NCBI GenBank assembly: GCA_029211085.1
Contig: JARGFW010000004.1
Location: forward strand, 971-64,970
Length of the DNA: 64,000 nt
Source of the DNA: Deferrisomatales bacterium
GTDB taxonomy: Bacteria; Desulfobacterota; Deferrisomatia; Deferrisomatales; JARGFW01
Direction of reading: 5' to 3'
Of this stretch, positions 1 through 64,000 are shown piece by piece. A model generated the notes under the pieces. That model was not told where the DNA came from, ran no database searches, and was given only the letters and a program-made list of their open reading frames with translations. How positions within the stretch are numbered: the stretch's first letter is position 1; every line of letters begins with the position of its first letter. Both the position numbers and the translations under genes were made by a program.

Positions 1-1130
1 GCCCAGGCCTGGTGATCTGGCACCCCAAGGGGGCCCTGTTACGCACCCTGTTGGAGGACTTCGAGCGGCGCGAGCACCTCAAGCGCGGCTATCAGATCGT
101 GATGGGCCCGCAGATCCTTCGCAAAGAACTGTGGGAGCGCTCCGGCCACTACGACAACTACCGCGAGAATATGTACTTCACCGAGGTGGAGGGGCAGTCC
201 TACGGCGTCAAGCCCATGAACTGCCTGGCCCACATGGTGATCTACAAATCCAAGCTGCGCTCCTACCGCGACCTGCCTCTGCGCTACTTCGAACTGGGCA
301 CGGTGCACCGCCACGAGAAGTCCGGGGTGCTCCACGGCCTGACCCGGGTGCGCGGCTTTACCCAGGACGATGCCCACATCCTCTGCACTCCCGAGCAACT
401 GCCCCAGGAAATCACCGCGATCTTGGAGTTCATCAAGGACGTGATGGCACAGTTCGGGTTCGCCTACGAGGTGGAACTCAGTACCCGGCCGGAGAAATCC
501 ATCGGAGACGACGCCTCCTGGGAGGCTGCCACCGAGGCCCTGCGGCAGGCACTGGAGGCCCACCACATCGCCTACGAGGTCAACGCGGGCGACGGTGCGT
601 TCTATGGCCCGAAGATCGATGTGAAGCTCAAGGATGCGCTTGACAGAAAGTGGCAATGTGCTACAATCCAGGCCGATTTCACCCTTCCAGAGCGGTTCGA
701 TCTGACCTACGTGGCTCCGGATGGGGAGCGCCGCAGGCCGGTGATGTTGCACCGGGTGATTCTTGGCTCGATTGAGCGCTTCATCGGGATCCTCATCGAG
801 CACTTTGCCGGCGCTTTCCCGACTTGGCTGGCCCCCGTCCAGGTCATTCTCCTCCCTATCACCGATCGGCACGCCCCCTACGCTCGAGAGGTGGAGGGGC
901 TTTTGCGTTCCAGGGGGTTGCGGGCGGAGGTGGACGGGCGCAACGAGAAGCTCGGATTCAAGATCCGCGAGGCCCAGTTGCAGAAAATTCCGTTCATGGT
1001 GGTGATCGGCGACAATGAGGTCGCCGACCGCGCCGTTTCTCCCCGCCGCTACGGAGGGGATTCCGAATCGTCGGTGCCGCTGGACGAGTTCGTGCAGCGT
1101 GTGGTAGAGGAGTCTTCGCCCCGGCAGTGA
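1..1130 (+). CDS. thrS: threonine--tRNA ligase, C-terminal ~375 aa (5' end lies outside the window)
   Basis: The frame is open from the window edge to TGA 1128-1130. It contains class II aaRS core motifs ([21 protein letters not shown]) and an anticodon-binding C-terminus. The canonical thrS-infC-rpmI-rplT-pheST neighbourhood follows. Confidence 0.95.
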
Positions 1131-1175
1131 AAGGCCGGGCTCGGCCGCTCCAAGACCTGACCCAGGAGGTGTGTC

Positions 1176-1703
1176 ATCGCAGAACAACCACGCATCAACC
1201 GCATGATCGTTACCCGCGAAGTTCGCGCCATCGGCCACGAAGGCGACCAACTGGGCATCCTCCCCCTGGAGCGTGCCCTGGCCATGGCCGAGGAGTTGGA
1301 GCTGGACCTGGTGGAGGTGGCGCCCCTGGCGCGGCCACCGGTGTGCAAGATCATGGACTATGGCCGCTATAAATATCACTTGGCCAAGAAAGCTGTCGAA
1401 GCCAAGAAGCGCCAGACCGTGGTGCATCTCAAAGAGGTGAAGGTCCGCCCCAAGACCGAATCCCACGACTTCGAGGTCAAACTCAAGAAGGTGCGGGAGT
1501 TTCTCGGCGAAGGCAACAAGGTCAAGGTCACGGTGATGTTTCGTGGCCGCGAGGTGACCATCCCGGAGAAGGGACTGGAACAACTGCAGAAGATGCTCGC
1601 ACGCCTGCAGGACGAAGCAAAGGTGGAGTCGCCCCCCAAGCGCGAGGGGCGGACCATGTACATGATGCTGGCCCCGGGGGTGGGGAAAGCCCAAACCAAA
1701 TAG
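1176..1703 (+). CDS. infC: translation initiation factor IF-3, probable non-canonical ATC start
   Basis: The ORF track starts at ATG 1203, but the conserved IF-3 N-terminal block ([20 protein letters not shown], compare E. coli RINGEIRAQEVRL) begins upstream. The frame opens after TGA 1158-1160. AGGAGG at 1164-1169 lies 6 nt before ATC 1176. Confidence 0.85.
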
Positions 1704-1753
1704 CGCCTCGGCGCGTTTCCCGGCCGCTGTCGGGGTCCATGGAGGATCGTGTA

Positions 1754-1951
1754 ATGCCCAAGATGAAGAGTAGGCGGGCCGCCGCCAAGCGGTTCAAACT
1801 GACTGCCAGCGGCAAGATCAAGCATCGGAAGGCTTTTCGCAGCCACTTGCTGGGCCACAAGTCCAGAAAGCTCAAGCGCCAGTTCCGGGGCGCGGCGTAC
1901 GCGGACTCCACCAACGTGGCGGCCGTCAAGAGAATGTTGCCTTATCTATAA
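1754..1951 (+). CDS. rpmI: 50S ribosomal protein L35
   Basis: [28 protein letters not shown] is a typical L35 sequence. GGAGGA lies upstream of ATG 1754. Confidence 0.95.
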
Positions 1952-2068
1952 GACCCCCTAGCGCGTTCGTCGCCTTTCACGCCTCACCCCCGGGCCAGCC
2001 ATGTGCCCGAGACGGGTAGGCAGGCCCCGCGGGGCCCCGGGCGCCGGGCGCAGATCGAGGAGAAAGCC

Positions 2069-2422
2069 ATGGCACGCATCAAACCGTCCGTCCCGTCCCG
2101 TCAGCGGCGGCGCAAGATCCTCAAACAGACCAAGGGTTTCGTCGGTGGGCGTCGGCGCCTGCTGCGCACCGCCACGGAGGCCCTGCACAGGGCCTGGGCG
2201 TACTCGTACCGCGATCGCAAGGTGCGCAAGCGGGAGTTCCGGCGCCTGTGGATCGCGCGCATCAGCGCCGCGGCCAAGCTCAACCAGATCTCCTACAGCC
2301 GGTTGATCGACGCCTGCAAGAAGTCCAACGTCGACCTCAACCGCAAGGTTCTCTCCGAGATCGCCATCCACCATCCCGAGGATTTCAGCCGCCTGGTCGA
2401 GCAGGTCCGCTCCGCCGGCTAG
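2069..2422 (+). CDS. rplT: 50S ribosomal protein L20
   Basis: MARIKPSVPSRQRRRKILKQTKGF...RDRKVRKREFRRLWIARI matches L20. GAGGAGAAAG lies before ATG 2069. Confidence 0.95.
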   Translation: MARIKPSVPSRQRRRKILKQTKGFVGGRRRLLRTATEALHRAWAYSYRDRKVRKREFRRLWIARISAAAKLNQISYSRLIDACKKSNVDLNRKVLSEIAIHHPEDFSRLVEQVRSAG

Positions 2423-2492
2423 AGGCGTTGCGGGGTACCTCGCCCGGGGTTGTGGCCGGTGCGTGCTGCCGGGGTAGGGATGGGAGTGTCTC

Positions 2493-3512
2493 ATGATCGA
2501 CAAACTGAAAGCCCTCCAGGCGGAGGCCGCTGGTGCAGTCGCCGGTGCCGCCACTCTGGCGGCCCTCGACGATCTGCGGATACACTACCTGGGTCGCAAA
2601 GGGGCCGTGACCGGCTGCCTGCGCGACATGGGCAAACTCTCCGCCGCCGAACGCCCGGCGGTGGGTAAGGCCGCCAATGAGGTGAAAGACGCCATCGAGG
2701 CGGTACTCGCGGCGCGGGGCGAGGCACTGCAGCGGTCGGAGCGGGGCGCGCGGTTCGCGGCGGAGGCGGTGGATGTCACCCGGCCCGGGCGGCGCAGCCA
2801 CCGCGGCGGTCTGCACCCGGTCACCCTGGTGCTGCGTGAGATGCTCGACCTGTTCGTGGGGATGGGGTACGCGGTGGCCGACGGTCCCGAGGTGGAGACC
2901 GAGTACTACAACTTCGAAGCACTCAACATCCCCGCCCACCACCCGGCCCGGGACATGCAGGACACCTTTTATGTCGCCCCGGGTGTGGTGCTGCGCACCC
3001 ACACTTCCCCGGTGCAGGTGCGGGTGATGGAGACCACGCGCCCGCCGGTGAAGATCGTGGCGCCGGGCAAGGTGTACCGCTGTGACGCCGACATCACCCA
3101 CTCTCCCATGTTCCACCAGGTGGAGGGGTTGCTGGTGGATGAGGGGGTCACCTTCGCCGACCTCAAGGGCATGCTCACCGCGTTCCTGCACAGCTACTAC
3201 GGCCCCGACACCGGGGTGCGCTTCCGCCCCAGCTACTTCCCCTTTACCGAGCCCAGCGCCGAGGTGGACATCCAGTGCGTGCTGTGCGGCGGCAGCGGTT
3301 GTCGCATCTGCTCGGGTACCGGATGGCTCGAGATCCTGGGCTGCGGCATGGTGGATCCGGCGGTGTACGGCTTCGTGGGCTACGACCCCGAGCGCTACCA
3401 GGGCTTCGCGTTCGGCATGGGGGTGGAGCGTATCGCCATGCTGAAGTACGGCATCGGCGACATCCGCCTGTTCTACGAGAACGACGCCCGCTTCCTGTCC
3501 CACTTCAGCTGA
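2493..3512 (+). CDS. pheS: phenylalanine--tRNA ligase alpha subunit
   Basis: 339 aa with PheS motifs (HPARDMQDTFY, FRPSYFPFTEPSAEVD, GFAFGMGVERIAM). Confidence 0.95.
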   Translation: MIDKLKALQAEAAGAVAGAATLAALDDLRIHYLGRKGAVTGCLRDMGKLSAAERPAVGKAANEVKDAIEAVLAARGEALQRSERGARFAAEAVDVTRPGRRSHRGGLHPVTLVLREMLDLFVGMGYAVADGPEVETEYYNFEALNIPAHHPARDMQDTFYVAPGVVLRTHTSPVQVRVMETTRPPVKIVAPGKVYRCDADITHSPMFHQVEGLLVDEGVTFADLKGMLTAFLHSYYGPDTGVRFRPSYFPFTEPSAEVDIQCVLCGGSGCRICSGTGWLEILGCGMVDPAVYGFVGYDPERYQGFAFGMGVERIAMLKYGIGDIRLFYENDARFLSHFS

Positions 3513-3527
3513 GTTCCAGGACACACC

Positions 3528-5945
3528 ATGCGCATCAGTCTGAACTGGCTCCGAGACTACGTGGATCTCCGCGCCGACGCCGATGAACTGGCCCACCGCC
3601 TGACCATGGCGGGGCTGGAGGTGTCTGCGGTGGAGACCCTGGGGGCTGGCATCGAAGGGGTCGTAACCGCCCGTATCGTGGAGAGGGGACCCCACCCGGG
3701 GGCGGATCGCTTGAGCCTGTGCCGGGTCGATGACGGCACCGAGATCCACGAGATCGTCTGCGGCGCCACCAATATGCAAGCCGGCGACGCGGTGGCCCTG
3801 GCCCGGGTGGGCACCCGGTTGCCCGGCGGCCTGAAGATCAAGAAGGCCAAGATCCGCGGGCAGGCGAGCTCTGGCATGATGTGTTCGGAGCGCGAGCTGG
3901 GTCTGGGGGAGGGGCACGATGGCATCCTCATCCTGCCTCCGAACACCGCGCTGGGGCGCCCCCTGGTGGAGGTGCTGGGCTTGCCCGACACCGTGTTCGA
4001 GGTGGACCTCACCCCCAACCGGGCCGACTGTCTGTCGGTGGTGGGGGTGGCGCGGGAGGTGGCCGCACTGACCGGTGCCGAACTGCGGTTGCCGGAGCCC
4101 AACCTCGCTGAGTCGGGGGAACCGATAGCCGACCAGACCTCGGTGACCATCGAGGATCCGGAGCTGTGCCGCAGGTACGCCGCCCGCATCGTGCGGGGGG
4201 TGCGTATCGGCCCCTCCCCGCGGTGGCTGCAGCAACGGTTGCAGGCGGTGGGGGTGCGGGCCCTCAACAACGTGGTCGATGTCACCAACTACGTGCTGAT
4301 GGAACTGGGGCACCCGCTCCACGCCTTTGACCTCCAACGCCTCGGCGGGCAGCGCATCGTGGTGCGTCGCGCCCGCGACGGGGAGTCCTTCACCACCCTG
4401 GATGGCCAGGAGCGGTGCCTGGATGCGGACACCCTGATGATCTGTGACGGGGACGGGCCCGTGGCCGTCGCCGGGATCATGGGGGGGCTGAACAGCGAGG
4501 TGGAGGACACCACCCGAGACGTGCTGCTGGAGAGTGCGTACTTCGACCCGGCGAACATCCGACGTTCGTCCAAGGCGCTGGGGTTGAGCACCGAGGCCTC
4601 CTACCGCTTCGAACGCGGCACCGACATCGAGGGTCTGATCCGGGCCCTGGACCGGGCCGCCGGGCTGATCGCCGAACTCGCCGGGGGGACCGTGGCCGCG
4701 GGCATCTGGGACGCCTTTCCCGGGCCACGGGCACGGCGGCGGGTCACCTGTCGGCCCGCCCGGGTGAGTGCCGTGCTCGGGGTAGAGCTTTCCCGGGACG
4801 CGATCGTCACCTATCTGCAGGCCCTCGGCCTGTCGCCGGTCGCGGAGACCGGGTCGGAAACCACCTTCGAGGTGCCGCCCCACCGGGTGGACCTGGAGCG
4901 CGAGATCGACCTCATCGAAGAGGTGGCGCGTCTCCACGGCTACGATGCGATCCCCGCCACCCTGCCCAAGGTGGCGATGACCGCCGGCGAACGGCCCGCC
5001 GCCCGACGCACGGCGGACCGTGCCCGCGATGTCCTGGTTGCCGCCGGCCTGACAGAGGCGATCAACCTGAGCTTCATCGACCCCGCCGAAGACGAGCGCC
5101 TGGCCCTCGGGGCGGACGATGCGCTGCGGCGCAAGGTGGTGATCCAAAACCCGCTCAATAGCGAGACCGCAGTGTTGCGCACCACCCTGTTGCCGGGGTT
5201 GCTGCGTGCGGCGGGGCTCAATAACCGCCGCCAGACCGGGGCCGTGCGGCTGTTCGAGGTGGGAAGAACCTACCACCCGGTGGACGGGCAAGTACTGCCC
5301 CGGGAAGTGCAGAGGGTCGGTGCTGTACTCGCGGGAGAGCAGCGCCCCCTGGGTTGGCTCGCCAGCGCCCAGGCGGTGGATTTCTTCGACGCCAAGGGAG
5401 TCGTCGAAGGGTTTGTCGCCACCCTGGGTGTCGATGGTTTGGGTTGGGAAACCGTGACGGACAGGCCCTGGTTGCACCCCGGGCGCGGGGCGGTGCTGGT
5501 GCTGGGGGGCGAGGAACTGGGGTGGTGCGGTCAGTTGCACCCGGACCGGGCGGAGGCCTACCAGGTTCCCGAACCGCTCTTCGCGTTCGAGCTCGACCTG
5601 AATCGGTTGCAGCAGGCCGGCCGTAAGCCCGGAGCGTTTCCCGGTTTGGACCGCTACCCGGCCGTGGCGCGCGACCTGGCGGTGGTGCTCGACCGCGGGG
5701 TGCCGGTGCAGCAGGTGTTGGATGCCGTTGCAGACTGCCGCGGCCGGGAACCGCTGCTTCGTTCAGCCACCTTGTTCGACATATACGAGGGGGAGCGACT
5801 GGCGGCGGACAAGGTGAGCCTAGCGATTCGGGTCGTGTACCGTTCCGAGGAGCGCACCCTCACCGAGGAAGAAGTGCAGCGGGCGGAAGCCGGGGTGCTG
5901 ACCCATCTGGAGCAACAACTGGGGGCACGCCTGCGCGGCCGCTGA
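3528..5945 (+). CDS. pheT: phenylalanine--tRNA ligase beta subunit
   Basis: 805 aa. It starts MRISLNWLRDYV and has tRNA-binding, B3/4, B5 and FDX-ACB-like regions. It lies directly downstream of pheS. Confidence 0.95.
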   Translation: MRISLNWLRDYVDLRADADELAHRLTMAGLEVSAVETLGAGIEGVVTARIVERGPHPGADRLSLCRVDDGTEIHEIVCGATNMQAGDAVALARVGTRLPGGLKIKKAKIRGQASSGMMCSERELGLGEGHDGILILPPNTALGRPLVEVLGLPDTVFEVDLTPNRADCLSVVGVAREVAALTGAELRLPEPNLAESGEPIADQTSVTIEDPELCRRYAARIVRGVRIGPSPRWLQQRLQAVGVRALNNVVDVTNYVLMELGHPLHAFDLQRLGGQRIVVRRARDGESFTTLDGQERCLDADTLMICDGDGPVAVAGIMGGLNSEVEDTTRDVLLESAYFDPANIRRSSKALGLSTEASYRFERGTDIEGLIRALDRAAGLIAELAGGTVAAGIWDAFPGPRARRRVTCRPARVSAVLGVELSRDAIVTYLQALGLSPVAETGSETTFEVPPHRVDLEREIDLIEEVARLHGYDAIPATLPKVAMTAGERPAARRTADRARDVLVAAGLTEAINLSFIDPAEDERLALGADDALRRKVVIQNPLNSETAVLRTTLLPGLLRAAGLNNRRQTGAVRLFEVGRTYHPVDGQVLPREVQRVGAVLAGEQRPLGWLASAQAVDFFDAKGVVEGFVATLGVDGLGWETVTDRPWLHPGRGAVLVLGGEELGWCGQLHPDRAEAYQVPEPLFAFELDLNRLQQAGRKPGAFPGLDRYPAVARDLAVVLDRGVPVQQVLDAVADCRGREPLLRSATLFDIYEGERLAADKVSLAIRVVYRSEERTLTEEEVQRAEAGVLTHLEQQLGARLRGR

Positions 5946-6024
5946 TGGTTTCGGGTTCGGGTGCAGTGCCCCGACCCTCCCTGGATCGTGATCGTCTTGC
6001 ATTGGCAGGAAAGGATAGGAGCCC

Positions 6025-6306
6025 ATGACCAAATCGGAGATCGTCGAAGCCATTCACGATCATGTCGGATTCACCAAGAAGCGCTCCTCAGAAGTGGTGA
6101 GCCTGGTGCTCGACATCATCAAAGAAGCCCTGGAGCGGGGGGAGAAGGTGAAGATCAGCGGGTTCGGCAACTTCGAGATCCGCAACAAGGATCCCCGCAA
6201 AGGGCGCAACCCCCAGACCGGAGAGGAGATCACCATCTCGGAACGGCGAGTGCTCACCTTCAAACCCAGCCAAGTCCTCAAGGAGCGGCTCAACGGCAAC
6301 GGATAA
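6025..6306 (+). CDS. ihfA: integration host factor alpha subunit (HU/IHF family)
   Basis: 93 aa with GFGNFEIRNKDPRKGRNPQTGEEITISERRVLTFKPSQ. It occupies the conserved position after pheT. Confidence 0.9.
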   Translation: MTKSEIVEAIHDHVGFTKKRSSEVVSLVLDIIKEALERGEKVKISGFGNFEIRNKDPRKGRNPQTGEEITISERRVLTFKPSQVLKERLNGNG

Positions 6307-6374
6307 CACCGTTGCTTTTGGTGGGTGAGATTGGTAGAGTTTGCCCCCGCTCTGAACGGGAGGAGGCGCGCCCC

Positions 6375-6740
6375 TTGGAAACGCAGCCGATCCCCCAAAA
6401 GCTCTACTATCGTATCGGAGAGGTGGCCGACATCGTCGGGGTCAAGCCCCACGTGCTGCGCTACTGGGAGTCGGAGTTCGGCCTGCTGTCGCCGCGCAAG
6501 AACGAGGGCAACCAGCGATTCTACACCCAGAAGGATCTGCAGAAGATCCTGATGATCAAGCAGCTCCTGTACGAGGAGCGATTCACCATCGCCGGGGCTC
6601 GTCGCAGGCTCCGCGAGGAATGGCGAAACAATCAGCAGAAGGCAGCTCCGAGCAGGCCCCCGGCGCCGATCGACAACCGCCGGCAACTGCTCGCTCAGCT
6701 CCGCAAGGAGGTCCAGGAGCTGATCCAACTGCTGCAGTGA
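6375..6740 (+). CDS. MerR-family transcriptional regulator (start uncertain: TTG 6375 or GTG 6321)
   Basis: The MerR HTH is YYRIGEVADIVGVKPHVLRYWESEFGLLSPRKNEGNQRFY. AGGAGG at 6361-6366 lies 8 nt before TTG 6375. The longer ORF from 5961 overlaps ihfA and is not credible. Confidence 0.8.
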   Translation: METQPIPQKLYYRIGEVADIVGVKPHVLRYWESEFGLLSPRKNEGNQRFYTQKDLQKILMIKQLLYEERFTIAGARRRLREEWRNNQQKAAPSRPPAPIDNRRQLLAQLRKEVQELIQLLQ

Positions 6741-6758
6741 TAGGACATAAGGAAAACG

Positions 6759-6835
6759 TCGGGACGTAGCGCAGTCTGGTAGCGCACCTGAATGGGGTTC
6801 AGGGGGTCGGAGGTTCGAATCCTCTCGTCCCGACC
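6759..6835 (+). tRNA. tRNA-Pro, anticodon GGG, with encoded CCA
   Basis: Cloverleaf read by eye: acceptor CGGGACG/CGTCCCG, D arm GCGC-AGTCTGGTA-GCGC, anticodon stem CCTGA/TCAGG with loop ATGGGGT (GGG), T arm GGAGG-TTCGAATC-CCTCT, then A-CCA. Confidence 0.93.
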
Positions 6836-6877
6836 AGTAATATCAAGGGCTTACGGGAACACCCGTAGGCCCTTTGT
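6787..6877 (+). repeat. Direct repeat DR1 (attL-like): 3' half of tRNA-Pro plus terminator hairpin
   Basis: 6787-6838 is identical (52/52) to 14694-14745. Similarity continues through the hairpin to 6877/14784. The 27-nt core 6809-6835 is identical to 23303-23329. Confidence 0.95.
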
Positions 6878-6880
6878 TTT
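6844..6880 (+). terminator. Rho-independent terminator of tRNA-Pro
   Basis: AAGGGCTTACGGG-aaca-CCCGTAGGCCCTT followed by TGTTTTT. Confidence 0.8.
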
Positions 6881-6893
6881 TGGTTTTGCTCAA

Positions 6894-6920
6894 AAGCCGC
6901 CGTCTAAGCCGCCCTTTTGT
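6894..6920 (+). repeat. Arm-type repeat copy 1 (AGCCGCCGTCTAAGCCGCC-c-TTTTGT)
   Basis: 19/19 identity (26/27 overall) with 14533-14559. One copy sits just inside each end of island 1. Confidence 0.85.
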
Positions 6921-6943
6921 CATCGCTGCCCCACGCCACCAGG

Positions 6944-6970
6944 CAAAAAAAGCCCCGGATCTCTCCGGGG
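6944..6970 (-). terminator. Rho-independent terminator ending the island-1 operon
   Basis: The minus strand reads GCCCCGGAGAGATCCGGGGC followed by TTTTTTT, just downstream of the stop of the 6998-7525 CDS. Confidence 0.8.
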
Positions 6971-6997
6971 CCTCGGTGTGTTCTCCTCCCGGGTCCG

Positions 6998-7525
6998 CTA
7001 CTCCACCAACTCCGGGGGCAGCTTCCTGTGCCGCTCCAGCGCCTCCGCCGCCTCCTTCCGCCGCTGCCCCAGCCACACGGACGAGCCCTCCGCGGCGGGG
7101 CGGGTCTGCCGCCGGGCGTTTAGCCACACCTCCCCGTGCACGTTTTCGGGAAAGGTCGGGGAGTAGTCGCTTAGCAGGTCCGCCAGCACTTCGGCCAGGT
7201 GGGCGCGTTGCAGCGCCTCGCCGTCCTGGTGTGCCTCCCTGGCCGCCTGCGCCTCCTGTTCCAGCCTGGCCAGTTCAATCGCGTGCTCGGCCACGGCCAC
7301 CGCCCGGATATCCTCCACCGAGGAGCGGGCGCCCTCCAGTTTGTCTCTGGCCCTCGTGGCGGCCTTTGTGGTGGTCTCCAGCTCTGCCTCGGACTTCTTG
7401 GTGGGGGACTTGTAATTCATCGCCAAGGCCGCCCGGCGGGCCACCTCCGCGGTCTCCAGCTGTGCCTCGAGTTGGGGAATCGTCTCGGTGGTCAGGTTGC
7501 GCAATCGTTGCAGATATTCGCCCAT
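6998..7525 (-). CDS. hypothetical coiled-coil protein (possible scaffold or size-determination factor)
   Basis: 175 aa, rich in heptad-like E/A/R/L segments. AAGGAG lies 8 nt upstream of ATG 7525. It follows the protease gene directly. Confidence 0.6.
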   Translation of the reverse strand: MGEYLQRLRNLTTETIPQLEAQLETAEVARRAALAMNYKSPTKKSEAELETTTKAATRARDKLEGARSSVEDIRAVAVAEHAIELARLEQEAQAAREAHQDGEALQRAHLAEVLADLLSDYSPTFPENVHGEVWLNARRQTRPAAEGSSVWLGQRRKEAAEALERHRKLPPELVE

Positions 7526-7528
7526 CGG

Positions 7529-8329
7529 TCATGCTCCTTTCGGTGTGGTGGTGCTGGGTGTGGTGGTGCTCATCAGATAGGTGAGGGCCTCTCTTGCCGT
7601 GCCTCCAGAGCAAATTCCGTCAATCAGTCGGGGCAGTGGCCCCGTCGCCGCCTCTTCGGCCGTGCCGATCCGGGCGCCGCCCCACCGCTCCCGGAGGTAC
7701 TCGGGGGTCACGCCGCGGTGCTTGGTCAGGGTCGCCACAAACTCCGCCGCCGCGGCCTCGGTTGAGGCTTGCAGGGCCGCCAAGTTTTCGGGGGTCGCGT
7801 CGAGGTCGAGGAACTCCGGCGCGCAGTCCGGCGGGTCTTTGGTCTTGCCATCCGGGTGTTCCACCAACACGGGCCGGCCCTTCAGGCACACAAACTGCCG
7901 GGTGCCGACGCTACCCACCGCCGCGCCGGGTGTGGCATAGGTCAGGCCCGCCGCGCTTGCTATCCACAGGCCAGCCGACAGGGCGGTTTCAATCCAGGCC
8001 ACGGAAGGGACCACCGCCCGGAGGTCAAAAAGTGCGCCGCCAATCGCCCGGGCCGCGGTCGAGCTCCCGCCTCGGCAATTCACCCGGAGGAAAAGCCCTT
8101 TTGCTCCTTCGTCCACCGCCCGCCGGAGGTCGTCGGCAAGGGCCGCGTCTTGGTCCCGCAGGTAGCCGTCCAAGTGGAGGGTGAACACGTCCCAGGGCCG
8201 CGGGAGGCGCCGGTGCTCGGCCTTTGTGTGCGCCGGGGGGGCGGGGCATGGGGTTGCCGCGTGGAGGCTCCGCCAGCCGCACGCGGAGCGCCACGGGCAG
8301 GTGGGGCAGGCGGGGGTCGGTTCAGCCAT
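7529..8329 (-). CDS. S49/ClpP-type serine peptidase (phage head-maturation protease-like); ORF extends to 8404
   Basis: Contains VNCRGGSSTAARAIGGAL and ALSAGLWIASAAGLTYATPGAAVGSVG, which resemble the SppA/S49 motifs (NSPGGS ... ASGGYWIA ... GSIG). A purine-rich SD lies before ATG 8329. Confidence 0.65.
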   Translation of the reverse strand: MAEPTPACPTCPWRSACGWRSLHAATPCPAPPAHTKAEHRRLPRPWDVFTLHLDGYLRDQDAALADDLRRAVDEGAKGLFLRVNCRGGSSTAARAIGGALFDLRAVVPSVAWIETALSAGLWIASAAGLTYATPGAAVGSVGTRQFVCLKGRPVLVEHPDGKTKDPPDCAPEFLDLDATPENLAALQASTEAAAAEFVATLTKHRGVTPEYLRERWGGARIGTAEEAATGPLPRLIDGICSGGTAREALTYLMSTTTPSTTTPKGA

Positions 8330-8512
8330 CGGCGCCGCCCCCTTCTCCCTGCTCGGGCTTGGTGGCGCGGGGCGGAGGTGGTGCCCACAACTTGCGGGCT
8401 TCACGCAATATCACGTCAAGCGCGGGGTCACGCTCGGGCGGTCCGGGCCAGTTCGCCCGGGCTCGGCGGATAAGTCCGCGCACGCGTTCGCGGTCGGGGT
8501 GTTCGGCTGGGT

Positions 8513-8986
8513 TCATGGTAAATTCTCCTCCGTTTCGTCGGGGTCGTTTGGGTCGAATCCAAAGGCCAGTTCATAAAGGGCGCGGTGAATTTCCTCCCCC
8601 AAGATCTCCGCCGCTTCCTGGGGGGTTCTCGTGGCGGCCAGCAGCGGGGCGCATTTGTGGGGCAGTCCCAGCAGTAGGGCGCGGGCTCTTCGGATGCCTT
8701 CGCCCTGCTCCGCGATTGCGTCGTCGCGGCGCATCAACTCACCGGAACGGACCCGGTTTTCCCGCTCCACTTTCTCGGCTTGCGCCGCTGCCAGCCGGGC
8801 GCGTTGTGCTGTCAGGTCAGTTCCCCCGGTGCCGGAAGCCTGGGAGCGCAGGTGGCGAATGTAGCCGACGCGGCACTCGTCCAGGTCGTACCCTGGGCCG
8901 TTCGGCAATATCTTGTCCCCAGCAAGCGCAGTCACGCGCCGCTCGGACAGATCGAGGTGTAGGGCAAGCTCTCTACGTGTGGCCAT
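8513..8986 (-). CDS. phage terminase small subunit, Nu1-like
   Basis: N-terminal winged HTH (MATRRELALHLDLSERRVTALAGDKILP...YDLDECRVGYIRHLR) followed by a coiled coil, as in lambda Nu1. AAGGAGAAGAT lies before the ATG. Confidence 0.7.
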   Translation of the reverse strand: MATRRELALHLDLSERRVTALAGDKILPNGPGYDLDECRVGYIRHLRSQASGTGGTDLTAQRARLAAAQAEKVERENRVRSGELMRRDDAIAEQGEGIRRARALLLGLPHKCAPLLAATRTPQEAAEILGEEIHRALYELAFGFDPNDPDETEENLP

Positions 8987-9212
8987 ATCTTCTCCTTGAG
9001 GGGGCAGGGAACCCCCTAGGCGCCGGTCTGACGCTGGTTTTTCTTCGAGCCCGCTTTCGACCCTCGTTTTCTACGCTCAGGAGGACCCGCAGGCCGTTTG
9101 GTGGCACGGGTTTTGCCGCCGTCGCCTGCTCGTACCGGCGCCGCACAGCGCGGGCCAGGTGGTCGAGGTCGTGGCGTTCTTCCGGGTTGCGGCACTTCTT
9201 ATTTGTGCGCAT
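8973..9212 (-). CDS. small basic hypothetical protein
   Basis: 79 aa. GAGGAGG lies 8 nt before ATG 9212. Third-position GC bias is good in the first half. It overlaps the terS start by 14 nt. Confidence 0.4.
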   Translation of the reverse strand: MRTNKKCRNPEERHDLDHLARAVRRRYEQATAAKPVPPNGLRVLLSVENEGRKRARRKTSVRPAPRGFPAPSRRRYGHT

Positions 9213-9225
9213 GGGTCCCACCTCC

Positions 9226-9537
9226 TCAGTGTGTGCATTCGTACCGGCGCCGGGCGTCCTCGGTCGCGTCGAGGGTGTCCAGCACTTCGCCGATGGACGC
9301 GCCGCCCCGCCACCAGCACAGCGCCGGGGGGGTATCGATCGGAATTGACAGGTCCCCGTAGTCGTCGAGGCGGGGCCGGGTCAGCAGGGCTAAGAGCTCG
9401 GCCTTGAGCCGTCCAAGGTGCGGGGTGAGTTGTTCCACAGCCTCTTGAGGTCCCCTCAGCCCCACCCGGTCGCCAGCCGTGAGCACCTCGCACCCGAGGC
9501 GCCTCGCCTCTTTCAGAAAGTCCGCAGCGGTCGTCAT
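9226..9537 (-). CDS. hypothetical protein (N-terminus resembles TubC-N-type docking/ribbon motif)
   Basis: 103 aa beginning MTTAADFLKEARRLGCEVLTAGDRVGLRGPQEAVEQLTPHLGRLKAELLALL. ATG 9537 overlaps the stop of the upstream ATPase gene (ATGA). Confidence 0.55.
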   Translation of the reverse strand: MTTAADFLKEARRLGCEVLTAGDRVGLRGPQEAVEQLTPHLGRLKAELLALLTRPRLDDYGDLSIPIDTPPALCWWRGGASIGEVLDTLDATEDARRRYECTH

Positions 9538-11021
9538 ACCCACGACTCCGCCGCTCCGCCTAGAGGGAGGGGGTGCTGGACCGTTACAGCGTTACAACGT
9601 TGATTTGGCGCCGTTTCCTGCGGGTTCCCATCCGTTACAGCCTTTTCGGGTGTAACGGTTCGCTCTTCTCGTTTTTCCGCGCCAGTGCTGGGTTGTAACG
9701 GTGTAACGGTTGGAGACCCCTCGGACCCGAGGTAACGGCCGAAGGCGTCCTGGAAGTCGGCCTCCCGGTATCCGCGGAACACGTCAGAGCCGCTGCGCTC
9801 CAGGTGTGGGCGTATGTTGAACGGTCGGAGGAGGCGGGCGAGTTGCCGGACAGTGAGCGGCTTGCCGTGGTGCCACTCCGGCCAGGGCCGCTCCTCCAAG
9901 GTTGCAAGGTCCGTTACTGCCACGGCGGAGGGGAGCCGTGCCCCGTGCCGCCTGAAGAGGTCGCGGAGGTCTTGCAGCAGAAGCACGGCCGCGGCTTCGT
10001 CGCCGTCGTCGTCGCCTACAAGTTCCACCACCGCCGCCCGTGCCTTCGCCGGCCAGGTGCCCCCGAGGGTGTCGGCAATCGCTAACAGGGTCCGCCAGTT
10101 GTCCGCGGCGCGGTCGTTTAAGCCGGTCGGCACGGTAGGGTCCTCCCGTCGCAGCGCCCCCAGGTGGTCGTCAGCCCACCGGGCGCACCTCCTGGGAAGT
10201 GCTTCCAGGGCGTCGAGACGGTCCAGGCGCAGCCGCTCCACCACCTCCTCCGGCCGGCGCCTCCGCATCCTGATTTCTACGGCCCGGTCCATCAACGTGG
10301 GGTGCATTCGTCCTATCAATGCCACCACCTTGGGCGCCCACGTCGAGAATCGGCGTACCTCGTGATCGTCGCCCGCGACCCGCAGCACAAAGGCCGCGCC
10401 CCGGGTGTGCCCGCTGTTCAGAATGCCGCGGAGGTCCTCGGATTCCTTGAGGAAGGTGTCTGCTTCGTCGATCAAGAGGGTGGGCCGCCACTGCTCCGTT
10501 GCCCGAAAGAGGGCAGCCACGGTCACGTTTGCCACGGGCAGCGGGCGCCGGGTCAGGGCTCCCAGGAGGGAAAGGGCGGTTGTCTTACCGCACCGTTTTT
10601 CGGGGCTCGTGATAGCCAGAATGGGCGAGACGTGGGCCGCGTCGTGGGCGTGGCTGTGCAGCGTCCACAGGGTCAGGGCCACAGCCGCACCCGAGGGCAG
10701 TACAATATATCGGGAGAAGGTCGTTTCGAGCTCGGAGGCCAGCACGGCACCGTCCACAGGTGTGGGCCACGCCTCCGGGTCGCCAATGTCTACCGCGGAG
10801 CCCGTTAGCCTCTCGGAGCCCGCGGTCTTGGGCCGGCGCCGCTCCACTTCGGCGTCGAGGGTCGAGGCCCGGATTCCCAAGGTCTTCGCCGCGTCTTGCC
10901 GGCGCCGGTCGTACTCCAGCGCAGGGAGGTCGGTAAGTTCGGCCAGGAGGGCTTCGGTGTCCACCTCCGGGGCCGGCAGGTCCACCACCGGGGCAGCCAG
11001 GATCTCTTCGCCGGCAGTCAT
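9534..11021 (-). CDS. DUF3631-type P-loop ATPase (putative replicative helicase/Rep)
   Basis: Walker A SPEKRCGKT and Walker B LLIDEADTF, plus GILNSGHTRG and FSTWAPKVVALIG blocks typical of DUF3631. ATGA overlap with the primase stop. Confidence 0.8.
   Translation of the reverse strand: MTAGEEILAAPVVDLPAPEVDTEALLAELTDLPALEYDRRRQDAAKTLGIRASTLDAEVERRRPKTAGSERLTGSAVDIGDPEAWPTPVDGAVLASELETTFSRYIVLPSGAAVALTLWTLHSHAHDAAHVSPILAITSPEKRCGKTTALSLLGALTRRPLPVANVTVAALFRATEQWRPTLLIDEADTFLKESEDLRGILNSGHTRGAAFVLRVAGDDHEVRRFSTWAPKVVALIGRMHPTLMDRAVEIRMRRRRPEEVVERLRLDRLDALEALPRRCARWADDHLGALRREDPTVPTGLNDRAADNWRTLLAIADTLGGTWPAKARAAVVELVGDDDGDEAAAVLLLQDLRDLFRRHGARLPSAVAVTDLATLEERPWPEWHHGKPLTVRQLARLLRPFNIRPHLERSGSDVFRGYREADFQDAFGRYLGSEGSPTVTPLQPSTGAEKREERTVTPEKAVTDGNPQETAPNQRCNAVTVQHPLPLGGAAESWV
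9581..9709. repeat. Iteron cluster (putative satellite replication origin)
   Basis: The 8-mer CCGTTACA occurs at 9581 and 9632, with variant GCGTTACA at 9589. The inverse TGTAACGG occurs at 9651, 9694 and 9702 (the last two in tandem). All lie within the 3' end of the ATPase gene. Confidence 0.6.
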
Positions 11022-12148
11022 ACTGCCACCTCCCGCCGCTCAGTCTGGAGCGCGTTGAGGAAGTCGGTTCCCGGTTCCAGTGGAAGCGCCACCCGCACCA
11101 CCCGGCCCTCAGCCACTAGGCGCCGCGCTAGGTGTTCGGCAGCCCGTTGCCCCGCGCCGTTTTCGTCGTGGTCAGCGCAAACGAACACCTCCCGCGCCGC
11201 GGAGGGGAGCTCCACCCGTTCCAGCCCGCCGGCGGAGATTGCAGCCCAGCATGGCAACCCAGCCAACTGGTGGACGGCCAACGCGGTTTCGATGCCTTCG
11301 GCCACCGCCAGCCGATCGCCGTCGAGGGGATACAGGCGCACCGCTGCGCCGCGGGTTGCTCCGGGGTGTGTGGGCCACAACTTCCGGGGGGCAGGGACCG
11401 GGGCCTTGTTTCCGGGTCGCTCGGGGTCGAGGTAGGTCGCGTGCATTGCCACCGGGTCGCCGGTCGGGCCTACCACCCGGGCCAGCACCGCCGGATATGT
11501 GCCGACCACCGCGCCGTCGGTCCAGTAGGGCAAGGCGTGGTGGGTCCTCAGCGCGTCCGCCGCCAGCCCGCGCAAGTCGAGCCCGCGGGCTTGTAAGTAG
11601 GCGGCCGCGGCGTCGCCAGCCGCCAAGGGGCGGGCCTCCGCCCACAGGCGCCTCAGGCGTGCCACCTTGCCGGGGTTGGGTTGCGGGGTTGTCTCGGGTC
11701 GGGCTGGGGTCACGGTTGCCCGTGGTGGGGCAGGACGGCAGCCAGGGGCCAGCCCCAGGGCGTCGGCCACCGCGGACAGGGCCTCGGGGAAGGTCCAGTC
11801 GTTCGCCCACCGGAGCGCAGAGAATCCATCAGCGTAGGTGCCGCAGTTGTGGCACAGGAGGCCGCCCGTTCGGGCAATGTCGTTGAATCCCCGGCAGCGG
11901 TCTTTCCCACCACAAACGGGGCAAGGTCCGTGCTTCGGAGCCCGGGTCACCACTTCGGCCAGGTGTGGGGCGCAGCGTGGCAGGATATCCAGCCACCGGC
12001 CGCGGGCGTGGTCCTTCACCACCCGGGTGTCGAGGTGCTGGGTTGCTCCCCTGGGGGTCTTGCGGTAAACTGTTTTTGCAAGGTTGGTTGACGGCTTCGA
12101 GCGGCTCGGGATTCCCACGTCCCGGGCCGCGCCGTTTTTGGGGACCAC
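11018..12148 (-). CDS. DNA primase, P4-alpha-type zinc ribbon plus Toprim domain (ORF extends to 12295)
   Basis: Zinc ribbon CPVCGGKDRCRGF...LLCHNCG. Toprim region LAVAEGIETALAV...VCADHDENGAGQ. GTG 12148 overlaps the alpA stop (TAGTG). Confidence 0.8.
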   Translation of the reverse strand: MVPKNGAARDVGIPSRSKPSTNLAKTVYRKTPRGATQHLDTRVVKDHARGRWLDILPRCAPHLAEVVTRAPKHGPCPVCGGKDRCRGFNDIARTGGLLCHNCGTYADGFSALRWANDWTFPEALSAVADALGLAPGCRPAPPRATVTPARPETTPQPNPGKVARLRRLWAEARPLAAGDAAAAYLQARGLDLRGLAADALRTHHALPYWTDGAVVGTYPAVLARVVGPTGDPVAMHATYLDPERPGNKAPVPAPRKLWPTHPGATRGAAVRLYPLDGDRLAVAEGIETALAVHQLAGLPCWAAISAGGLERVELPSAAREVFVCADHDENGAGQRAAEHLARRLVAEGRVVRVALPLEPGTDFLNALQTERREVAV

Positions 12149-12372
12149 TAGCCCACCACGTGGGTGCGGGGCGACGTGATGGTGGACGCGCCGCGGGTCA
12201 GCAGCCAGGCTTCCACCTCGGAGCGGAGCCAGCCCACTGTGCCCGGGCTCAGTTGCCGCCGTGCAGGGAACTGCCCCAGCTTTTCCAACCGCCAAACCGT
12301 CGTTGACGATATGCCAGCTACTTCATGAATCACGCGGGGGCGGATGATCTCTTCGGGAATGTGTGGCGCCAT
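12148..12372 (-). CDS. alpA: AlpA-family phage regulatory protein / excisionase-like HTH
   Basis: IIRPRVIHEVAGISSTTVWRLEKLGQFPARRQLSPGTVGWLRSEVEAWL is the typical AlpA/Phage_AlpA motif. GGAGGG lies 7 nt before ATG 12372. Confidence 0.85.
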   Translation of the reverse strand: MAPHIPEEIIRPRVIHEVAGISSTTVWRLEKLGQFPARRQLSPGTVGWLRSEVEAWLLTRGASTITSPRTHVVG

Positions 12373-12475
12373 TCGTAGGCCCTCCATCGGTGTGAACGAT
12401 GGAGCAATCCTAGCGCCCTAATGGGGTGTAGGCAAGTGCAAGTGCTTGAAATGATTCAGGAAGTTGGACGTGCGC

Positions 12476-13090
12476 TTAGCGTGTGTCCAGTCCGTAAAAG
12501 GGGTGTGTCTGCATCGCGCGCCGCACGCTCTTGTCCACTGCTCCCGGCGTACTCTTCTTGAACTTGGCGAGTGTGCGGGCTCTTTTCCCGACCATCAGTC
12601 GGGCGTCGTCGTAGCTCAGCCCGCGGGCCTCGGCTTCGTCCAAGATCGGATGCAGGCGGGTGTCCCGCTCGGCTGCTTCTTTGGTGGGGTGTGTGTTCTT
12701 GCGGGCGTTGCTGGCCTTGACTGCGCGCAAGTCGAGCTCCGCCCCCAGGCGTTCCAGTATCGCCGCGTTGAACGCCGCAGCCGGCACGGGGTTAGCGACG
12801 TGGTCCCCCCTGTGCGAACAGAGCAACCCGTCAGCGCAGACGATGGCAGCGGCCGCCAGTGCGCCGCGGCTCGGGACACCTTCACGGAATGCCAGGCGCC
12901 CGGCTTCCATTTCCGCCTTGAACACCTCCCACGCCGCCACCATCTGCGCGTGCGCCGCTGCCTCCCACCCGGCAAGGGGGGTTGCCTCCCACCGCGCGAC
13001 GATTGAGGCCAGCAAGGCAGGGTAGTTTTCCTGCATCAAGACGATTTCGGGGACGTGGAAGTTGTCGAGGTTGCCGGGCTTGCCTTCCAT
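12476..13090 (-). CDS. hypothetical protein (orphan, between int and alpA)
   Basis: 204 aa. GGAGG lies 8 nt before ATG 13090. No family recognised. The C-terminus is basic. Confidence 0.55.
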   Translation of the reverse strand: MEGKPGNLDNFHVPEIVLMQENYPALLASIVARWEATPLAGWEAAAHAQMVAAWEVFKAEMEAGRLAFREGVPSRGALAAAAIVCADGLLCSHRGDHVANPVPAAAFNAAILERLGAELDLRAVKASNARKNTHPTKEAAERDTRLHPILDEAEARGLSYDDARLMVGKRARTLAKFKKSTPGAVDKSVRRAMQTHPFYGLDTR

Positions 13091-13195
13091 AGGCCGCACC
13101 TCCGCTAGGTGTCCGCAGTGTGAGAAGTCGCCCCCCCGGACCGGTGCGGAAACCGGGTGTTCCCTCCGTCGAGGTAGGGGGGGCGGGTCGTGTGT

Positions 13196-14488
13196 CTACC
13201 GTGCCTTGGCGAACTCCACCACGTTGTCGATCTTCGCCGCATCGCCCGCGACGATCCGGGCCAGGTACCGCCCCCAGGCGTCGAGGGCGCGGGTCTTTTC
13301 CGGCAGGTAGTCGAATAGGTCGTACACCTGCCGCGTCACGTGCTGCGGTGCGTGCCCCAGTAACATCGGCTTGATAAGCCCGCCCACCCCCGCGGCGCTC
13401 ATCATTGTGGCAGCGGTTCTGCGCAAGTCGTGAGGGGTGCAAGGCTGGATCTGGATGGGGTGCCGCTTCCTCTTGCCGTGTTTCTTTGGCGGGCCCAGAT
13501 CAGTTTCGCCGATATTGCGCCGCAGCCCCACTGAGAGCGCGTGTGTGGTCACGGGTGCTCCGCGGGGGCCGATAAACACCGGGCCGCTGTGCCCCTCCCG
13601 GTCGCCGATCAGGTCGAGGGCCAGGGTGGAGAGTGGGACCCCGTGGGTCTTGCCGTTCTTGCGCCGGGACGCCGGGATGATCCATATCACGCGCCCCTCG
13701 TGCACGGTCAACTCCTCATACTGCATCCCGGTCACCTCTCCGGGTCTTTGCGCGCAGACTAGAATCATGCGCAAGGCGTTCTTGACGGCACCGGATAGTT
13801 CGGTTGCGTCGAGTCCGGTCCAGAACTGCCGCACCTCCACATCGGTGAGCACGCGGTCTTTCGGTTTCTCCGCGGCCAAGGGTTCTATGCCGACCACCGG
13901 GTTAACGCGGACGATCCTCTTCCGCTTCGCCCACTTGAACATGGCACCGAGCACAGCCTTTAGCCGGTTGGCTGCCACGGGGGCGCCGCGGGCCTCCACA
14001 GCCTCAAGGAGTTCAATCAGCTCGTCTTGCGTAACATCGCCGGCCTTGAGTTCCCCTAGTACAGGAACCACGTCACTGGTCAGTTGCCGCCGGTACTCCT
14101 TCCACGTGCGCTCCCGCAGTTTCTTCTTCGCTTCCTCGTCAATGAACCGATCACATAGCGTGGCGACGGTTTCGGCGCCCCGCTGTGCCGCTCTCTGAGC
14201 GGCTGCCGTCGCCAGCTGCCGCCGTCTCACCTCTGCGGGGTCGATGCCATCACGCACCTGTGCGTGGGCCGCCTCATGGGCTTTGCGTGCCTCCCGCAAC
14301 GACACCGCCGGGTACTCGCCCAGAGTGAGCTGCTTTTTGGCGCCGTCGATGGAGTACGTATAGAGCCAGCTCCGCACGCCCGTGGGATAGATCATCAGGG
14401 CGAGCCCGCCGCCGTCTCGGAGTTGCCGGCGCCTGGCCCCAGGGGTTGCGGTGGTTCGCAGGTGGGAATCGGTCAGTTTCCGCTTCAT
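13196..14488 (-). CDS. int: tyrosine-type site-specific integrase, P4-like (DUF4102 N-terminal domain)
   Basis: N-terminus MKRKLTDSHLRTT...RQLRDGGGLALMIYPTGVRSWLYTYS. Catalytic region includes HDLRRTAATMM...LLGHAP...Y. GGAGG lies 5 nt before ATG 14488. The ORF extension to 14689 runs into AT-rich att DNA. Confidence 0.9.
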   Translation of the reverse strand: MKRKLTDSHLRTTATPGARRRQLRDGGGLALMIYPTGVRSWLYTYSIDGAKKQLTLGEYPAVSLREARKAHEAAHAQVRDGIDPAEVRRRQLATAAAQRAAQRGAETVATLCDRFIDEEAKKKLRERTWKEYRRQLTSDVVPVLGELKAGDVTQDELIELLEAVEARGAPVAANRLKAVLGAMFKWAKRKRIVRVNPVVGIEPLAAEKPKDRVLTDVEVRQFWTGLDATELSGAVKNALRMILVCAQRPGEVTGMQYEELTVHEGRVIWIIPASRRKNGKTHGVPLSTLALDLIGDREGHSGPVFIGPRGAPVTTHALSVGLRRNIGETDLGPPKKHGKRKRHPIQIQPCTPHDLRRTAATMMSAAGVGGLIKPMLLGHAPQHVTRQVYDLFDYLPEKTRALDAWGRYLARIVAGDAAKIDNVVEFAKAR

Positions 14489-14532
14489 CGGTGCCTCCGC
14501 AAACGGCGGCTTTTCCGTCAGGGGGTCACTTG

Positions 14533-14559
14533 AGCCGCCGTCTAAGCCGCCGTTTTGTG
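14533..14559 (+). repeat. Arm-type repeat copy 2
   Basis: AGCCGCCGTCTAAGCCGCC-g-TTTTGT, matching 6894-6920. Confidence 0.85.
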
Positions 14560-14693
14560 TCGGCTGGAGCTGAAATGGAAAGAAATGGTACGGGAGGAAG
14601 TATAGGCTGAAAATCCAGGAGTCGCAATAGGTTAGACAAGATGTATAGTCTTTTCTTGTCATTTCACAAAAGTGCAAGAAATACCCCAAAAAG

Positions 14694-14784
14694 CTGAATG
14701 GGGTTCAGGGGGTCGGAGGTTCGAATCCTCTCGTCCCGACCAGTACTATCAAGGGCTTACGGCGAATGCCGTAGGCCCTTTGTT
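14694..14784 (+). repeat. Direct repeat DR2 (attR of island 1 / attL of island 2): partial tRNA-Pro 3' half plus hairpin
   Basis: 52-nt perfect match to 6787-6838, then AAGGGCTTACGG-cgaatg-CCGTAGGCCCTT. There is no 5' half of a tRNA upstream. Confidence 0.95.
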
Positions 14785-15660
14785 GCGTTCTGGGGGCCCG
14801 GGGTTCTCTCTGGGCCATCTTTCGGCCCGAAGGCGGGTGACGGACCCCACGGCGTGTCGTCGACTCGTCCGATGGATCGGGTCGTCTTGCCGGGGCTGTC
14901 TTCGCCCCCTTCGACGAGCCCCGAACCGTACATGAGGAAGGCGACCCCACCGCTGAGGTCACCGCCGGTGTACCGGGAAACCCCTCTCGAAAACCAGGCG
15001 AGCCATTGCCCAAAGGCGCAGTGCCTCGCCGTGGGCCGTGCTTTGGAGGGAGGGTGCAGCCTGTCTCCTATCCCAGAGTGCGGCGCCAAAAACCTCCGAC
15101 CTATCCAAAGACAGGCTATGTCGGCACCTTCTTGCGGTGCAGACTCCGTTTGAATGGAGGTACCAATCTGGTACCCTGCTTCCTCCGGGGGAGCCTCGGT
15201 CCCGCCGAGGATTCCGGTGACGTGACAGCGTGGTTTGCTCCAGACTTCAGAGCGCAGCCGAGGAGTCGACTCCCGGATGAGCCGCGGAGGCCGTGAACCG
15301 GTGAAATACGAAGGCGCACAGCCCGGTGTCGGGGGAACTCCGCACAGAAAGGAGCACTTGATTAGCAAGGTACTGACGTTGGGATTGGCGGCGCTGACCG
15401 TATTGTTGCTGGGGGCGGCGGACAGCCCGTTGGTGGACGCCGAGGGAAGCGCCACGCAACGTCTCGCTGGCGCCGCGGTGACCTACACCTTCTAGGGCAA
15501 CGACGGGGCGTTTCTTCCGCCGGGGCCGACCGGTTTCGGGACTCTTTCCCGGAACGAACGATGCTGCCGATCTGGCGGCGGGGTCCACCCCAGGCGGACT
15601 CCGCCGCTTTTCGTGAACCGCTATGGGGCGCCAGCCGCCCCCATTGATACTGGAGGCTTG

Positions 15661-17316
15661 ATGGCCTGGAATCGTCTCGGTCTCGTGGTCACGGTGGCCT
15701 GCCTCTTGCGAGCCGCGTCGGTTGTGGCGGCGGAGCCGGTTGTGTCGCCGCCAGCCGTCTCCTTGGAGACGCCGACGCCCGCCCCCGTAGTGGTGTGGGG
15801 TCGAACCATCGCCGTCCTACGGGCGGCCTTCGAGGAGTCGAGCCCGAAAGATCGCGCCGAGCGGGCTGTGGCGAGGATGGGGGCCCTGCCGCCCCGGGGA
15901 GATCTGAAGGTCGTCACGGCCAATGCGAGTCGGGGCGGGATCTCCGGCATCATGATCGGCACGCAGACCGAGATGCTCTTCGCCTTGCTCCCGGGAGACG
16001 TGGACCCGGATTCCGGGCAGACCTTGGAGCAGTTCGCCGACCGGGCCGCAAAGACCCTGCAGGAGGTTCTCGGGGAGCGCGCGGCGCAGCTGCGCTGGTC
16101 CATACTCTTGCGCGGATTGGGTGTTTCGGCCGCGGCTACGATGGTCTTCGTCGGTCTCCTCTGGTCCGTGTGGCGGGTTCGCGAGGTGGCGATCCACCGG
16201 CTGGACCGGAGGATCGGCGCATCGCGACGGCGTCTGGCTCTCGCCGGGATCGACCTGATCCCGCTGCTGCTGGGGATCGAACGAGCGCTGCTCAAGCTCA
16301 CCGCGTTGGTCGTGATGCTGGCCGCCTCGTACGTATGGCTGACCTTCTGCTTCCAGCAGTTCTTCTACACCCAGCCCTGGGCGCGGCAGTTGGGCGCGTT
16401 TTTCCTGGGCATGCTGCGGGACTTCGCCCTGGGGATCGTGGGCGCGGTGCCCGGCCTCGTCGCCGTGCTCGTGATCTTCTGGCTAACGCGGATCGTCGCC
16501 GCCGGCGCTTCCCGGTTCTTCACCGGCGTGGAGCGGGGAACCATGACGGTCTCCTGGCTCAATCCGGACTCGGCACGCGCGTCGCGGCGCATCGTGCTCG
16601 CCGGGATATGGCTCTTCGCCGTGACGGTGGCGTATCCGTACATCCCCGGGTCGGGCAGCGACGCGTTCAAGGGTGTGAGCGTGTTCGCCGGCCTCATGCT
16701 CTCCCTCGGATCGAGCGGGTTCGTCAATCACCTCATGAGCGGCCTGGTGATCGCGTATTCGGGGGCCATGAGGGTGGGCGACTACGTCACGGTCGGGGCC
16801 GTCGAGGGTACGGTGCAGGACCTGGGTCCCATGACCACCAAGATCGCCACGCCGAAGCGGGAGGCCGTGGCCATCCCCAACGGCGTGGTGGTAGGAGCGA
16901 GCGTCACCAACTACACCCTGCTGGCCGGCAGGGACGGGGCCATCGTCTCCACCACGATCACCATCGGCTACGATACCCCTTGGCGCCAGGTTCACGCCCT
17001 CCTGTTGCAGGCTGCGGGCCGAACAACCGGGATCAGGCAGTTGCCGGCTCCCTTTGTTCTCCAGAGGGCCCTGTCGGACTTCTACGTCGAGTACGAGCTA
17101 CGCTTCGCCATCGACCGGCCGGTGGAGCGGGCGCCGGTCCTGTCGGAACTCCACGCCGCCATCCAGGACGCCTTCAACGCGGCGGGCGTGCAGATCATGT
17201 CCCCCAACTTCGAAACGCAGCCGGAACAGCCGGTGCTCGTGCCCAGAGACCAGTGGTACGCCGCGCCGGCAGCGCCGCCGGAGACCGTCGATGCCGCGGA
17301 CCGTCCTGCGCGTTGA
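15661..17316 (+). CDS. mechanosensitive ion channel family protein (MscS-like)
   Basis: Multiple TM segments, then the MscS beta-domain signature MRVGDYVTVGAVEGTVQDLGPMTTKIATPKREAVAIPNGVV. GGAGG lies 4 nt before ATG 15661 (the ORF begins at GTG 15613). Confidence 0.85.
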   Translation: MAWNRLGLVVTVACLLRAASVVAAEPVVSPPAVSLETPTPAPVVVWGRTIAVLRAAFEESSPKDRAERAVARMGALPPRGDLKVVTANASRGGISGIMIGTQTEMLFALLPGDVDPDSGQTLEQFADRAAKTLQEVLGERAAQLRWSILLRGLGVSAAATMVFVGLLWSVWRVREVAIHRLDRRIGASRRRLALAGIDLIPLLLGIERALLKLTALVVMLAASYVWLTFCFQQFFYTQPWARQLGAFFLGMLRDFALGIVGAVPGLVAVLVIFWLTRIVAAGASRFFTGVERGTMTVSWLNPDSARASRRIVLAGIWLFAVTVAYPYIPGSGSDAFKGVSVFAGLMLSLGSSGFVNHLMSGLVIAYSGAMRVGDYVTVGAVEGTVQDLGPMTTKIATPKREAVAIPNGVVVGASVTNYTLLAGRDGAIVSTTITIGYDTPWRQVHALLLQAAGRTTGIRQLPAPFVLQRALSDFYVEYELRFAIDRPVERAPVLSELHAAIQDAFNAAGVQIMSPNFETQPEQPVLVPRDQWYAAPAAPPETVDAADRPAR

Positions 17317-17337
17317 GGATGACCCGTTCCCTGCGGA

Positions 17338-17996
17338 ATGGGTTCACGCCCGTCGGAGCTTTACCGCGACGCGCCCCGTGACGCCCTCGGGCCCACCGGG
17401 CTGGACCGACTGCAGGACAACTACGTCTTCATCACCCACAGCCTGGGCAGCCGGATCACCACAGACGCCCTGCAGAGCCTAGCGGCTGCGGCAAACAAGG
17501 TGCCGGAGTTTCGGGAGAAAGCCCAAGCACTCCGGAACAAGCGGTTTGCCCTGGCCATGCTCTCCAACCAGGTGCCGCTGCTGCAGTTGGGCCAACCCGA
17601 ACCCGAGGTGCGCGGGCAGATCGACGACATCTGTGGGCCTGGGGCCCCGAAGGCCGAGGAGCGCTTGTTCCAGGAAACCAAGATCCTCGCTTTCAGCGAC
17701 CCCAACGATCTGTTCCGCTATGCCATCCCCCCGAAGTTTCTGTCCCCCCGAAGTTTCTTGACGAGCACATGGACTCGCGCCTATGTCCGACCCTGACCAA
17801 CGTCATCTTCAACGTCGTTCCCGTCAGCAAGGTGATGGGGCTCGGGGAGTTCGCCAATCCCATGGCGGCCCATGTGGGGTACCACAACGACGAGCGGGTG
17901 ATCGCGCTGATCACCCACGGCATCGGCGGCGACGACACGGCCCCCATCATTCGCGACCGGTGCGAGTGGATGGAGGCGGTCGCGGAGGGGGAGTGA
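17338..17996 (+). pseudogene. alpha/beta-hydrolase-like gene disrupted by a 17-bp tandem duplication (possibly also 5'-truncated)
   Basis: GXSXG motif (ITHSLGSRI). The two ORFs 17338-17796 and 17769-17996 join into one frame (...AIPPKFLDEHMDSRLCPTL...) if the duplicated 17 nt are removed. Confidence 0.7.
17726..17758 (+). repeat. Tandem duplication, 16-nt exact unit TCCCCCCGAAGTTTCT x2 with period 17
   Basis: 17726-17741 and 17743-17758 are identical, separated by a single G. Confidence 0.95.
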
Positions 17997-18015
17997 TGCG
18001 GGAAGGGAACAGAAC

Positions 18016-19011
18016 ATGAGACGGACGCTTCGCAACGTGGTTGCCGCGCTGCTGACCTTGACGCTGCTGCTCGCGGTGGCCTGGGGGGCTGCCGCCCTCT
18101 GGTTCGACGGCCCAGCGGCACGGTGGATGGCCGGAACGCTGGCCGGCGGGTGGGCGCTCGCCTGCCTGGCGGTAGTTCTGGCACTGCGTCCCTATCGCCG
18201 CGCGCTCGGGCTGGTCGCTTTCGCCTGTGCCATGGTCGTGGGCTGGTGGTTGACCCTTCCGGCCAGCAACGGTCGGGACTGGCAGCCCGACGTCGCCCAC
18301 CCGGCGACCGCCGACATCCAGGGCAGCCGCCTCACCGTCCGCAACCTGCGCGACTTCGACTACCGGAGCGAGACCGACTTCAACGAGCGTTGGGAGACCC
18401 GGACGTACGATCTGGACCAGTTGGTCGGCGTCGACCTGTTCCTGTGCTTCTGGGGGCCCACGCAGATCGCCCACACCATCGCCAGCTGGGAGTTCGCCGA
18501 CGGCACCCACCTGGCGGTCTCCATCGAGACCCGCAAGGAGAGGGGCGAGTCCTACTCGGCGGTGCGGGGTTTCTTCCGCCAGTTCGAGGTCTACTACGTG
18601 GTGGCCGACGAGCGCGACGTGGTGCGGCTGCGGACCAACTATCGGGGCGAGACGGTGTATCTGTACCGCATGCAAGCCACCCCCGACGCCGCCCGGGCCA
18701 TCCTCCTGGACTACGCCCGCGAGATCAACCGGCTGGCCGAGCATCCGCGGTGGTACAACGCCCTGACCCACAACTGCACCACGGCCATCCGCTACCACAC
18801 GCGGCAGGTGGGCATGGCCCGGCCCCTGGACTGGCGGCTGTTTGCGAACGGACACCTGCCCGAGCTAATCTACGAGCGAGGAACCATCGGCACCAGCCTG
18901 CCCCTGGCCGAGCTCGTGCGGCGCAGCGACATCACCGAGGTGGCCCGGTCAGCGGATCAGGACCCGGAGTTCTCGCAGCGGATCCGAGAGGGCCTGCCGG
19001 GGTCCAGGTAG
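18016..19011 (+). CDS. DUF4105 (Lnb N-terminal periplasmic domain) membrane protein
   Basis: N-terminal TM helices. Conserved blocks RNLRDFDYRSETDF, HTIASWEF and YNALTHNCTT are typical of DUF4105. Confidence 0.8.
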   Translation: MRRTLRNVVAALLTLTLLLAVAWGAAALWFDGPAARWMAGTLAGGWALACLAVVLALRPYRRALGLVAFACAMVVGWWLTLPASNGRDWQPDVAHPATADIQGSRLTVRNLRDFDYRSETDFNERWETRTYDLDQLVGVDLFLCFWGPTQIAHTIASWEFADGTHLAVSIETRKERGESYSAVRGFFRQFEVYYVVADERDVVRLRTNYRGETVYLYRMQATPDAARAILLDYAREINRLAEHPRWYNALTHNCTTAIRYHTRQVGMARPLDWRLFANGHLPELIYERGTIGTSLPLAELVRRSDITEVARSADQDPEFSQRIREGLPGSR

Positions 19012-19125
19012 GGTGACGGGACAAGACGCGCGAAGAGTTCCCGTGCCGAACGGCCGGGGATCGGCTGTTCGGCACGGTACCCTGGGGAGGGTTCCCAAGG
19101 GCGAAACCATGAGAGGAGGTGGCAG

Positions 19126-19632
19126 ATGTTCGGATCGACCCGACACAAGAGAGTGCTCCTGGTCGCGCTCGGTGTGGCCCTCGCGATGCCCCTGGCGGCC
19201 GGTTGGGCGCAGGAACTGGTGATCTACCCCGCCAAGGGGCAGGACCAGGTGCAGCAGGACAAGGACAAGGTCGAGTGCTACAACTGGGCCAAGGGCCAGA
19301 GCGGCTTCGACCCCATGGCGCTGCCCACCGCGAGCAGCCCGCCGCCCCAACAGGAGGCACCCAAGGGAGGGCTGCTGAAGGGGGCCGCTCGAGGCGCGCT
19401 GGTGGGCGTGGCCGTCGGTGCCATAGCCGGTGACGCCGGGAAGGGGGCGGCCATCGGGGCGGCTGGCGGTGGTCTCGTCGGCGGCATGCGCAAGAAAGAC
19501 CAAGCCGCCCAGCAGGCGCAGGCTCAGCAGCAGTGGGAGCAGCAGCAGGCGGCGGAGTATGCCCAGAAACGCGGAGCCTACAATCGCAATTTCTCGGCCT
19601 GCATGGAGGGTCGCGGTTACACCGTAAAATAG
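19126..19632 (+). CDS. glycine-zipper (YMGG-like) secreted/outer-membrane protein
   Basis: Signal peptide, GAARGALVGVAVGAIAGDAGKGAAIGAAGGGLVGG glycine zipper, and a Q-rich coiled segment. Confidence 0.75.
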   Translation: MFGSTRHKRVLLVALGVALAMPLAAGWAQELVIYPAKGQDQVQQDKDKVECYNWAKGQSGFDPMALPTASSPPPQQEAPKGGLLKGAARGALVGVAVGAIAGDAGKGAAIGAAGGGLVGGMRKKDQAAQQAQAQQQWEQQQAAEYAQKRGAYNRNFSACMEGRGYTVK

Positions 19633-19647
19633 CCAAGGGAGGAGCAC

Positions 19648-20055
19648 ATGAGAACCTCGCGTGTCGTTTTGCTGGCAGGGGCAGCCCTGGCCGGCATGTT
19701 CGTGGGATCAGCGGCAGTGGCGTCGGAAGAGGGTGCCCGTCTGTGCGCCCTGACCGAGGTCCTGGAGTGCAGTCGCCTCGTGGGGTGTGAACGGGTCCTT
19801 CCTGCGGACGTGGGGCTACCGGATTTTCTGCGGGTGGCGGGAAACGGCGAGCGCATCAGCACCGGCGTCAAGGGAGATGAGCGGCAGACGGCCGCACGCA
19901 TCCGGGAGTCGGTGGAGGGCGCGACGCTGCTCGGGGGCATCGAGAATGCGCGGGCTTGGAGTGCAGCCCTCTCGGCCGATGGCAGCCAATTGACGGGGGT
20001 CGTGTCCGAGCCAGGCGGGGCCTTCGTACTGTTCGCCTCGTGCACCGGCGAATGA
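19648..20055 (+). CDS. hypothetical secreted protein
   Basis: 135 aa with signal peptide MRTSRVVLLAGAALAGMFVGSAAVA. AAGGGAGGAG lies upstream of the start. Confidence 0.6.
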   Translation: MRTSRVVLLAGAALAGMFVGSAAVASEEGARLCALTEVLECSRLVGCERVLPADVGLPDFLRVAGNGERISTGVKGDERQTAARIRESVEGATLLGGIENARAWSAALSADGSQLTGVVSEPGGAFVLFASCTGE

Positions 20056-20109
20056 GGTAGAATCCGGAAGAGGTGCGGACTCCGCTGGAACGGCCGAGAA
20101 TGTGGTGCG

Positions 20110-20394
20110 ATGAGGGGGCAAGCCGCTGAAGCTCAAGACGGCGAGCGACCGTGGAACCGAAACCGTGGCTCGGGATGGCTTCCCCGAGAAAGGCTCCCCA
20201 CGAAGAGACGGTGCGGCATCTCGTTCCTGGTTTTCGCCGTGCTTTATGCTCCGGCTGTGCCCGTGGCGGGCCGCAGTTGGGCCGACGAGTATGCTGTGCA
20301 TCCCCTCCTCCTCCAGGCCAAAGATGTTCTCCCCGCCGTGCTCCTCGCCGGAAAGAACTTCAAGGTGGGCGCGGCGTGCGAAACGACGGCTTGA
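20110..20394 (+). CDS. hypothetical small secreted protein
   Basis: 94 aa with a hydrophobic segment ISFLVFAVLYAPAVPVAGRSWA. The start is uncertain. Confidence 0.4.
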   Translation: MRGQAAEAQDGERPWNRNRGSGWLPRERLPTKRRCGISFLVFAVLYAPAVPVAGRSWADEYAVHPLLLQAKDVLPAVLLAGKNFKVGAACETTA

Positions 20395-20933
20395 TCAACG
20401 TGTACCAGCTCACCACCGACTACGGGCCGGTCACGGCGGAGAGCACCGCCGCACTGCAAGCCCGGGTCGCCGAACTCTCGGCCATGGCCACCATGGAAGA
20501 GATGGACCGCTCGGAGGTCTTCACCGACTCGCTGGTGAAGGGCGCGAAGGGGACGGTCCGGGGGGCCGCGGCGCATCTGGCTACGTCGTCTTCCGTGGCG
20601 CGCTTCTACCGGCTGACCGCCCAGATGATGGCCGGCTACCACAGGAACGTGGCGCCGGTCGAGCGCGTCGTGAACGTGGCCGGGCGGCCGATGGCGCGAC
20701 GCAAGGATGGGGGTCTTGTCCTGCTCGCGGCCGTCGATTACGTGTTCTGGACCAAGGACGTGGCGGCCAAGGTGGACATGATCGACCGCAGCGCTGGGGC
20801 ACAAGTGCCGGCCGTTTCCGGCAAGGAGCTCTGGCTCACCGGTGAGATCGACGGGGCCGCGAGGACCGAACTGGAGGCCCGGGGCTGGAGGGTCACGCCC
20901 AATGCCAACTCCGTCCTGCTGAAGGAGGGTTGA
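20376..20933 (+). CDS. hypothetical protein (could instead be the downstream part of a frameshifted 20110-20933 gene)
   Basis: Protein-like sequence starts at VRNDGLINVYQLTTDYGPVTAEST. AGGTGG lies 6-7 nt before GTG 20376. Upstream in this frame the sequence is R/P-rich and looks non-coding. Confidence 0.55.
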   Translation: MRNDGLINVYQLTTDYGPVTAESTAALQARVAELSAMATMEEMDRSEVFTDSLVKGAKGTVRGAAAHLATSSSVARFYRLTAQMMAGYHRNVAPVERVVNVAGRPMARRKDGGLVLLAAVDYVFWTKDVAAKVDMIDRSAGAQVPAVSGKELWLTGEIDGAARTELEARGWRVTPNANSVLLKEG

Positions 20934-21191
20934 ACCGGCCTTGACGCCCTGGACTCCTGGTGCTCTGCTGACGAAGACCGGCCCCTACTTGCGGTTCCGG
21001 TCTGGACGCGCATTGAGTCTACCCCCCTCGATCCCCGCCCCTGCTCTCCCGACAGCCGGTCGTCACGGTTCATCCCTCGGGGTGCCGGTAGGAGATGAAA
21101 ACGCAGAAGGCAGCCCTTCGGGACGGGACGCTCGTCTTGGAGGACGCGGGTGGTCAGACCGTGATGGGATTTCGCCGGCGAGGCCGCCGTG

Positions 21192-22370
21192 ATGCGCCGG
21201 GCCGGGCCCTGGGGCGAACGGCGGTCGCTTGCTCTTGCGCTGAGCTCTTGGGTCTTCACATTCGGGCTGTCGGGTCTCACGCCAAGCGTGTGCGGCGCCG
21301 AGGGAGTCGGGGCAGACCCGCGCAACACCGCCTATCGGGTCGAGGGGCAGGAGGTCCGACTGCTTGGCGGCGTCGCAGAGGCCGAGGCGGCACCGGGTTC
21401 GGCGACCAAAACCCGAACGGCGGTCGTGGGTGAGCCGACCCACGGCGATTTGGACGGCGACGGGGTCGACGACACGGCGCTCTTCCTGGGTCACGACCCC
21501 GGGGGCAGCGGCACCTTCTACTACGTGGCGGTGGCCCTCCGCAGGGGCAACGGCTATCGGGGCACCAACGCGGTGTTGCTCGGCGACCGGGTGGCGCCGG
21601 AAACGCTCGTGGTCCGAAACGGCGTCCTGATCGCCGGCTATGTCGACCGGCGGGCGGGAGAGCCCATGTCCGCTTCCCCCACCGTGCGAGCCACGGCGTA
21701 CCTGGTCCTACAGGGCACCGAACTCGTGGCCATCGCCGTGACCGGATCGGGAAGCCCGCCGGGGGAAGCGGTGAGGGAGGGATGGCTCACCATCGGCCGG
21801 GAGGCGAGGTCGTTCTCGCCGTGTGGGGAGAAGAAGACCCTTCGGGTCTCCGGCGAGGCCCCGGTCTTGGCGGAGCTTCGGGACGCTTGCCGCCGTGCCC
21901 TGCCCGACACGGGGCCCTACACACCCCTCTTCGCGGTGGTGGCCGGACGCTACGGAGCGCGACCCGGCGATGGCTTTGGCGCGCAGTACGACGGGTCTTT
22001 TCTCGCGACCCGGCTCGTCCGGGTGTGGCCCAGGGGGAACTGCCGCAGCGAGCACGTCGTCCTTGAGGAGCCCACACCCGGTCAGGCGTTCACCTCACCC
22101 CTCACGCTGCGGGGTCGCGCCCGGGGGACCTGGTTTTTCGAGGGGGACTTCCCCATCGAGTTGCGAGACGCCCGGGGAGGGATCGTCGCCAGACACTACG
22201 CCACAGCGCGAGGGGAGTGGATGACGCAGGACTTCGTCCCCTTCGAGGGCACGCTGGAGTTCCCGAAGCCGGAACGACCGCAGCCCGGGACCCTGGTGCT
22301 TCGTAAGTACAACCCCACGGATTCGCCGGCGCGCGACGACGCCGTGGAGATCCCGGTCATGTTCCGCTGA
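21192..22370 (+). CDS. secreted protein with C-terminal Gmad2 immunoglobulin-like domain
   Basis: Signal peptide, plus C-terminal SPLTLRGRARGTWFFEGDFPIELRDARGGIVARHYATARGEWMTQDFVPFEGTLEF, which is characteristic of Gmad2. Confidence 0.75.
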   Translation: MRRAGPWGERRSLALALSSWVFTFGLSGLTPSVCGAEGVGADPRNTAYRVEGQEVRLLGGVAEAEAAPGSATKTRTAVVGEPTHGDLDGDGVDDTALFLGHDPGGSGTFYYVAVALRRGNGYRGTNAVLLGDRVAPETLVVRNGVLIAGYVDRRAGEPMSASPTVRATAYLVLQGTELVAIAVTGSGSPPGEAVREGWLTIGREARSFSPCGEKKTLRVSGEAPVLAELRDACRRALPDTGPYTPLFAVVAGRYGARPGDGFGAQYDGSFLATRLVRVWPRGNCRSEHVVLEEPTPGQAFTSPLTLRGRARGTWFFEGDFPIELRDARGGIVARHYATARGEWMTQDFVPFEGTLEFPKPERPQPGTLVLRKYNPTDSPARDDAVEIPVMFR

Positions 22371-22459
22371 CGCGTGCACCCCCCGGCCTCGAGGGGCGGA
22401 GATCGGAGTCGTGTGGTCTTTGGGATGCGGTGCGAACCCTCACGAAAGGAGAAATCACG

Positions 22460-23002
22460 ATGAAGCCACGAGTTCTTTCGATGATCCTCGGTCTGATGTG
22501 CCCATTCGTTTTCGGGGCCGTTTCGTCGAGCCCGGCAGAGGAACGCACCGTGGGCGCCATGTCGCCGTGGGAGGCGAGCGGGGAGGTCTTCCGGATCGGA
22601 CCGGACCGGGCCCAGTTCATGGGAAAATTCGAGGGCATTCTCTACGTCGAGAAGGCGGAGGGACAGCTCGACGCCGCCCTGCTGCTCTGCCCCGGGGTCC
22701 AGACCGTGGACCTGGGTACCGGCGCGACCCAGGGAACCGGGCACTGCATCATCACCAGTGCCAGAGGCGATCAGGTGTTTGCCGAATGGTCGTGCTCCGG
22801 TACGACCGGAAAGGGGTGTCTGGGTGAGATGCGCCTGACCGGCGGCACCGGACCCTTCGAGGGGATCACCGGGTCTGGGGAATTGGCCGTGCGCACAGCG
22901 CTCTCCCAGTTGACCGCTGATCGCCGAAGCGGCGAGGTGGTGAGCCACGCGGCGGGTCTGGCGGTGTGGCCGAAGCTCACCTATCGGATTCCTGAGCGAT
23001 GA
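22460..23002 (+). CDS. hypothetical secreted protein
   Basis: AAAGGAG lies 8 nt before ATG 22460. Signal peptide MKPRVLSMILGLMCPFVFGAVSS. Confidence 0.6.
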   Translation: MKPRVLSMILGLMCPFVFGAVSSSPAEERTVGAMSPWEASGEVFRIGPDRAQFMGKFEGILYVEKAEGQLDAALLLCPGVQTVDLGTGATQGTGHCIITSARGDQVFAEWSCSGTTGKGCLGEMRLTGGTGPFEGITGSGELAVRTALSQLTADRRSGEVVSHAAGLAVWPKLTYRIPER

Positions 23003-23283
23003 GGGCTTCTGTCGGTGGCGTTGCTGGAGCGAGACGGGCTAGGTCATGCGCGGGCTCCTGACGGCGGCGTTGCTGCCGGGGGGGCTTTCGCTGCCGCGCC
23101 TGGCCACTCCGAGACCGCGGCGTACCGGGTCGCCCTCGCCTCCAGCTTGCGGGTGAACAGAACGGTCCACCTGGTTGCCATGGGCGTCACCTCCGGGGGT
23201 GGGGTTTCTCCCCGGGGTTCCTCCCTGTGCCCGGCTTGGGGTGGGAGGCGAGGTGAGATGACCTGAAAAGGCTTCTTTCGCAG

Positions 23284-23372
23284 AAGGGGATTCAATGGCT
23301 CAGAGGTTCGAATCCTCTCGTCCCGACCAACAAAGACAAGGGCTTAGGCGGATGGCGCCGAGGCCCTTTGTT
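23284..23372 (+). repeat. Direct repeat DR3: degenerate copy of tRNA-Pro 3' end plus terminator-like hairpin
   Basis: 23303-23329 is identical to 6809-6835 (GAGGTTCGAATCCTCTCGTCCCGACCA). It is followed by AAGGGCTTAGGCG-gatgg-CGCCGAGGCCCTT-TGTTCTT. There is no acceptor 5' strand upstream, so it is not a tRNA gene. Confidence 0.85.
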
Positions 23373-23818
23373 CTTGTCCATGAGTCCCCGCGTGCGCCGC
23401 CGTCTCGGCAGGGTTGGCCGCGCAGAAATACGAACGGACTCCCGGGATTTCCGCCTGGCGTCGCTGTATGACCGTTGGGGTGGACCTGTGACGCCAGCTC
23501 CGCGGGCATCCGCGTGTCCATCGGTGCCCCGCGAGACCGGCCACCCACCCGCATGGCGGGCGGGCCAGCGCTCTAGGCAAATGTCGTTTGAAATCGTTGA
23601 CCGGGCGAGCGGGCGAGGAGTATGTTTCGAGCTCCACGGGGCGCCCCAGGCCGAACGAGGAACGGGCGGGTGGGGCCTTGGCCGCGCCCCCAAGCATTCC
23701 CGTGCTTCCGCCGCTGCCCAGGCCATTGGGGCATCCGGTTCCGGTGCGTTTCGCGGCGCCTCATAACCCTCAGGGTACCACCCGTCCGAGCGATACGCTC
23801 ACCACACAGGAGGACATC

Positions 23819-25021
23819 ATGAGAATCTCGAGGTTTCGCCAGGCTGTGATGGTCACCATCGCCTTGCTGCTGGTCTTCGCCCTGGGGGTTCCTGCCTGGG
23901 CGGCGAGGCCGATCCGGATCGGCTTCATGGCGCCTTTCGTGGGGGTGTACACACAACTCGGCGAGGATATGGACCGCGGATTCAAACTCTACCTCGACGA
24001 GATCGGCAACAAGGCGGGGGGGCGTGAGCTGCAGGTGTTCCTGGAGGACACGGAGGGCAAGCCGGAGTTGGGGCCCACGAAGGCCCGCAAGCTTCTCGAC
24101 AACGACAAGGTCGATCTTCTGTCGGGCATCGTGCACAGTGGGGTGGCGATCTCCATCAGGGATATAGTGGTGGAGAGGAAGGTCCCCCTGATCCTCACCA
24201 ACGCCGGTGCGCCGGCCCTCACGGGGAAACTCAAAAGCCCCTATATCTTTCGCGTCTCGTTCGCCAACGGTCAGCAAGACCTGGCCGGGGGATGGTACGC
24301 GTACCACAAACTCGGCTTTCGCAAGATGGTCGTGATCGCCCCGGACTACTCCGCCGGCCACGACAAGGCCAACGGCTTCATGAAGTACTTCAAGGAGGCC
24401 GGCGGCACGGTGGTGGAGGAGATCTATCCGCCGCTGAGTACCAACGATTTCGGGCCCTACCTCACCAAGATCGCCGACCAGGGGAAGGCGATCGATGGGG
24501 TGTGGTCGTTCTTCTCGGGGAGTGGTTCCATCCGGCTGGTGACCCAGTACGAGGAGTACGGCCTCAAGGACTCGGTGCCGTTCTTCGTTATCGGCGACAC
24601 CGTCGACGACGCCGTGCTGCCCTCCATGAAGGACGCGGCCGTTGGCGTCAAGAGCTACCACCATTACGCGGATACCCTGAAGAACCCGGAGAACGAGGCG
24701 TTCGTGAAGGCCTACGTGGCCAAGTACAAGACCAAGCCGGGCATCTTCTCCGAGCAGGGCTACGTGGGCGCGAAGGTGATCGCCATGGCCCTGGAGGCGG
24801 TGAAGGGGGACATCGAGAACACCGACGCCTTCCTGGCCGCCCTGCGGAAGGTGAAGTTCAACGCCCCCCGGGGGCCCTTCGCCTTCGACGAGAGCCAGAA
24901 CGTGATCCTGCCCGTCCACATCCGCCGGGTCGACAAGGTGGGGGGCACGTACCAGAACACGGTCCTGGATACCATCCCCGACGTGGATCAGGACTGGTCA
25001 CCGGCCAAGATGAAGAAGTAA
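23819..25021 (+). CDS. ABC transporter substrate-binding protein, LivK/branched-chain amino acid family
   Basis: AGGAGGA lies before ATG 23819. It has a signal peptide and a periplasmic binding protein type I fold (IRIGFMAPFVGVY...DKVDLLSGIVHSGVA). Confidence 0.9.
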   Translation: MRISRFRQAVMVTIALLLVFALGVPAWAARPIRIGFMAPFVGVYTQLGEDMDRGFKLYLDEIGNKAGGRELQVFLEDTEGKPELGPTKARKLLDNDKVDLLSGIVHSGVAISIRDIVVERKVPLILTNAGAPALTGKLKSPYIFRVSFANGQQDLAGGWYAYHKLGFRKMVVIAPDYSAGHDKANGFMKYFKEAGGTVVEEIYPPLSTNDFGPYLTKIADQGKAIDGVWSFFSGSGSIRLVTQYEEYGLKDSVPFFVIGDTVDDAVLPSMKDAAVGVKSYHHYADTLKNPENEAFVKAYVAKYKTKPGIFSEQGYVGAKVIAMALEAVKGDIENTDAFLAALRKVKFNAPRGPFAFDESQNVILPVHIRRVDKVGGTYQNTVLDTIPDVDQDWSPAKMKK

Positions 25022-25119
25022 ATAGCAGATTGCCCGGGACAGCGGTGTTGCCCGTCGGGCCCGCCGCTGTCCGGGATCTTGGATTTCCTCCACAGGATGA
25101 CCTATCGCCAGGGTGAGGG

Positions 25120-26130
25120 ATGCATCTGCCTCGGTTCCAATATATTCGCTGCACGACCCGGGAAGAGGCCGCCAAACGGCTGGAGGAACTCGGCTCCGCG
25201 GCGTGTTTGATGTCCGGGGGTACAGATCTGCTGCCCCGCTTGAAGTACGGGCTGGGTCGGCCCGAGGTGCTGGTGAGCCTCGGCGGCGTGGAGGTGCCGC
25301 CGCCCCGGGTGGGTGGGAACGGGGAGCTTCGCATCGACGGGCTCACCCGCCTGGCCGCGGTGATCCGCTCCCCGGAGGTTCGGGCCCGGGCCCCGATCCT
25401 GTGCCAGGCGGCCCTGAGCGTCGCCTCGAACCAGGTCCGCCACATGGCGACCCTCGGAGGGAACCTGTGTGTGGAGGCGAGGTGCCTCTACTACAACCAG
25501 AGCCACGCCTACCAGTACGTGGAGCCCTGCCTCAAACGGGGCGGGACGGCATGCTATTTCGCGCCCAAGGGCGACCGCTGCTGGGCGATCTTCCCCTCCG
25601 ACACGGCGCCGGCGCTGCTGTGCCTGGGGGCGCTGGTCGATGTGGTGGGGCCGGAAGGAACTCGCGCCTTTCCGCTGGAAGACCTCTACGGCGGAGACCC
25701 CCTTTACCCCGTGACCTTGCGGCGGGGGGAGATCGTGGCCGAGATCCGGATCCCCGCGGCGCCGCCCAATCGAGGCCAGGCGTTTCGGAAACACAGCCGG
25801 CGCAAAGGGCTTGAATTCGCCGGCCTCACGGTCGCCGCCGTGCTGGAGCGGGAAGACGGGGGGCGGTGCCGGGAGGCCCGCATCGTGGTCGGCTCCGTGG
25901 CCGGGGCTCCGGTGCGCCCCTTGGAGACCGAGAACCGCCTGCGGGGCCAGGACCTGTCGCGCCCCGGGGTGCTTGCCGACGTCGCGCGGTCGGTGGCGGC
26001 CGAGATCCGTCCCGTGGCCCACCACGGCTACCCGGCGGGTTATCTGCGCCGGTGCGTAGAGGTGGAGACCCGCCGGGCGCTGGCCGAGGCGGTGGGTCTC
26101 GAACCCGGGACGGAAGGAGGATCCCCCTGA
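25120..26130 (+). CDS. FAD-binding subunit of a molybdenum-hydroxylase-family enzyme, with an HcrB-like Cys-rich insertion
   Basis: FAD_binding_5 motif (LMSGGTDLLPRLK). Insertion with C122-x14-C137-x7-C145-x8-C154, nt 25468-25581. Confidence 0.85.
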   Translation: MHLPRFQYIRCTTREEAAKRLEELGSAACLMSGGTDLLPRLKYGLGRPEVLVSLGGVEVPPPRVGGNGELRIDGLTRLAAVIRSPEVRARAPILCQAALSVASNQVRHMATLGGNLCVEARCLYYNQSHAYQYVEPCLKRGGTACYFAPKGDRCWAIFPSDTAPALLCLGALVDVVGPEGTRAFPLEDLYGGDPLYPVTLRRGEIVAEIRIPAAPPNRGQAFRKHSRRKGLEFAGLTVAAVLEREDGGRCREARIVVGSVAGAPVRPLETENRLRGQDLSRPGVLADVARSVAAEIRPVAHHGYPAGYLRRCVEVETRRALAEAVGLEPGTEGGSP

Positions 26131-26144
26131 GACGGAAAGAGATC

Positions 26145-26630
26145 GTGGGCTTGGTGGTGAACGGGGAACGGCACGAACTCGCGGTCGAGCCCCAGACCAC
26201 CCTGCTCGAGGCGCTGCGCACGCAACTGGGCCTCACCGGCACCAAGGAGAGCTGCGGCCAGGGGGAGTGTGGGGTGTGCACGGTGCTCCTCGACGGGGCG
26301 CCGGTCCTCGCCTGCCTCACCCTGGCGCTGGACTGTGAAGGGCGCCACGTGGTCACCATCGAGGGCCTGGCGCCGGACGGGACGATCACCCCCGTGCAGC
26401 AGGCGTTTCTCGACGCCGGCGCCATCCAGTGCGGCTTCTGCACCCCGGGAATGGTTCTCTCCACCACGGCCTTGCTCCGGGAAACCCCCCATCCCACCCC
26501 GGCAGAGATCGGCAAGGCCCTCGAGGGCAACCTCTGCCGGTGCACCGGTTACAACAAGATCGTGGATGCCGTCCAGCGGGCCGCTGCGGAGGACTGCCCG
26601 GGCGCGCAGGCGGGGAGCGACCATGGCTGA
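26145..26630 (+). CDS. (2Fe-2S)-binding small subunit of the molybdenum enzyme (start uncertain)
   Basis: Contains CGQGECGVCTV, plus QCGFCTPGM and CRCTGY motifs. Start candidates are GTG 26145, TTG 26151 and GTG 26154. Confidence 0.85.
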   Translation: MGLVVNGERHELAVEPQTTLLEALRTQLGLTGTKESCGQGECGVCTVLLDGAPVLACLTLALDCEGRHVVTIEGLAPDGTITPVQQAFLDAGAIQCGFCTPGMVLSTTALLRETPHPTPAEIGKALEGNLCRCTGYNKIVDAVQRAAAEDCPGAQAGSDHG

Positions 26631-28968
26631 CGGACTCCGTTACGTGGGAAGACCCGTTCCGCGGGTGGACGGCGTGGAGAAGGTGACGGGCAGGGCCCGG
26701 TACACGGTGGACATCGAGCTCCCCGGTACCCTGGTCGGGCGCATCCTCCGCAGTCCCCACCCCCACGCCCGCATCCTGAGCGTGGATACCTCCCGTGCCG
26801 CCAGGGTCCCCGGGGTCAAGGCGGTGGTGACCGCCCGGGACACCCTCGGGCTCCGGCACGGCTTCGTGGAGACGCCGCGCTACCCGGCGGATCAGGCCCC
26901 CCTGGCCGTGGACGCGGTGCGTCACGTGGGTGAGGAGATCGCCGCGGTGGCCGCGGTGGACCCCTACGCCGCCGAAGAGGCCCTGGGGCTCATCCGGGTC
27001 GAGTACGCTCCCCTCCCCGCGGTGTTCGACCCCGAGGAGGCGATGGGCCCCGATGCCCCGGAGATCCACCCGAGCCACCCCAAGGTCCTGGAACCCTACC
27101 GGAACATCGCCGGGAAGACCGCGACGAGCTGGGGCGACGTGGCGCGCGGGTTGGACGAGGCCTACTGCGTGCGCACGGATCGCTTCGAGAGTCACCTGCG
27201 CACCCACGGCTACCTGGAACCCCAGGCGACGCTGGCCAGCTGGGAGGGCGGCAAGCTCAACGTCTGGACCTCCAGCATGGGGCCGTTTCTCAAACGCGCC
27301 AAGCTCGCCCGCCTGCTCGGCCTGCCCCTGTCCTCGGTCCGTGTCCAGAAGGCCTACGTCGGCGGGGCCTTCGGGGGGAAGATCGACCTCTTCTCCCACG
27401 AGTTCTGCGCCGGCCTGCTCAGCATGAAGGCCGGCCGGCCGGTGCGCATGGTGGCGAGCCGCGAAGAGGTGTTCACGGCGTACCGGCATGGGCAACCCCT
27501 GGTGGTGGAGCTGACCACCGGGGTGAAGAAGGACGGCACCCTCCTGGCCCAGCGGCTCCGGGTCATCAACAACTGCGGGGCGTACCGGGGCAGCGGGGTG
27601 GTGGTGATCTTCCTGGCCTGGGGGTTCGCCGCCGTACCCTACCGCCTCCCGAGCCTCGAGTACGAAGGCTACGCCGTCTACACCAACAACCCGGTCCGGG
27701 CTCCCCAGCGGGGGCACGGCGCTCCCCAGATGCGGTTCGCCGTCGAATCCCAGCTGGACATGATCGCCGAGGAGATCGGGCTAGACCCGGTGGAGATCCG
27801 CCTGCGGAACGCCCGCCTGCCCGGGGAGGTGCTTCCCAACGGTGACAATGTCCACAACTGCGGCCTGATGGACTGCATCCGGCAGTCCGCGGAGCGGACC
27901 CGATTCCAGGAGCGGTACGGCAGGCCGCAGCAGAAGGCCGTTGGTTCCGGTCGATTCCGCCGGGGCATCGGCATCGGAGTGAGCGCCTACTTCGGGGGGT
28001 CGCTGATCTATCCCAACAGCTCGTCGGTGGTGGTGAAGCTCAACGACGACGGGTCCCTGACCCTGCTCACCGGGGCCATCGACATCGGCCAGGGGGCGGA
28101 GACGATCCTCACCCAGATCGTCGCCGAAGAACTCAACGTGCCCCTGGCGGAGATCCGGGTGGTCGCCGCGGACACCGAGAGCACTCCGGTGGACATCGGC
28201 GCCTGGATCAGCGGGGGGGCCTACGTGACCGGCAACGCCGCCCGGGAAGCCGCCGGAGCCGTGCGGCGCAAACTCACCGAGCTCGCATCGGAAGCCATGG
28301 AGGTCGGCGTCGAAGACCTGGTGGTGCAGGAAAAGGCGATCTCGGTGGCCGGCTCCCCCACCCGCCGCATGACCTACGCCGAGCTCTACGAGCGCAGCGT
28401 GCGGACCCGCCGGGGGGATCCGATCATCGGGGAAGGGCACTGGCGCACCATGCGAGACCAGCCGACCCACCCGAGCCTCGCATCCACCAAGGGCCGCTGG
28501 ACCGAGAACTACGCCTTCAGCGCCCAGGTCGCGGAAGTGGAGGTGGACATCGAGACCGGGGAGGCCCGCCTGCTCCGGGCGGTGACCGCCCACGACTGCG
28601 GCTTTCCCCTCAACCCCGTCCTGGTGGAGGGCCAGATCGACGGCCAGGTTTCCATGGCCCTCGGCCATGCCTTCCTGGAGGAAGTGCGGATGGAGGCGGG
28701 CAGGACGCTGAACCCCAGCTGGCTCGAGTACCGCATGCCCACGATCCACGATATGGCCGTGTCAGAGGCCATCGACGTGATCACCGAACGCTACGAGGTC
28801 GGGCGGCCGTACCGGACGAAGGAGGTGGGGGAGGGCTACGTGTCGGCCATTCTCGCCGCGATCGCCAACGCCATCTACGACGCCGTGGGGGTCCGCCTCC
28901 ACAGCACCCCCTTCACCCCGGAGCGGATTCTGAGGGAGCTGCGGGACCGGGACGGGGCGCAGCCGTAG
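26623..28968 (+). CDS. molybdopterin-binding large subunit (xanthine dehydrogenase / aldehyde oxidase / 4-hydroxybenzoyl-CoA reductase alpha family)
   Basis: 781 aa with VGRPVPRVDGVEKVTGRARYTVD, and GGFGGK-like GGAFGGK. ATG 26623 overlaps the upstream stop by 8 nt. Confidence 0.9.
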   Translation: MADGLRYVGRPVPRVDGVEKVTGRARYTVDIELPGTLVGRILRSPHPHARILSVDTSRAARVPGVKAVVTARDTLGLRHGFVETPRYPADQAPLAVDAVRHVGEEIAAVAAVDPYAAEEALGLIRVEYAPLPAVFDPEEAMGPDAPEIHPSHPKVLEPYRNIAGKTATSWGDVARGLDEAYCVRTDRFESHLRTHGYLEPQATLASWEGGKLNVWTSSMGPFLKRAKLARLLGLPLSSVRVQKAYVGGAFGGKIDLFSHEFCAGLLSMKAGRPVRMVASREEVFTAYRHGQPLVVELTTGVKKDGTLLAQRLRVINNCGAYRGSGVVVIFLAWGFAAVPYRLPSLEYEGYAVYTNNPVRAPQRGHGAPQMRFAVESQLDMIAEEIGLDPVEIRLRNARLPGEVLPNGDNVHNCGLMDCIRQSAERTRFQERYGRPQQKAVGSGRFRRGIGIGVSAYFGGSLIYPNSSSVVVKLNDDGSLTLLTGAIDIGQGAETILTQIVAEELNVPLAEIRVVAADTESTPVDIGAWISGGAYVTGNAAREAAGAVRRKLTELASEAMEVGVEDLVVQEKAISVAGSPTRRMTYAELYERSVRTRRGDPIIGEGHWRTMRDQPTHPSLASTKGRWTENYAFSAQVAEVEVDIETGEARLLRAVTAHDCGFPLNPVLVEGQIDGQVSMALGHAFLEEVRMEAGRTLNPSWLEYRMPTIHDMAVSEAIDVITERYEVGRPYRTKEVGEGYVSAILAAIANAIYDAVGVRLHSTPFTPERILRELRDRDGAQP

Positions 28969-29030
28969 CATAGGAACGGCCGGGAATACCCCTCCCAGGT
29001 GCGGGGGCCGGCCCTGCCGGAGAGCGCAGA

Positions 29031-30350
29031 ATGGAGAATGTACGGTACTGGCGGAGAGAGGTCGAGACCCTTCCCCGGGCCGAGTTGGAGGATCTCCAGC
29101 TCCGACGGTTCCGGGAACGGATGCAATATGTGTACGACCGGAGCCCCCTGTACCGGAGGAAGTTCGACGCCGCGGGGATTCGCCCCGACCACATCCGCAC
29201 CCTGGCCGACGTGCGCCGGATCCCCTTCACCGAGAAAGAGGAACTGCGGGAGAGCCAGGCCCGGAAGCCGCCGTGGGGAGATTTCCTGTGCATCCCCCCC
29301 GAGGAAGGCGTCCGGGTGTTCCAGACCACGGGGACCACCGGTATCCCGGTGCGGGCGCTCCTCAACAAGACCGATTGGACCGTGCACTTCTACGAGCAGT
29401 TCATGCACTTCATGCACGGCTACGGCATCACCCCCGCCGACGTCCTTTTCGTACCCTTCAGCTACGGCCTCTACATCGCCTGGTGGGGTTTCCAGGCCGC
29501 CCTGGAACAGGCCGGAGTGACGATCGTGCCGGGGGGCGGCCAGTCGACCGAGGACCGGGTCCGCAACCTCCTCGACTGGGGCGCGACCGCCGTGTGCGGA
29601 ACCCCCACCTACCTGCTGCGCCTGGGAGAGGTGGCGGGGAACCTCGGCCTCGACCTCCCGGGGTCTCCCGTGCGGGTCGTCGTGGCGGCCGGGGAGCCCG
29701 GGGCGAATGTGCCCGCGACCAAACGGGCTCTCCAGGAACTCTGGGGCGCGGAGGTGTTCGACGACATCGGCTCCACGGAGATCTCGAACTTCGGGTTCGA
29801 GTGTGTTGCCCACCAGGGCACCCACGTGATCGAGAGCATGTTTCTCGCCGAGTGCCTGGATCCGGAGACCCTGGAACCGGTAGCGCCGGGGCAGGTCGGC
29901 GAACTGGTCCTCTCGAACCTCTGCACCGAGAGCATGCCCCTGCTCCGCTACCGCATGAAAGACCTGGTCCGGTTCCAAACCGAACCCTGCGCTTGCGGGC
30001 GCACCTATCTTCGGCTGGAAGGGGGCGTGTTGGGCCGATCCGACGATATGTTCCAGTTCGCCGGGGTCAATATCTTCCCCTCGGCGGTGGAGAACCTGGT
30101 GCGGGAGGTGCCCGAGTTCGGGAGCGAGTACCAGCTGGTGGTCCCGAAGATGGGAAGCGGCCGGCGACTCACCGTCCGGGTCGAGCCGACGGGCCCTGAT
30201 CTCTCCGTGGAGGTTCTGGAACGGGCCGTGGAGCGCTTCCGGGAGACCTTCCGGTACCGGATCACGGTTACCCCCGAGGTCGAGGTGCGAGCGCTCGGGG
30301 AGTTGCCGAGGTTCGAGCACAAGGCCCGCCGCCTGGTGAGGGAGAACTGA
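29031..30350 (+). CDS. phenylacetate--CoA ligase family protein (PaaK-like)
   Basis: 439 aa with LYRRKFDAAGIRPDHIRTLADVRRIPFTEKEELRESQ and TTGTTGIPV motifs. Confidence 0.85.
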   Translation: MENVRYWRREVETLPRAELEDLQLRRFRERMQYVYDRSPLYRRKFDAAGIRPDHIRTLADVRRIPFTEKEELRESQARKPPWGDFLCIPPEEGVRVFQTTGTTGIPVRALLNKTDWTVHFYEQFMHFMHGYGITPADVLFVPFSYGLYIAWWGFQAALEQAGVTIVPGGGQSTEDRVRNLLDWGATAVCGTPTYLLRLGEVAGNLGLDLPGSPVRVVVAAGEPGANVPATKRALQELWGAEVFDDIGSTEISNFGFECVAHQGTHVIESMFLAECLDPETLEPVAPGQVGELVLSNLCTESMPLLRYRMKDLVRFQTEPCACGRTYLRLEGGVLGRSDDMFQFAGVNIFPSAVENLVREVPEFGSEYQLVVPKMGSGRRLTVRVEPTGPDLSVEVLERAVERFRETFRYRITVTPEVEVRALGELPRFEHKARRLVREN

Positions 30351-30396
30351 CCGCCCCCGGGCGCCCCTCCGCCCCGACGCCCTGGGGACGGTGCCC

Positions 30397-31248
30397 ATGA
30401 ACTTCTGGGCCATCCAGATCCTCAACGGCGTCTCCCTGGGGATGCTCCTCTTCCTGATCGCGTCGGGGCTGTCTCTCATTTTCGGCCTGATGCGGATCGC
30501 GAACCTGGCCCATGGGTCGTTCTACCTCCTCGGGGGGTATGTGGGTCTGAGCGTCATGAACCGCACCGACAGCTTCGCCCTGGCCGCGCTCGCGTCCTGC
30601 GTGGCCGTGCCGCTCCTGGGCGTGGCCGTCGAGCGGGTGTTTCTGCGCCGGCTGCCGAACCAGGAACTGCCCCAGGTGCTGATGACGTTCGGGTTCATCT
30701 TCATCCTGGCGGACCTGTGCTTGGTGCTGTGGGGCGGGACTCCCCAGAGCCTCTCCAAACCGGCGTTGTTTTCCCGTTCCCTGCGGGTCGCGGGGATGTT
30801 CTTCCCCAGCTACCGGCTCTTCGTCATCGGTGCCGGCGTCGCGATCGCCGTCGGGCTGTGGCTGTTCCTCGAGAAGACCCGCGTCGGAGCCATGGTGAGG
30901 GCAGGGGTGGACGACCCGGAGATGGCCCGTGCCGTCGGGGTGAATGTGCCCCTGGTGTTCACCGGGGTGTTCGGCCTCGGTGTGCTCCTCGCCGCCCTGG
31001 CCGGGGTCCTGGGAGGGCCGATGCTCGGGGTCTTTCCCGGCCTGGACATGGAGGTCCTGCTGCTGGCGCTCGTGGTCGTCGTGATCGGCGGCATGGGCAG
31101 CCTGAAGGGGGCGTTCCTGGGCAGCCTTCTCGTGGGGCTCCTCGACAACTTCGGGCGTGCGCTGTTCCCGGAGTTTGCGTTCTTCACCATCTTCGTGCCC
31201 ATGGCCCTGGTGCTGGCCCTGCGACCCCAGGGGCTGTTCGGACGATGA
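30397..31248 (+). CDS. branched-chain amino acid ABC transporter permease (LivH type)
   Basis: MNFWAIQILNGVSLGMLLFLIASGLSLIFGLMRIANLAHGSFY is a typical LivH sequence. Confidence 0.9.
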   Translation: MNFWAIQILNGVSLGMLLFLIASGLSLIFGLMRIANLAHGSFYLLGGYVGLSVMNRTDSFALAALASCVAVPLLGVAVERVFLRRLPNQELPQVLMTFGFIFILADLCLVLWGGTPQSLSKPALFSRSLRVAGMFFPSYRLFVIGAGVAIAVGLWLFLEKTRVGAMVRAGVDDPEMARAVGVNVPLVFTGVFGLGVLLAALAGVLGGPMLGVFPGLDMEVLLLALVVVVIGGMGSLKGAFLGSLLVGLLDNFGRALFPEFAFFTIFVPMALVLALRPQGLFGR

Positions 31249-32189
31249 GACAGACGCGGTTCGCCCTCACCGTTCTGCTCGCCCTGGTCGCCCTGTGCGC
31301 GGTGACGGGGCCGTTGCTCTCCACCTATTACGTCGGCCTCCTGTGCCAGGCCCTGATCTTCGCCCTGTTCGCGATGAGCCTGGACATCCTGGTGGGTTAT
31401 GTGGGCCTCCCGTCCCTGGGGCACGCCGCGTTTTTCGGGGTGGGGGCCTACGCGGCGGGGCTGTTGACCCTGCACTTCACCCACAGCTTCTGGTGGTGCG
31501 CCCTGGCCGGGGTGGGGGCGGCGCTGGCGGTGGGCGCCCTGTTCGGTCTGCTCACGGTGCGCACGGCGGGGTCGTCCTTCCTGATGATCACCCTGGCCCT
31601 GGCCCAGATCCTCTGGGGCGTGGCGTTCAAGTGGCGCAGCCTCACCGGGGGGGAGGATGGTCTGCCCGGCATCGTGCGGCCCGACCTGGGGTTTCCCTGG
31701 GACGTCACATCGATGCACAGCTACTTCTACCTGGTTCTCGTCTTCTTCACCCTGTGCGGTGTCGGCATGGCCCTGTTCGTCCGCTCTCCGTTCGGGCTCG
31801 CCCTCCAGGGGGTCCGGGAAAGCGAGTCGCGGATGCAGGCCCTGGGGTACAACGTGTGGGCGTACAAGTACCTGGGGTACCTGTTCGCGAGCGCCGTGGC
31901 GGGGTTCGCCGGGGTGCTGTACGTGTACTACAACCGCTTCGTGAGCCCGAACGACCTCGGGATCGCCCTGTCGGCGAAGGGGCTCCTGATGGTGATTCTG
32001 GGCGGCACGGGGACCCTGATCGGGCCCGTCCTGGGGGCGGGGGTCATCGTGGTACTGGAGCACGTGGTGAGTTCCTACACCCAGCGCTGGATGATGGCCA
32101 TCGGGGTCGTCTACGTGCTGGTGGTCCTGTTCTTCCCGAAGGGGGTGCTGGGAGCCCTGGGAGAGCGGGTCCGGAAGGGGGCCCGGTGA
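31245..32189 (+). CDS. branched-chain amino acid ABC transporter permease (LivM type)
   Basis: ATGA overlap with the upstream stop. Contains LDILVGYVGLPSLGHAAFFGVGAY. Confidence 0.9.
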   Translation: MRQTRFALTVLLALVALCAVTGPLLSTYYVGLLCQALIFALFAMSLDILVGYVGLPSLGHAAFFGVGAYAAGLLTLHFTHSFWWCALAGVGAALAVGALFGLLTVRTAGSSFLMITLALAQILWGVAFKWRSLTGGEDGLPGIVRPDLGFPWDVTSMHSYFYLVLVFFTLCGVGMALFVRSPFGLALQGVRESESRMQALGYNVWAYKYLGYLFASAVAGFAGVLYVYYNRFVSPNDLGIALSAKGLLMVILGGTGTLIGPVLGAGVIVVLEHVVSSYTQRWMMAIGVVYVLVVLFFPKGVLGALGERVRKGAR

Positions 32190-32944
32190 AGCCGCTGGTG
32201 GTGGAGGGCCTCAGCAAGAGCTTCGGCGGGCTGCAGACCCTGTGCGGGGTGTCTCTCACCCTGGAGGCAGGGGAACGCCGGGTGATCCTGGGCCCGAACG
32301 GCGCGGGCAAGACCACGCTGTTCCACACCATCAGCGGGGTCCACGCGCCCACCGCGGGATCGGTCCAGCTGTTTGGGACCGAGGTGAGCCGACTGCCCCC
32401 CCACCGCCGGGCCCGGCTCGGTCTGGGGCGGACGTTCCAGATCACGAACCTGTTCCCGGAACTCACCGTCGCCGAGACCCTCTTCCTCGGGGCGCAGGCG
32501 GGTCGGGCTGAGCGGCTGGTGTTCTATCGCCCGGCCAGCCGGAGCCGCGAGGCGATGCTGCGGGTGGAGGAGACCATCGAGCAGTGGGAGCTGGGGGAGG
32601 TCCGGGACCTTCGGGTGAAGCACCTCTCCTACGGCCAGCAGCGGCAGCTGGAGGTCATCCTGGCCATGACCGGAAGGCCGCGGCTTCTCCTCTTGGATGA
32701 ACCCACCGCCGGGCTCTCCCCGGCGGAGACATTCGCCATGACCCGGTTCCTCCAGGGGCTCGATCGGGGCATCACGATCCTCCTCATCGAGCACGACATG
32801 GACGTGGCGTTCGATGTCGCCGACCGCATCTCCGTCCTCTACTTCGGGGAGATCCTCACCGAGGGGACCCCCGAGGAGGTGCAGGCGGACTCCCGGGTGC
32901 TGGAGATCTACCTGGGCGAGTCCACCTGGAAGGGGGTTTCGTAG
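32186..32944 (+). CDS. ABC transporter ATP-binding protein (LivG type)
   Basis: GTGA overlap with the upstream stop. Walker A GPNGAGKTT, signature LSYGQQRQLE, Walker B LLLLDEP. Confidence 0.9.
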   Translation: MKPLVVEGLSKSFGGLQTLCGVSLTLEAGERRVILGPNGAGKTTLFHTISGVHAPTAGSVQLFGTEVSRLPPHRRARLGLGRTFQITNLFPELTVAETLFLGAQAGRAERLVFYRPASRSREAMLRVEETIEQWELGEVRDLRVKHLSYGQQRQLEVILAMTGRPRLLLLDEPTAGLSPAETFAMTRFLQGLDRGITILLIEHDMDVAFDVADRISVLYFGEILTEGTPEEVQADSRVLEIYLGESTWKGVS

Positions 32945-32946
32945 CC

Positions 32947-33651
32947 GTGCTGGACGTTCGGGACATCCACACTTACTACGGGAACAGCTACATTCTGCAA
33001 GGGGTCTCCCTGACCCTGGAACCGAACCGGGTGACGGGCCTGCTCGGGCGCAACGGGGTGGGGAAGTCCACCCTGGTGCGCTCGATCCTCGGGCTCACCC
33101 CGGCCCGCCGGGGCGAGGTGGAGATGGACGGGGAGGCGTTGACCCGCCTGCCGACCCACGGCATCGTCCAGCGCGGGGTGGGCTGGGTGCCCCAGGAGCG
33201 GCGGATCTTCCCGAGCCTGACCGTGGAGGAAAATTTGCGGATAAACGGGCGGAGTTCCAGTGCCAACGGGGCGTGCCGGTGGGACTTGGAGAAGATCTAC
33301 GCGCTCTTCCCCATTCTCGAGGAGCGGGCGGACAGCCGGGGGACCCTCCTCAGCGGAGGGGAACAGCAGATGCTGGCGGTGGCCCGGGCCCTGATGGGGA
33401 ACCCCCGCTACCTGCTCATGGACGAACCGAGCGAGGGCCTCGCGCCCCTGATCGTACGGGACCTGGGCAGGATCATCGACCGCCTGAAAGGGGAGGGGAT
33501 GGGCATCCTCCTGGTGGAGCAGAACCTCCACTTCGCCCTGGCGCACACGGACTCGGTGTATGTGATGAACAAGGGCCGGGTCGTGCGCCAGCTCTCGCCC
33601 GAGGAACTCCGGGAAGACCGGGAACTGCAGAAGACCTATCTGGGTGTGTAG
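32947..33651 (+). CDS. ABC transporter ATP-binding protein (LivF type)
   Basis: Walker A GRNGVGKST, signature LSGGEQQML, Walker B YLLMDEPSEGL. Confidence 0.9.
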   Translation: MLDVRDIHTYYGNSYILQGVSLTLEPNRVTGLLGRNGVGKSTLVRSILGLTPARRGEVEMDGEALTRLPTHGIVQRGVGWVPQERRIFPSLTVEENLRINGRSSSANGACRWDLEKIYALFPILEERADSRGTLLSGGEQQMLAVARALMGNPRYLLMDEPSEGLAPLIVRDLGRIIDRLKGEGMGILLVEQNLHFALAHTDSVYVMNKGRVVRQLSPEELREDRELQKTYLGV

Positions 33652-33971
33652 CCGGGATCACCCCGCAACGGTTCTGCTGACGCAGTGCCTTTCACGCCGT
33701 GCCGTGCCCGCTTTCGGGGTCTCCCCGATCCGTGGGGTGGTCTTCATGGCACCCGACCCACCGGGGGCACCTGGGCGGGCCGGCTGCCGATCCTCTCGGA
33801 CGAGCTGCCGCCGTTTCTCGGATGCCGCCTCCTGCGCTGTGCGGCACGCGCGGCTCCCTGGGCAGCGTTTCGCTGAAGCGTTATCATCGAGGGCGTCGTG
33901 CCGGCCGTATGGTTCGGTCCGGTTTTCCGCGAAGGTGAACTCCGCCCCCGGGGCGGGCCATGGAGGACTCC

Positions 33972-35192
33972 ATGAAGGCTACCGAGATCAAGAAGGATAT
34001 CTACTGGGTGGGCGCCATCGACTGGGCGGTCCGTGACTTCCACGGCTACGTGACGCCTCGGGGTACCACCTACAACAACTACCTGCTGTGCGACACCGAG
34101 ATCACCCTGGTGGACACGGTGAAGCACGACTTCGCGGAGTTGACCATCAAGAACATCCAGAGCCTCGTGGACCCGGCGAAGATCCGCCACATCGTCATCA
34201 ACCACATCGAAGACGACCACGTCACCAGCCTGGACAAGATTCTCGCGTTGGCCCCCGACGCCACGATCTACATTACCGCCAAGGGCAAGCGCGGCCTCGA
34301 CCGCTTCTACGACACCTCCCGGTGGAACATCACTCTGGTGAAGACGGGTGACACCCTCAAGACGGGCCGCTTCACCCTGACCTTCATCGAGACGCCGATG
34401 CTCCACTGGCCCGACTCGATGATGACCTATGTAGCGGAGGAGAAACTGCTGTTCAGCCAGGATGGATTCGGCCAGCACCTGGCGTCGGCGGGCCGCTTTG
34501 ACGACGAGTTCGTGGCCACCGCGTCTTCGGCCGCGTTGGACGACGCAGTGCTGGAGTACTACGCCAACATCCTGATGCCGTTCGGGGTGATGGTGAACAA
34601 GAAGCTGGACGAGATCGGCGCGCTGGGTCTGGAGATCGACATGATTGCCCCAGACCACGGGGTGATCTGGCGCGAGAACCCGGGCCGAGTGCTGGACCTG
34701 TACCGGGGCATGGCCTCGGGGCGGGCCCGGTGCAGCGTGTCGATCATCTACGACACCATGTGGCACAGCACCGAACAAATGGCCGTGCCCATCGCTTCGG
34801 GGATCCGCGACGAGGGACTCGGGGTGACGGTGGTGAAGCTGCGGGCCACCCCCATGAGCGTGGCGATCAAGGAGTTCTGGAAGTCCCGGGGCAGTTTGAT
34901 CGGTTCCCCCACCCTGAACAACATCCTCTACCCGTCGGTGGCCGAACTGCTCACCCACCTGCGGGGCCTGCGCCCCCGACACCGCATCTGCGGGGCGTTC
35001 GGCAGCTACGGCTGGGCCGGAGGGGCGGTGAAGGAGGCCTACGGGGAGTTTGAGCGGATGGGCCTGGAGGCGGTGGAGACGGGCCCCCAGTTGATGTACA
35101 AGCCGTCCCTGGAAGACGAAGAGACCTGTTACCAGTTCGGCCGCGAGTTCGCCCGCCGGGTGCGCGAGTACCACCGGCAGTTCGCGGAGTAG
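33972..35192 (+). CDS. FprA-family A-type flavoprotein (flavodiiron protein: metallo-beta-lactamase plus flavodoxin domains)
   Basis: Contains YNNYLL and the di-iron motif INHIEDDH, plus a C-terminal flavodoxin-like domain. GGAGGA lies before ATG 33972. Confidence 0.88.
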   Translation: MKATEIKKDIYWVGAIDWAVRDFHGYVTPRGTTYNNYLLCDTEITLVDTVKHDFAELTIKNIQSLVDPAKIRHIVINHIEDDHVTSLDKILALAPDATIYITAKGKRGLDRFYDTSRWNITLVKTGDTLKTGRFTLTFIETPMLHWPDSMMTYVAEEKLLFSQDGFGQHLASAGRFDDEFVATASSAALDDAVLEYYANILMPFGVMVNKKLDEIGALGLEIDMIAPDHGVIWRENPGRVLDLYRGMASGRARCSVSIIYDTMWHSTEQMAVPIASGIRDEGLGVTVVKLRATPMSVAIKEFWKSRGSLIGSPTLNNILYPSVAELLTHLRGLRPRHRICGAFGSYGWAGGAVKEAYGEFERMGLEAVETGPQLMYKPSLEDEETCYQFGREFARRVREYHRQFAE

Positions 35193-35288
35193 TCCCCCGG
35201 TCGCCCCTTGTGCTTCCCGGCGAGACGGGGCGTTTGCCGACTTGTGCTTTAGTGAAAATCAAGAATCTTTACTTTCGCTAAAAAGCAC

Positions 35289-35318
35289 TTGACGCGCAGC
35301 AGCCGCCGGCCCTAGTAT
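35289..35318 (+). promoter_or_regulatory. sigma70-like promoter upstream of the NfnA-like gene
   Basis: TTGACG (35289-35294), 18-nt spacer, TAGTAT (35313-35318). It is preceded by a conspicuously AT-rich stretch at 35241-35288. Confidence 0.45.
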
Positions 35319-35379
35319 CCGCGTTCACAATCGCCCCCGGTACACCCGGGAGACCCGAGTGAGGAGGAGGGTGCAACCG

Positions 35380-36213
35380 ATGTTTCCCATTCTACGACGC
35401 GAAGAGATGGCCGGTGGCACCGTGGTGCTCGACGAGATCGAGGCGCCGCGCATTGCCGCCAAGGCCCGGCCCGGACAGTTCCTGATCCTCAAGGCCAACG
35501 AGACCGGGGAGCGCATTCCGCTGACCATGGCGGACACCGATCCGGACAAGGGCACGGTGACCATCATCTACCAGGTGGTGGGCAAGTCCACGGCCCTGTT
35601 CGCCGGCCTCCAGGTGGGGGACGGCTTCCTGGATGTGATCGGGCCCCTGGGGCAGCCGACCCACCTCGAAAAGGTGGGCACGGTGGTGTGCGTGGGCGGC
35701 GGCACCGGCGTGGCGGTGCTCCACCCCATCACCCGGGGATTGAAACAGGCCGGCAACAAGGTGATCAGCATCATCGGCGCCCGCACCCAGGAACTGCTGA
35801 TCCTGGAAGACCAGATGGCTGCGGCCTCGGATGAACTGCACGTGTGCACCGACGACGGCTCCTACGGTCACCACGGGTTCGTCACCGAGGTGCTCAAACA
35901 GGTGCTGGAGCAGGAGGACGTGAAGTTGGCGGTGACCATCGGCCCGGTGCCGATGATGAAGTTCTGCTGCAAGCTCACCGAGCAGTATGGAGTGCACACC
36001 CTGGTGAGCCTCAACCCCATCATGATCGACGGCACCGGCATGTGCGGCGGGTGCCGGGTGCAGGTGGGGGGGGAGACCCGCTTTGCCTGCGTCGATGGTC
36101 CCGAGTTCGACGGCCACAAGGTGGACTTCGACGTGTTGATGAAGCGCCTGCAGGCGTATCGGCAGGATGAGCAGCAGAGCTACGCCGACCACCAGTGCCG
36201 GTTGCAGGGCTGA
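35380..36213 (+). CDS. NfnA/SudB-type ferredoxin-NADP+ reductase subunit alpha (FAD plus 2Fe-2S)
   Basis: Contains PGQFLILKANETGERIPLT and the C-terminal MCGGCRV...FACVDGPEF motif. GAGGAGGAGG lies before ATG 35380. Confidence 0.85.
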   Translation: MFPILRREEMAGGTVVLDEIEAPRIAAKARPGQFLILKANETGERIPLTMADTDPDKGTVTIIYQVVGKSTALFAGLQVGDGFLDVIGPLGQPTHLEKVGTVVCVGGGTGVAVLHPITRGLKQAGNKVISIIGARTQELLILEDQMAAASDELHVCTDDGSYGHHGFVTEVLKQVLEQEDVKLAVTIGPVPMMKFCCKLTEQYGVHTLVSLNPIMIDGTGMCGGCRVQVGGETRFACVDGPEFDGHKVDFDVLMKRLQAYRQDEQQSYADHQCRLQG

Positions 36214-36262
36214 CGGTTCCAGCCCTGATTTGCGTATCTTGAGTTCAGTGTTGGAGGAGAGG

Positions 36263-37675
36263 ATGGCTGCGACAGAGACCAGCAGGGGCGGCACCCGCCA
36301 GCCCATGCCCGAACAGGACCCCCAGGTGCGCAGGCGCAACTTCGACGAGGTGCCCCTGGGGTTCACCCCCGAGGCCGCCCAGGCCGAGGCCGAGCGCTGC
36401 CTGCAGTGCAAGAAGGCCAACTGCGTGGAGGGTTGCCCGGTGGGGGTGGACATCCCCGGCTTCGTGGGGCGCATCAAGACAGGGGACTTCGACGGGGCGA
36501 TCGGCAAGATCTGGGAGATGAACAGCCTGCCCGCGGTGTGTGGCCGGGTGTGCCCCCAGGAGATCCAGTGCGAGGGCCGCTGCATCCTCGCCCGTAAGGG
36601 AGGCGCGCCGGTGGCCATCGGCTCCCTGGAGCGCTTTGCCGCCGATCGCGCCCGCAAGCTCGGCACCCTGGAACAGCCGCCGCCGGCGGCGAGCACCGGC
36701 AAGCGCGTGGCGGTGGTGGGATCCGGTCCCGCGGGGCTCACGGTGGCCGGCGACCTGATCGGCAAGGGCCACGCCGTGACCGTGTTCGAGGCGTTCCACA
36801 AGCCTGGCGGAGTGCTGGTGTACGGGATCCCCGAGTTCCGGCTGCCCAAGGAGATCGTCTTCTCCGAGGTGGGGCTGTTGGAGAAGCAGGGGGTGAAGGT
36901 GGAGTGCAACGCCGTGGTGGGCCGCACGGTGAGCGTGGACGAGTTGTTCGAGGATGGCTACGACGCCGTCTTCATCGCCGTGGGGGCGGGCCTGCCCACC
37001 TTTCTCGGCATCCCCGGGGACAACCTGGTGGGGGTGCTGTCGGCGAACGAGTACCTGACCCGCACCAACCTCATGAAGGGCTACCAGTTCCCCGCCTACG
37101 ATACCCCGACCCCTCGCGGCAAGAACGTGGTTGTGCTGGGGGCGGGCAACGTGGCCATGGACGCTGCGCGCACCGCCATGCGCCTGGGCGCCGAGCGGGT
37201 GCAGGTGGTGTACCGCCGTTCCCGGGAGGAGATGCCCGCCCGCGGCGAAGAGATCCACCACGCCGAGGAGGAGGGCATCGAGCTGAACCTGCTCACCAAC
37301 CCCACGGCGTTCCTCGGCGACGACAGCGGGCGGCTGAACGGCATGCGCTGCATCCGCATGGAACTCGGCGAGTCCGACGCCTCCGGGCGGCGACGCCCGG
37401 TGCCGGTGGAGGGCTCTGAGTTCGAACTGGTGTGCGATCTGGCGGTGGTGGCGGTGGGCTCCGGGGCCAATCCCCTGCTCACCCAGTCGACCCCGGGGCT
37501 GGGGCTCAACAAGTGGGGCTACATCGTCACCGAGGAGGCCACCGGCAAGACCACCAAGCCGGGGGTGTGGGCCGGAGGCGACATCGTCACCGGGGCCGCC
37601 ACGGTGATCTTGGCCATGGGCGCCGGGCGCCAGGCCGCCAATTCCATTCACAACTACCTCACCCTGGGTTGGTGA
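36263..37675 (+). CDS. NfnB/SudA-type NADPH-dependent oxidoreductase (glutamate synthase small-chain-like, homotetrameric type)
   Basis: Contains ERCLQCKKANCVEGCPVGVDIP and CGRVCPQEIQCEGRC, with dinucleotide folds VAVVGSGPAGL and VVVLGAGNVAMD. Confidence 0.88.
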   Translation: MAATETSRGGTRQPMPEQDPQVRRRNFDEVPLGFTPEAAQAEAERCLQCKKANCVEGCPVGVDIPGFVGRIKTGDFDGAIGKIWEMNSLPAVCGRVCPQEIQCEGRCILARKGGAPVAIGSLERFAADRARKLGTLEQPPPAASTGKRVAVVGSGPAGLTVAGDLIGKGHAVTVFEAFHKPGGVLVYGIPEFRLPKEIVFSEVGLLEKQGVKVECNAVVGRTVSVDELFEDGYDAVFIAVGAGLPTFLGIPGDNLVGVLSANEYLTRTNLMKGYQFPAYDTPTPRGKNVVVLGAGNVAMDAARTAMRLGAERVQVVYRRSREEMPARGEEIHHAEEEGIELNLLTNPTAFLGDDSGRLNGMRCIRMELGESDASGRRRPVPVEGSEFELVCDLAVVAVGSGANPLLTQSTPGLGLNKWGYIVTEEATGKTTKPGVWAGGDIVTGAATVILAMGAGRQAANSIHNYLTLGW

Positions 37676-37698
37676 GGCGGCGCACGGGAGACGGCACC

Positions 37699-38232
37699 AT
37701 GGACAAGAGCCTGCTAGCTGGATTCACCATCTTTGCGGAAGCGGATGCCGCCGCCCTGGATGCCATCGCCGGCACGTGCCGGGTCACCGAACACCGGGCG
37801 GGGGACGAGGTGTTCACCCAGGATACGGTCGCCCAGGAGTTCTACGGGGTCCTCGAAGGCAAGGTCGAACTGGTGTTGGTGTTTTCGGAGAAGGTGGTGA
37901 GCACCACCATCGAGTACGAGGAGGCCCTTACGGTGAGCCACGAGGTGCTGGAAAGGCCGTTCGTGGTGGAGACCCTGGGGGCCGGTGACGTGTTCGGCTG
38001 GTCCTCCATGGTGGTGCCCCCGGGGCGCTGGACCGCCACTGCCCGCTGTACCGCCCCCACCCGGGTGCTCCGGATGCCCGCCGCGGAACTGCAGCGCCTG
38101 TTCGAGGCCGACCCGGCCGTGGGCTACCGTTTCATGCGGCGCCTCGGGGGGGTGATCTCCCAGCGCTTGCACCACCGCACCGAGAAGCTGATCGATGCCT
38201 GGGGGGAGGCGTTCGAAGGGCAGGTGATCTGA
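37699..38232 (+). CDS. cyclic nucleotide-binding domain protein (no DNA-binding domain)
   Basis: 177 aa with a cNMP-binding beta-barrel pattern (FGVLEGKVEL...GAGDVFGWSS...ARCTAPTRVLRM). Confidence 0.7.
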   Translation: MDKSLLAGFTIFAEADAAALDAIAGTCRVTEHRAGDEVFTQDTVAQEFYGVLEGKVELVLVFSEKVVSTTIEYEEALTVSHEVLERPFVVETLGAGDVFGWSSMVVPPGRWTATARCTAPTRVLRMPAAELQRLFEADPAVGYRFMRRLGGVISQRLHHRTEKLIDAWGEAFEGQVI

Positions 38233-38330
38233 CCCCGGGAGCGCAAACGCCTCGGCAGAGAGGAATCCCAGGGCCCCTCGGAGACTCGCGTCCCGGGGGG
38301 CTCTGTATTTCGGCGCGGGAGAGGTATCGC

Positions 38331-39104
38331 CTAGGGGGCGTTCCTGGTGGCCCCCGCGAGGGCTTCCAGAAGGGCCGGATGGAGTGGGCCGTTGGACGCC
38401 GCCACGTCGCCATCGTAGGGGGTGAACCGCCCACCGCCGTGCCCACTCACCGTGCCGCCGGCTTCGGTAATCAGCAGGCAGCCGGCGGCCACATCCCAGG
38501 GCTGCAGCCCCGGTTCCCAGAACCCGTCCAAGCGGCCGCACGCCACGTAGGCCAGATCCAGAGCCGCCGAGCCGCTGCGGCGCACCCCCTGGGTGCGTTG
38601 GGTCAGGTGGCGGAACTCGTCGTAGTTGCGGGGGTTGGTGGCCCTGTCGTAGGGGAATCCGGTGGCCAGGATGGCGTCGGCCAGGACGGTTGTCGGCGAG
38701 ACCCGGATGCCGGCACCGTTGCGGCGCGCACCGAGGCCGCGCTCCGCCTGGAAGAGCTCGTCCCGGGTGGGATCGTACACCACGCCCAGGACGGTTTCGC
38801 CGGCCTGCTCCCAGGCGATGGAGACGCAGAACGCGGGGTAGCCATGGGCAAAGTTGGTGGTGCCGTCCAGCGGGTCGACCACCCAACGGTCCGCGCCACG
38901 GCCGCTGCTGCCGGTCTCTTCTCCGAGCATCGCGGTGCCCGGGGCGCGGCGCGCCAGCACCTCGCGAATCTCCTCTTCGCAGGCCAGGTCCACTTCGGTG
39001 ACCAGGTCCACGGCACCCTTGTGACGCACGCCGAACGTCCCGCCCCAGTACCGGCGCTGGATCTTCCCGGCCGCTCGGGCGGCCGCCACGGCGATCTCGA
39101 TCAC
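38331..39104 (-). CDS. inositol monophosphatase family protein (SuhB-like)
   Basis: Contains VTEVDLACEE, WVVDPLDGTTNF and WDVAAG motifs. GTG 39104 overlaps the upstream stop (GTGA). The long ORF up to 40508 is an artefact. Confidence 0.88.
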   Translation of the reverse strand: MIEIAVAAARAAGKIQRRYWGGTFGVRHKGAVDLVTEVDLACEEEIREVLARRAPGTAMLGEETGSSGRGADRWVVDPLDGTTNFAHGYPAFCVSIAWEQAGETVLGVVYDPTRDELFQAERGLGARRNGAGIRVSPTTVLADAILATGFPYDRATNPRNYDEFRHLTQRTQGVRRSGSAALDLAYVACGRLDGFWEPGLQPWDVAAGCLLITEAGGTVSGHGGGRFTPYDGDVAASNGPLHPALLEALAGATRNAP

Positions 39105-40408
39105 CGCACCGCCTCGGGCCCACAGTGGCCATCTCCGAACAGCAGGGCGCGCTCCGCATCCGACAGGGATTGCCGGGCCTGGTCGCGGAAGTTGTTCACC
39201 CCGGCGAAAAACTCCCGCATCATCGCCACCAACAAGTAGCGCCCGGTGGGAGTGAGGGTCAGACTCTCGGCGTCGTCCCGGGCAAGCGCGCCGGCGCAGC
39301 GCAGGAACAGCAGTTCGCTCCACAGCCCGCGCTCGATGGGCATGCCGAACTGCTCTCGAAACGCGCTCTTGTCCAGTTCCAGTCCGAACAGCCCCATCAT
39401 CAGCCGGTAGCGCATCTGTTCTTTCTGTGCGAATCGGCGTCCGGCCGTGGCCGGGGAGCGGCCGGCGGCGATCGCCGCCGCGTACTCCTGCAGGGAGAAG
39501 GTGTTGGCGTAGATCGCCCCATCCAGATAGCTGAACGCCCCACTGCCGATGCCCACGTACTCCTCGAAGTCCACGATGTACTCGTCGATCATGCCCCCGG
39601 CCTTGCGGGAGAAGGTCCAGGCACTGGCCGGCTCGAAGGCCCCCTGCAGGCCGTCGCAGAGGATCTGGTAGTACTCGTGCTCGCGCACGTAGCTCACCGG
39701 GCCCACCGTGCGAGCCAGAGAGCGGCGCACTGCCGCGGAGGTCATCAACGGATAGAAGGTGGTCTGGTTGGCTCCGGACTGGTGCAGGAACTCCACGTCG
39801 CGACGCAGGGAGCGCCGGGTCTGGCTCGGGAAGTTGAAGATCATGTCCACGTTCAAGGAGTGGAAGCGCCCAGCCACCTGCTGCAGCCGCTCCAGGATCT
39901 CCTCGCCGCTGCCGTATTTGTCGTAGCGGTCCATCTGCCGGAGCAACCGGTTGTCGAAGCTCTGCACTCCCACCGAGAAACGCTGTACCCGTTCGGCCAG
40001 GGGGTCCACCACCTCTGGGATCAGATGGTTGGGGTTGGTCTCGGAAGATACCTCGCGCACGTGGAACAGTTCTCTGGCCAGGTCCAGGGTGTCCACCAGT
40101 TCGTCCACCAGGATGGTGGGGGTGCCGCCGCCGACGTAGACCGAAGGGAAGTCGTAGCCCCGGTCGGCCACCTGGCGCATCTCGTCGCGCAGGTTGCGGA
40201 AGTAGGCCCGGGCGGCCTCCTCGGCGAAGGGGAAGCGGTTGAAGGAGCAGTAGGGACACAGGCGCTGGCAGAACGGCACGTGCACATAGAGCAGGTACTC
40301 GTGGCCGGGGCGGGGCGACGGCAGGGCCAGGTCGGCGGAGACGTCCAGGGACAGGACGCGTTGGTTGGTGCGGCGCAGCACGGCAGTGAGGATGCGTTCG
40401 GCCAGCAA
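39101..40408 (-). CDS. radical SAM coproporphyrinogen-III-oxidase-family protein (HemN/HemZ-like), probable TTG start
   Basis: Contains LYVHVPFCQRLCPYCSF (CxxxCxxC), VYVGGGTP and the HemN C-terminal domain. GGAGGG lies 8 nt before TTG 40408. Confidence 0.8.
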   Translation of the reverse strand: MLAERILTAVLRRTNQRVLSLDVSADLALPSPRPGHEYLLYVHVPFCQRLCPYCSFNRFPFAEEAARAYFRNLRDEMRQVADRGYDFPSVYVGGGTPTILVDELVDTLDLARELFHVREVSSETNPNHLIPEVVDPLAERVQRFSVGVQSFDNRLLRQMDRYDKYGSGEEILERLQQVAGRFHSLNVDMIFNFPSQTRRSLRRDVEFLHQSGANQTTFYPLMTSAAVRRSLARTVGPVSYVREHEYYQILCDGLQGAFEPASAWTFSRKAGGMIDEYIVDFEEYVGIGSGAFSYLDGAIYANTFSLQEYAAAIAAGRSPATAGRRFAQKEQMRYRLMMGLFGLELDKSAFREQFGMPIERGLWSELLFLRCAGALARDDAESLTLTPTGRYLLVAMMREFFAGVNNFRDQARQSLSDAERALLFGDGHCGPEAVR

Positions 40409-40837
40409 CGGCGAGGCCCTCCGGTTTGGGGGTGGGGACAGGGGCGGTGCCAGGCCGGCGCGGCGCGCCTCCGCTGACGCCCGGCGACGGATAACTATAA
40501 CAGGCCACCCGGCTCGGAAACTATGGTTGCCGACCACCGTTGTCCGACCCCGGGGCAGCCGACCCCGGGGTAGCTTGGGTTGGCCGGTGGAGCCTGCTAC
40601 AATCTGTGTCCTATGGACGCTACGACGTCCGTGGATGCCAAAAGGGGGAAATGGAGTCGCCGCTGCTGCTGTGCGCCGCCGGCATGCTGCTCCGGTTGGT
40701 GCTGTGGCAGGTTTTGGGGGGGGCCAGGCTGCGGCGCAACGACGGTAACCGGTCCCGGTCGGCGGCCGTACATAGCCAGATCCGTTGTGACCGCCTACCC
40801 TGGCGGGGCGCTGTTGACCCGAAAGCGAGGAATTGAC

Positions 40838-41257
40838 ATGACACGTACTACGAAAGGGATTGCGGTCCTGCTGCTGTGGCTCAGCGTAGCGCCCGTGGGT
40901 GCCCCGGCGGCGGTGGAGGCGGGGCTCTACAAAGACACCACCCAGGCCGACCTGGTGGCCGCCCCGGAGGGGTTCCAGTCCCAGAAGGTCCACGTGGTGG
41001 GCACATTCCTGTTCACCGGCAGCGACTTCTGCTACCAGATCCGCAAGACCACCATCAACACCCGGGATTACTTCTGCTTTGCCCTGGGAACTCCCAGCCT
41101 GGTGCGGATGTACTTGAAGAAGGACCATCCCCAGGCAGATGTGCTGTTGGGACTGGAGAAGGGCGCCACCGTCGAGGCGTTTGGCACCTTCGATTTCGTG
41201 GGCACCAACTACAACTTCATGGTGGTCGATGAGATCATCGTGGGACCTGCGGGATGA
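40838..41257 (+). CDS. hypothetical secreted protein
   Basis: 139 aa with signal peptide [29 protein letters not shown] overlap with the moaC start. Confidence 0.65.
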
Positions 41258-41751
41258 GCCGTGATCCTCTGACCCACTTCGACGCCACCGGTGCAGTGCA
41301 CATGGTGGACGTTTCGGACAAGGAGACCACCCGGCGCCGCGCCGTAGCGGCTGGCAGCGTGTGGGTGGGTGAGGAGACCTTCCGGCGCATCGCTGCGGGC
41401 ACGGTGGCCAAAGGCGACGTGCTTCAGGTGGCCCGCATCGCCGGCATCGGCGCCGCCAAACGCACCTCCGAGTTGATTCCCCTGTGTCACCCCTTGCCGA
41501 TCTCCTCGGTGACCGTGGAGTTCGAACTGGCGGAGGAGGAGTATCGGGTGGACATCCGTGCCGAGGTGCGGGTGACGGGGCGCACCGGCGTGGAGATGGA
41601 GGCCCTCACCGCGGTGAGCGGCGCGGGGCTGACGGTGTACGACATGTGCAAGGCGATCGACAAGGGCATGGTGATCGGCGCGATTCGCCTGCTGCACAAG
41701 GAGGGGGGCAAGAGCGGCACCTACGTGCGGGACGGCGCCGTCGGTGGTTGA
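41254..41751 (+). CDS. moaC: cyclic pyranopterin monophosphate synthase
   Basis: Contains [25 protein letters not shown] and [12 protein letters not shown]. Confidence 0.93.
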
Positions 41752-41762
41752 GGTTGGTCGCC

Positions 41763-42620
41763 TCAGAAGCTGCCGTCGATGCTGATCAGATGGAGAAGTT
41801 GGCCGCTGTCCTGGAGGGCTGCCTGCACGGCGTAGCCCAGGTTGAAACCGCCCGCCGTGTAGCCGACGCCCAGGGACTGGTAGTCCACGCCGTTGTCGCC
41901 CCGCCACATGTGCCCCAGGCGCGCCGCCCACGGCGATGCGGGGGCCTGGTACTCGGCTCCCAGGTGCAGGTCCAGTCCCTTGCCGAAGTCCCGGTCCAGG
42001 TTGCGTACCAGGTCGGCAGCCAGGTTCCAGTTGCCCACCCCGGTCTGGGCTACCCCACACGCCACCCGCCGTTCCAGATACCCCAGGGACGTGCCCAGTA
42101 CATCGTACCCTACCGCTGCCAGCCGGGTTCCCCCCGGGCGCTCGAACAGAAACCCCACGTCGCCGTTGAACACCTCGTGCCACTGGGCCTCGCCGTCTGC
42201 CCGACCGTGCACGTAGCGCACGGTGAAGCCCCAACGCAGTCCCGGTTTGCCCATCGCGAGCCCTAGGCTCACCTCTTCTCGTTCCTCGCTGGTGGCTTGG
42301 GTGCGTTGGTACTGCAGCGCGCCGCCCATGGGTGACGTGATGTTGTCCACCAGGGTCAGGGAAAACGCATCGTACGGGGAATGGCGCCTCGTGGCGTAGC
42401 TGCCGCCGGAAAAAAATCCGCGCTGAGCGGCCAGGCCGGCGGGATTCACCCGCGCCGACTCCACCGGGCCGGAGAGGGCGCGCACCGCGCCGCCCATCCC
42501 CAAGGACCGGGCGTTCAGGAGGGTCGGATGGGGTACTGCTGCTCCCGCGGGCCGCAGGAGAGCAGCCAAGGCGAGCAGCAGCATCGGGACATAGCGTAAG
42601 GAAAATGGTTTAAGGAGCAT
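41763..42620 (-). CDS. outer-membrane beta-barrel protein (family not resolved)
   Basis: Signal peptide, alternating beta-strand pattern, aromatic C-terminal residue (...ISIDGSF). Confidence 0.6.
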   Translation of the reverse strand: MLLKPFSLRYVPMLLLALAALLRPAGAAVPHPTLLNARSLGMGGAVRALSGPVESARVNPAGLAAQRGFFSGGSYATRRHSPYDAFSLTLVDNITSPMGGALQYQRTQATSEEREEVSLGLAMGKPGLRWGFTVRYVHGRADGEAQWHEVFNGDVGFLFERPGGTRLAAVGYDVLGTSLGYLERRVACGVAQTGVGNWNLAADLVRNLDRDFGKGLDLHLGAEYQAPASPWAARLGHMWRGDNGVDYQSLGVGYTAGGFNLGYAVQAALQDSGQLLHLISIDGSF

Positions 42621-42728
42621 GGGCCCGCTGCTATAATGCGCAGTTCGATGATTTCAGCGATCATAGCACGCCGGTTTGGAGGGCTCCCAGAGCTTTCTCC
42701 TGCTGGTCGTCACGAGGGGAGTGAGCCC

Positions 42729-43088
42729 ATGGACGAAAAAGGCCTGAAGTTCTTTGAAGAGTTGTTGCAGTCTCGCCTGGACGCCCTGTTGAGCGAGGCC
42801 CTGGAGACCGTAACCGACCTCAGCGAAGGCGAGGAGAACTTCGCCGACCCCACCGATCGCGCCACGGCGGAGTCGGACCGCAACTTCCTGCTGCGCATCC
42901 GGGATCGCGAGCGCAAGCTGATCGTCAAGATCCAGGAGGCCCTGGAGAGGGTGGCCGACAAGACCTACGGCGTCTGTGAGGGGTGCGGTGAGGAGATCGG
43001 CCGCAAACGCCTGGAGGCGCGGCCGGTGACCACCCAGTGCATCGACTGTAAGACCGAGGCAGAGCTGCGCGAGAAGACCGGGTCTTGA
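42729..43088 (+). CDS. dksA: RNA polymerase-binding transcription factor DksA/TraR family
   Basis: Coiled coil with acidic tip (DPTDRATAESD) and C4 zinc finger CEGCGEEI...CIDC. Confidence 0.9.
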   Translation: MDEKGLKFFEELLQSRLDALLSEALETVTDLSEGEENFADPTDRATAESDRNFLLRIRDRERKLIVKIQEALERVADKTYGVCEGCGEEIGRKRLEARPVTTQCIDCKTEAELREKTGS

Positions 43089-43131
43089 TCCCGGTGGCGC
43101 CGCACCCATCCGACTGCCCGCCCCGGGTGTG

Positions 43132-43848
43132 ATGGATCGCCCCGCCGCGTTGCCGATCTGTGGCTCGGCTCGATCAGCCCGCGGCCTGCTCCTGGCCCTG
43201 CTGTTCTGCGTGCCGCTGCTCAGCGGCTATGTTCTCCCCTCCGCCAAGGTGTTGCAGCGTTGGTCCCGTGACGGCCAACGTCCCACGGTCGGGTTGCCGG
43301 CCCTGGTCCCGGTGCGGCTGCAGGGGCGCGACGGACAGCTCTACCTGGACCAGAACGGAAACCACGCCCTGGCGGTAGAGGGGACACGGTATGCTGCAGA
43401 CGCCGGTCCAGCGGCCCTTTGGCGTATGCTGGATCTGCTGCTGGCGCCGGACGAAGAGACCGCCGTGGCGGCTCTCGAGGGCGCCGGGGTGGACCTGACC
43501 CGGGCCGGTTACGCTCGTGACGACTGCTCCGCCGATGGGGTCGCCCACACCCTGGGAGCCCGGGGCGAGGGCGAGGCAGGGCTCCATCAGGTGTGGTTCG
43601 GCCGCAGTCCGCTACGTCCCTGTCGCATGCGCGTGGGTGGTGACGAGGTGGAGGTCGGTCTGCCCGGAGGCGATGGCTGGCCTGCCTGGTTTCGGTTGGG
43701 AGGCGGGGTCCTGTTGGAGGTGGCCGGGGCGCCGGTGCCTGCTCCATCCCGGCCCAGCTGGGCAGTGCCCGCGGTGTCCCCGTTTGCTCCTGACCGCTCC
43801 GCCCCCCTGGGCGACTGGCGACGCGCCTTCGACCCATCTCGGCCTTGA
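43132..43848 (+). CDS. hypothetical protein with N-terminal signal/anchor
   Basis: 238 aa. Its stop overlaps the priA start region. No family recognised. Confidence 0.5.
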   Translation: MDRPAALPICGSARSARGLLLALLFCVPLLSGYVLPSAKVLQRWSRDGQRPTVGLPALVPVRLQGRDGQLYLDQNGNHALAVEGTRYAADAGPAALWRMLDLLLAPDEETAVAALEGAGVDLTRAGYARDDCSADGVAHTLGARGEGEAGLHQVWFGRSPLRPCRMRVGGDEVEVGLPGGDGWPAWFRLGGGVLLEVAGAPVPAPSRPSWAVPAVSPFAPDRSAPLGDWRRAFDPSRP

Positions 43849-43850
43849 CC

Positions 43851-46268
43851 ATGGCGACGGGCCCGTTTGCCCGGGTCGCCGTGGCCCGCCCCCTGCAACA
43901 CCTCCTGCACTACCGCATCCCCCCACACCTGGCGACGGACGTAGCGCCCGGCGTGCGCTGTGTCGTGCCCCTGGGCAAGGCCCGCTGTGTCGGGTTCGTG
44001 GTCGCCGTGGACCCGGCGGCCGGCACCCCAGAGGTACGCGAACTGCTCGAGGTGCTCGACCCCACCCCGTGCCTGCCTGCCGATCTGTTGCACCTGGGGT
44101 TGTGGCTCGCGGCCTACTATCACTACCCCCCGGGGGAGGCGCTGGCCACCTTGTTGCCGCCAGGCCAACGAGCCGGCGCCGAGGTGTGTTACCGCGCCGG
44201 TGGGCGGGAGGATCCCCCGGTGCAGGCCGTCGATCAGGGGCTGTGGGAGGACCTGCGCCGTGGTGGGGCACTGGTCCAAAAACAATTGAAGGCGGGGCAG
44301 CACCAGGCGCTGACGCGCTTGGTGTCCAGCGGTCATGCGGTACGTGAGTGGGTGGTCTCCCCGCCCCCGGCGCTGCGCCCCCAGGTGTGGTACCGGCTCG
44401 CCGCGGGCTGTCCCGACCCGACACAACGGGAAGCCCGGGCGCCCCGCCAGGCCGAGGTGCTGGCAGCCCTGGCCGGCGGCGAGCGCAGTGCCACCCAGTT
44501 GCGCCGCGCCGGGGTGGAGCCAGCTGCCCTGCGACGGCTGGAACGGCGCGACTGGGTGCTGCGCAGGGAACTTCCCCCCCTGGGCATGGATCCGCGAGAC
44601 TGCAGCCTTCCCGATCCCGGCTGTCGGCCGAAGTTGTCGGGGGACCAGCAGCGGGCGGTGGCGGCCGCCGAGGCAGGTTTGGACGGCGGCGGGTTTGCCA
44701 CCATCCTGCTGCGGGGGGTCACCGGCAGCGGCAAGACCGAGGTGTACATCCGTGCCGCCGAGGCGGCCCGTCGGGCTGGCCGTGGGGTGGTGGTGCTGGT
44801 GCCCGAGATCGGACTCACTCCCCAGATGCTGGGGCGGTTCCTGGCGGTGTTCGGCGACCAGGTGGCGGTGTTGCACAGCGGCCTGGGGGCGCGGGAGCGA
44901 CGCATCCAGTGGCGGCGCGTCCGCGACGGCGAGGCACCGGTGGTGCTGGGAGCCCGTTCTGCGGTGTTTGCCCCGGTGCCCGACCTGGGCCTGGTGGTGG
45001 TGGATGAGGAACACGAGGCGTCCTATAAACAGGACGACGGCCTGCGCTACCACGCCAAACACGCGGCCCTGGTCCGCGCCCGACACTGTGGTGCGGTCGC
45101 CCTGTTGGGCTCGGCCACACCCGATCTGGAGTCCCACTGGAACGGCGAGCGGGGGCGCTACCAGGCGCTCGTGTTGCCCCGGCGGGTGGGAGGGGCGCAG
45201 CCGCCCGTCGTGCACGTGGTGGATCTGCGCCAGGAGGAAGGGCGCCGGCGCAGCCGGGTGCTGCTCTCCGAGCCCTTGCGGGCCGCCGTGGATGCCGCGT
45301 TGCCCCGCGGGGAGCAGATCCTGTTCTACCTCAACCGCCGCGGGTTCAGTCCGGCCCTGGTGTGTCGCACCTGTGGGCAGGCCGTGGCCTGCGGCCACTG
45401 CACGATCGCGTTGACGCTGCACCGAACGCCCCGGGCTGGGTTGGGGGAACTGGTGTGCCACTACTGTGGCCACCGCCGCCCGGCCCCACCGAACTGCCCC
45501 CACTGTGGCGCGGCGGGGCTGGTGCCCGCCGGGATCGGCACCCAGCAGCTGGTGGATGCCGTGCGGGCGGCGTGGCCCGTGGCTCGGGTGGTACGCCTGG
45601 ACCGGGATGCGGTGCGCCGGGCCTCGGGAGCCGAGGTTCTGGGGCCGTTTCACCGCGGTGAGGCCGAGATACTGGTGGGCACCCAGATGGTGGCCAAGGG
45701 CCACCACTTCCCGCGGCTCACCGTGGTGGGGGTGATCGATGCCGACTTGTCCTTGAATTTTCCGGATTTCCGGGCTACCGAACGCACCTTCCAGGTCCTC
45801 ACCCAGGTGGCCGGTCGGGCCGGACGCGAGGAGCGCCCCGGGACGGCGTTCCTGCAGACCCGCAACCCCTACCACCCTGCGCTCACCGCGGCGGTGGCGG
45901 GCGACTTCGGTGCCTTCGCCCGCCAGGAGCTGGTCCTGCGCGAAGAAGCTGGGTTTCCGCCGTTCCGCCGCCTGGCCCTGGTGCGCACGTCCTCCCCCGA
46001 CGAGGCTGCGGCCCGGGGAGCGGCCCAGAGCGCGGCCGAGACGGCGAGTGCCCTGCTGGCCCGCCACGGCGGGGACCTGCTGGGGCCGGCTCCGGCACCG
46101 GTGGAGCGGATCCGGGGCCGCTGGCGCTACCACCTGCTGCTGCGGGCCCCCGGCCCCGACCCTGCTCCCCTGCAGCGGGTTTTGCGGGGCTTGCTCGCCG
46201 CCCCCGCAGGCCGCCCGGCCGGGAACGTGCAACTGGTGGTAGATGTGGATCCGGTGAACTTGTTGTGA
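43851..46268 (+). CDS. priA: primosomal protein N' (replication restart helicase PriA)
   Basis: Contains GVTGSGKTEVY and DEEHE, plus a Cys-rich zinc insertion (CRTCG...CGHC...CHYCG...CPHCG). Confidence 0.93.
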   Translation: MATGPFARVAVARPLQHLLHYRIPPHLATDVAPGVRCVVPLGKARCVGFVVAVDPAAGTPEVRELLEVLDPTPCLPADLLHLGLWLAAYYHYPPGEALATLLPPGQRAGAEVCYRAGGREDPPVQAVDQGLWEDLRRGGALVQKQLKAGQHQALTRLVSSGHAVREWVVSPPPALRPQVWYRLAAGCPDPTQREARAPRQAEVLAALAGGERSATQLRRAGVEPAALRRLERRDWVLRRELPPLGMDPRDCSLPDPGCRPKLSGDQQRAVAAAEAGLDGGGFATILLRGVTGSGKTEVYIRAAEAARRAGRGVVVLVPEIGLTPQMLGRFLAVFGDQVAVLHSGLGARERRIQWRRVRDGEAPVVLGARSAVFAPVPDLGLVVVDEEHEASYKQDDGLRYHAKHAALVRARHCGAVALLGSATPDLESHWNGERGRYQALVLPRRVGGAQPPVVHVVDLRQEEGRRRSRVLLSEPLRAAVDAALPRGEQILFYLNRRGFSPALVCRTCGQAVACGHCTIALTLHRTPRAGLGELVCHYCGHRRPAPPNCPHCGAAGLVPAGIGTQQLVDAVRAAWPVARVVRLDRDAVRRASGAEVLGPFHRGEAEILVGTQMVAKGHHFPRLTVVGVIDADLSLNFPDFRATERTFQVLTQVAGRAGREERPGTAFLQTRNPYHPALTAAVAGDFGAFARQELVLREEAGFPPFRRLALVRTSSPDEAAARGAAQSAAETASALLARHGGDLLGPAPAPVERIRGRWRYHLLLRAPGPDPAPLQRVLRGLLAAPAGRPAGNVQLVVDVDPVNLL

Positions 46269-46430
46269 GGCCGTGACGGGTGACGCGTGATGCGAAAATA
46301 CCGGTCTGGTTCGCCCCGTGGACACGCAGCATCGGGCACCTGACCTGCGGTTTGCCTCTCCACGTCTTACGGCTCAGGTTGCACATCCTTCGTCCCCTCG
46401 CTTGAAATCGCCCCCCCGGGGGACTATGGT

Positions 46431-47567
46431 ATGCGACCCGTTGTGGGGGAGGGGGTCACCATGGGGCGGAACCGGGTTGTGGATTCGCTGGTACTGCGCG
46501 GCGCCCGCGGGGTGGGTGACCGCGCATTCCGTTGCCTGGTGGATGCGTTCGGCAGCCCCGGAGCTGCTCTTGACGCGGATGCCGTGGCTCTGGAAAAGAA
46601 CTGTGGCGCGACCCCTGCGCTGGTCGCTGCGCTCGCCGCGTGTCGGGACCTGGAGGAGCGGGCCCGGGGGGCTCTGGTGAGGGTGGAGGCAGCGGGGTTC
46701 ACCGCAGTGGCGTACGGCCAGGAGGGATATCCGGAACGCTTGGCGGCCATCCCTGACCCGCCGTCGGTGCTGTACCTGGCCGGCGACTCGTCCTGTTTGG
46801 CGGCGCCGGCGGTGGCGGTGGTGGGGAGCCGGAAGGCCAGCACCCACGGTGTGCGCTTTGCCCGCCGCCTGGCCGCCGATCTGGCCGCAGCCGGGTTTAC
46901 CGTGGTCAGCGGCTTGGCCCAGGGAATCGATGCCGCTGCCCACCGGGGTGCCCTGGACGTCCCCGGCGGGCGCACGGTAGCGGTGTTCGGCTGTGGACTG
47001 GACGTGATCTATCCACCCCGCCATGCGGAACTCTCCGTGGCGGTGCGCAATAGCGGGGCCTGGGTGAGCGAGTTCCCTTTGGGCGCCGCCCCCGGACGGC
47101 ACCATTTTCCGCGCCGCAACCGGGTGATCAGCGGGCTCACCCAAGGCGTGGTGGTGGTGGAGGCATCGGACCGCAGCGGTTCCCTGATCACCGCGTCCTG
47201 CGCCCTGGAGCAGGGGCGCGAGGTGTTCGCGGTGCCGGGGTTGCCGGGTTCCTTCAACGCCCAGGGGGCCCACCGGTTGTTGCGCGATGGTGCCCGCTTG
47301 GTGGACAGTGCCGCCGATGTGCTCGAGGAGCTGGGGGCGGCGCCGGCGGGCGCGGCAGCTGGCACGGTGGCGGATGCCCGGCCGGAGCCACCGGCGGAGC
47401 TGCGGCCCCTGTGGAAAGTGCTGGAGGATGCGCCCTTGCACATCGACGAGTTGGCTGCCGCGGCGGGGGTGAGCGCGGCCGAAGCCTCGGCGGCGCTCAT
47501 GGAGTTGGTGCTCGGCGGGTACGCCGAGCAGTGGGCCGGCGGTCGTTTCGTGCGGACCGGCCCTTGA
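46431..47567 (+). CDS. dprA: DNA-processing protein DprA (Smf)
   Basis: Contains VVGSRKAS...SGLAQGIDAAAHRGAL and FPRRNRVISGL, plus a C-terminal winged-helix domain. Confidence 0.9.
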   Translation: MRPVVGEGVTMGRNRVVDSLVLRGARGVGDRAFRCLVDAFGSPGAALDADAVALEKNCGATPALVAALAACRDLEERARGALVRVEAAGFTAVAYGQEGYPERLAAIPDPPSVLYLAGDSSCLAAPAVAVVGSRKASTHGVRFARRLAADLAAAGFTVVSGLAQGIDAAAHRGALDVPGGRTVAVFGCGLDVIYPPRHAELSVAVRNSGAWVSEFPLGAAPGRHHFPRRNRVISGLTQGVVVVEASDRSGSLITASCALEQGREVFAVPGLPGSFNAQGAHRLLRDGARLVDSAADVLEELGAAPAGAAAGTVADARPEPPAELRPLWKVLEDAPLHIDELAAAAGVSAAEASAALMELVLGGYAEQWAGGRFVRTGP

Positions 47568-47643
47568 GATTTTGCAGTCTCCGTCCTGTGAGGCCGGGGA
47601 AACGGTAGCAGGGACGGGCATCCCCCGACCCGTGGAGAGGCGG

Positions 47644-48114
47644 ATGAAGGGAAGGATATTCGACGTGGTGGCCTATATCACCCAGCGCTGCCACGAACAG
47701 GGCGGCCGGGTGTCCGACCCCGTGGAACTGCGCGACGAGCTGTTCGACGCCGGTTACCACGAAGACGAGGTGGAGCGCGCCCTGGGTTGGCTCGCCCGCC
47801 TGCGCCGCGACGGCATGTGGCCCGGGGGTTGGCTGGTGGCCCCCTCTGGGGCCCAGCGCGTGCCCGACGAGGCAGAACTGCTCACGCTTTCGGCAGAGGC
47901 GAGGGGTTTCCTGCTGCGCCTGGAGTCCATGGGCATCCTGGAGCCGGTGATGCGCGAGGCGGTGTACGAGCGAGCCCTGACGCTGGATGTGCCGGTGCTG
48001 GGAGTGGACGAGGTGCGGCTGCTGGTGGCACTGTTGTTCGAGTCGCGCCCCGGGGGGGACCCCCGGGTGGTCACCGCGATCCTGGAAGACGAACTGGAAC
48101 TGCTCGTCCATTGA
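47644..48114 (+). CDS. smg: Smg protein (DUF494)
   Basis: Starts MKGRIFDVVAYI and contains LFDAGYHEDEVERALGWL. It lies between dprA and topA. Confidence 0.85.
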   Translation: MKGRIFDVVAYITQRCHEQGGRVSDPVELRDELFDAGYHEDEVERALGWLARLRRDGMWPGGWLVAPSGAQRVPDEAELLTLSAEARGFLLRLESMGILEPVMREAVYERALTLDVPVLGVDEVRLLVALLFESRPGGDPRVVTAILEDELELLVH

Positions 48115-48163
48115 ACCCCCGACCGTTCGACGGACCTCACCCCACACCCCTGCAGCGGAACCC

Positions 48164-50416
48164 ATGCCCAAGTCACTGTTGATCGTGGAGAGCCCCGCCA
48201 AGGCGCGCACCCTCAAGCGCTACCTCGGCGACGATTTCCTGGTGGAGGCCAGCGTCGGCCACGTCAAAGACCTGCCCAAGAACGAGCTGGGGGTGGACGT
48301 GGAGGCGGGTTTCGTGCCCAAGTACGGCGTCATCCGCGGCAAGGGCAAGGTGATCCAACAGTTGAAGATGGCCGCCAAAGCCGCTGACGTGATCTACCTG
48401 GCTCCCGACCCTGACCGCGAGGGAGAGGCGATCGCATGGCACGTAGCGGAGGAGATCCGGCCCAAGCGGGGAGACACGCCCGTGTACCGGGTGATGATCC
48501 ACGAGATCACCAAGAAGGGGGTGGAAGCGGCTCTGGCCAACCCCGGCACCATCGACCCCAACCGCTACAACGCCCAGCAGGCTCGGCGCATCCTCGACCG
48601 GCTGGTGGGCTACCAGATCAGCCCGATCCTGTGGGACAAGGTGCGCCGGGGCTTGAGCGCCGGCCGCGTGCAGTCGGTGGCCCTGCGTCTGGTGGTGGAA
48701 CGCGATCGCGAGATCCAGGCCTTTAGTCGGGAAGAGTACTGGACCCTGGATGCTCGCCTGGAGGGCAGCGGCCCGCCGCCGTTTACCGCCCGCCTGCGGC
48801 GGGTGGCTGGTAACGCCGCGTCGATTCCCGACCGGGAGACCGCCGAGGAGCTGGTGGCCCGCAGCCGCCAGGGGGAGTTCCGGCTCGCCAAGGTGGAGCG
48901 CAAGGAGAAGAAGCGGCACCCGGCCCCGCCGTTCATCACCTCCACCCTGCAGCGCGAGGCGTTCCGCAAACTGCGTTTCTCGGCGAAGAAGACCATGACC
49001 CTGGCCCAGCGGCTGTACGAGGGGGTCGACGTGGCGGGTCAGCCCGTGGGTCTGATCACCTATATGCGCACCGACTCCACTCGGCTCTCCGCGGACGCCG
49101 TGGGGGCCTGCCGGGAGCACATCGTGGAGCGCTACGGCAAGCCGTATCTGCCGTCCAAGCCGGTGGGGTACAGCGTCAAAAAGGGCGCGCAGGACGCCCA
49201 CGAGGCCATTCGCCCCACCGCCATGGAGTACGCTCCGGAACGGGTGAAGGCGAGCCTGGAGCACGACCAGTTTGCCCTCTATAAACTCATCTGGGACCGC
49301 TTCGTGTCCTGCCAGATGAAGCCCGCGCGCTACGACCAGACGAGCTTCGACGTCACGGCCGCCGATCTCACCTTCCGCGCCACGGGTTCGATCCTGACCT
49401 TCAAGGGGTTCACCGCGGTATATGTGGAGGGGGCCGACGAGCCCGACAAGGAAGCCGAGGAGGAGGAGGGCAAGGTGTTGCCCGACCTGGCCGAGGGCGA
49501 GGTGCTCCGGCTCCTGGATCTCAGCCACGACCAGCACTTCACGCAGCCCCCGGCCCGGTTCAACGAGTCCACCCTGGTCAAGGAGTTGGAGGACAAGGGC
49601 ATCGGCCGGCCCTCCACGTACGCCCAGATCCTCTCCACCATAAGGGACAAGGGCTACGTGGAGATGCAGGAGCGGCGCTTCCACCCCACCGACCTGGGCC
49701 TGCTGGTCAACGACCTGCTGGTGGAGAACTTCCCCCAGGTGCTGGACGCCGGCTTCACGGCCCAGATGGAGGCCGAACTGGACAGTGTGGAAGCGGGCAA
49801 GCGCCAGTGGCAGGACCTGCTGAAGAACTTCTATGGCCCGTTTTCGCGCAGCGTGGAGAAGGCGGCCGAGGCCATGGAGAACGTCAAGGCCCGGGAGGAA
49901 CCCACCGAACTGGTGTGCGAGAAATGCGGGTCAGGCATGGTGATCCGCTGGGGCCGCAACGGATTCTTCCTGGCTTGCTCCGGCTACCCGGAGTGCCGCA
50001 ACACCAAGGAGTTCAAGCGCCTGGCCGACGGCACCCTCGAGATCCAGGAGGGGGAGAAGACCGGCGAGCCGTGCCCCGAGTGTGGTGCGGAGTTGGCGAT
50101 CCGCCAGGGTCGCTACGGGCGCTTCGTGGCGTGTACCAAGTATCCCGGGTGCAAGTACACCAGCCCGGTGCGCACCGGGGTAGCGTGCCCGGTGGAGGGG
50201 TGCAGCGGCGAACTGGTGGAGAAGCGCAGCAAGAAGGGCAAGACCTTCTACGCCTGCAACCGCTTCCCGGAGTGCGACCACGCGGTGTGGGATCAACCGG
50301 TGCCCGAGCCCTGCCCGGCTTGCGGCAACCCGTTTTTGGTGGCCAAGGAGGGCAAAGGCGGCACCACCAGCCTGCGCTGCCCCAAACGCCGCTGCGGGTA
50401 CCGCAAGGGGGACTGA
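48164..50416 (+). CDS. topA: DNA topoisomerase I
   Basis: Starts MPKSLLIVESPAKARTLKRYLG. It has the Toprim and catalytic domains and C-terminal C4 zinc ribbons (CEKCGS...C, CPECGA..., CPACG...). Confidence 0.95.
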   Translation: MPKSLLIVESPAKARTLKRYLGDDFLVEASVGHVKDLPKNELGVDVEAGFVPKYGVIRGKGKVIQQLKMAAKAADVIYLAPDPDREGEAIAWHVAEEIRPKRGDTPVYRVMIHEITKKGVEAALANPGTIDPNRYNAQQARRILDRLVGYQISPILWDKVRRGLSAGRVQSVALRLVVERDREIQAFSREEYWTLDARLEGSGPPPFTARLRRVAGNAASIPDRETAEELVARSRQGEFRLAKVERKEKKRHPAPPFITSTLQREAFRKLRFSAKKTMTLAQRLYEGVDVAGQPVGLITYMRTDSTRLSADAVGACREHIVERYGKPYLPSKPVGYSVKKGAQDAHEAIRPTAMEYAPERVKASLEHDQFALYKLIWDRFVSCQMKPARYDQTSFDVTAADLTFRATGSILTFKGFTAVYVEGADEPDKEAEEEEGKVLPDLAEGEVLRLLDLSHDQHFTQPPARFNESTLVKELEDKGIGRPSTYAQILSTIRDKGYVEMQERRFHPTDLGLLVNDLLVENFPQVLDAGFTAQMEAELDSVEAGKRQWQDLLKNFYGPFSRSVEKAAEAMENVKAREEPTELVCEKCGSGMVIRWGRNGFFLACSGYPECRNTKEFKRLADGTLEIQEGEKTGEPCPECGAELAIRQGRYGRFVACTKYPGCKYTSPVRTGVACPVEGCSGELVEKRSKKGKTFYACNRFPECDHAVWDQPVPEPCPACGNPFLVAKEGKGGTTSLRCPKRRCGYRKGD

Positions 50417-50639
50417 ACGGGGTCTCGAACCCCGGCTTTGCTCCGCGATTTCCGCATGTACCCCCATGGAAGGGCGGTGGGCGGTCCCGGCGGGTCGGGC
50501 GGGGCCACCGCAAACCGAGCGGCGAACTTGGGCCGTTTGGCAGCGTCAGGCGTCCCTCGTTCTTTGGATCGGGCGTCAGATCCAGTAGCCGGACATTCCG
50601 CACGTCCCTCCGGGACCGCCCACCGCTCGAATCCTTCCC

Positions 50640-50924
50640 CTACAGCCCCAGGCGCTCCCGCGCCTGCTGGGGGCTCAACCCGGACACCCGCACGGTCTTG
50701 TGGCGGCTGCCGGCCCCGGCGGTGAGCTCCACGGCGCCGCGGGGTACCCCGAGCTGTCTGGCCAGGAACCGCACCAGAGCCCCGTTCGCCTTGCCCTCCA
50801 CCGGTGGGGCGGTGAGGCGCACCTTCACGGCGTCTCCCTGTACCCCCGCCACCTCGTCCCGGGCCGCCCGGGGCTGCACCCACAGGCGCAAACGGCAGCC
50901 GTCTCCGGCGGCCTCAACCGGCAT
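50640..50924 (-). CDS. DUF167 (YggU) family protein
   Basis: LRLWVQPRAARDEVAGVQGDAVKVRLTAPPVEGKANGALVRFLARQLGV is a typical YggU sequence. Confidence 0.8.
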   Translation of the reverse strand: MPVEAAGDGCRLRLWVQPRAARDEVAGVQGDAVKVRLTAPPVEGKANGALVRFLARQLGVPRGAVELTAGAGSRHKTVRVSGLSPQQARERLGL

Positions 50925-51495
50925 CGTCGGCGTTGCCTTCGGGGGGCTTTCCGTCCGGGTCGTCCAGGGCTTCCAGTGCGTCGGCAAGTCCGCCGGCGAG
51001 GGCCGGGTCCGCCTCCGCCTCTGCAGCGCCGTCCGCGTGGTTCGCGATCAGTTCCAGGCTGATGAACGGCTGGCGGGTCTTGTGCTCGGTCCAGTCCTGA
51101 AGGGTGCCTGCCAGGGCCGACAGCTCCCCCAGCCACAGGCTGCGTTTCTCGGTGAGCACCTGGGCTTCCCTGCGCAGGGTCACCAGTTCCTCGTTGGCCC
51201 GGGCGAGGATGCGGTCGGCCTTGAGTCGGGCCTGGCTCACCAGCAGCGCGGCTTCCTGCTTGGCCTGCTCCAGTATGCCTTGTTGCAGTGTACGGGCCGA
51301 GGACAGGGTCTCTTCCAGATTGCCCCGGGTGTCGCGCTCTTTGTCCAGTTTCGCCTGGAGCTGGTCGCGTTCCTCGACCAGTCGCTCCAGTTCGTCGGCG
51401 ACACGCTGGAGAAACGCGTCCACTTCCGCCGGATCGAAACCGCGGAAGGTGACGCGGAAGGTCTGTTCGTGCACGTCCAGGGGGGTGATGCGCAT
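50914..51495 (-). CDS. DivIVA domain-containing protein
   Basis: Starts MRITPLDVHEQTFRVTFRGFDPAEVDAFLQRVADELE, followed by a coiled coil. Confidence 0.85.
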   Translation of the reverse strand: MRITPLDVHEQTFRVTFRGFDPAEVDAFLQRVADELERLVEERDQLQAKLDKERDTRGNLEETLSSARTLQQGILEQAKQEAALLVSQARLKADRILARANEELVTLRREAQVLTEKRSLWLGELSALAGTLQDWTEHKTRQPFISLELIANHADGAAEAEADPALAGGLADALEALDDPDGKPPEGNADDAG

Positions 51496-51529
51496 GGTCG
51501 TCTCCCTCCTCAGCAGGGCTGCGGGATCC

Positions 51530-51829
51530 TCAGTGCAACCGGGCGGCCAGGTCCAGCAGCGACCGCACCAGGAACGAACGCAGGAAGAAGATCACCACGA
51601 TCACCACCATCGGCGCCAGATCGATGCCACCGAAGGTGGTGGGCAACCGCCGCCGCACCCAGTACAGCACCGGATCGGTGGCCCGGTGCAGGAACCGCAC
51701 GATGGGGTTGTAGGGGTCCGGGTTTACCCACGACAACACGGCGCGGGCCAGGATTACCCAGAAGTAGAGGTTGAGGGCCAGATCCAGCACCTGGGCCAGT
51801 CCGGCGAGGAAGTTGCCAAAGACGAACAT
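51530..51829 (-). CDS. YggT family membrane protein
   Basis: 99 aa containing ILARAVLSWVNPDPYNPIVRFLHRATDPVL. Confidence 0.85.
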   Translation of the reverse strand: MFVFGNFLAGLAQVLDLALNLYFWVILARAVLSWVNPDPYNPIVRFLHRATDPVLYWVRRRLPTTFGGIDLAPMVVIVVIFFLRSFLVRSLLDLAARLH

Positions 51830-51831
51830 GC

Positions 51832-52647
51832 CTACGATCCTCCCAGTTCTCGTGAACGCAGGGTGCCGGCGCGCACCGCCTCCTGCACCGCGTGGCGAAA
51901 GCCGCCGGCTTCCAGGGCGCGCAGGCCGGCTGCGGTGGTGCCGGCCGGGGACGTGACCCGGTCGCGCAGCTCCGCGGGGTGCTCCTGGCTGGTCGCGGCC
52001 AGGGTGGCCGCGCCGAGCAGGGTCTGGCTGGCCAGGGCCCGGGCTAGGGGCCGTGGCAGGCCCATCAGCACTCCGCCGTCGGCCAGGGCCTCCAGGAACG
52101 CGAACGCATAGGCCGGGCCGCTGCCGCTGAGCCCGGTTACGGCGTCCAGCAGCGCCTCCTTGTCCACTCGGTGCACGGTTCCCACCGCGCCGAGCAGCGT
52201 CTCCACCCATCCCATCTGTACGGCATCTACATGGGTGTTGGGGCAGTACACGCTGACACCGGCACCCACCAGGGCGGGGGAGTTGGGCATCACCCGGGCC
52301 ACCGCCGTACCCGGGGGCAGGCCCCGGTCCAGTTGCTCCAGGGTGATCCCGGCGCAGATGCTGATCACCAGCGCGTCGGCACAGTGAGGGGCGAGTTCGG
52401 CCAGGGTGGCGTCCACGTCTTGGGGTTTCACCGCCAACAGCACCGCCCTGGCGCCTGCGCACGCCTGTCCGGGATCAGGGTGTACCGTCACTCCGTGGCG
52501 AGCGGCGACCTCCTGGGCGCGGCTCGCCAGTCGCTCGGCGCCGACGATGTCCCCGGTGCCCAAGAGGCCCCGGCCGAGAAGTCCCTGGATCAGGGCCTCC
52601 CCCATATTGCCGACGCCGATCACGGCAAGCCTCGGAAGTCCTCTCAT
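51832..52647 (-). CDS. proC: pyrroline-5-carboxylate reductase
   Basis: Contains IGVGNMGEALIQGL and SPAGTTAAGL. Confidence 0.93.
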   Translation of the reverse strand: MRGLPRLAVIGVGNMGEALIQGLLGRGLLGTGDIVGAERLASRAQEVAARHGVTVHPDPGQACAGARAVLLAVKPQDVDATLAELAPHCADALVISICAGITLEQLDRGLPPGTAVARVMPNSPALVGAGVSVYCPNTHVDAVQMGWVETLLGAVGTVHRVDKEALLDAVTGLSGSGPAYAFAFLEALADGGVLMGLPRPLARALASQTLLGAATLAATSQEHPAELRDRVTSPAGTTAAGLRALEAGGFRHAVQEAVRAGTLRSRELGGS

Positions 52648-52675
52648 GTGGTTTCTCCTCGGGCGACTTTACGGG

Positions 52676-53380
52676 TCATGGCCGTTCTCCGAAGAGCGCG
52701 GTACCCACCCGGACGATGGTCGCCCCCTCCTGCACCGCCACCGGGAAGTCGTGGGACATGCCCATGCTCAGTTCGGTCATCTCCAGCCCCGGCAGCGCGA
52801 GTGCGGCGAGCCGGTCGCGCAACTCCCGCAGAGCCCGGAAGTGGGGCCGCACCTGCTCCGGGTCGGTGAGGTACGGAGGGATGGTCATCAGGCCCCGTAG
52901 CCACAGATGGGGCCACTCGGCCATGCGCCGCGCCAGGGACTCGGCCCCCTCCGGGGTCGTTCCGCTCTTGCTCTCCTCGCCGGCCACGTTCACCTGCAGC
53001 AGCACCTGCAGGCGTCCCCGGCGCTCGGCCACCGCCTTCTCCAGGGCGCCGGCCAGGGACGGCCGGTCCAGGGTGTGGATGCAGTGGAACGCCTCGGCCG
53101 CGCGCTTGGCCTTGTTGGACTGAAGATGTCCGATCAGGTGCCAGCGCGCGTCCAAGGGCAGCTGGTCCACCTTGCCCAGGGCTTCCTGCACGTAGTTCTC
53201 GCCGAAGTCCCTGGCGCCCGCGGCATAGGCAGCGGCCAGGGACTCAACCGGCTGGCGCTTGCTCACCGCCAGCAGCAGCACCGAGTCCGGGGGGCGCCCC
53301 GCCGCGGCGACGGCGGCACTCAGTTGTCGCCCCACGGCCCTGTGGCGCCGGGCGACTTCTTCCGGCGTCTCAGCCACCAC
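52676..53380 (-). CDS. YggS-family pyridoxal-phosphate homeostasis protein
   Basis: Contains LLAVSKRQP, HLIGHLQSNK and LSMGMSHDF. Confidence 0.9.
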   Translation of the reverse strand: MVAETPEEVARRHRAVGRQLSAAVAAAGRPPDSVLLLAVSKRQPVESLAAAYAAGARDFGENYVQEALGKVDQLPLDARWHLIGHLQSNKAKRAAEAFHCIHTLDRPSLAGALEKAVAERRGRLQVLLQVNVAGEESKSGTTPEGAESLARRMAEWPHLWLRGLMTIPPYLTDPEQVRPHFRALRELRDRLAALALPGLEMTELSMGMSHDFPVAVQEGATIVRVGTALFGERP

Positions 53381-53981
53381 AGGCCTCTCGGGCCGGGGCG
53401 ATTCCCCACAGCGCCAGTCCAGCGGCCTCCAGGTGGTCGACCACCTCGGCCATGGGCAGGCCCACCACGTTGGTGTAGGAGCCGTTGATTGCCTCCACCA
53501 AGAACGCCCCCTGCCCCTGGATGGCGTAGCCGCCGGCCTTGTCGTAGGGTTCGTCCAGGGAGGCGTACCAGCGCACCTGCTCCAGACTCAGCGGACGGAA
53601 GCGCACGTCGGTGGTCACCGAGAAGACCTCGGCCACGTCCGGCCCCAGCAGTGCCACGGCGGTGATCACCTGGTGGCTGCGGCCGGCCAGGGCGCGCAGC
53701 ATCGACTCGGCGTCGGCCCGGGTGGCTGGTTTGCCGAGAACCCGGTCCCCCAGCACCACGGCGGTGTCGGCCGCCAGCACCCAGCACCCCTGGTGCACCC
53801 GGCCGGCGACTTCATCGGCCTTGATCCGGGCCACCGCCTCGATCGCCGCCGCCGGAGCCAGTCCCACGGGCAGGGTTTCCTCGGCGTGGCTCGGCACCAC
53901 CGTGAACGGCATGTGAAGAGCGCCCAGAAGTTCCCTCCGTCGCGGCGAGGCAGAGGCGAGGATGAAGCGGTGGGGGCTCAT
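53370..53981 (-). CDS. maf: Maf-family nucleoside triphosphate pyrophosphatase
   Basis: Starts MSPHRFILASASPRRRELL and contains DKAGGYAIQG. Confidence 0.9.
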   Translation of the reverse strand: MSPHRFILASASPRRRELLGALHMPFTVVPSHAEETLPVGLAPAAAIEAVARIKADEVAGRVHQGCWVLAADTAVVLGDRVLGKPATRADAESMLRALAGRSHQVITAVALLGPDVAEVFSVTTDVRFRPLSLEQVRWYASLDEPYDKAGGYAIQGQGAFLVEAINGSYTNVVGLPMAEVVDHLEAAGLALWGIAPAREACGG

Positions 53982-54205
53982 CGCGCGAAAGATTTCCTTC
54001 GTGAAACAAGGGGGTTAGCTGGTGTGTCGGTACCTCTGGTACGGTAGCCGATCCCTGCGCCGAGTGTCAAGGCGCAGCGCCGACGGGGAACCTGTCTCTC
54101 CGGTTTCGCCGGTGGGCTGACCGGTCTATACTAATAACCGTTTTTTGCTGTCATTTTGTCCCCCCTGTGGGGACGGGGAGCCGGGGGAGATTGAGGGGAG
54201 TTGTC

Positions 54206-55636
54206 ATGGCGGGACGGAAGGGATTGTGTGTAGGTGCGCTGGTGGCGGCCCTGGCCGGGTGGAACAACGGGGCGTCGGCGGCGGAGGCGGTGCTTCACTT
54301 GATCCATATCGCCGACGTGCGGGGTACGGTGGGCATGTGCGGTTGAGCACAGAATCCGCTTGGCGGTCTTGCCAAGAGGGCCTATTTCATCTCCGATCTG
54401 CGCCGCGACGGCATCGAGCCGGTGGTGGTGGACGGAGGAAATCTGTTTTTCAGCAAGAGTCAGCTCCACGCCTCCGAGCAGGAGCGTCTGCTGCGCAAGG
54501 CCCGGGTGCTGGTGGACGGCTACAACGCCATGGGCGTGGACGCGGTGGCCCTGGGCCCCCTCGACTTTGCTGCCGGGTTCACGGCCCTGGGCGAACTGCA
54601 GCGGCAGGCCCAGTTTCCTCTGCTGTGCGCCAACATCGTGCACCGCGATAGCGGGGTGCCGGTGTTTCAGCCCACCGCCGTGGTGCGCCGGGGGGTGCTT
54701 CGTGTGGGGCTGATCGGGGTGGTGGACTCCGCCCTTGGGGCGCGCGGGCTGGGCCCGGGGGGGGAAGACTACCGGGTGGAACCCCTGTTCAGCACCATCA
54801 GCCACTACGCGGACGAGCTGGCGGGGCAGTGTGACCTGGTGGTGGTGCTCTCCGCGGTGCCGATGAAGAAGTTCCGCCTGTTGGCCAAGAAGCTCCCGAC
54901 GGTGGATTTCTACGTGGCCGGGGATCCCCAGGACAAACTGCGCATCCCGTGGACCATAGGCGACGCGATGATCGCCAGCACGACCCAGTTGGGCCGGTAC
55001 CTCGGGTCCGCCCACATCGTGGTGGACGGAGGGGGCAAGTGGGTGACCCACCAGTTCGTGCCCATGAAACCGGAGTGCCGCGACGCCCCGGCGGTGAAGC
55101 GCCTGGTGGACGGGTACTACCGGGACGCCGCCGTGAGCCGCCTGCAAACCCCTGGTGGCCCGGCGCCGGACGACGAGGAACGGGTCAATCTAGTGTACGG
55201 CGGTGCCGTGTACGTGGGAGCCGCTGAGTGCGGACGTTGTCACGGCGACGCGTACCTCGCCTGGCAGAGACTGCCCCACGCCCGGGCCTGGCAAGACCTT
55301 CCCGAGGCGAACCGCAACCGCCTGGAGTGCCTGGAGTGTCACGTGACCGGACTGGGCCGGTGGGGGGGCTACGGGCACCCAGGGGCGGCCGAGGAAGGCC
55401 CCAACCTTGTCGGGGTGCAGTGCGAGGTGTGTCACGGTCCCGGCAGTCTGCATCCGGCGGTGGAGCTGGCGAGCGCCAGCCGGGCCCAGGTGGTCAAGCG
55501 CTGCCGCACCTGCCACACCCCGGCGCGCAGTCCCAAGTTCCGGTTGCAGGAGTACTTGTCACGCATCGCCTGCACCCAGGGGGAGCACGCCGCGGCGACT
55601 CTGCCGGCCGGCGCGGGGAGCGTCTCGAAGCAGTAG
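54206..55636 (+). CDS. candidate selenoprotein: secreted degenerate 5'-nucleotidase/metallophosphoesterase-like domain fused to a tetrahaem c-type cytochrome; TGA 54344-54346 read as Sec (U47)
   Basis: ATG 54206 plus a signal peptide are in the same frame as ORF 54422-55636, and the only interruption is TGA 54344. A SECIS-like hairpin lies immediately downstream. The motif is C45-G46-U47. There are four CxxCH motifs (CGRCH, CLECH, CEVCH, CRTCH). 5'-NT-like blocks are VVVDGGNLFF, YNAMGVDAVALGPLDF and FPLLCANIV. Confidence 0.65.
54355..54380 (+). promoter_or_regulatory. SECIS-like stem-loop downstream of in-frame UGA
   Basis: The element reads UCC-g-CUUGGC-GGUCUU-GCCAAG-a-GGG. The 6-bp upper stem is perfect and the lower 3 bp include a G.U pair. 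Counting the U of UGA as 1, the loop GGUCU occupies positions 22-26, the same as GGUCU in the E. coli fdhF SECIS. Confidence 0.6.
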
Positions 55637-55642
55637 GGGCGG

Positions 55643-56362
55643 TCAGGGTTCGGCGGCGAGGCGCAGGCCCAGGTGCGGGGTGTCCGGGGGCAGGTAGTGA
55701 ACGCGGCCCACGTATTTGTGCAGGATCGGACCGGGAGTGCGCGGGGTGCCCCATTCCTTGGCCCCGTACAGCCGGGCCTCCAGCCGGTCCGCCACCCCAT
55801 CGCCGGGGAACGCCAGTACCAACTGGGCGTAGGACCGGTGGGCGCGGGCCAGTTCGGCGAGATCGTCGAGAAGGCCGGGCAGGGCCGCCAGCATCGCGTC
55901 TTCCGGGGCGGCGGTTGCGGGCGCCGGGTAGCGGAGGAAGCGAACCCTGTCCTCCCCTGCGAGCCGCTCGCGCGGCGGCAGGGTGCCTGCCGCCGCCTGT
56001 GGAACCCACCGGTCCTGGTAGAGGGGTTTCGGAGCCGCCAGGGCGTTCACCCCCTGCGGGGTGGCCGCCACGAACACCACATGGTTCCAGTACTTGGTGC
56101 TCGCCACCGGCAGGGGCAAGGCGTCCCGCGCGGGCGGGCAGGCCTCGACCTTCAACCGCATCGGCTCTCCCCAGACTCGTCCTGCCTCCCTCTCCAACTC
56201 CGGGCCCAGTTGCATCAACTGCCCCTTGGACCAGCCGTCCTCGGACGTCCGCACGGTCAGCACCCCGCCGCGAACCCCCATGCTGCCGATCGCGTCCAGC
56301 CGGCGGGCCAGGTGGGGGGCGTAGCATCGCAGGTGCAGAATCAGATCGTTTGCGGTAGGCAT
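55643..56362 (-). CDS. hypothetical protein
   Basis: 239 aa ORF with protein-like composition, convergent with the upstream gene. No family recognised. Confidence 0.5.
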   Translation of the reverse strand: MPTANDLILHLRCYAPHLARRLDAIGSMGVRGGVLTVRTSEDGWSKGQLMQLGPELEREAGRVWGEPMRLKVEACPPARDALPLPVASTKYWNHVVFVAATPQGVNALAAPKPLYQDRWVPQAAAGTLPPRERLAGEDRVRFLRYPAPATAAPEDAMLAALPGLLDDLAELARAHRSYAQLVLAFPGDGVADRLEARLYGAKEWGTPRTPGPILHKYVGRVHYLPPDTPHLGLRLAAEP

Positions 56363-56391
56363 TTACGGTCTCCTTCCCCGCAGCGGGCAGG

Positions 56392-57132
56392 TCATTCCCT
56401 GGCTGGTGACCGGTGCAGTTCGTGGATCCACACCCCGTGCTCCCGGCCCCCGGCGGTGACCTCCTCCAGGTGCAGTTCACGGCACAGACCGTGTCGTTCC
56501 AGCACCTCCACCGATCCCTCGGCGATGGCCCGACCGGGTTCCGCCACCAGTGCCGTTCCTCCAGGGCGCAGCGCGCCCAACAGGGTGTCCAAGAACGGGT
56601 CCAGGAAGCGTCGCTCGTAGAGCACATCCGCAGCCAGCACCAGATCCGCAGCCAGGTCCGCGGGCGGGTCGCGCCAGTCCACCAGCCGGGTGCGACCGGG
56701 GCGGCCCAGGTTCAGGGCGTGGTTGGCCCGGGCGAACGCCAGGGCATCTTCCTCGAAGTCGGTGAACAGCACCCGGGCCCCGAGCTGCGCGGCGACCACT
56801 CCAACCAGGCCCGTGCCACAGCCCAGCTCCAGGGTTTCCACCCCGGGAAGGAGTCCTCTCCGGACCAGGAACTCCGCCAGGGCCAGGGACGCCGGCCACA
56901 GCTCGGCCCAGTAGGGGAAGCGCTCGTCGGCGCCGAACTCCTCGGGCCCCAGGCTGTCCGCCAGGGCGTTGGGGTCCGCCACCTGGAACAGCTCGAGAGC
57001 GAGGCTCCCCACCTGCACCCCACGGCGGTTGACGGCATAGCGGGGGGGAAGCAACGTTGTGGGATCGAGTGCGGGCACGGGGTTCACCTGGGGGCCGAAG
57101 GGTACGGGAGGTGCCGCGCCCGGGAAGAACAT
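56392..57132 (-). CDS. class I SAM-dependent methyltransferase (Methyltransf_16 / protein-lysine MTase-like)
   Basis: Contains YWAELWPASLALAEFL and the SAM motif I VETLELGCGTGLVGVVAA, plus LAADVLYE. Confidence 0.75.
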   Translation of the reverse strand: MFFPGAAPPVPFGPQVNPVPALDPTTLLPPRYAVNRRGVQVGSLALELFQVADPNALADSLGPEEFGADERFPYWAELWPASLALAEFLVRRGLLPGVETLELGCGTGLVGVVAAQLGARVLFTDFEEDALAFARANHALNLGRPGRTRLVDWRDPPADLAADLVLAADVLYERRFLDPFLDTLLGALRPGGTALVAEPGRAIAEGSVEVLERHGLCRELHLEEVTAGGREHGVWIHELHRSPARE

Positions 57133-57411
57133 CGGTTCTTCGGAGCGAAGCGGGGGGGTGCTTCACCGACGAGACCGTGCGGTCCTGGCTTCCGAAAAGG
57201 TTCACCGCGGGGCCGATGCCGTGGACACGGGCGGCAGCGGTCTCCCGGACCGCCACGGCGCCATGTGCCCCGTGGCGTCTCGGACCTGCGCAGGCGTGTT
57301 CCCGGGTGGGGCGGGTGAACGAGCAAGTGCCGGCTTCGGCGGGCAACCAGGAGAAGACCGCCTGCCGTCGGGTGCGTGACGGGGCGCCCCGGCCCGAGAT
57401 CAGCCGCCGGC

Positions 57412-59616
57412 CTAGTTGTCCGCCATGCCGACCACGTCCCGAAGGATGCCCAGCACCTGCTCCTCTTCCGCGGTCAATCCCAGGTTCGGGGGGGCGATCT
57501 CCCGGGCGGCGGCGTATACCTCCCGACGCTCTTCCCGTGACGGCAGCAGGTCCGCCAGGCCGGCCAGCGCCCACGGCCAGTCCGCTTCCAGCAGGCGCGC
57601 CTGTTCCCGGATCAGTCGCTGGAAGGCGGCCGGGGTGAGGCCTCGCAGGCGCGGGCTGGAGCGCACGATCTCCTGGGCCTTCTCGAACTGCCGCTTGTCG
57701 AGGCTGCGGTCGGCGACGGCCACCGCGAGCAGGGTGCGCACCAGCGCCTCGGCGAAGCCCCCGACGGAGAACTCCCAACGGCTCGGTTTCCGGGCTGGCG
57801 GGAGTTGTGGGGCACCCTCTTCCACCGTGTCTGCCGTGCCCAGAAACTGCTTCAGCCATGGGTTGCCGTACACGCACTGGAAGAGCAACTCCTGGGAGCG
57901 GTCACGGGCGTCCCGCCAGAGATTCCAGCCGGCCTGGACCGATTCCGAGAACACGGCTTCCAGTGCCAGATAGGGGTTGTCCGGCCGCACCGGCCGGCGC
58001 TGGGAGCGCACCCAGGGAGCCGCCCATTTCACGGGGGCGAGCAGGGGGTTGCGATCCGACAGGGCGTAGCGCTGCACCCGCAGGGGATGGAGCAAGCGTA
58101 GGGTCTCCGCCGTGGCCCCGTTCACGGCCAGGCGCACCCAGGGGCGCACCAGGGTGTGATAGGCCTGGTCGTTGAATCGCGATACCTGTGCCACCCGGGC
58201 GAACGCCTCTTCGTCCTCGAACCCGTCGTCGTTCTTGAGGAGGTCACCCATGTCCCGTTCTTCGAAACCCACCTGGTAGTCGTCCAGCCAGGGCTGACTC
58301 GGGTCCCCCTCGATCACCATCTCGTAGAGGCCCGGGGAGAGGTAGTCGAGCATCTCCAGACAGCCGATGATCTCCTTGTGCTCCTTCTTGGCCACGCTGC
58401 CGGAGACGAAGATGCCCAGGTGGCCGACGTCCTCGTGGACCATGTAGACGATGACCTGCCCGTGGCGCCTGATCTCCGCCACCGAGCCGTACACCTTCTT
58501 GATCCAGTTCAGGGCCTGGGGCGGGGGGGTTATGTTGTCTCCGTTGGAGGCGAACACCAAGATCGGGTCCTTGATGTTCTTGAGGTTGATCGGCTCCCCC
58601 GGGGCGAGTTCCAGTACCCCCTGCTCCAGGCTGTTGCCGATGAACAGGTTCTCGACGATGAAGTGAATCTCTGCGGCGTTCATCTTGTAGAACCCGCCCC
58701 ACCACTTCTCGAAGGTGAGGAAGCGCTCTGCCTCCGTGTCCACCTTGGTGTACAGGTGGTAGAGCTTGGTCCAGTGGGTGTTGGCGGGGTTGAGATCTTC
58801 GAACCCCGCCACCAGATTGGCGCCGTCGAAGGTGCCGTTGCCGAGATCGCACCACAGGGTGGTGAGCCAGGTGCCGCCGCACAGCCCGCCGCGGTAGCGC
58901 ATGGGGTTGGCGCCCTCGACCCCGCCCCAGTAGGACAGGGGCGAGCCGTTGAGCACCATGGGGCCGGTCACGTCCGGGCGGTCCGCTCCGATCAGCGCCG
59001 TGGCCCAACCGGCCTGGCAGTTGCCGATCACCGCCGGCCGGGGCGCATCGGGGTGGCGCCGGGCAACCTCTTCCAGGAAGCAGATCTCCGCCCGGTGGAC
59101 GTCGGCCAGGGTCTGGCCGGGTTCGGGCTCGGGGAAGAACATCACGAAGTAGACCGGGAAGTTGAAGTCCAGGGCCACGCCGATCTGCGAGTTGAACTTG
59201 GAGCCGCCGATGCCGGGCCCGTGCCCGGCCCGCGGGTCGATGATCACCAGCGGCCGCTGCCGGGGGTGCGGCTGGCTGCGGGCGTGCAGGCACTCGGCGC
59301 TGCGGTGCGGTTCCTGGTCATCCCGTGGCTGCTGCCGCCGGTCGTCTGCCGTGTCCCGGCGATCCAGGATGCGCAACAACGCGTAGTTCGCCGGCCGCTC
59401 GAAGGTGCGGGCATCCATCACCTCTTCGTACTCGAACACCAGCGCCGGCGGTTGGCCGGCCTCCAGGTGCTCCAGATAGCCGTTGCCCCGCTGGCGCAGC
59501 ACATCCCAGAACAGGACACTGCGCTGCCATTGATCGACCCAGTACTCTGCTGCATCCGCGATCCAGGGTGCTACCGGCAGAGCCGTAGCCGGACCGCCTG
59601 CGATTCTGATGGTCAT
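57412..59616 (-). CDS. DUF3141 domain-containing alpha/beta-hydrolase-like protein (PHA-locus associated); ORF extends to 59631
   Basis: Contains WQRSVLFWDVLRQRGNGYLEH, VIIDPRAGHGPGIGG, IGNCQAGW and FEKWWGGFY, all typical of DUF3141. Confidence 0.8.
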   Translation of the reverse strand: MTIRIAGGPATALPVAPWIADAAEYWVDQWQRSVLFWDVLRQRGNGYLEHLEAGQPPALVFEYEEVMDARTFERPANYALLRILDRRDTADDRRQQPRDDQEPHRSAECLHARSQPHPRQRPLVIIDPRAGHGPGIGGSKFNSQIGVALDFNFPVYFVMFFPEPEPGQTLADVHRAEICFLEEVARRHPDAPRPAVIGNCQAGWATALIGADRPDVTGPMVLNGSPLSYWGGVEGANPMRYRGGLCGGTWLTTLWCDLGNGTFDGANLVAGFEDLNPANTHWTKLYHLYTKVDTEAERFLTFEKWWGGFYKMNAAEIHFIVENLFIGNSLEQGVLELAPGEPINLKNIKDPILVFASNGDNITPPPQALNWIKKVYGSVAEIRRHGQVIVYMVHEDVGHLGIFVSGSVAKKEHKEIIGCLEMLDYLSPGLYEMVIEGDPSQPWLDDYQVGFEERDMGDLLKNDDGFEDEEAFARVAQVSRFNDQAYHTLVRPWVRLAVNGATAETLRLLHPLRVQRYALSDRNPLLAPVKWAAPWVRSQRRPVRPDNPYLALEAVFSESVQAGWNLWRDARDRSQELLFQCVYGNPWLKQFLGTADTVEEGAPQLPPARKPSRWEFSVGGFAEALVRTLLAVAVADRSLDKRQFEKAQEIVRSSPRLRGLTPAAFQRLIREQARLLEADWPWALAGLADLLPSREERREVYAAAREIAPPNLGLTAEEEQVLGILRDVVGMADN

Positions 59617-59864
59617 CCTTTCCCTCTCCATCGCCGGTTCCTTCGGCGGTAGTTGCCACAGTTTGGATGCATTCTAGGGGATTCGCAGCCCCATGTCTGC
59701 ATGGAGCTGCCGGCCCCCTGACCGAGGACAGCGTCTTCCGAGGGTGAACTCCTACTCCCCGCCCCGCCACCCCAGGATCACCGTCCGGGGGCGGGCCCGT
59801 TCCAGAAGAGCGGGTCGCCCCGGGGCCTGTTCTGTTCCCAGACGATAGGTCGTTGGTGTCAAAC

Positions 59865-60665
59865 TCAACCCCTTGAACCGATCCGCAGCCCGCCGTGGAT
59901 GTAGTACACGTCGCCAGCCATGGCCTCGTTGCGGAAGAGTTCCCCCACCAGGCTCGACACCTCCCGGGGCTCGATCAGGCGCCCCAACGGGACCTGGTCG
60001 AGGATCTTGGACAGGGCGTTCTGGTTCATGCTCGCCACCATCGGGGTGCCAACGAAGCCGGGCGCGATGGCCACGCAGCGGATCCGATCGGCGATCCCCC
60101 TGCGGAAAAACTCGGCCGTGAGCACTTTGGGCATGACGGCCATGGCCGCCTTGGAGCTCGAGTAGTTCAACTGCCCGGCGGCACCGAGGGAATTGACCGA
60201 CGACACTAAACAGACGAGCCCCTTGCACTTGTTGTTGATCATGCGCTCGACGCATTCCCTCACGGTGAGGAAGACGCCGGTGACGTTGACGTCGAGGACC
60301 TTCTGGAAGGCGCTGAGGCTCATCTTGCCGGTGACCATGCCCGTTTCCCGATCGGTGTTGACCAGGAGGGCGTCCTGGATGATCCCCGCGAACGGGGCGA
60401 CCAGATTGATGGCACCGAAGCGCTCGATGGCGTAGTCCGCAAGGTTGCCGCTATCCACCTCGGAGGTGACGTCGCAGCGGAACGTGGCCACCTCGCCGCC
60501 GAGGCCTTCCAGTTCCCTGCGCGCGGCCTCCAGGCCAGTCTCAGCCATGTCGGCCAGCACCACCCGCCCCTGGTTTTCCAGCCAGTACCGCGCGAGGGCC
60601 TTGCCGATTCCCCCGCTGCCTCCGGTGATCACAGCCACCGCATCCTTGATTTCCAACATCGACAT
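59865..60665 (-). CDS. SDR-family oxidoreductase (alternative start at 60659)
   Basis: Contains TGGSGGIGKA and the catalytic YSSSKAA (YxxxK). The ORF extension to 60824 is not protein-like. Confidence 0.85.
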   Translation of the reverse strand: MSMLEIKDAVAVITGGSGGIGKALARYWLENQGRVVLADMAETGLEAARRELEGLGGEVATFRCDVTSEVDSGNLADYAIERFGAINLVAPFAGIIQDALLVNTDRETGMVTGKMSLSAFQKVLDVNVTGVFLTVRECVERMINNKCKGLVCLVSSVNSLGAAGQLNYSSSKAAMAVMPKVLTAEFFRRGIADRIRCVAIAPGFVGTPMVASMNQNALSKILDQVPLGRLIEPREVSSLVGELFRNEAMAGDVYYIHGGLRIGSRG

Positions 60666-60932
60666 CCCCACCTTTCTGTGTTGGTGCTTGCCACCGAGCC
60701 GTGAGCTCTTCAGGGTTCCCAATTGCGCATTATGCTGCATGTGCGTGGGACCGGCAAGGGAATTGCTGCATCGCGGCAAGATGCTCCGGAACCGTTCCAA
60801 CGGCGCCATTCTCTGGCCATGCATTGTGCTTTGATGGCTGCAACGGGTAGACTAGAGCAGCCGTTCCAGCGCGCTGCAATGGCCCAGAGATTCTGCCGTG
60901 CAGCAAAAACGTGCGCCCACCGAGAGGATGCC

Positions 60933-61445
60933 ATGAGCGAGAACCGCCCCGGCCCCGTCACAATCAAGAAATACACCAACCGCAGGATGTACGACACCGC
61001 CAACAGCCGGTACGTGAACCTCGCGCAGATCGCCGCGATGATCAAGGAGGGGGTGGTCGTGGAGGTGGTGGACACCGCTACCGGAGAGGACCTAACCAAG
61101 GTCATCCTCACCCAGGTCATCCTGGAGGAGGAGAAGGGGCAGCGCAATCTCCTGCCCGTGGAGTTTCTCCACGAACTCATCAAATATGGCGAATCCACCT
61201 CCGGTGATTTCCTGCGGAGCTTTCTCTCCTCGGGGTTCGACGCCTACAAACAGGCCCAGGAACAGATGACCAGCACGTTCAAGAACTGGCTGCCTCCGGG
61301 ATGGCCTGGGAGCCAACCACCGCAGAATCCGCAAGCCCCGCGGGTCGACGAGGATGTTCTGGAGTTGAAGAAGCGCCTCGCAGATCTCGAAGCACGTTTG
61401 AATGCCAAGGCAGAAAAGAGCAGTAAAGCGGGACGTCACCGATGA
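60933..61445 (+). CDS. phaR: polyhydroxyalkanoate synthesis repressor PhaR
   Basis: IKKYTNRRMYDTANSRYVNLAQIAAMIKEGVVVEVVDTATGEDLTKVILTQVILEEE is the PHB_acc_N domain. Confidence 0.9.
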   Translation: MSENRPGPVTIKKYTNRRMYDTANSRYVNLAQIAAMIKEGVVVEVVDTATGEDLTKVILTQVILEEEKGQRNLLPVEFLHELIKYGESTSGDFLRSFLSSGFDAYKQAQEQMTSTFKNWLPPGWPGSQPPQNPQAPRVDEDVLELKKRLADLEARLNAKAEKSSKAGRHR

Positions 61446-61464
61446 TTTTGTTGCACCGCACCCC

Positions 61465-61505
61465 GGTGTCTCCCCTTCCGGGAGCAGGAGACACCTCGGG
61501 TTTCT
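61465..61505 (+). terminator. putative intrinsic terminator after phaR
   Basis: GGTGTCTCC-13 nt-GGAGACACC followed by TCGGGTTTCTGT (interrupted T run). Confidence 0.5.
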
Positions 61506-61544
61506 GTATGGATTTCAGTGAATTACGTTCTTGCAGGGTTTTTT

Positions 61545-61595
61545 TGCTGCATTGCACATTTTCCCCTTGACGCTGCAATGCAGCATGTTTATCCT
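61545..61595 (+). promoter_or_regulatory. phasin promoter with PhaR-operator-like TGCTGCAT repeats
   Basis: TTGACG (61567-61572), 17-nt spacer, TATCCT (61590-61595). The palindrome GCTGCAATGCAGC (61572-61584) fills the spacer. A second TGCTGCATTGCA starts at 61545. Confidence 0.55.
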
Positions 61596-61644
61596 TGCCT
61601 CCATGGTGAAGCGAGCCAAACTCTTTTCTTCGGAGGTACAAGAC

Positions 61645-61911
61645 ATGACCACCCAGACCAAGACCGCCAACGCCATCAACGATCAGGTGACCAAGCAGAT
61701 GGACCAGATGATCAACCTGGCCAGCAAGGGCTACGCCCAGGCAGAGAAGACCATGGACTTCTGGATGACACAGACCCAGGAGGCCATCAAGGAGAGCCAG
61801 AAGCTGTCCAAGGAGTGGATGAGTACCGGCAAGGCCATGAGTGACGAGTTCGTCAAGGCGTGCCAGGCCCAGGTCAAGGAAGCGACCAAGCTGTTCACGC
61901 CCGCTGCCTAA
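61645..61911 (+). CDS. phasin-like small PHA-granule protein
   Basis: 88 aa, amphipathic, K/Q/E/A-rich. GGAGG lies 8 nt before ATG 61645. It sits between phaR and phaE. Confidence 0.7.
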   Translation: MTTQTKTANAINDQVTKQMDQMINLASKGYAQAEKTMDFWMTQTQEAIKESQKLSKEWMSTGKAMSDEFVKACQAQVKEATKLFTPAA

Positions 61912-61932
61912 TCGGTGGTGGGGTGTTTGAGT

Positions 61933-61960
61933 AGAAGAGCCGGCACACGCCGGCTCTTCT
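61933..61960 (+). terminator. stem-loop terminator after the phasin gene
   Basis: AGAAGAGCCGGC-acac-GCCGGCTCTTCT, a 12-bp perfect stem with a weak U tract. Confidence 0.55.
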
Positions 61961-62078
61961 GCCTTGTACCCCAGGGGAAGCCTTGCTCCCGGCCCCCGTG
62001 GGGGTAGGATCGAGCCGAGCGCAGGGGCCGACCACTGTCGAGATCGCGAGAGGACTCCAGGCGAGAGGAGACGACGGC

Positions 62079-62546
62079 ATGGATACGAAACTATGGGATG
62101 CGTGGTTGGAATTTTCGTCCAACGCGATGAAGGGGGCTGAACAATCCCGCAAGGCGTTCGAGAGCATGGCCTCCGCCCCCTTCGGGCCGGCGGAGCTCAC
62201 CAAGTGGATGCACCAGTGGTATCCCAAGGGGGCCGCCAGCCCCAACGACCTGGCCGAGGTCGTCGAAACCTGGTGGAACACCCTGGGGGGGGTCCCCCGG
62301 CACCGCTACGAAGAGGCTCTCAAACAGAACGAGGAGCTGTGGAAACGGCTGCAGGAAGCCGAGGCCACGATTTCCAAACTGCGGGACCTCATGGTGCGGG
62401 ACGCTGCCGAGAAGACCTGCGAACAGGCCGAAGTCATGCTGGACGAATGGGAGAAGACCACCCGAAGCGTGATGGAGGGCCAGGCCGAGATCGCCCGGAA
62501 ATGGTCGGAGGGTCTTTTCGGGGTCAAGACGGACAAAGACAAATAG
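62079..62546 (+). CDS. hypothetical protein in the PHA locus (coiled-coil C-terminus)
   Basis: 155 aa. GAGAGGAG lies 8 nt before ATG 62079. Confidence 0.6.
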   Translation: MDTKLWDAWLEFSSNAMKGAEQSRKAFESMASAPFGPAELTKWMHQWYPKGAASPNDLAEVVETWWNTLGGVPRHRYEEALKQNEELWKRLQEAEATISKLRDLMVRDAAEKTCEQAEVMLDEWEKTTRSVMEGQAEIARKWSEGLFGVKTDKDK

Positions 62547-62602
62547 GCGTCGCAAAGCCCTCTTCACCCGCTGAGAATACGCACTCCGCAAGGGAGACGT
62601 CG

Positions 62603-64000
62603 ATGAACTGGACAGATCAGATGCAGCAGCTCATGCGCTCGTGGACCGAGGCGCAGCAGAAGATGGCGTCAGAGTGGACCACCGCCATCCACCAGGCCGG
62701 CGCGCCGGGCCAGGCGACGGCGGGGGATTGGGCCACCCAGTGGCGCGAACAGGCCGCTAGGAACTTTGAAACCTATCTGGGCACCGTGGGTGGGGTTCCC
62801 GGCTCGGTCGCCCAACGGATGTTCGCGGGCGCGCAGACCTACAACCAGTTCGTCGATTTCATCTCCGCGGCCCTGCGGGACATGGCGCCCAAGATGGAGT
62901 CGGGGGCAGATTGGGTCGCCGCTCTCAAGCAACACATGGACGCGCTGCAGGAAAAAATGAATGGCCAGCCTCACCTGTGGATGAAGCCGGAGTCGATGGC
63001 CGCCATGGGCGGGGACGCGTCCGAACTCTGGCGGCTCTTCCTCAGCCAGACCCAGGCCATGGCGGCCCCGTGGCTGGCCTCCCTCGGGCAATCGCGGGGC
63101 CATTTGGGCGAGGCCATGGGGGGCGACCACCGGGCCGTCATCCGCATGGCGAATCTGTTCACCGACACCTTCGAGTCCACCATGGGGAAGTTCCTGGGGG
63201 CCCCCGCCATCGGCTATTCCCGGGAGCATCAGGAGAAGCTGACCAAGACCTTCGAGGCCTGGGTCGACATGAAAAGGGCCGAGGTGGCGTTCAACACCGA
63301 ACTGACGGCCATCGGTTTTCGTGCCATGGGAGCCCTGGTCGACAGGCTCAAGGCCATGGCGAGCAAGGGAGAGAAGATCGAAAGCTCCCGCAAGCTCTTC
63401 GACCTGTGGGTGGAGGTCGCGGAAAAGACCTACTTCGAGGCGGCTTCCACCGAAGCCTTCGCCCAGACCCAGGCGGACCTCGTCAACGCCTCCATGCACC
63501 ACAAGGTCCATGAGAAGGTTCTGCTGGAGATCTTCTACAAGGCGGTTCACCTCCCCACCCGCCAAGAGATCGACGACGCCTACAAGCACATGCACGAACT
63601 GCGCAGCCAGGTGAAGAAGCTGACGAAGACGGCGGCTGCGTTGCAGGCGGAAGTGGCGTCGCTGACCGAGTCCCGGCACACCGCCCTGGCCGCCTCCCAG
63701 GCGACGGCGAAGGCCTTGTCCAGGTTGCAGTCGGAGGTAACGTCGCTGACCGAGTTCCGGAAGGCCACGCTGGCCGCTTCCCGGGCGACGGAGAAGGCCT
63801 CGGCCCGGTTGCAGTCGGAGGTGGCGTCGCTGGCCGAGTTCCGGAAGGCCACGCTGGCCGCCTCCCGGGCGAAGGGGAAGGCGTCGAATAGCCCCGCAGA
63901 CCCCGCGCATGCAGGGCCTGCGAGAAAGAAGACCGCCGCTGCGCCCAGGACGATTGTTCCGGACAAGGTGACCGCCGAACCGACCGGGAAGACCCCTGCG
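62603..64000 (+). CDS. phaE: class III PHA synthase subunit PhaE-like protein (3' end outside the window)
   Basis: This ORF is not in the supplied track because it has no stop in the window. AGGGAG lies 6 nt before ATG 62603. It contains a PhaE-type block LGAPAIGYSREHQEKLTKTFEAWVD, and the frame stays open to the window end. Confidence 0.7.
   Translation, partial: MNWTDQMQQLMRSWTEAQQKMASEWTTAIHQAGAPGQATAGDWATQWREQAARNFETYLGTVGGVPGSVAQRMFAGAQTYNQFVDFISAALRDMAPKMESGADWVAALKQHMDALQEKMNGQPHLWMKPESMAAMGGDASELWRLFLSQTQAMAAPWLASLGQSRGHLGEAMGGDHRAVIRMANLFTDTFESTMGKFLGAPAIGYSREHQEKLTKTFEAWVDMKRAEVAFNTELTAIGFRAMGALVDRLKAMASKGEKIESSRKLFDLWVEVAEKTYFEAASTEAFAQTQADLVNASMHHKVHEKVLLEIFYKAVHLPTRQEIDDAYKHMHELRSQVKKLTKTAAALQAEVASLTESRHTALAASQATAKALSRLQSEVTSLTEFRKATLAASRATEKASARLQSEVASLAEFRKATLAASRAKGKASNSPADPAHAGPARKKTAAAPRTIVPDKVTAEPTGKTPA
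63641..63892 (+). repeat. 3 x 84-nt in-frame tandem repeat inside phaE (28-aa units LQ[AS]EV[AT]SL[TA]E[SF]R...)
   Basis: Units start at 63641, 63725 and 63809 with an exact 84-nt period. Units 2 and 3 are nearly identical. Confidence 0.9.

Follow-up and report, generated by a model that had tools for sequence, protein, structure and literature searches.

PICIs have been detected by SatelliteFinder in 190 species (PMC10085698), and marine VEIMEs come from many non-enteric phyla (Eppley et al. 2022, PMC9618062). DUF3631 is known from another setting, where as RepAM it initiates replication of the pMEA300-type integrative conjugative elements found in actinomycetes (PMC3218068). In the present work a 7,906-bp island was analyzed within a 64-kb window, by which we mean the whole stretch of 64,000 nucleotides. 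The source is a Deferrisomatales MAG (Thermodesulfobacteriota), an uncultured relative of an iron-reducer. With a probability of roughly 0.7, the island is an integrated, apparently intact, PICI/VEIME-like satellite of a lambda-like cos phage, with helper dependence, induction and packaging all predicted; a satellite rather than a prophage had been proposed in the first-pass annotation and is supported here. Hijacking of a helper phage is its most likely means of spread, because it has its own integration, replication and packaging-recognition genes but no shell or tail genes. The same annotation had gone further and called a satellite in this lineage new biology, which was overstated since such elements have already been reported across many taxa (PMC10085698, PMC9618062).

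Integration site and operon structure

The island lies between an intact tRNA-Pro(GGG) gene and a displaced tRNA 3′ half, and its length equals the spacing of the repeats (Table 1). These repeats (6788-6878 and 14694-14784) extend over 91 nt with 93% identity and are perfect over a 52-nt core, which corresponds to the 3′ half of tRNA-Pro(GGG) and restores the tRNA. The earlier description of an element of about 7.9 kb with perfect att repeats therefore stands for the size and for the core, but not for the full repeat. The tRNA terminator hairpin is likewise present twice, as a copy carried by the element and as the displaced host copy (14751-14780), with a compensatory G-C to C-G change between them and folding energies of -23.8 and -24.3 kcal/mol. 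Candidate arm-type sites were found near both ends. The 19-nt core AGCCGCCGTCTAAGCCGCC of the tandem motifs at 6894-6920 has its sole other copy at 14533-14551 (2 matches vs 0.08 expected), and the tandem region is approximately 90% conserved in a related metagenome contig, L017.

All genes are on the minus strand and fill nearly the whole element, in the order P4-type integrase, orf207, AlpA, primase, DUF3631 (RepAM), orf105, TerS, S49 protease, orf175 and terminator. Profile searches confirmed every family that had been assigned in the first pass, from the integrase through the Nu1-like TerS to the protease. Each ORF is intact, and the genes run in one direction with start-stop coupling and GGAGG ribosome-binding sites. 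The overlaps already described (TAGTG at 12148, ATGA at 11018/11021 and at 9534/9537) were all recovered, and two more were detected, an ATGA between TerS and orf64 (8513-8516) and ATGGCTGA between orf64 and the S49 gene (8322-8329), while only 3 nt separate S49 from orf175. We regard orf64 as uncertain because it is missing from L017. A small basic ORF, orf79/82, is also uncertain as a gene, and its region could alternatively contain a packaging site. A strong hairpin does end the operon, as had been reported, although it lies at 6949-6974 and not at 6944-6970.

The most likely integrase start is ATG 14488, and the protein is 52% identical to integrases on two other contigs, L005 and L006. 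The variable slot that separates int from alpA holds orf207, which had no match in Pfam, PHROG, NCBIfam, PADLOC or PDB and may be accessory cargo. As judged from the protein families, the integrase would act at both the tRNA-Pro 3′ half and the arm-type repeats, integrating and excising the element with AlpA, and AlpA would turn on the single long operon.

Table 1. Features of the island and its borders, numbered from the first nucleotide of the window.
Feature	Position	Strand	Evidence and remarks
tRNA-Pro(GGG), intact	6760-6836	+	ARAGORN; Rfam RF00005, 63.3 bits; 3′ half is integration target, attL side
attL core	6788-6839		52 nt, same as 14694-14745
tRNA terminator hairpin, copy carried by element	6845-6874	+	Repeat comparison, folding
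Two tandem AAGCCGCC motifs, candidate arm-type (P′) integrase site	6894-6920		Repeat search
Intrinsic terminator ending operon	6949-6974	-	Hairpin and T-run, -21.1 kcal/mol, z -3.9; kept in L017
orf175, acidic, helix-rich conserved protein	6998-7525	-	60% identity, full length, to L017 orf176
S49 (lambda gpC / SppA-like) serine protease, 266 aa	7529-8329	-	N-terminal Cys motif CPxCPWRxxCGWR
orf64, possible small ORF	8322-8516	-	Start-stop coupled to TerS and S49
Nu1-like small terminase subunit (TerS), 157 aa	8513-8986	-	phrog_57 E 3.9e-26
orf79/82, basic small ORF with RBS	8973-9212	-	Weak L017 counterpart (orf75)
orf105, small protein	9226-9537	-	PF18563 TubC_N-like, weak, E 0.0085, N-terminal ~50 aa
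DUF3631/RepAM protein, 495 aa, predicted self-loading helicase-initiator	9534-11021	-	PF12307 E 1.2e-45; P-loop (GKTT; DEAD-like LLIDEAD)
Candidate replication origin, 3 + 3 inverted iterons (C)CGTTACA	9581-9711		Spacings 8/43/18/43/8
Zn-ribbon / DUF7146 / Toprim_3 DNA primase	11018-12148	-	Zn_Ribbon_Prim, DUF7146, Toprim_3; phrog_510 E 1.8e-64
AlpA-family regulator/excisionase	12148-12387	-	PF05930 E 9e-11; phrog_2790 E 6e-12
orf207 in int-alpA variable slot	12476-13099	-	L005, L006 have non-homologous genes in same slot
P4-type tyrosine integrase, 430 aa, arm-binding domain	13196-14488	-	Arm-DNA-bind_3, Phage_int_M, Phage_integrase domains
Three AAGCCGCC-type motifs (two direct, one inverted), candidate arm-type (P) site	14503-14558		int leader
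Sigma-70-like promoter TTGCGA-17-TATACT	14599-14627	-	Upstream of int, in element's sole AT-rich stretch
attR core, displaced tRNA-Pro 3′ half	14694-14745		Native terminator 14751-14780 comes next

Replication module and its distribution

The primase, for which GTG 12148 is the most likely start, is 41% identical to that of another locus, L007. For the DUF3631 protein (Rep), an AF2 model with pLDDT 81.8 had as its top Foldseek PDB match the SaPI1 Rep-dsDNA structure 7pds (E 1.6e-6); identity to SaPI1 Rep is only about 12% and TM-scores only 0.36-0.39, the latter because the protein is flexible and multi-domain. The iteron array surrounds an A-rich centre of lower GC and sits within the 3′ end of rep, in the codons of the disordered C-terminal tail of Rep. 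All six copies of CGTTACA in the window fall in this candidate origin. The palindromic geometry is shared by every relative examined (10 other DUF3631 loci), with the iteron sequence co-varying. Immediately downstream, orf105 is 69% and 67% identical to its counterparts in L005 and L006; similar N-termini come after DUF3631 genes in many loci, with homologues in L007, L008, L012/13 and L014, and orf105 is likely a partner of Rep. Following excision the circle would replicate from its own origin by means of the primase, the DUF3631/RepAM protein as an SF3-type helicase-initiator, and orf105, an activity suggested by the observed fold and iterons.

This module resembles that of SaPI1 (Pri, Rep1 and iteron ori) in having a separate primase gene just upstream of rep, and the SaPI1 ori in having two opposed iteron sets around an A/T-richer centre at the rep 3′ end. 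It differs in that the iterons lie within the coding sequence of the disordered tail and not downstream of the ORF, and we know of no SaPI counterpart of orf105.

The same replicon type could be that of an island which integrates and replicates on its own, like an AICE or a plasmid, without being packaged by a phage; TerS and the protease would then be anti-phage interference, a decoy or cargo, and any transfer would take another route such as vesicles, transformation or mobilisation. We consider this doubtful. The identity of DUF3631 with RepAM of actinomycete elements would fit, as would the very large size of the DUF3631 family and its varied contexts, the existence of a circular 9.8-kb contig with the same replicon (L014), and the failure to find a cos or pac site for the element, but an island of this kind does not readily account for profile searches of the element proteins in which FtsK/Tra, relaxase and T4SS all went unmatched, or for a PADLOC defence search that gave nothing beyond weak domain matches. 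Moreover, DUF3631 replicons repeatedly precede TerS genes of differing families, Nu1-like here and Terminase_2 in L008 (where an orf105-like protein also follows Rep), or a capsid gene (L001), a pattern expected if packaging specificity fits different helpers. Interference and satellite transfer can, in any case, coexist. Assignment to the AICEs themselves was rejected; the RepAM domain is present but there is no match to an FtsK/SpoIIIE-type Tra.

Packaging and head-gene homologues

Profile comparison upheld the first-pass family assignments of both TerS and the protease. The TerS profile aligned with lambda Nu1 at an hhalign probability of 97% (E 1e-10). The protease matched PF01343 (26.7 bits, cut-off 24.9), TIGR00706 (E 5e-11) and the “head maturation protease” family phrog_53 (E 4.6e-14), and its subfamily aligned with the entire protease domain of lambda gpC (aa 76-301) at 97.8% (E 7.5e-13). 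Catalytic features are retained, with the GG oxyanion pair G87 and G88 and also S118 invariant, S118 aligned to the nucleophile S166 of gpC, and K162 paired in hhalign with a gpC Lys as the candidate general base. SppA (3bez) matches residues 92-254; a single-sequence AF2 model (pLDDT 39.5) was too poor to support the fold. The start was placed at ATG 8329 rather than GTG 8404 because a relative, P0126, has an identical N-terminus. The last gene, orf175, had no Pfam, PHROG, PDB or phage match, and similarity to Nu3 or any scaffold was not detectable. Its position after the gpC-like protease, which would match the Nu3 scaffold slot in lambda, makes it a candidate for a scaffold-like or capsid-assembly factor.

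Compared with the lambda head genes, the island thus has homologues of Nu1 and gpC and a helical acidic protein after the protease (cf. Nu3), but A (TerL), W, B (portal), D and E (capsid) are missing. Pfam and PHROG profile searches of all element ORFs gave no match to TerL, portal, capsid, tail or lysis families, which bears out the earlier report of no large terminase, portal, capsid or tail gene, and the 64-kb window as a whole lacks homologues of GpA-type TerL, of portal and of MCP. A complete lambda-like prophage was rejected for lack of TerL (GpA), portal, major capsid, tail and lysis genes.

Another reading is a decayed lambda-like prophage, in which deletions removed TerL and portal along with the capsid, tail and lysis genes, so that Nu1, gpC and a scaffold-like gene were left next to those for integration and replication. 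The homology of TerS and the protease to Nu1 and gpC is what such a remnant would show, and complete phages do contain relatives of TerS taken alone, where the neighbours are GpA-type TerL genes. We nonetheless judge a remnant to be quite unlikely, as the att sites match perfectly over 52 nt, no ORF is broken, and start-stop coupling links TerS, (orf64), protease and orf175. Members of the protease subfamily are short (220-285 aa), with their own N-terminal Cys motif and without the Nu3 part found in lambda, and the RepAM/SaPI-Rep replicon is of a type known from small islands and not a lambdoid O/P module. Relatives of the module also argue against decay. L017, a contig of only 2.9 kb, has TerS, S49 and orf176 at 43%, 47% and 60% identity to the window module, its TerS stop directly overlaps the protease start with no TerL between, and the module runs straight into terminator, arm repeat and tRNA att site. 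Although these two elements share only 43-60% identity, both lack the same TerL-W-portal block, a pattern that points to selection and not to random decay. L017 was the one other occurrence of the TerS-S49-orf175 module in scans of JGI metagenomes and IMG/VR. The int-x-alpA-primase/Rep-orf105 backbone occurs in L005 and L006, whose contigs (5.6-7 kb) carry no structural genes, L006 adjoining the same att core as the window element, and the int-alpA-rep backbone is found elsewhere with different downstream modules. Relatives always embedded in full-length prophages had been named as what would overturn the satellite assignment; whole-module relatives (L017, L005, L006) were not seen there, and only TerS alone was phage-linked.

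If the element is a helper-dependent satellite, its Nu1-like TerS would bind satellite DNA and recruit the GpA-type large terminase of the helper, and satellite concatemers would be packaged into heads and tails made by the helper. As the least supported step, S49 and orf175 may intervene in assembly or maturation of the helper procapsid; these are candidate roles only, suggested by homology to lambda gpC and by gene position.

Comparison with described satellites

The first-pass label “PICI / P4-like” was apt in its first half. Membership of the P4 family in the strict sense is highly improbable: the P4-type integrase (Arm-DNA-bind_3), AlpA and a Zn-ribbon/Toprim primase resembling the N-terminal part of P4 alpha are shared, but Sid, Psu, Delta and Epsilon were unmatched by any ORF (Pfam, PHROG), and for want of these genes the element is not strictly P4-like. 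A separate DUF3631 helicase, and not the D5-type helicase of P4 alpha, would replicate the element, and it encodes TerS whereas P4 itself encodes none. PICMIs are likewise very small, with an int-alpA-primase core and ATGA-type overlaps, but they lie beside fis, lack terS, packaging and capsid genes and are restricted to Vibrionaceae (PMC10803314); the window element is at tRNA-Pro and encodes TerS as well as a protease and a RepAM helicase. Marine VEIMEs are likewise small integrative elements that encode a tyrosine integrase, AlpA, a primase/helicase and, in some cases, TerS and serine proteases but lack a major capsid gene (PMC9618062). They are from a different habitat and hosts, and are defined by virion-sequenced concatemers; the window element is likened to them by gene content.

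The PICI core features present are an end-located integrase with att sites, an AlpA regulator, primase-rep with an iteron origin, TerS and unidirectional transcription, and the genes that PICIs exclude (tail, holin, portal, head-tail connector) are absent from all element ORFs. Among these ORFs nothing was homologous to genes known to serve capsid morphogenesis or redirection in PICIs (Ppi, Rpp, CpmA/B); such a gene, for which the S49 protease and orf175 are only candidates here, is optional in Type B PICIs. The cfPICI class was rejected, since the capsid, portal, head-tail adaptor/connector and TerL genes that its members encode for themselves are absent. The element is like the Gram-negative PICIs EcCICFT073 and PmCI172 in site-specific tRNA integration and in the order int - alpA - primase/rep - iteron origin - terS in one direction, and like PICIs in general in the variable accessory slot beside int and a size near the 9.5-kb median (PMC6092414, PMC10085698). 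It is unlike them in its host phylum, Thermodesulfobacteriota, in a RepAM/DUF3631-type replicon with the origin within the rep 3′ end, and in a gpC-like S49 protease, whose N-terminus is rich in Cys, together with a conserved helical protein. These differences are consistent with a fresh variant of an already reported type of element, and not with a new type.

Boundaries and gene content of the island

The island is preceded by pheT, ihfA, a MerR-like gene and tRNA-Pro(GGG), and its ends are defined by a 91-nt direct repeat of 93% identity, perfect over the 52 nt that form the tRNA 3' half, with the spacing of the two copies equal to the element length of 7,906 bp. Overall G+C (about 0.67) equals that of the flanks, and third-position G+C is somewhat lower in element genes (0.71-0.87) than in neighbouring host genes (0.85-0.91). 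Because the repeat runs past the tRNA end through the tRNA terminator hairpin, the element itself supplies a tRNA 3' end and terminator, as islands that target tRNAs usually do. One stem pair of the hairpin is G-C in one copy and C-G in the other, a compensatory change, and the loops differ too; both copies fold strongly (-23.8 and -24.3 kcal/mol), and the element-borne copy has the better T-run, which indicates that the attP of the element includes a functional terminator for the restored tRNA. The repeat AGCCGCCGTCTAAGCCGCC occurs exactly twice in 64 kb, against 0.08 copies expected, once about 55 nt inside the left end and once in the int leader, where a third motif, an inverted AAGCCGCC, adjoins it. 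These repeats would be arm-type sites, standing where they are expected for an integrase with an Arm-DNA-bind_3 domain.

Every element gene is on the minus strand and several are preceded by GGAGG ribosome-binding sites. The att-bounded gene set, the gene overlaps and the operon terminator listed in the first-pass annotation were all recovered, the element is intact, and further overlaps were found within it. Profile searches gave no match to large terminase (TerL), portal, capsid, tail or lysis families among the element ORFs, which bears out the reported absence of structural genes, and tblastn with GpA-type (lambda-like) TerL, portal and major capsid queries found nothing in the whole 64-kb window, thus no co-resident helper was seen there. 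Two ORFs, orf175 and orf207, had no match in Pfam, PHROGs, NCBIfam, PADLOC, PDB sequences or cultured phages.

Features of the element, with corresponding positions in related loci (window positions unless a locus is named)
Feature	Position	Strand	Match or remark
End repeat, two copies	6788-6878; 14694-14784
tRNA-Pro terminator hairpin, element-borne	6845-6874
tRNA-Pro terminator hairpin, host	14751-14780
Non-coding DNA, terminator to arm repeat	6936-6997
Same non-coding DNA, L017	2715-2810
Integrase	13196-14488	-	Arm-DNA-bind_3, Phage_int_M, Phage_integrase
orf207		-	no match in any library
AlpA		-	PF05930, E 9e-11
Primase		-	Zn_Ribbon_Prim, DUF7146, Toprim_3; phrog_510, E 2e-64
DUF3631 protein (Rep)	9534-11021	-	E 1e-45
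orf105	9226-9537	-	small gene after rep
Basic ORF	8973-9212	-	doubtful
TerS		-	phrog_57, E 4e-26
orf64		-	doubtful
S49 protease	7529-8329	-
orf175		-
Operon terminator	6949-6974		-21.1 kcal/mol
CGTTACA copies	9582-9708		3 per strand
Iteron array, window	9581-9711
Iteron array, L001	11243-11371
Iteron array, L005	4846-4994
Iteron array, L006	4861-4991
Iteron array, L007	3603-3732
Iteron array, L008	4570-4700
Iteron array, L009	1983-2112
Iteron array, L014	6337-6466
L001 island	7467-13739		Gammaproteobacteria MAG CAMYIN010000066.1
L008 locus	2348-5798		GCA_038924125.1, JBCKVE010000008.1
L014 contig	1-9795		Logan SRR22387870

The replication module and its iteron array

DUF3631 corresponds to RepAM, the replication initiator of pMEA300-type integrative elements (PMC3218068), and the family is very large, with more than 5,000 relatives at E <1e-20. 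An AF2 model of Rep from a 41-sequence alignment (mean pLDDT 81.8) had as its best solved-structure match SaPI1 Rep1 on dsDNA (7pds, E 1.6e-6), followed by MCM, AAV Rep40, the NrS-1 helicase and poxvirus D5/E5. These matches to the model make Rep a predicted SF3/AAA+ self-loading helicase-initiator; both Walker motifs, A (CGKTT) and B (LLIDEAD), are recognisable and show no variation.

SaPI Reps bind iterons in two opposed sets about an AT-rich centre adjoining rep (PMC9371898), and the origins of E. coli PICIs are laid out alike (PMC6092414). All 6 copies of CGTTACA in the 64 kb fall in one array at spacings 8/43/18/43/8, flanking the least G+C-rich stretch of the operon and lying inside codons of the disordered Rep tail. 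Every DUF3631 gene fetched had in its 3' end a palindromic array of this kind (2 + 1 iterons, then 1 + 2 inverted; 8/43/17-21/43/8), while the 8-mer iteron itself co-varied by locus: CCGTTACA in L001 and L005, CCGTCACA in L006, CGGTTACA in L007, CCGCTACA in L008, L010 and L012/13, CCTCTACA in L009 and CCGTGACA in L014. At the level of sequence this argues strongly that the array is a functional cognate origin, and the array probably explains why "VT" residues are conserved in a Rep tail that is otherwise disordered. It also seems to be an origin signature shared by the whole family, and could serve to find such replicons. The small gene orf105 is probably part of the replicon as well, in that an orf105-like gene always followed and overlapped the DUF3631 gene in the window and in L005, L006, L007, L008, L012/13 and L014. 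In those related loci the N-terminal ~50 residues are conserved, with weak or faint matches to the TubC_N docking domain, and the C-terminal parts vary, some with CxxC motifs. The orf105-like protein is apparently an uncharacterised obligatory partner of RepAM.

A scan of genome contigs for Rep gave one locus only, L001. This ~6.3-kb island adjoins tRNA-Gln and contains an integrase, a DUF3631 Rep (47% identical, iterons unchanged), two small ORFs and a single HK97-type major capsid gene (PF05065, E 1e-23), immediately followed by host genes. Such an island would represent another satellite-like layout, with "one structural gene", built on this replicon. The 9,795-bp contig L014 has a 30-nt terminal overlap and is probably a circular molecule; it encodes two integrase-like proteins, an S24 repressor, HTH_17, DUF3631 with the iteron array, an orf105-like protein and DUF5681, and may represent a related element in excised or episomal form.

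Packaging genes and the exchange of modules

Close relatives of the TerS were few, and all were in bona fide phages (L002, L003 and L004), adjoining GpA-type large terminases; in L002, an IMG/VR contig of 45 kb, the TerL is accompanied by genes for a W-like protein, a portal and a protease-capsid fusion. PF07471 matched 2 of the 6 members of the profile built from these relatives directly, and the profile aligned with lambda Nu1 over residues 3-169 (probability 97%, E 1e-10). The family that the first reading had given to the small terminase is thereby upheld as Nu1-like, and so is that of the protease, in this case as a gpC-like S49 enzyme, since the profile of its subfamily aligned with residues 76-301 of lambda gpC, i.e. 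the whole protease domain and none of the Nu3 (scaffold) part, at a probability of 97.8% (E 7.5e-13). Comparison of the element with regions upstream of TerS in the three phages yielded no convincing cos or pac site.

The protease matches the C-domain of E. coli SppA over aa 92-254. An exhaustive representative search gave 898 relatives at E <=1e-3 and only 7 at E <=1e-10, and the protein falls in a small subfamily of 220-285 aa with an N-terminal CxxC...C motif and invariant G87, G88, S118, G139 and G142. S118 aligns with gpC S166, which Medina et al. reportedly identified in 2010 as the catalytic serine. We place the start at ATG 8329 because the N-terminus MAEPTPxCPxCPWR..CGWR is kept in the protease relative P0126. 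The NCBI annotation (MDF1551674.1 / P1P84_01370) covers the C-terminal 157 residues only, so that the part with the nucleophile, upstream of residue 110, is missing along with the GG motif and the Cys-rich N-terminus, and this short gene call explains the label "hypothetical". An AF2 model of the protease built without an alignment (pLDDT 39.5) was discarded. The product of orf175 is rich in helix-favouring residues (63%; Pro+Gly 7%; pI 5.7), and its gene is placed relative to the protease as Nu3 is to gpC in lambda; comparison with lambda Nu3 found no similarity.

A second copy of this set of genes occurs on L017, a 2.9-kb contig (Logan SRR7589087) with orf75, a Nu1-type TerS (PF07471; 43% identity), an S49 protease (47%) whose start overlaps the TerS stop, and orf176 (60%, full length). 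The terminator and the AAGCCGCC double repeat of the window come next here too, and after them a hairpin and a 3' end from a tRNA other than that of the window. The gene upstream of the shared module there is not DUF3631. The non-coding DNA from terminator to arm repeat is ~90% identical between window and L017, whereas the proteins are only 43-60% identical and the target tRNAs differ; this stretch, being better kept than the proteins, is likely cis-acting, which suggests an attP arm and/or a packaging site of unchanged specificity. No other copy of the TerS-S49-orf175 module came up when JGI metagenomes and IMG/VR were scanned with patterns from the protease and from orf175. The neighbours of the protease relative in L018 (36% identity) differ from those in the element, so the module is not general to the whole protease subfamily.

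The closest Rep relatives, L005 (JGI 3300041021; 89% identity) and L006 (74%), are on contigs of 5.6 and 7.0 kb and have the backbone of the element (int, variable ORF, alpA, primase/Rep, orf105), with integrases 52% and AlpA proteins 48% identical to those of the element; L006 starts inside the same tRNA-Pro att core. At the nucleotide level L005 is 86% identical over rep and orf105, ending exactly at the end of orf105, and only 65% identical in the integrase gene. Downstream modules are DUF5681 in L006, a Terminase_2 TerS in L008 and a weak TerS-like ORF in L007. Backbone and downstream modules thus recur in different combinations, and the element is a mosaic in which replication and packaging modules have been exchanged between elements, as in PICIs. 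The L008 locus has a fused Toprim-DUF3631 and an orf105-like gene before its TerS, and beyond it an HTH gene, DUF932 and a restriction-modification cluster of type II/IIG; the 14.7 kb examined showed no integrase, and the locus could be a plasmid-like or larger satellite relative with defence cargo.

A satellite reading and known elements

We consider it likely, at a probability of about 0.7, that the element is a phage satellite. The first-pass annotation had proposed a helper-dependent satellite, and the gene families and PICI features support this in silico. The proposal is of a PICI/VEIME-like satellite of a lambda-like cos phage, in which AlpA would drive induction, the Nu1-like TerS would recruit the GpA-type TerL of the helper, and satellite DNA would be packaged in helper heads and tails. 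At 7.9 kb the genome is about 1/6 of a lambda-like genome, so that small capsids or multimeric packaging would be needed; E. coli PICIs enter full-size heads as multimers (PMC6092414), and PICMIs are packaged as concatemers of eight copies (PMC10803314). The weakest step concerns the protease and orf175, the case for orf175 being positional. A more speculative possibility, which we regard as rather doubtful, is that TerS, the short Cys-rich gpC-like protease and orf175 form an undescribed hijack module and, with the RepAM/orf105 replicon and rep-embedded palindromic origin, mark a new satellite family across environmental bacteria. The satellite's own maturation protease and scaffold-like protein would then reprogram the procapsid of a lambda-like helper, either to give small capsids fitting 7.9 kb or a few copies or by premature processing of the helper scaffold or portal, with TerL, portal, capsid and tail supplied by the helper.

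If functional, the element would add Thermodesulfobacteriota, an anaerobic, iron-reducing lineage represented mostly by MAGs, to the range of PICI-like satellites, and would give this lineage a means of transferring genes and interfering with phages. The barely studied DUF3631/RepAM family becomes tied to the SaPI Rep type of self-loading helicase, and its conserved origin architecture may help to find and delimit such elements. A TerS, a protease and a helical protein kept without a capsid gene in two diverged elements are a testable candidate for protease- or scaffold-based use of lambda-like heads, and the sharp junction after orf105 illustrates the shuffling of replication versus packaging modules. 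The earlier suggestion that a satellite is new biology for this lineage was overstated, because PICI-type elements have already been reported in 190 species (PMC10085698) and, as VEIMEs, in many marine phyla; these VEIMEs lack capsid genes, and some encode TerS and some serine proteases (PMC9618062). As far as searched, what appears new is the combination of Nu1-type TerS, short Cys-rich gpC-like protease and orf175, the finding of a RepAM/orf105 replicon in a satellite setting, tied by fold to SaPI Rep, and the family-wide rep-embedded origin. P4-like elements, cfPICIs, PICMIs, AICEs and complete prophages were each set aside, since the element does not have their defining genes or features. 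The SatelliteFinder definition of a PICI comprises an integrase, an AlpA-type regulator, a primase-replicase, terS and an optional capsid-morphogenesis gene, with no tail, holin or portal. The S49 protease and orf175 are at most candidates for the optional gene, and otherwise the element agrees with the definition in every feature that can be tested in silico.

Follow-up and report, generated by a model that had tools for sequence, protein, structure and literature searches.

The in-frame TGA at positions 54344–54346 of the window, by which we mean the whole 64,000-nt stretch of DNA analysed here, is very probably a genuine selenocysteine (Sec) codon. The gene that it interrupts belongs, as judged by its profile match, to the NCBIfam family NF041198 'UshA_like_PCGU', UshA-like (seleno)protein, PCGU. 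Sec decoding appears very likely given the comparative evidence, namely the pattern of TGA and Cys codons across homologous loci and the conservation of a hairpin downstream of the TGA. We hold with high confidence that the best overall explanation is a Sec-decoded, periplasmic NF041198 selenoprotein that would operate through the haem-wired mechanism proposed below. An earlier note on this DNA had suggested a selenoprotein gene with a CxU motif (C45-G46-U47), an fdhF-like SECIS, a signal peptide from ATG 54206 onwards and a C-terminus with four haem sites, and this biological reading is strongly supported.

Extent of the gene and conservation across the UGA

The frame of the full coding sequence (Table 1) comprises 477 codons including the terminal TAG, and its translation contains a single internal stop, the TGA in question. 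Translation thus bore out the earlier note in placing an ATG and a signal peptide in frame upstream of this only stop, a layout that recurred in nine orthologous loci. Inspected by eye rather than with a predictor, the signal peptide has a basic n-region, a core of hydrophobic residues and the cleavage motif ASA/AEA, and equivalents were found in all orthologues. The attachment of c-type haem requires export.

Table 1. Coordinates of the candidate selenoprotein gene, its elements and its divergent neighbour in the window.
Feature	Position	Strand	Basis or remark
maf, divergently transcribed	53370..53981	-	Pfam Maf, E = 1.3e-57
Shine-Dalgarno-like GAGGGGA	54193..54199	+	6 nt 5' of ATG 54206; read from sequence
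Full CDS, UshA-like (seleno)protein	54206..55636	+	476 codons with proposed Sec47, then TAG; translation
Predicted Sec-type signal peptide MAGRKGLCVGALVAALAGWNNGASAAEA	54206..54289	+	residues 1-28; read from sequence
5'-nucleotidase/SoxB-fold (UshA-like) domain, degenerate dimetal site	54290..55135	+	residues ~29-310; profiles, alignment
C45-G46-U47 codons TGC GGT TGA	54338..54346	+	proposed Sec codon: TGA 54344-54346
Bacterial SECIS-like hairpin	54356..54379	+	folding; orthologue conservation; fdhF spacing
Truncated gene model, GTG start	54422..55636	+	default ORF/gene callers; GenBank MDF1551723.1, 402 aa
Tetrahaem c554-like module	55211..55546	+	Pfam PF13435, E = 1.7e-13
CxxCH sites	55229-55243, 55328-55342, 55421-55435, 55502-55516	+	read from sequence

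As the earlier note had observed, this gene begins only at GTG 54422 in the mechanical ORF list. The corresponding GenBank protein (MDF1551723.1; P0001 among our homologues) was 100% identical to the read-through query over 84% of the latter, has no signal peptide and is 74 residues short; this 402-aa model is wrong. All close homologues in the protein database were likewise N-truncated by gene callers (292–410 aa, 61–86% query coverage). That default callers yield a truncated model in every homologue, and that the upstream piece becomes an ORF of its own (42–45 aa) in several pipelines, would fit a TGA that is a real stop, with the gene starting at GTG 54422 or 54428 (402–404 aa) and the 46 upstream codons forming a separate small ORF or being non-coding. 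However, such a product would have no signal peptide and yet carry four invariant CxxCH sites needing periplasmic maturation, and it would lack strand beta1 of the 5'-nucleotidase fold together with the following loop and helix. Furthermore, protein-level conservation crosses the TGA in nine orthologues, Cys-form homologues are single continuous proteins, and all 28 sites with a stop have TGA, none of them TAA or TAG. A real stop is therefore very unlikely.

Assemblies holding orthologues include GCA_054680655.1, GCA_047921355.1, GCA_054018435.1 and GCA_016218905.1. The TGA is kept at the identical codon in 9/9 orthologous loci (43–81% identity), each of which has an ATG and a signal peptide 42–47 codons upstream. 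The protein block SDVRGT[VL]G[ILM]CG-U-[AV]xxPLGG[LF]AKK is retained around it, with synonymous sites varying freely. In 80 further species-level loci, the site, within a conserved PCG[U/C] motif, was TGA in 28 and TGC or TGT in 50. In distant full-length homologues (P0020, P0021, P0031 and others), the motif reads PCGC, and the TGA aligns with its second Cys. The residue before Cys45 is Met in the window protein and Ile or Leu in the orthologues. The search proposed in the earlier note thus recovered homologues with TGA or Cys at position 47 and a conserved N-terminal block; they did not start near residue 73 with signal peptides of their own, which that note had named as an outcome that would count against its reading.

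The TGA is one base away from TGC and TGT, and metagenome-assembled genomes can hold errors, as would be needed if an ancestral Cys codon had suffered a nonsense mutation in a pseudogene or through an assembly or sequencing error. Nevertheless, the TGA recurs in independent JGI, NCBI, ENA and Logan assemblies and in several phyla, the frame is otherwise undisrupted, and a hairpin specific to Sec forms is conserved downstream, making a pseudogene or error scarcely credible.

A candidate SECIS element downstream of the UGA

Folding confirmed the hairpin drawn in the earlier note, with an upper stem of CUUGGC (54359–54364) and GCCAAG (54371–54376) closed by the loop GGUCUU (54365–54370); a lower extension adds two pairs (54356–57/54378–79). 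The published consensus for bacterial SECIS elements has a loop of 3–9 nt, an upper stem of 4–16 bp, a G at loop position 1 or 2 (pattern G[G/U]), 16–37 nt from the UGA to the apical loop and a minimum free energy of at most −7.5 kcal/mol (PMC13188914). The hairpin agrees with all four published criteria: its Watson–Crick stem of 6 bp closes a loop of 6 nt (pairing of G22 with U27 would give 7 bp and leave 4 nt in the loop), the loop begins with GG, 18 nt (54347–54364) separate the UGA from the apical loop, and the fold energy with the lower extension is −13.0 kcal/mol (54355–54382).

The closest likeness is to the SECIS of E. coli fdhF, whose sequence (UGACACGGCCCAUCGGUUGCAGGUCUGCACC) we checked by BLAST, finding 100% identity under fdhF in 5,413 records. 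Both elements lie directly 3' of the UGA inside the coding sequence, and in both GGUCU occupies nt 22–26 counted from the U of UGA, so that the register of G23 (54366) and U24 (54367) coincides with that of fdhF, as the earlier note had stated. The hairpin differs from the fdhF element in its stem sequence and in having U17 paired, not bulged. The fdhF SECIS loop comprises nt 21–26 in the published structure; the loop here comprises nt 22–27, a register one off from fdhF.

Taken by itself, the hairpin is thermodynamically unexceptional, with a folding z-score of only −0.4 to −1.7. Since perfect 6-bp hairpins whose loop starts with G[G/U] number 45 in the window (~3.5e-4 per nt), the hairpin alone is not beyond chance, and its significance comes from comparison with other genomes. 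At gathering thresholds, Rfam returned no SECIS family for the window, only a tRNA. A generic SECIS-like criterion (a stem of 5 bp or more, a G as first or second loop nucleotide, 16–37 nt spacing) was satisfied by 25/30 Sec and 34/51 Cys sites in these GC-rich genes and was dropped in favour of position-specific tests because it did not discriminate.

These tests separated the two forms. GGTCT (GGUCU in the RNA) was present in 16/28 Sec forms and 0/50 Cys forms (Fisher p = 1.8e-9), and a stem of at least 6 bp around nt 23–24 was present in 16/28 Sec and 4/50 Cys forms (p = 3.8e-6), both p-values being inflated because the loci are phylogenetically non-independent. Among the nine orthologues, CTTGGCGGTCTNGCCAAG is invariant, including its rare CTT and GGT codons, which make up 2–10% of Leu codons and 2–17% of Gly codons, respectively, in the orthologue genes. 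The hairpin is thus invariant together with the TGA, and GGUCU is absent in Cys forms; a hairpin not conserved where the TGA is, which the earlier note would have taken as a refutation, is not what we observed. Compensatory stem variants occur between subgroups (CUUGGC/GCCAAG, CUGGGC/GUCCAG and CGGGGC/GUCCCG), with the stem invariant within the orthologue group and the covariation coming solely from distant paralogous subgroups with a 1-nt register shift. RNAalifold found no consensus stem in 17 pooled Sec-form sequences because the 3' arm is shifted by 1 nt between subgroups, and pairs were counted by script instead. On these comparisons, the hairpin is a strongly supported candidate for an fdhF-like SECIS.

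Translation would then begin at ATG 54206, and UGA 54344 would be decoded as at the E. coli fdhF SECIS, with the hairpin at 54356–54379 (apical GGUCU, nt 22–26) recruiting SelB-GTP-Sec-tRNA(Sec). The 64-kb window contained no tRNA-Sec, selA, selB or selD: ARAGORN detected only tRNA-Pro and tRNA-Ser, and a Pfam scan of the 30 largest window ORFs gave no sel match. The decoding machinery is thus assumed. A tRNA-Sec search of all fetched homologue loci also found none. That Sec machinery was not seen in the window would suit read-through of the UGA by other means, such as a reassigned code or the near-cognate insertion of Trp or Cys. However, TGA serves as an ordinary stop elsewhere in the window, ending 33 of the 49 heuristically called ORFs that have a stop, and homologues have Cys at the aligned position, as is classic for Sec/Cys pairs. 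In both sequence and spacing, the element downstream agrees with the fdhF SelB-binding loop, and NCBI curates the family as a selenoprotein family. We therefore consider non-Sec read-through extremely unlikely, and Sec insertion remains the preferred reading. A scan of the window for other TGA read-through candidates returned only the pheS/pheT junction, with thresholds that also missed TGA 54344.

Family membership and domain architecture

With Cys substituted at position 47, the read-through protein matched NF041198.1 with 297.9 bits (E = 1.3e-88) against a curated equivalog cut-off of 275. The family corresponds to the COG0737 UshA-like CxU family, catalogued since 2008 (Zhang and Gladyshev, 2008; PMC2398784), and is listed in a 2026 review that refers to that work (PMC13188914). 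The selenoprotein family is thus not new, and the window protein is another member of it; the earlier note had not recognised the architecture as that of a described selenoprotein family, but it is one. Nor is the gene unannotatable by default, as that note had put it, given that NCBI has a curated model and only the record of this metagenome-assembled genome missed it.

Like other members, the window protein has C-G-[U/C] near the mature N-terminus with UGA aligned to Cys elsewhere, the CxU lying on a UshA-like N-domain followed by a CxxCH-bearing C-terminal region, and it shows the Sec/Cys dimorphism of the family. It differs in that Met replaces the Pro before Cys, with Met, Ile or Leu at this place in the window protein and its orthologues. 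The 519-position NF041198 model aligns P0021 over positions 18–518, whereas the window protein matches in two stretches, the best being residues 16–277 against profile positions 9–271 of 519. Orthologues of the Deferrisomatales type represent a short form without the helical insert of ~80–100 residues found in long forms such as P0021 and P0031. The family is spread over Desulfobacterota-like lineages, Myxococcota, Acidobacteriota, Planctomycetota and others. Weak N-domain similarity also links the window protein to a further UshA-like selenoprotein family, NCBIfam NF049981 'UshA-like (seleno)protein family 2', but membership was rejected at 34.8 bits against a cut-off of 140, and its motif is CxxU, here CxU.

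The N-domain is homologous in fold and sequence to the SoxB thiosulfohydrolase and to UshA/CD73. Family-profile matches to SoxB and 5'-nucleotidases reached E values of about 1e-26 to 1e-25 (~1e-26 for SoxB structures 4uwq and 2wdc, ~1e-25 for 5'-nucleotidase 2z1a). Consistent with these matches, the AlphaFold model of the Cys-form homologue P0020, which shares ~26–29% identity with the window protein, matched 5'-nucleotidase and SoxB structures in Foldseek (E = 1e-16 to 6e-20). While the fold is kept, the metal-ligand motifs of SoxB and UshA/CD73 (DxH, GD and GNH[E/D]) are missing from the window protein: DxH has become D-V-R (in A-D-V-R), GD has become G-N (in D-G-G-N) and GNHE has become GPLD (in G-P-L-D-F), so that SGGD and GNHEF of UshA align with DGGN and GPLDF. 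Membership among the dimetal metallophosphoesterases (UshA, CD73, SoxB) was rejected given that the metal and catalytic motifs are absent, and the window protein is probably not a nucleotidase.

In place of the C-terminal substrate-binding domain of nucleotidases, the window protein carries the tetrahaem module. The four CxxCH haem c sites noted earlier in the C-terminal part are indeed present, and 44 aligned homologues retain all of them without exception, along with H358 and H416.

The conserved neighbours of the family vary by clade and include maf, a CbcL-like cytochrome, and DUF4159 with a thioredoxin-domain protein. The divergent maf arrangement recurs in 13 loci, Acidobacteriota included; maf is therefore a recurrent neighbour of the family, from which we draw no functional link, and the neighbours in the window (maf and a methyltransferase) provided no functional hint. 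A CbcL-like cytochrome b/c protein was a neighbour in seven loci and a thioredoxin-domain protein in seven loci, and these contexts support redox wiring.

A putative haem-wired Cys/Sec oxidoreductase

We propose that the product is a periplasmic protein exported by a cleavable signal peptide, in which a 5'-nucleotidase/SoxB-fold domain has lost the dimetal phosphoesterase ligands and would instead present a Cys45-Gly-Sec47 dyad on the loop after strand beta1, the usual place of motif I, with a four-haem c554-like module at the C-terminus. Such a protein could act as a haem-wired thiol/selenol oxidoreductase, its four haems exchanging electrons with the C45-U47 selenenylsulfide/selenol and the dyad acting on a substrate in the periplasm, for which a sulfur, selenium or disulfide compound is the most plausible choice. 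Electrons from the quinol pool might, in some relatives, arrive via the adjacent CbcL-like cytochrome b/c protein. The functional model of a haem-wired Cys/Sec redox enzyme is one that we infer by analogy, and in it a C45-U47 selenenylsulfide pair is plausible.

CxC and CxU are known redox-active disulfide and selenenylsulfide motifs, which argues against a different assignment in a true selenoprotein, namely that Sec47 and Cys45 are ligands of a haem iron or of a replacement metal ion, not a redox dyad. Given that H358 and H416 are just two invariant non-motif His residues for four haems, some haems may need another distal ligand, and the dyad sits at the metal-binding place of metallophosphoesterases. 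Cys ligates haem iron in TsdA, SoxAX and MccSep. In MccSep, a catalytic Sec lies close to the Cys-bound haem (PMC13510729). Weighing these points, we regard a ligand role as unlikely, if worth keeping in mind, and continue to favour the redox dyad.

MccSep/ExtKL (GSU2937-2936; NCBIfam NF040886; PDB 9wt8) is a polysulfide reductase that likewise combines multihaem cytochrome c with selenocysteine (Sci Adv 2026, PMC13510729), and for this reason we considered whether the window protein belongs to its family. The two have in common that they are periplasmic c-type cytochromes with several haems, that they occur in Desulfobacterota-type anaerobes and that the in-frame UGA for their single Sec splits the annotated gene. 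However, MccSep binds five haems, carries Sec in its C-terminal part (...PDGUPTPNR) and lacks a UshA-like domain, whereas there are four haems in the window protein and its Sec is N-terminal. Membership was rejected, with no match to NF040886 at E ≤ 0.01; the profile match between PDB 9wt8 and the window protein covered one CxxCH only (E = 0.22). By sequence comparison, the two represent non-homologous families, and MccSep serves as a precedent for haem-coupled Sec/Cys chemistry. The literature searched contained no published selenium labelling or peptide data for any NF041198 member and nothing relevant on Deferrisoma and selenocysteine.

The truncated models of this gene and its close homologues matter: the signal peptide, the structural elements that open the fold and the Cys-Gly-Sec site, presumed to be catalytic, are all missing from them, and any metabolic reconstruction or structure prediction that starts from them will consequently be wrong. 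Tentatively, and with more doubt than conviction, we suggest that NF041198, the window gene included, may form a second class of multihaem selenoenzymes beside MccSep, with a mechanism of its own, in which the SoxB/UshA dimetal pocket would have been rebuilt around Cys-Gly-Sec and connected to a four-haem wire that supplies the dyad with electrons or takes them from it. Its members might then serve as periplasmic respiratory or detoxifying oxidoreductases whose substrates are sulfur, polysulfide, selenium or disulfide compounds, with coupling to the quinol pool through a neighbouring CbcL-like cytochrome in certain lineages. Work published in 2026 established MccSep as a multihaem selenoenzyme of sulfur respiration, and an unrelated second architecture combining haem and selenocysteine would make this family a reasonable target for biochemistry.

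Reading frame and the codon at position 47

The frame from ATG 54206 to TAG 55634-55636 comprised 477 codons in the window sequence, with TGA 54344-54346 as its sole internal stop; the mechanical ORF list started the gene at GTG 54422. The earlier note had placed an ATG with a signal peptide upstream of this called GTG, and the placement was borne out, with one internal TGA in the same frame and the n/h/c layout of a predicted Sec-type signal peptide at residues 1-28 (read from the sequence by eye). The CxU motif and four CxxCH motifs (residues 342, 375, 406, and 433 of the read-through protein) it had described were likewise present. The best protein-search match was the GenBank copy of the gene itself, MDF1551723.1, "multiheme c-type cytochrome [Deferrisomatales bacterium]" (100% identity, 402 aa). 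A signal peptide is required for c-type haem attachment. Given that the 402-aa model lacks both the signal peptide and the beta-alpha unit with which the fold begins, it is not credible. Elsewhere in the window TGA was the most frequent ordinary stop, ending 33 of the 49 heuristically called ORFs having a stop. A weak scan of the window yielded no further TGA read-through candidates; the only screen match, TGA 3510, is the pheS stop, in frame with the next ORF, pheT, and was rejected as an ordinary gene junction.

Searching with the read-through sequence retrieved 52 relatives, the next-closest of which were all N-truncated (18/18; 292-410 aa, about 44-81% identity). DNA was fetched for eight close relatives, giving nine loci, two of them near-identical, and in all nine the frame extended upstream past a single TGA at the identical codon to an ATG and signal peptide. 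The surrounding peptide read SDVRGT[VL]G[ILM]CG-TGA-[AV]xxPLGG[LF]AKK. Synonymous codons varied freely on either side of the TGA in the orthologous loci (CGG/CGC, GGT/GGG/GGC/GGA, ACG/ACC, CCG/CCA), indicating that both sides are translated. Distant full-length relatives (Myxococcota and others) had a conserved PCGC, its second Cys falling on the TGA. Among GTDB species representatives, 324 relatives were identified; the 80 loci kept, counted together with the orthologous loci and the window, came from Deferrisomatales, Myxococcota, Acidobacteriota, Planctomycetota, Latescibacterota, Verrucomicrobiota, Nitrospinota, Eisenbacteria, and others. The earlier note had proposed looking for homologues with Cys or TGA at this position, and the loci carried either TGA (28 sites) or TGC/TGT (50) at codon 47, an alternation that is the classical Sec/Cys signature. 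One Deferrisomatales MAG (locus L010) encoded a second, paralogous Sec form, and Candidatus Eisenbacteria MAG JAWKQE010000024.1 (locus L043) had two family paralogues in tandem, at 4892 and 6067, each with its own in-frame TGA in PCGU, followed by a hairpin whose GGA/GGC loop lies at ~nt 31.

A SECIS-like hairpin downstream of the UGA

With two extra lower pairs, the hairpin folded at -13.0 kcal/mol, and it agreed with all four published bSECIS criteria, namely loop length, G in the first two loop positions, 16-37 nt spacing, and MFE <= -7.5 kcal/mol (PMC13188914). Its z-score against shuffles was only -0.4 to -1.7, and hairpins with a perfect 6-bp stem and a loop beginning G[G/U] numbered 45 in the window. 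Because the hairpin is unremarkable by itself, the case for a SECIS rests on comparison with other genomes. The 18 nt CTTGGCGGTCTNGCCAAG were invariant in the nine orthologues except for the last loop base, even though the hairpin uses CTT and GGT, which make up 2-10% of Leu and 2-17% of Gly codons in the orthologue genes; an invariant hairpin built with these rare codons reflects selection at the RNA level.

The G23/U24 register that the earlier note had likened to E. coli fdhF held, as GGUCU occupied nt 22-26 (U of UGA as nt 1) both in the window and in the fdhF element (100% identity under fdhF in 5,413 records by BLAST). The window hairpin has no counterpart of the bulged U17 of fdhF. The hairpin also tracked the TGA across genomes as proposed: GGTCT stood at nt 22-26 in 16/28 Sec forms versus 0/50 Cys forms (Fisher p = 1.8e-9, shared ancestry ignored), and a stem of >=6 bp around nt 23-24 was found in 16/28 versus 4/50 (p = 3.8e-6, shared ancestry ignored). 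Spacing from the UGA to the GG codons was fixed in all Sec forms, whereas about one quarter of Cys forms had indels there. Other Sec subgroups kept the helix by compensatory changes (CUGGGC/GUCCAG, CGGGGC/GUCCCG, CUGGGC/GCCCAG), with the 3' arm shifted by one nucleotide, which is why RNAalifold found no consensus stem on the pooled Sec-form set. The Blastocatellia/Eisenbacteria Sec subgroup (L025, L036, L045, L047, L055, L033, and L043) had no fdhF-like GGUCU loop; its hairpin is a different one, with a 6-9-bp stem and a GGC/GGA triloop near nt 31-34, about 31 nt past the UGA. The family therefore has at least two SECIS classes. Neither tRNA-Sec nor selA, selB, or selD was found in the 64-kb window.

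Other features of the window

The region 6760-14689 suggests an integrated mobile element at a tRNA-Pro gene, and the molybdoenzyme cluster 25120-31248 may serve to degrade aromatic or heterocyclic acids. The DUF3141 and PhaE-like genes point to polyhydroxyalkanoate metabolism just downstream of the gene under study.

Coordinates of features in the window
Feature	Position	Strand	Remark
tRNA-Pro	6760-6836		DUF3631 protein and integrase follow within ~8 kb
DUF3631 protein	9534-11021	-	
Tyrosine integrase with Arm DNA-binding domain	13196-14689	-	
Periplasmic binding protein	23588-25021		beside molybdoenzyme genes
Xanthine-dehydrogenase-family molybdoenzyme, FAD-binding subunit	25120-26130		
Xanthine-dehydrogenase-family molybdoenzyme, large MoCo subunit	26269-28968		
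AMP-binding CoA-ligase-like enzyme	29031-30350		beside molybdoenzyme genes
Branched-chain-type permease	30391-31248		beside molybdoenzyme genes
Shine-Dalgarno-like GAGGGGA	54193-54199	+	upstream of ATG 54206, read in sequence
C45-G46-U47 (TGC-GGT-TGA)	TGA, 54344-54346	+	
Hairpin CUUGGC/GGUCUU/GCCAAG	54359-54376	+	18 nt from TGA to apical loop
DUF3141 protein, 739 aa	57412-59631	-	
PHA synthase class III PhaE-like gene	62204-64000	+	cut by window end

Family, fold, and proposed function

The earlier note had not recognised the architecture as a described selenoprotein family and had called the candidate unannotatable by default. Both points are countered by an NCBIfam match to the curated equivalog model NF041198.1 (519 positions), "UshA_like_PCGU, UshA-like (seleno)protein" (E = 1.3e-88, 297.9 bits versus a curated cut-off of 275). 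The entry "UshA-like protein, NF041198, CxU" appears in a 2026 review on prokaryotic selenoproteomes (PMC13188914), credited to Zhang and Gladyshev 2008. For "COG0737, UshA-like, CxU", that paper reported 76 selenoproteins across 20 ocean samples, alongside 92 Cys homologues (PMC2398784); the family is therefore already described. The window protein is a short form, without a helical insert of ~80-100 residues, and has Met before the Cys where the PCGU motif has Pro. UshA-like selenoprotein family 2 was rejected (34.8 bits versus a cut-off of 140), as was MccSep/ExtKL, a five-haem polysulfide reductase with C-terminal Sec (PMC13510729): NF040886 was not matched, and the alignment to PDB 9wt8 covered one CxxCH only (E = 0.22).

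Pfam matched only the C-terminal cytochrome module (PF13435). With the family profile, the N-domain matched SoxB (E ~1e-26) and 5'-nucleotidases (E ~1e-25 and weaker), and the C-domain cytochrome c554 and other multihaem proteins. The AlphaFold model of a Cys-form homologue, P0020 (pLDDT 80.9, pTM 0.80), had 5'-nucleotidases and SoxB as top structural matches and placed the CGC motif in the loop joining strand beta1 to helix alpha1. A working dimetal phosphoesterase was rejected, as the metal and catalytic motifs are replaced in the window protein: UshA SGGD became DGGN and GNHEF became GPLDF in the pairwise alignment, and the DxH of UshA-type enzymes became D-V-R. Judged from these comparisons, the fold is retained and the phosphoesterase chemistry lost. 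The four CxxCH sites, H358, and H416 were invariant in 44/44 sequences.

Genomic context offered weak hints about function. A ~610-aa protein with multihaem cytochrome c and cytochrome b561/Ni_hydr_CYTB domains, which we take to be CbcL-like, adjoined the family gene in seven loci (L010, 7570-9402 (-); L003, L006, L011, L085, L088, and L089), and a thioredoxin-domain protein lay downstream in seven Planctomycetota/Verrucomicrobiota loci. The nucleotide pyrophosphatase family gene maf was the divergent neighbour in 13 loci (among them the window, 53370-53981 (-); L036, 5091-5684 (-); L013, L025, L026, and L047), several Acidobacteriota included. This arrangement was common to Deferrisomatales-type and Acidobacteriota (Blastocatellia) genomes, whose family proteins are only ~25% identical; it may reflect common regulation, co-transfer, or chance.

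The UGA/SECIS arrangement, family membership, fold, metal-ligand loss, and invariant haem sites are shown by the analysis. By analogy with fdhF, Sec would be inserted at UGA 54344 in a SelB-dependent manner. The protein would be exported and its haems attached in the periplasm. The Cys-Gly-Sec dyad in the former metal pocket would have a redox role, electronically coupled to the four haems. A serious alternative is that Sec/Cys serve as ligands of a haem or another metal. The most likely function, by analogy, would be that of a haem-wired thiol/selenol oxidoreductase acting in the periplasm on a sulfur, selenium, or disulfide compound; no experimental work on NF041198 function was found in the literature searched.

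Taken as a reading of sequence, it is well supported that 54206-55636 is a real selenocysteine gene, mis-annotated in the source record. The gene adds a member to a selenoprotein family already known and does not found a new one. What value remains is in correcting the annotation and in a haem-plus-selenocysteine architecture that is widespread and whose function is still unsolved.
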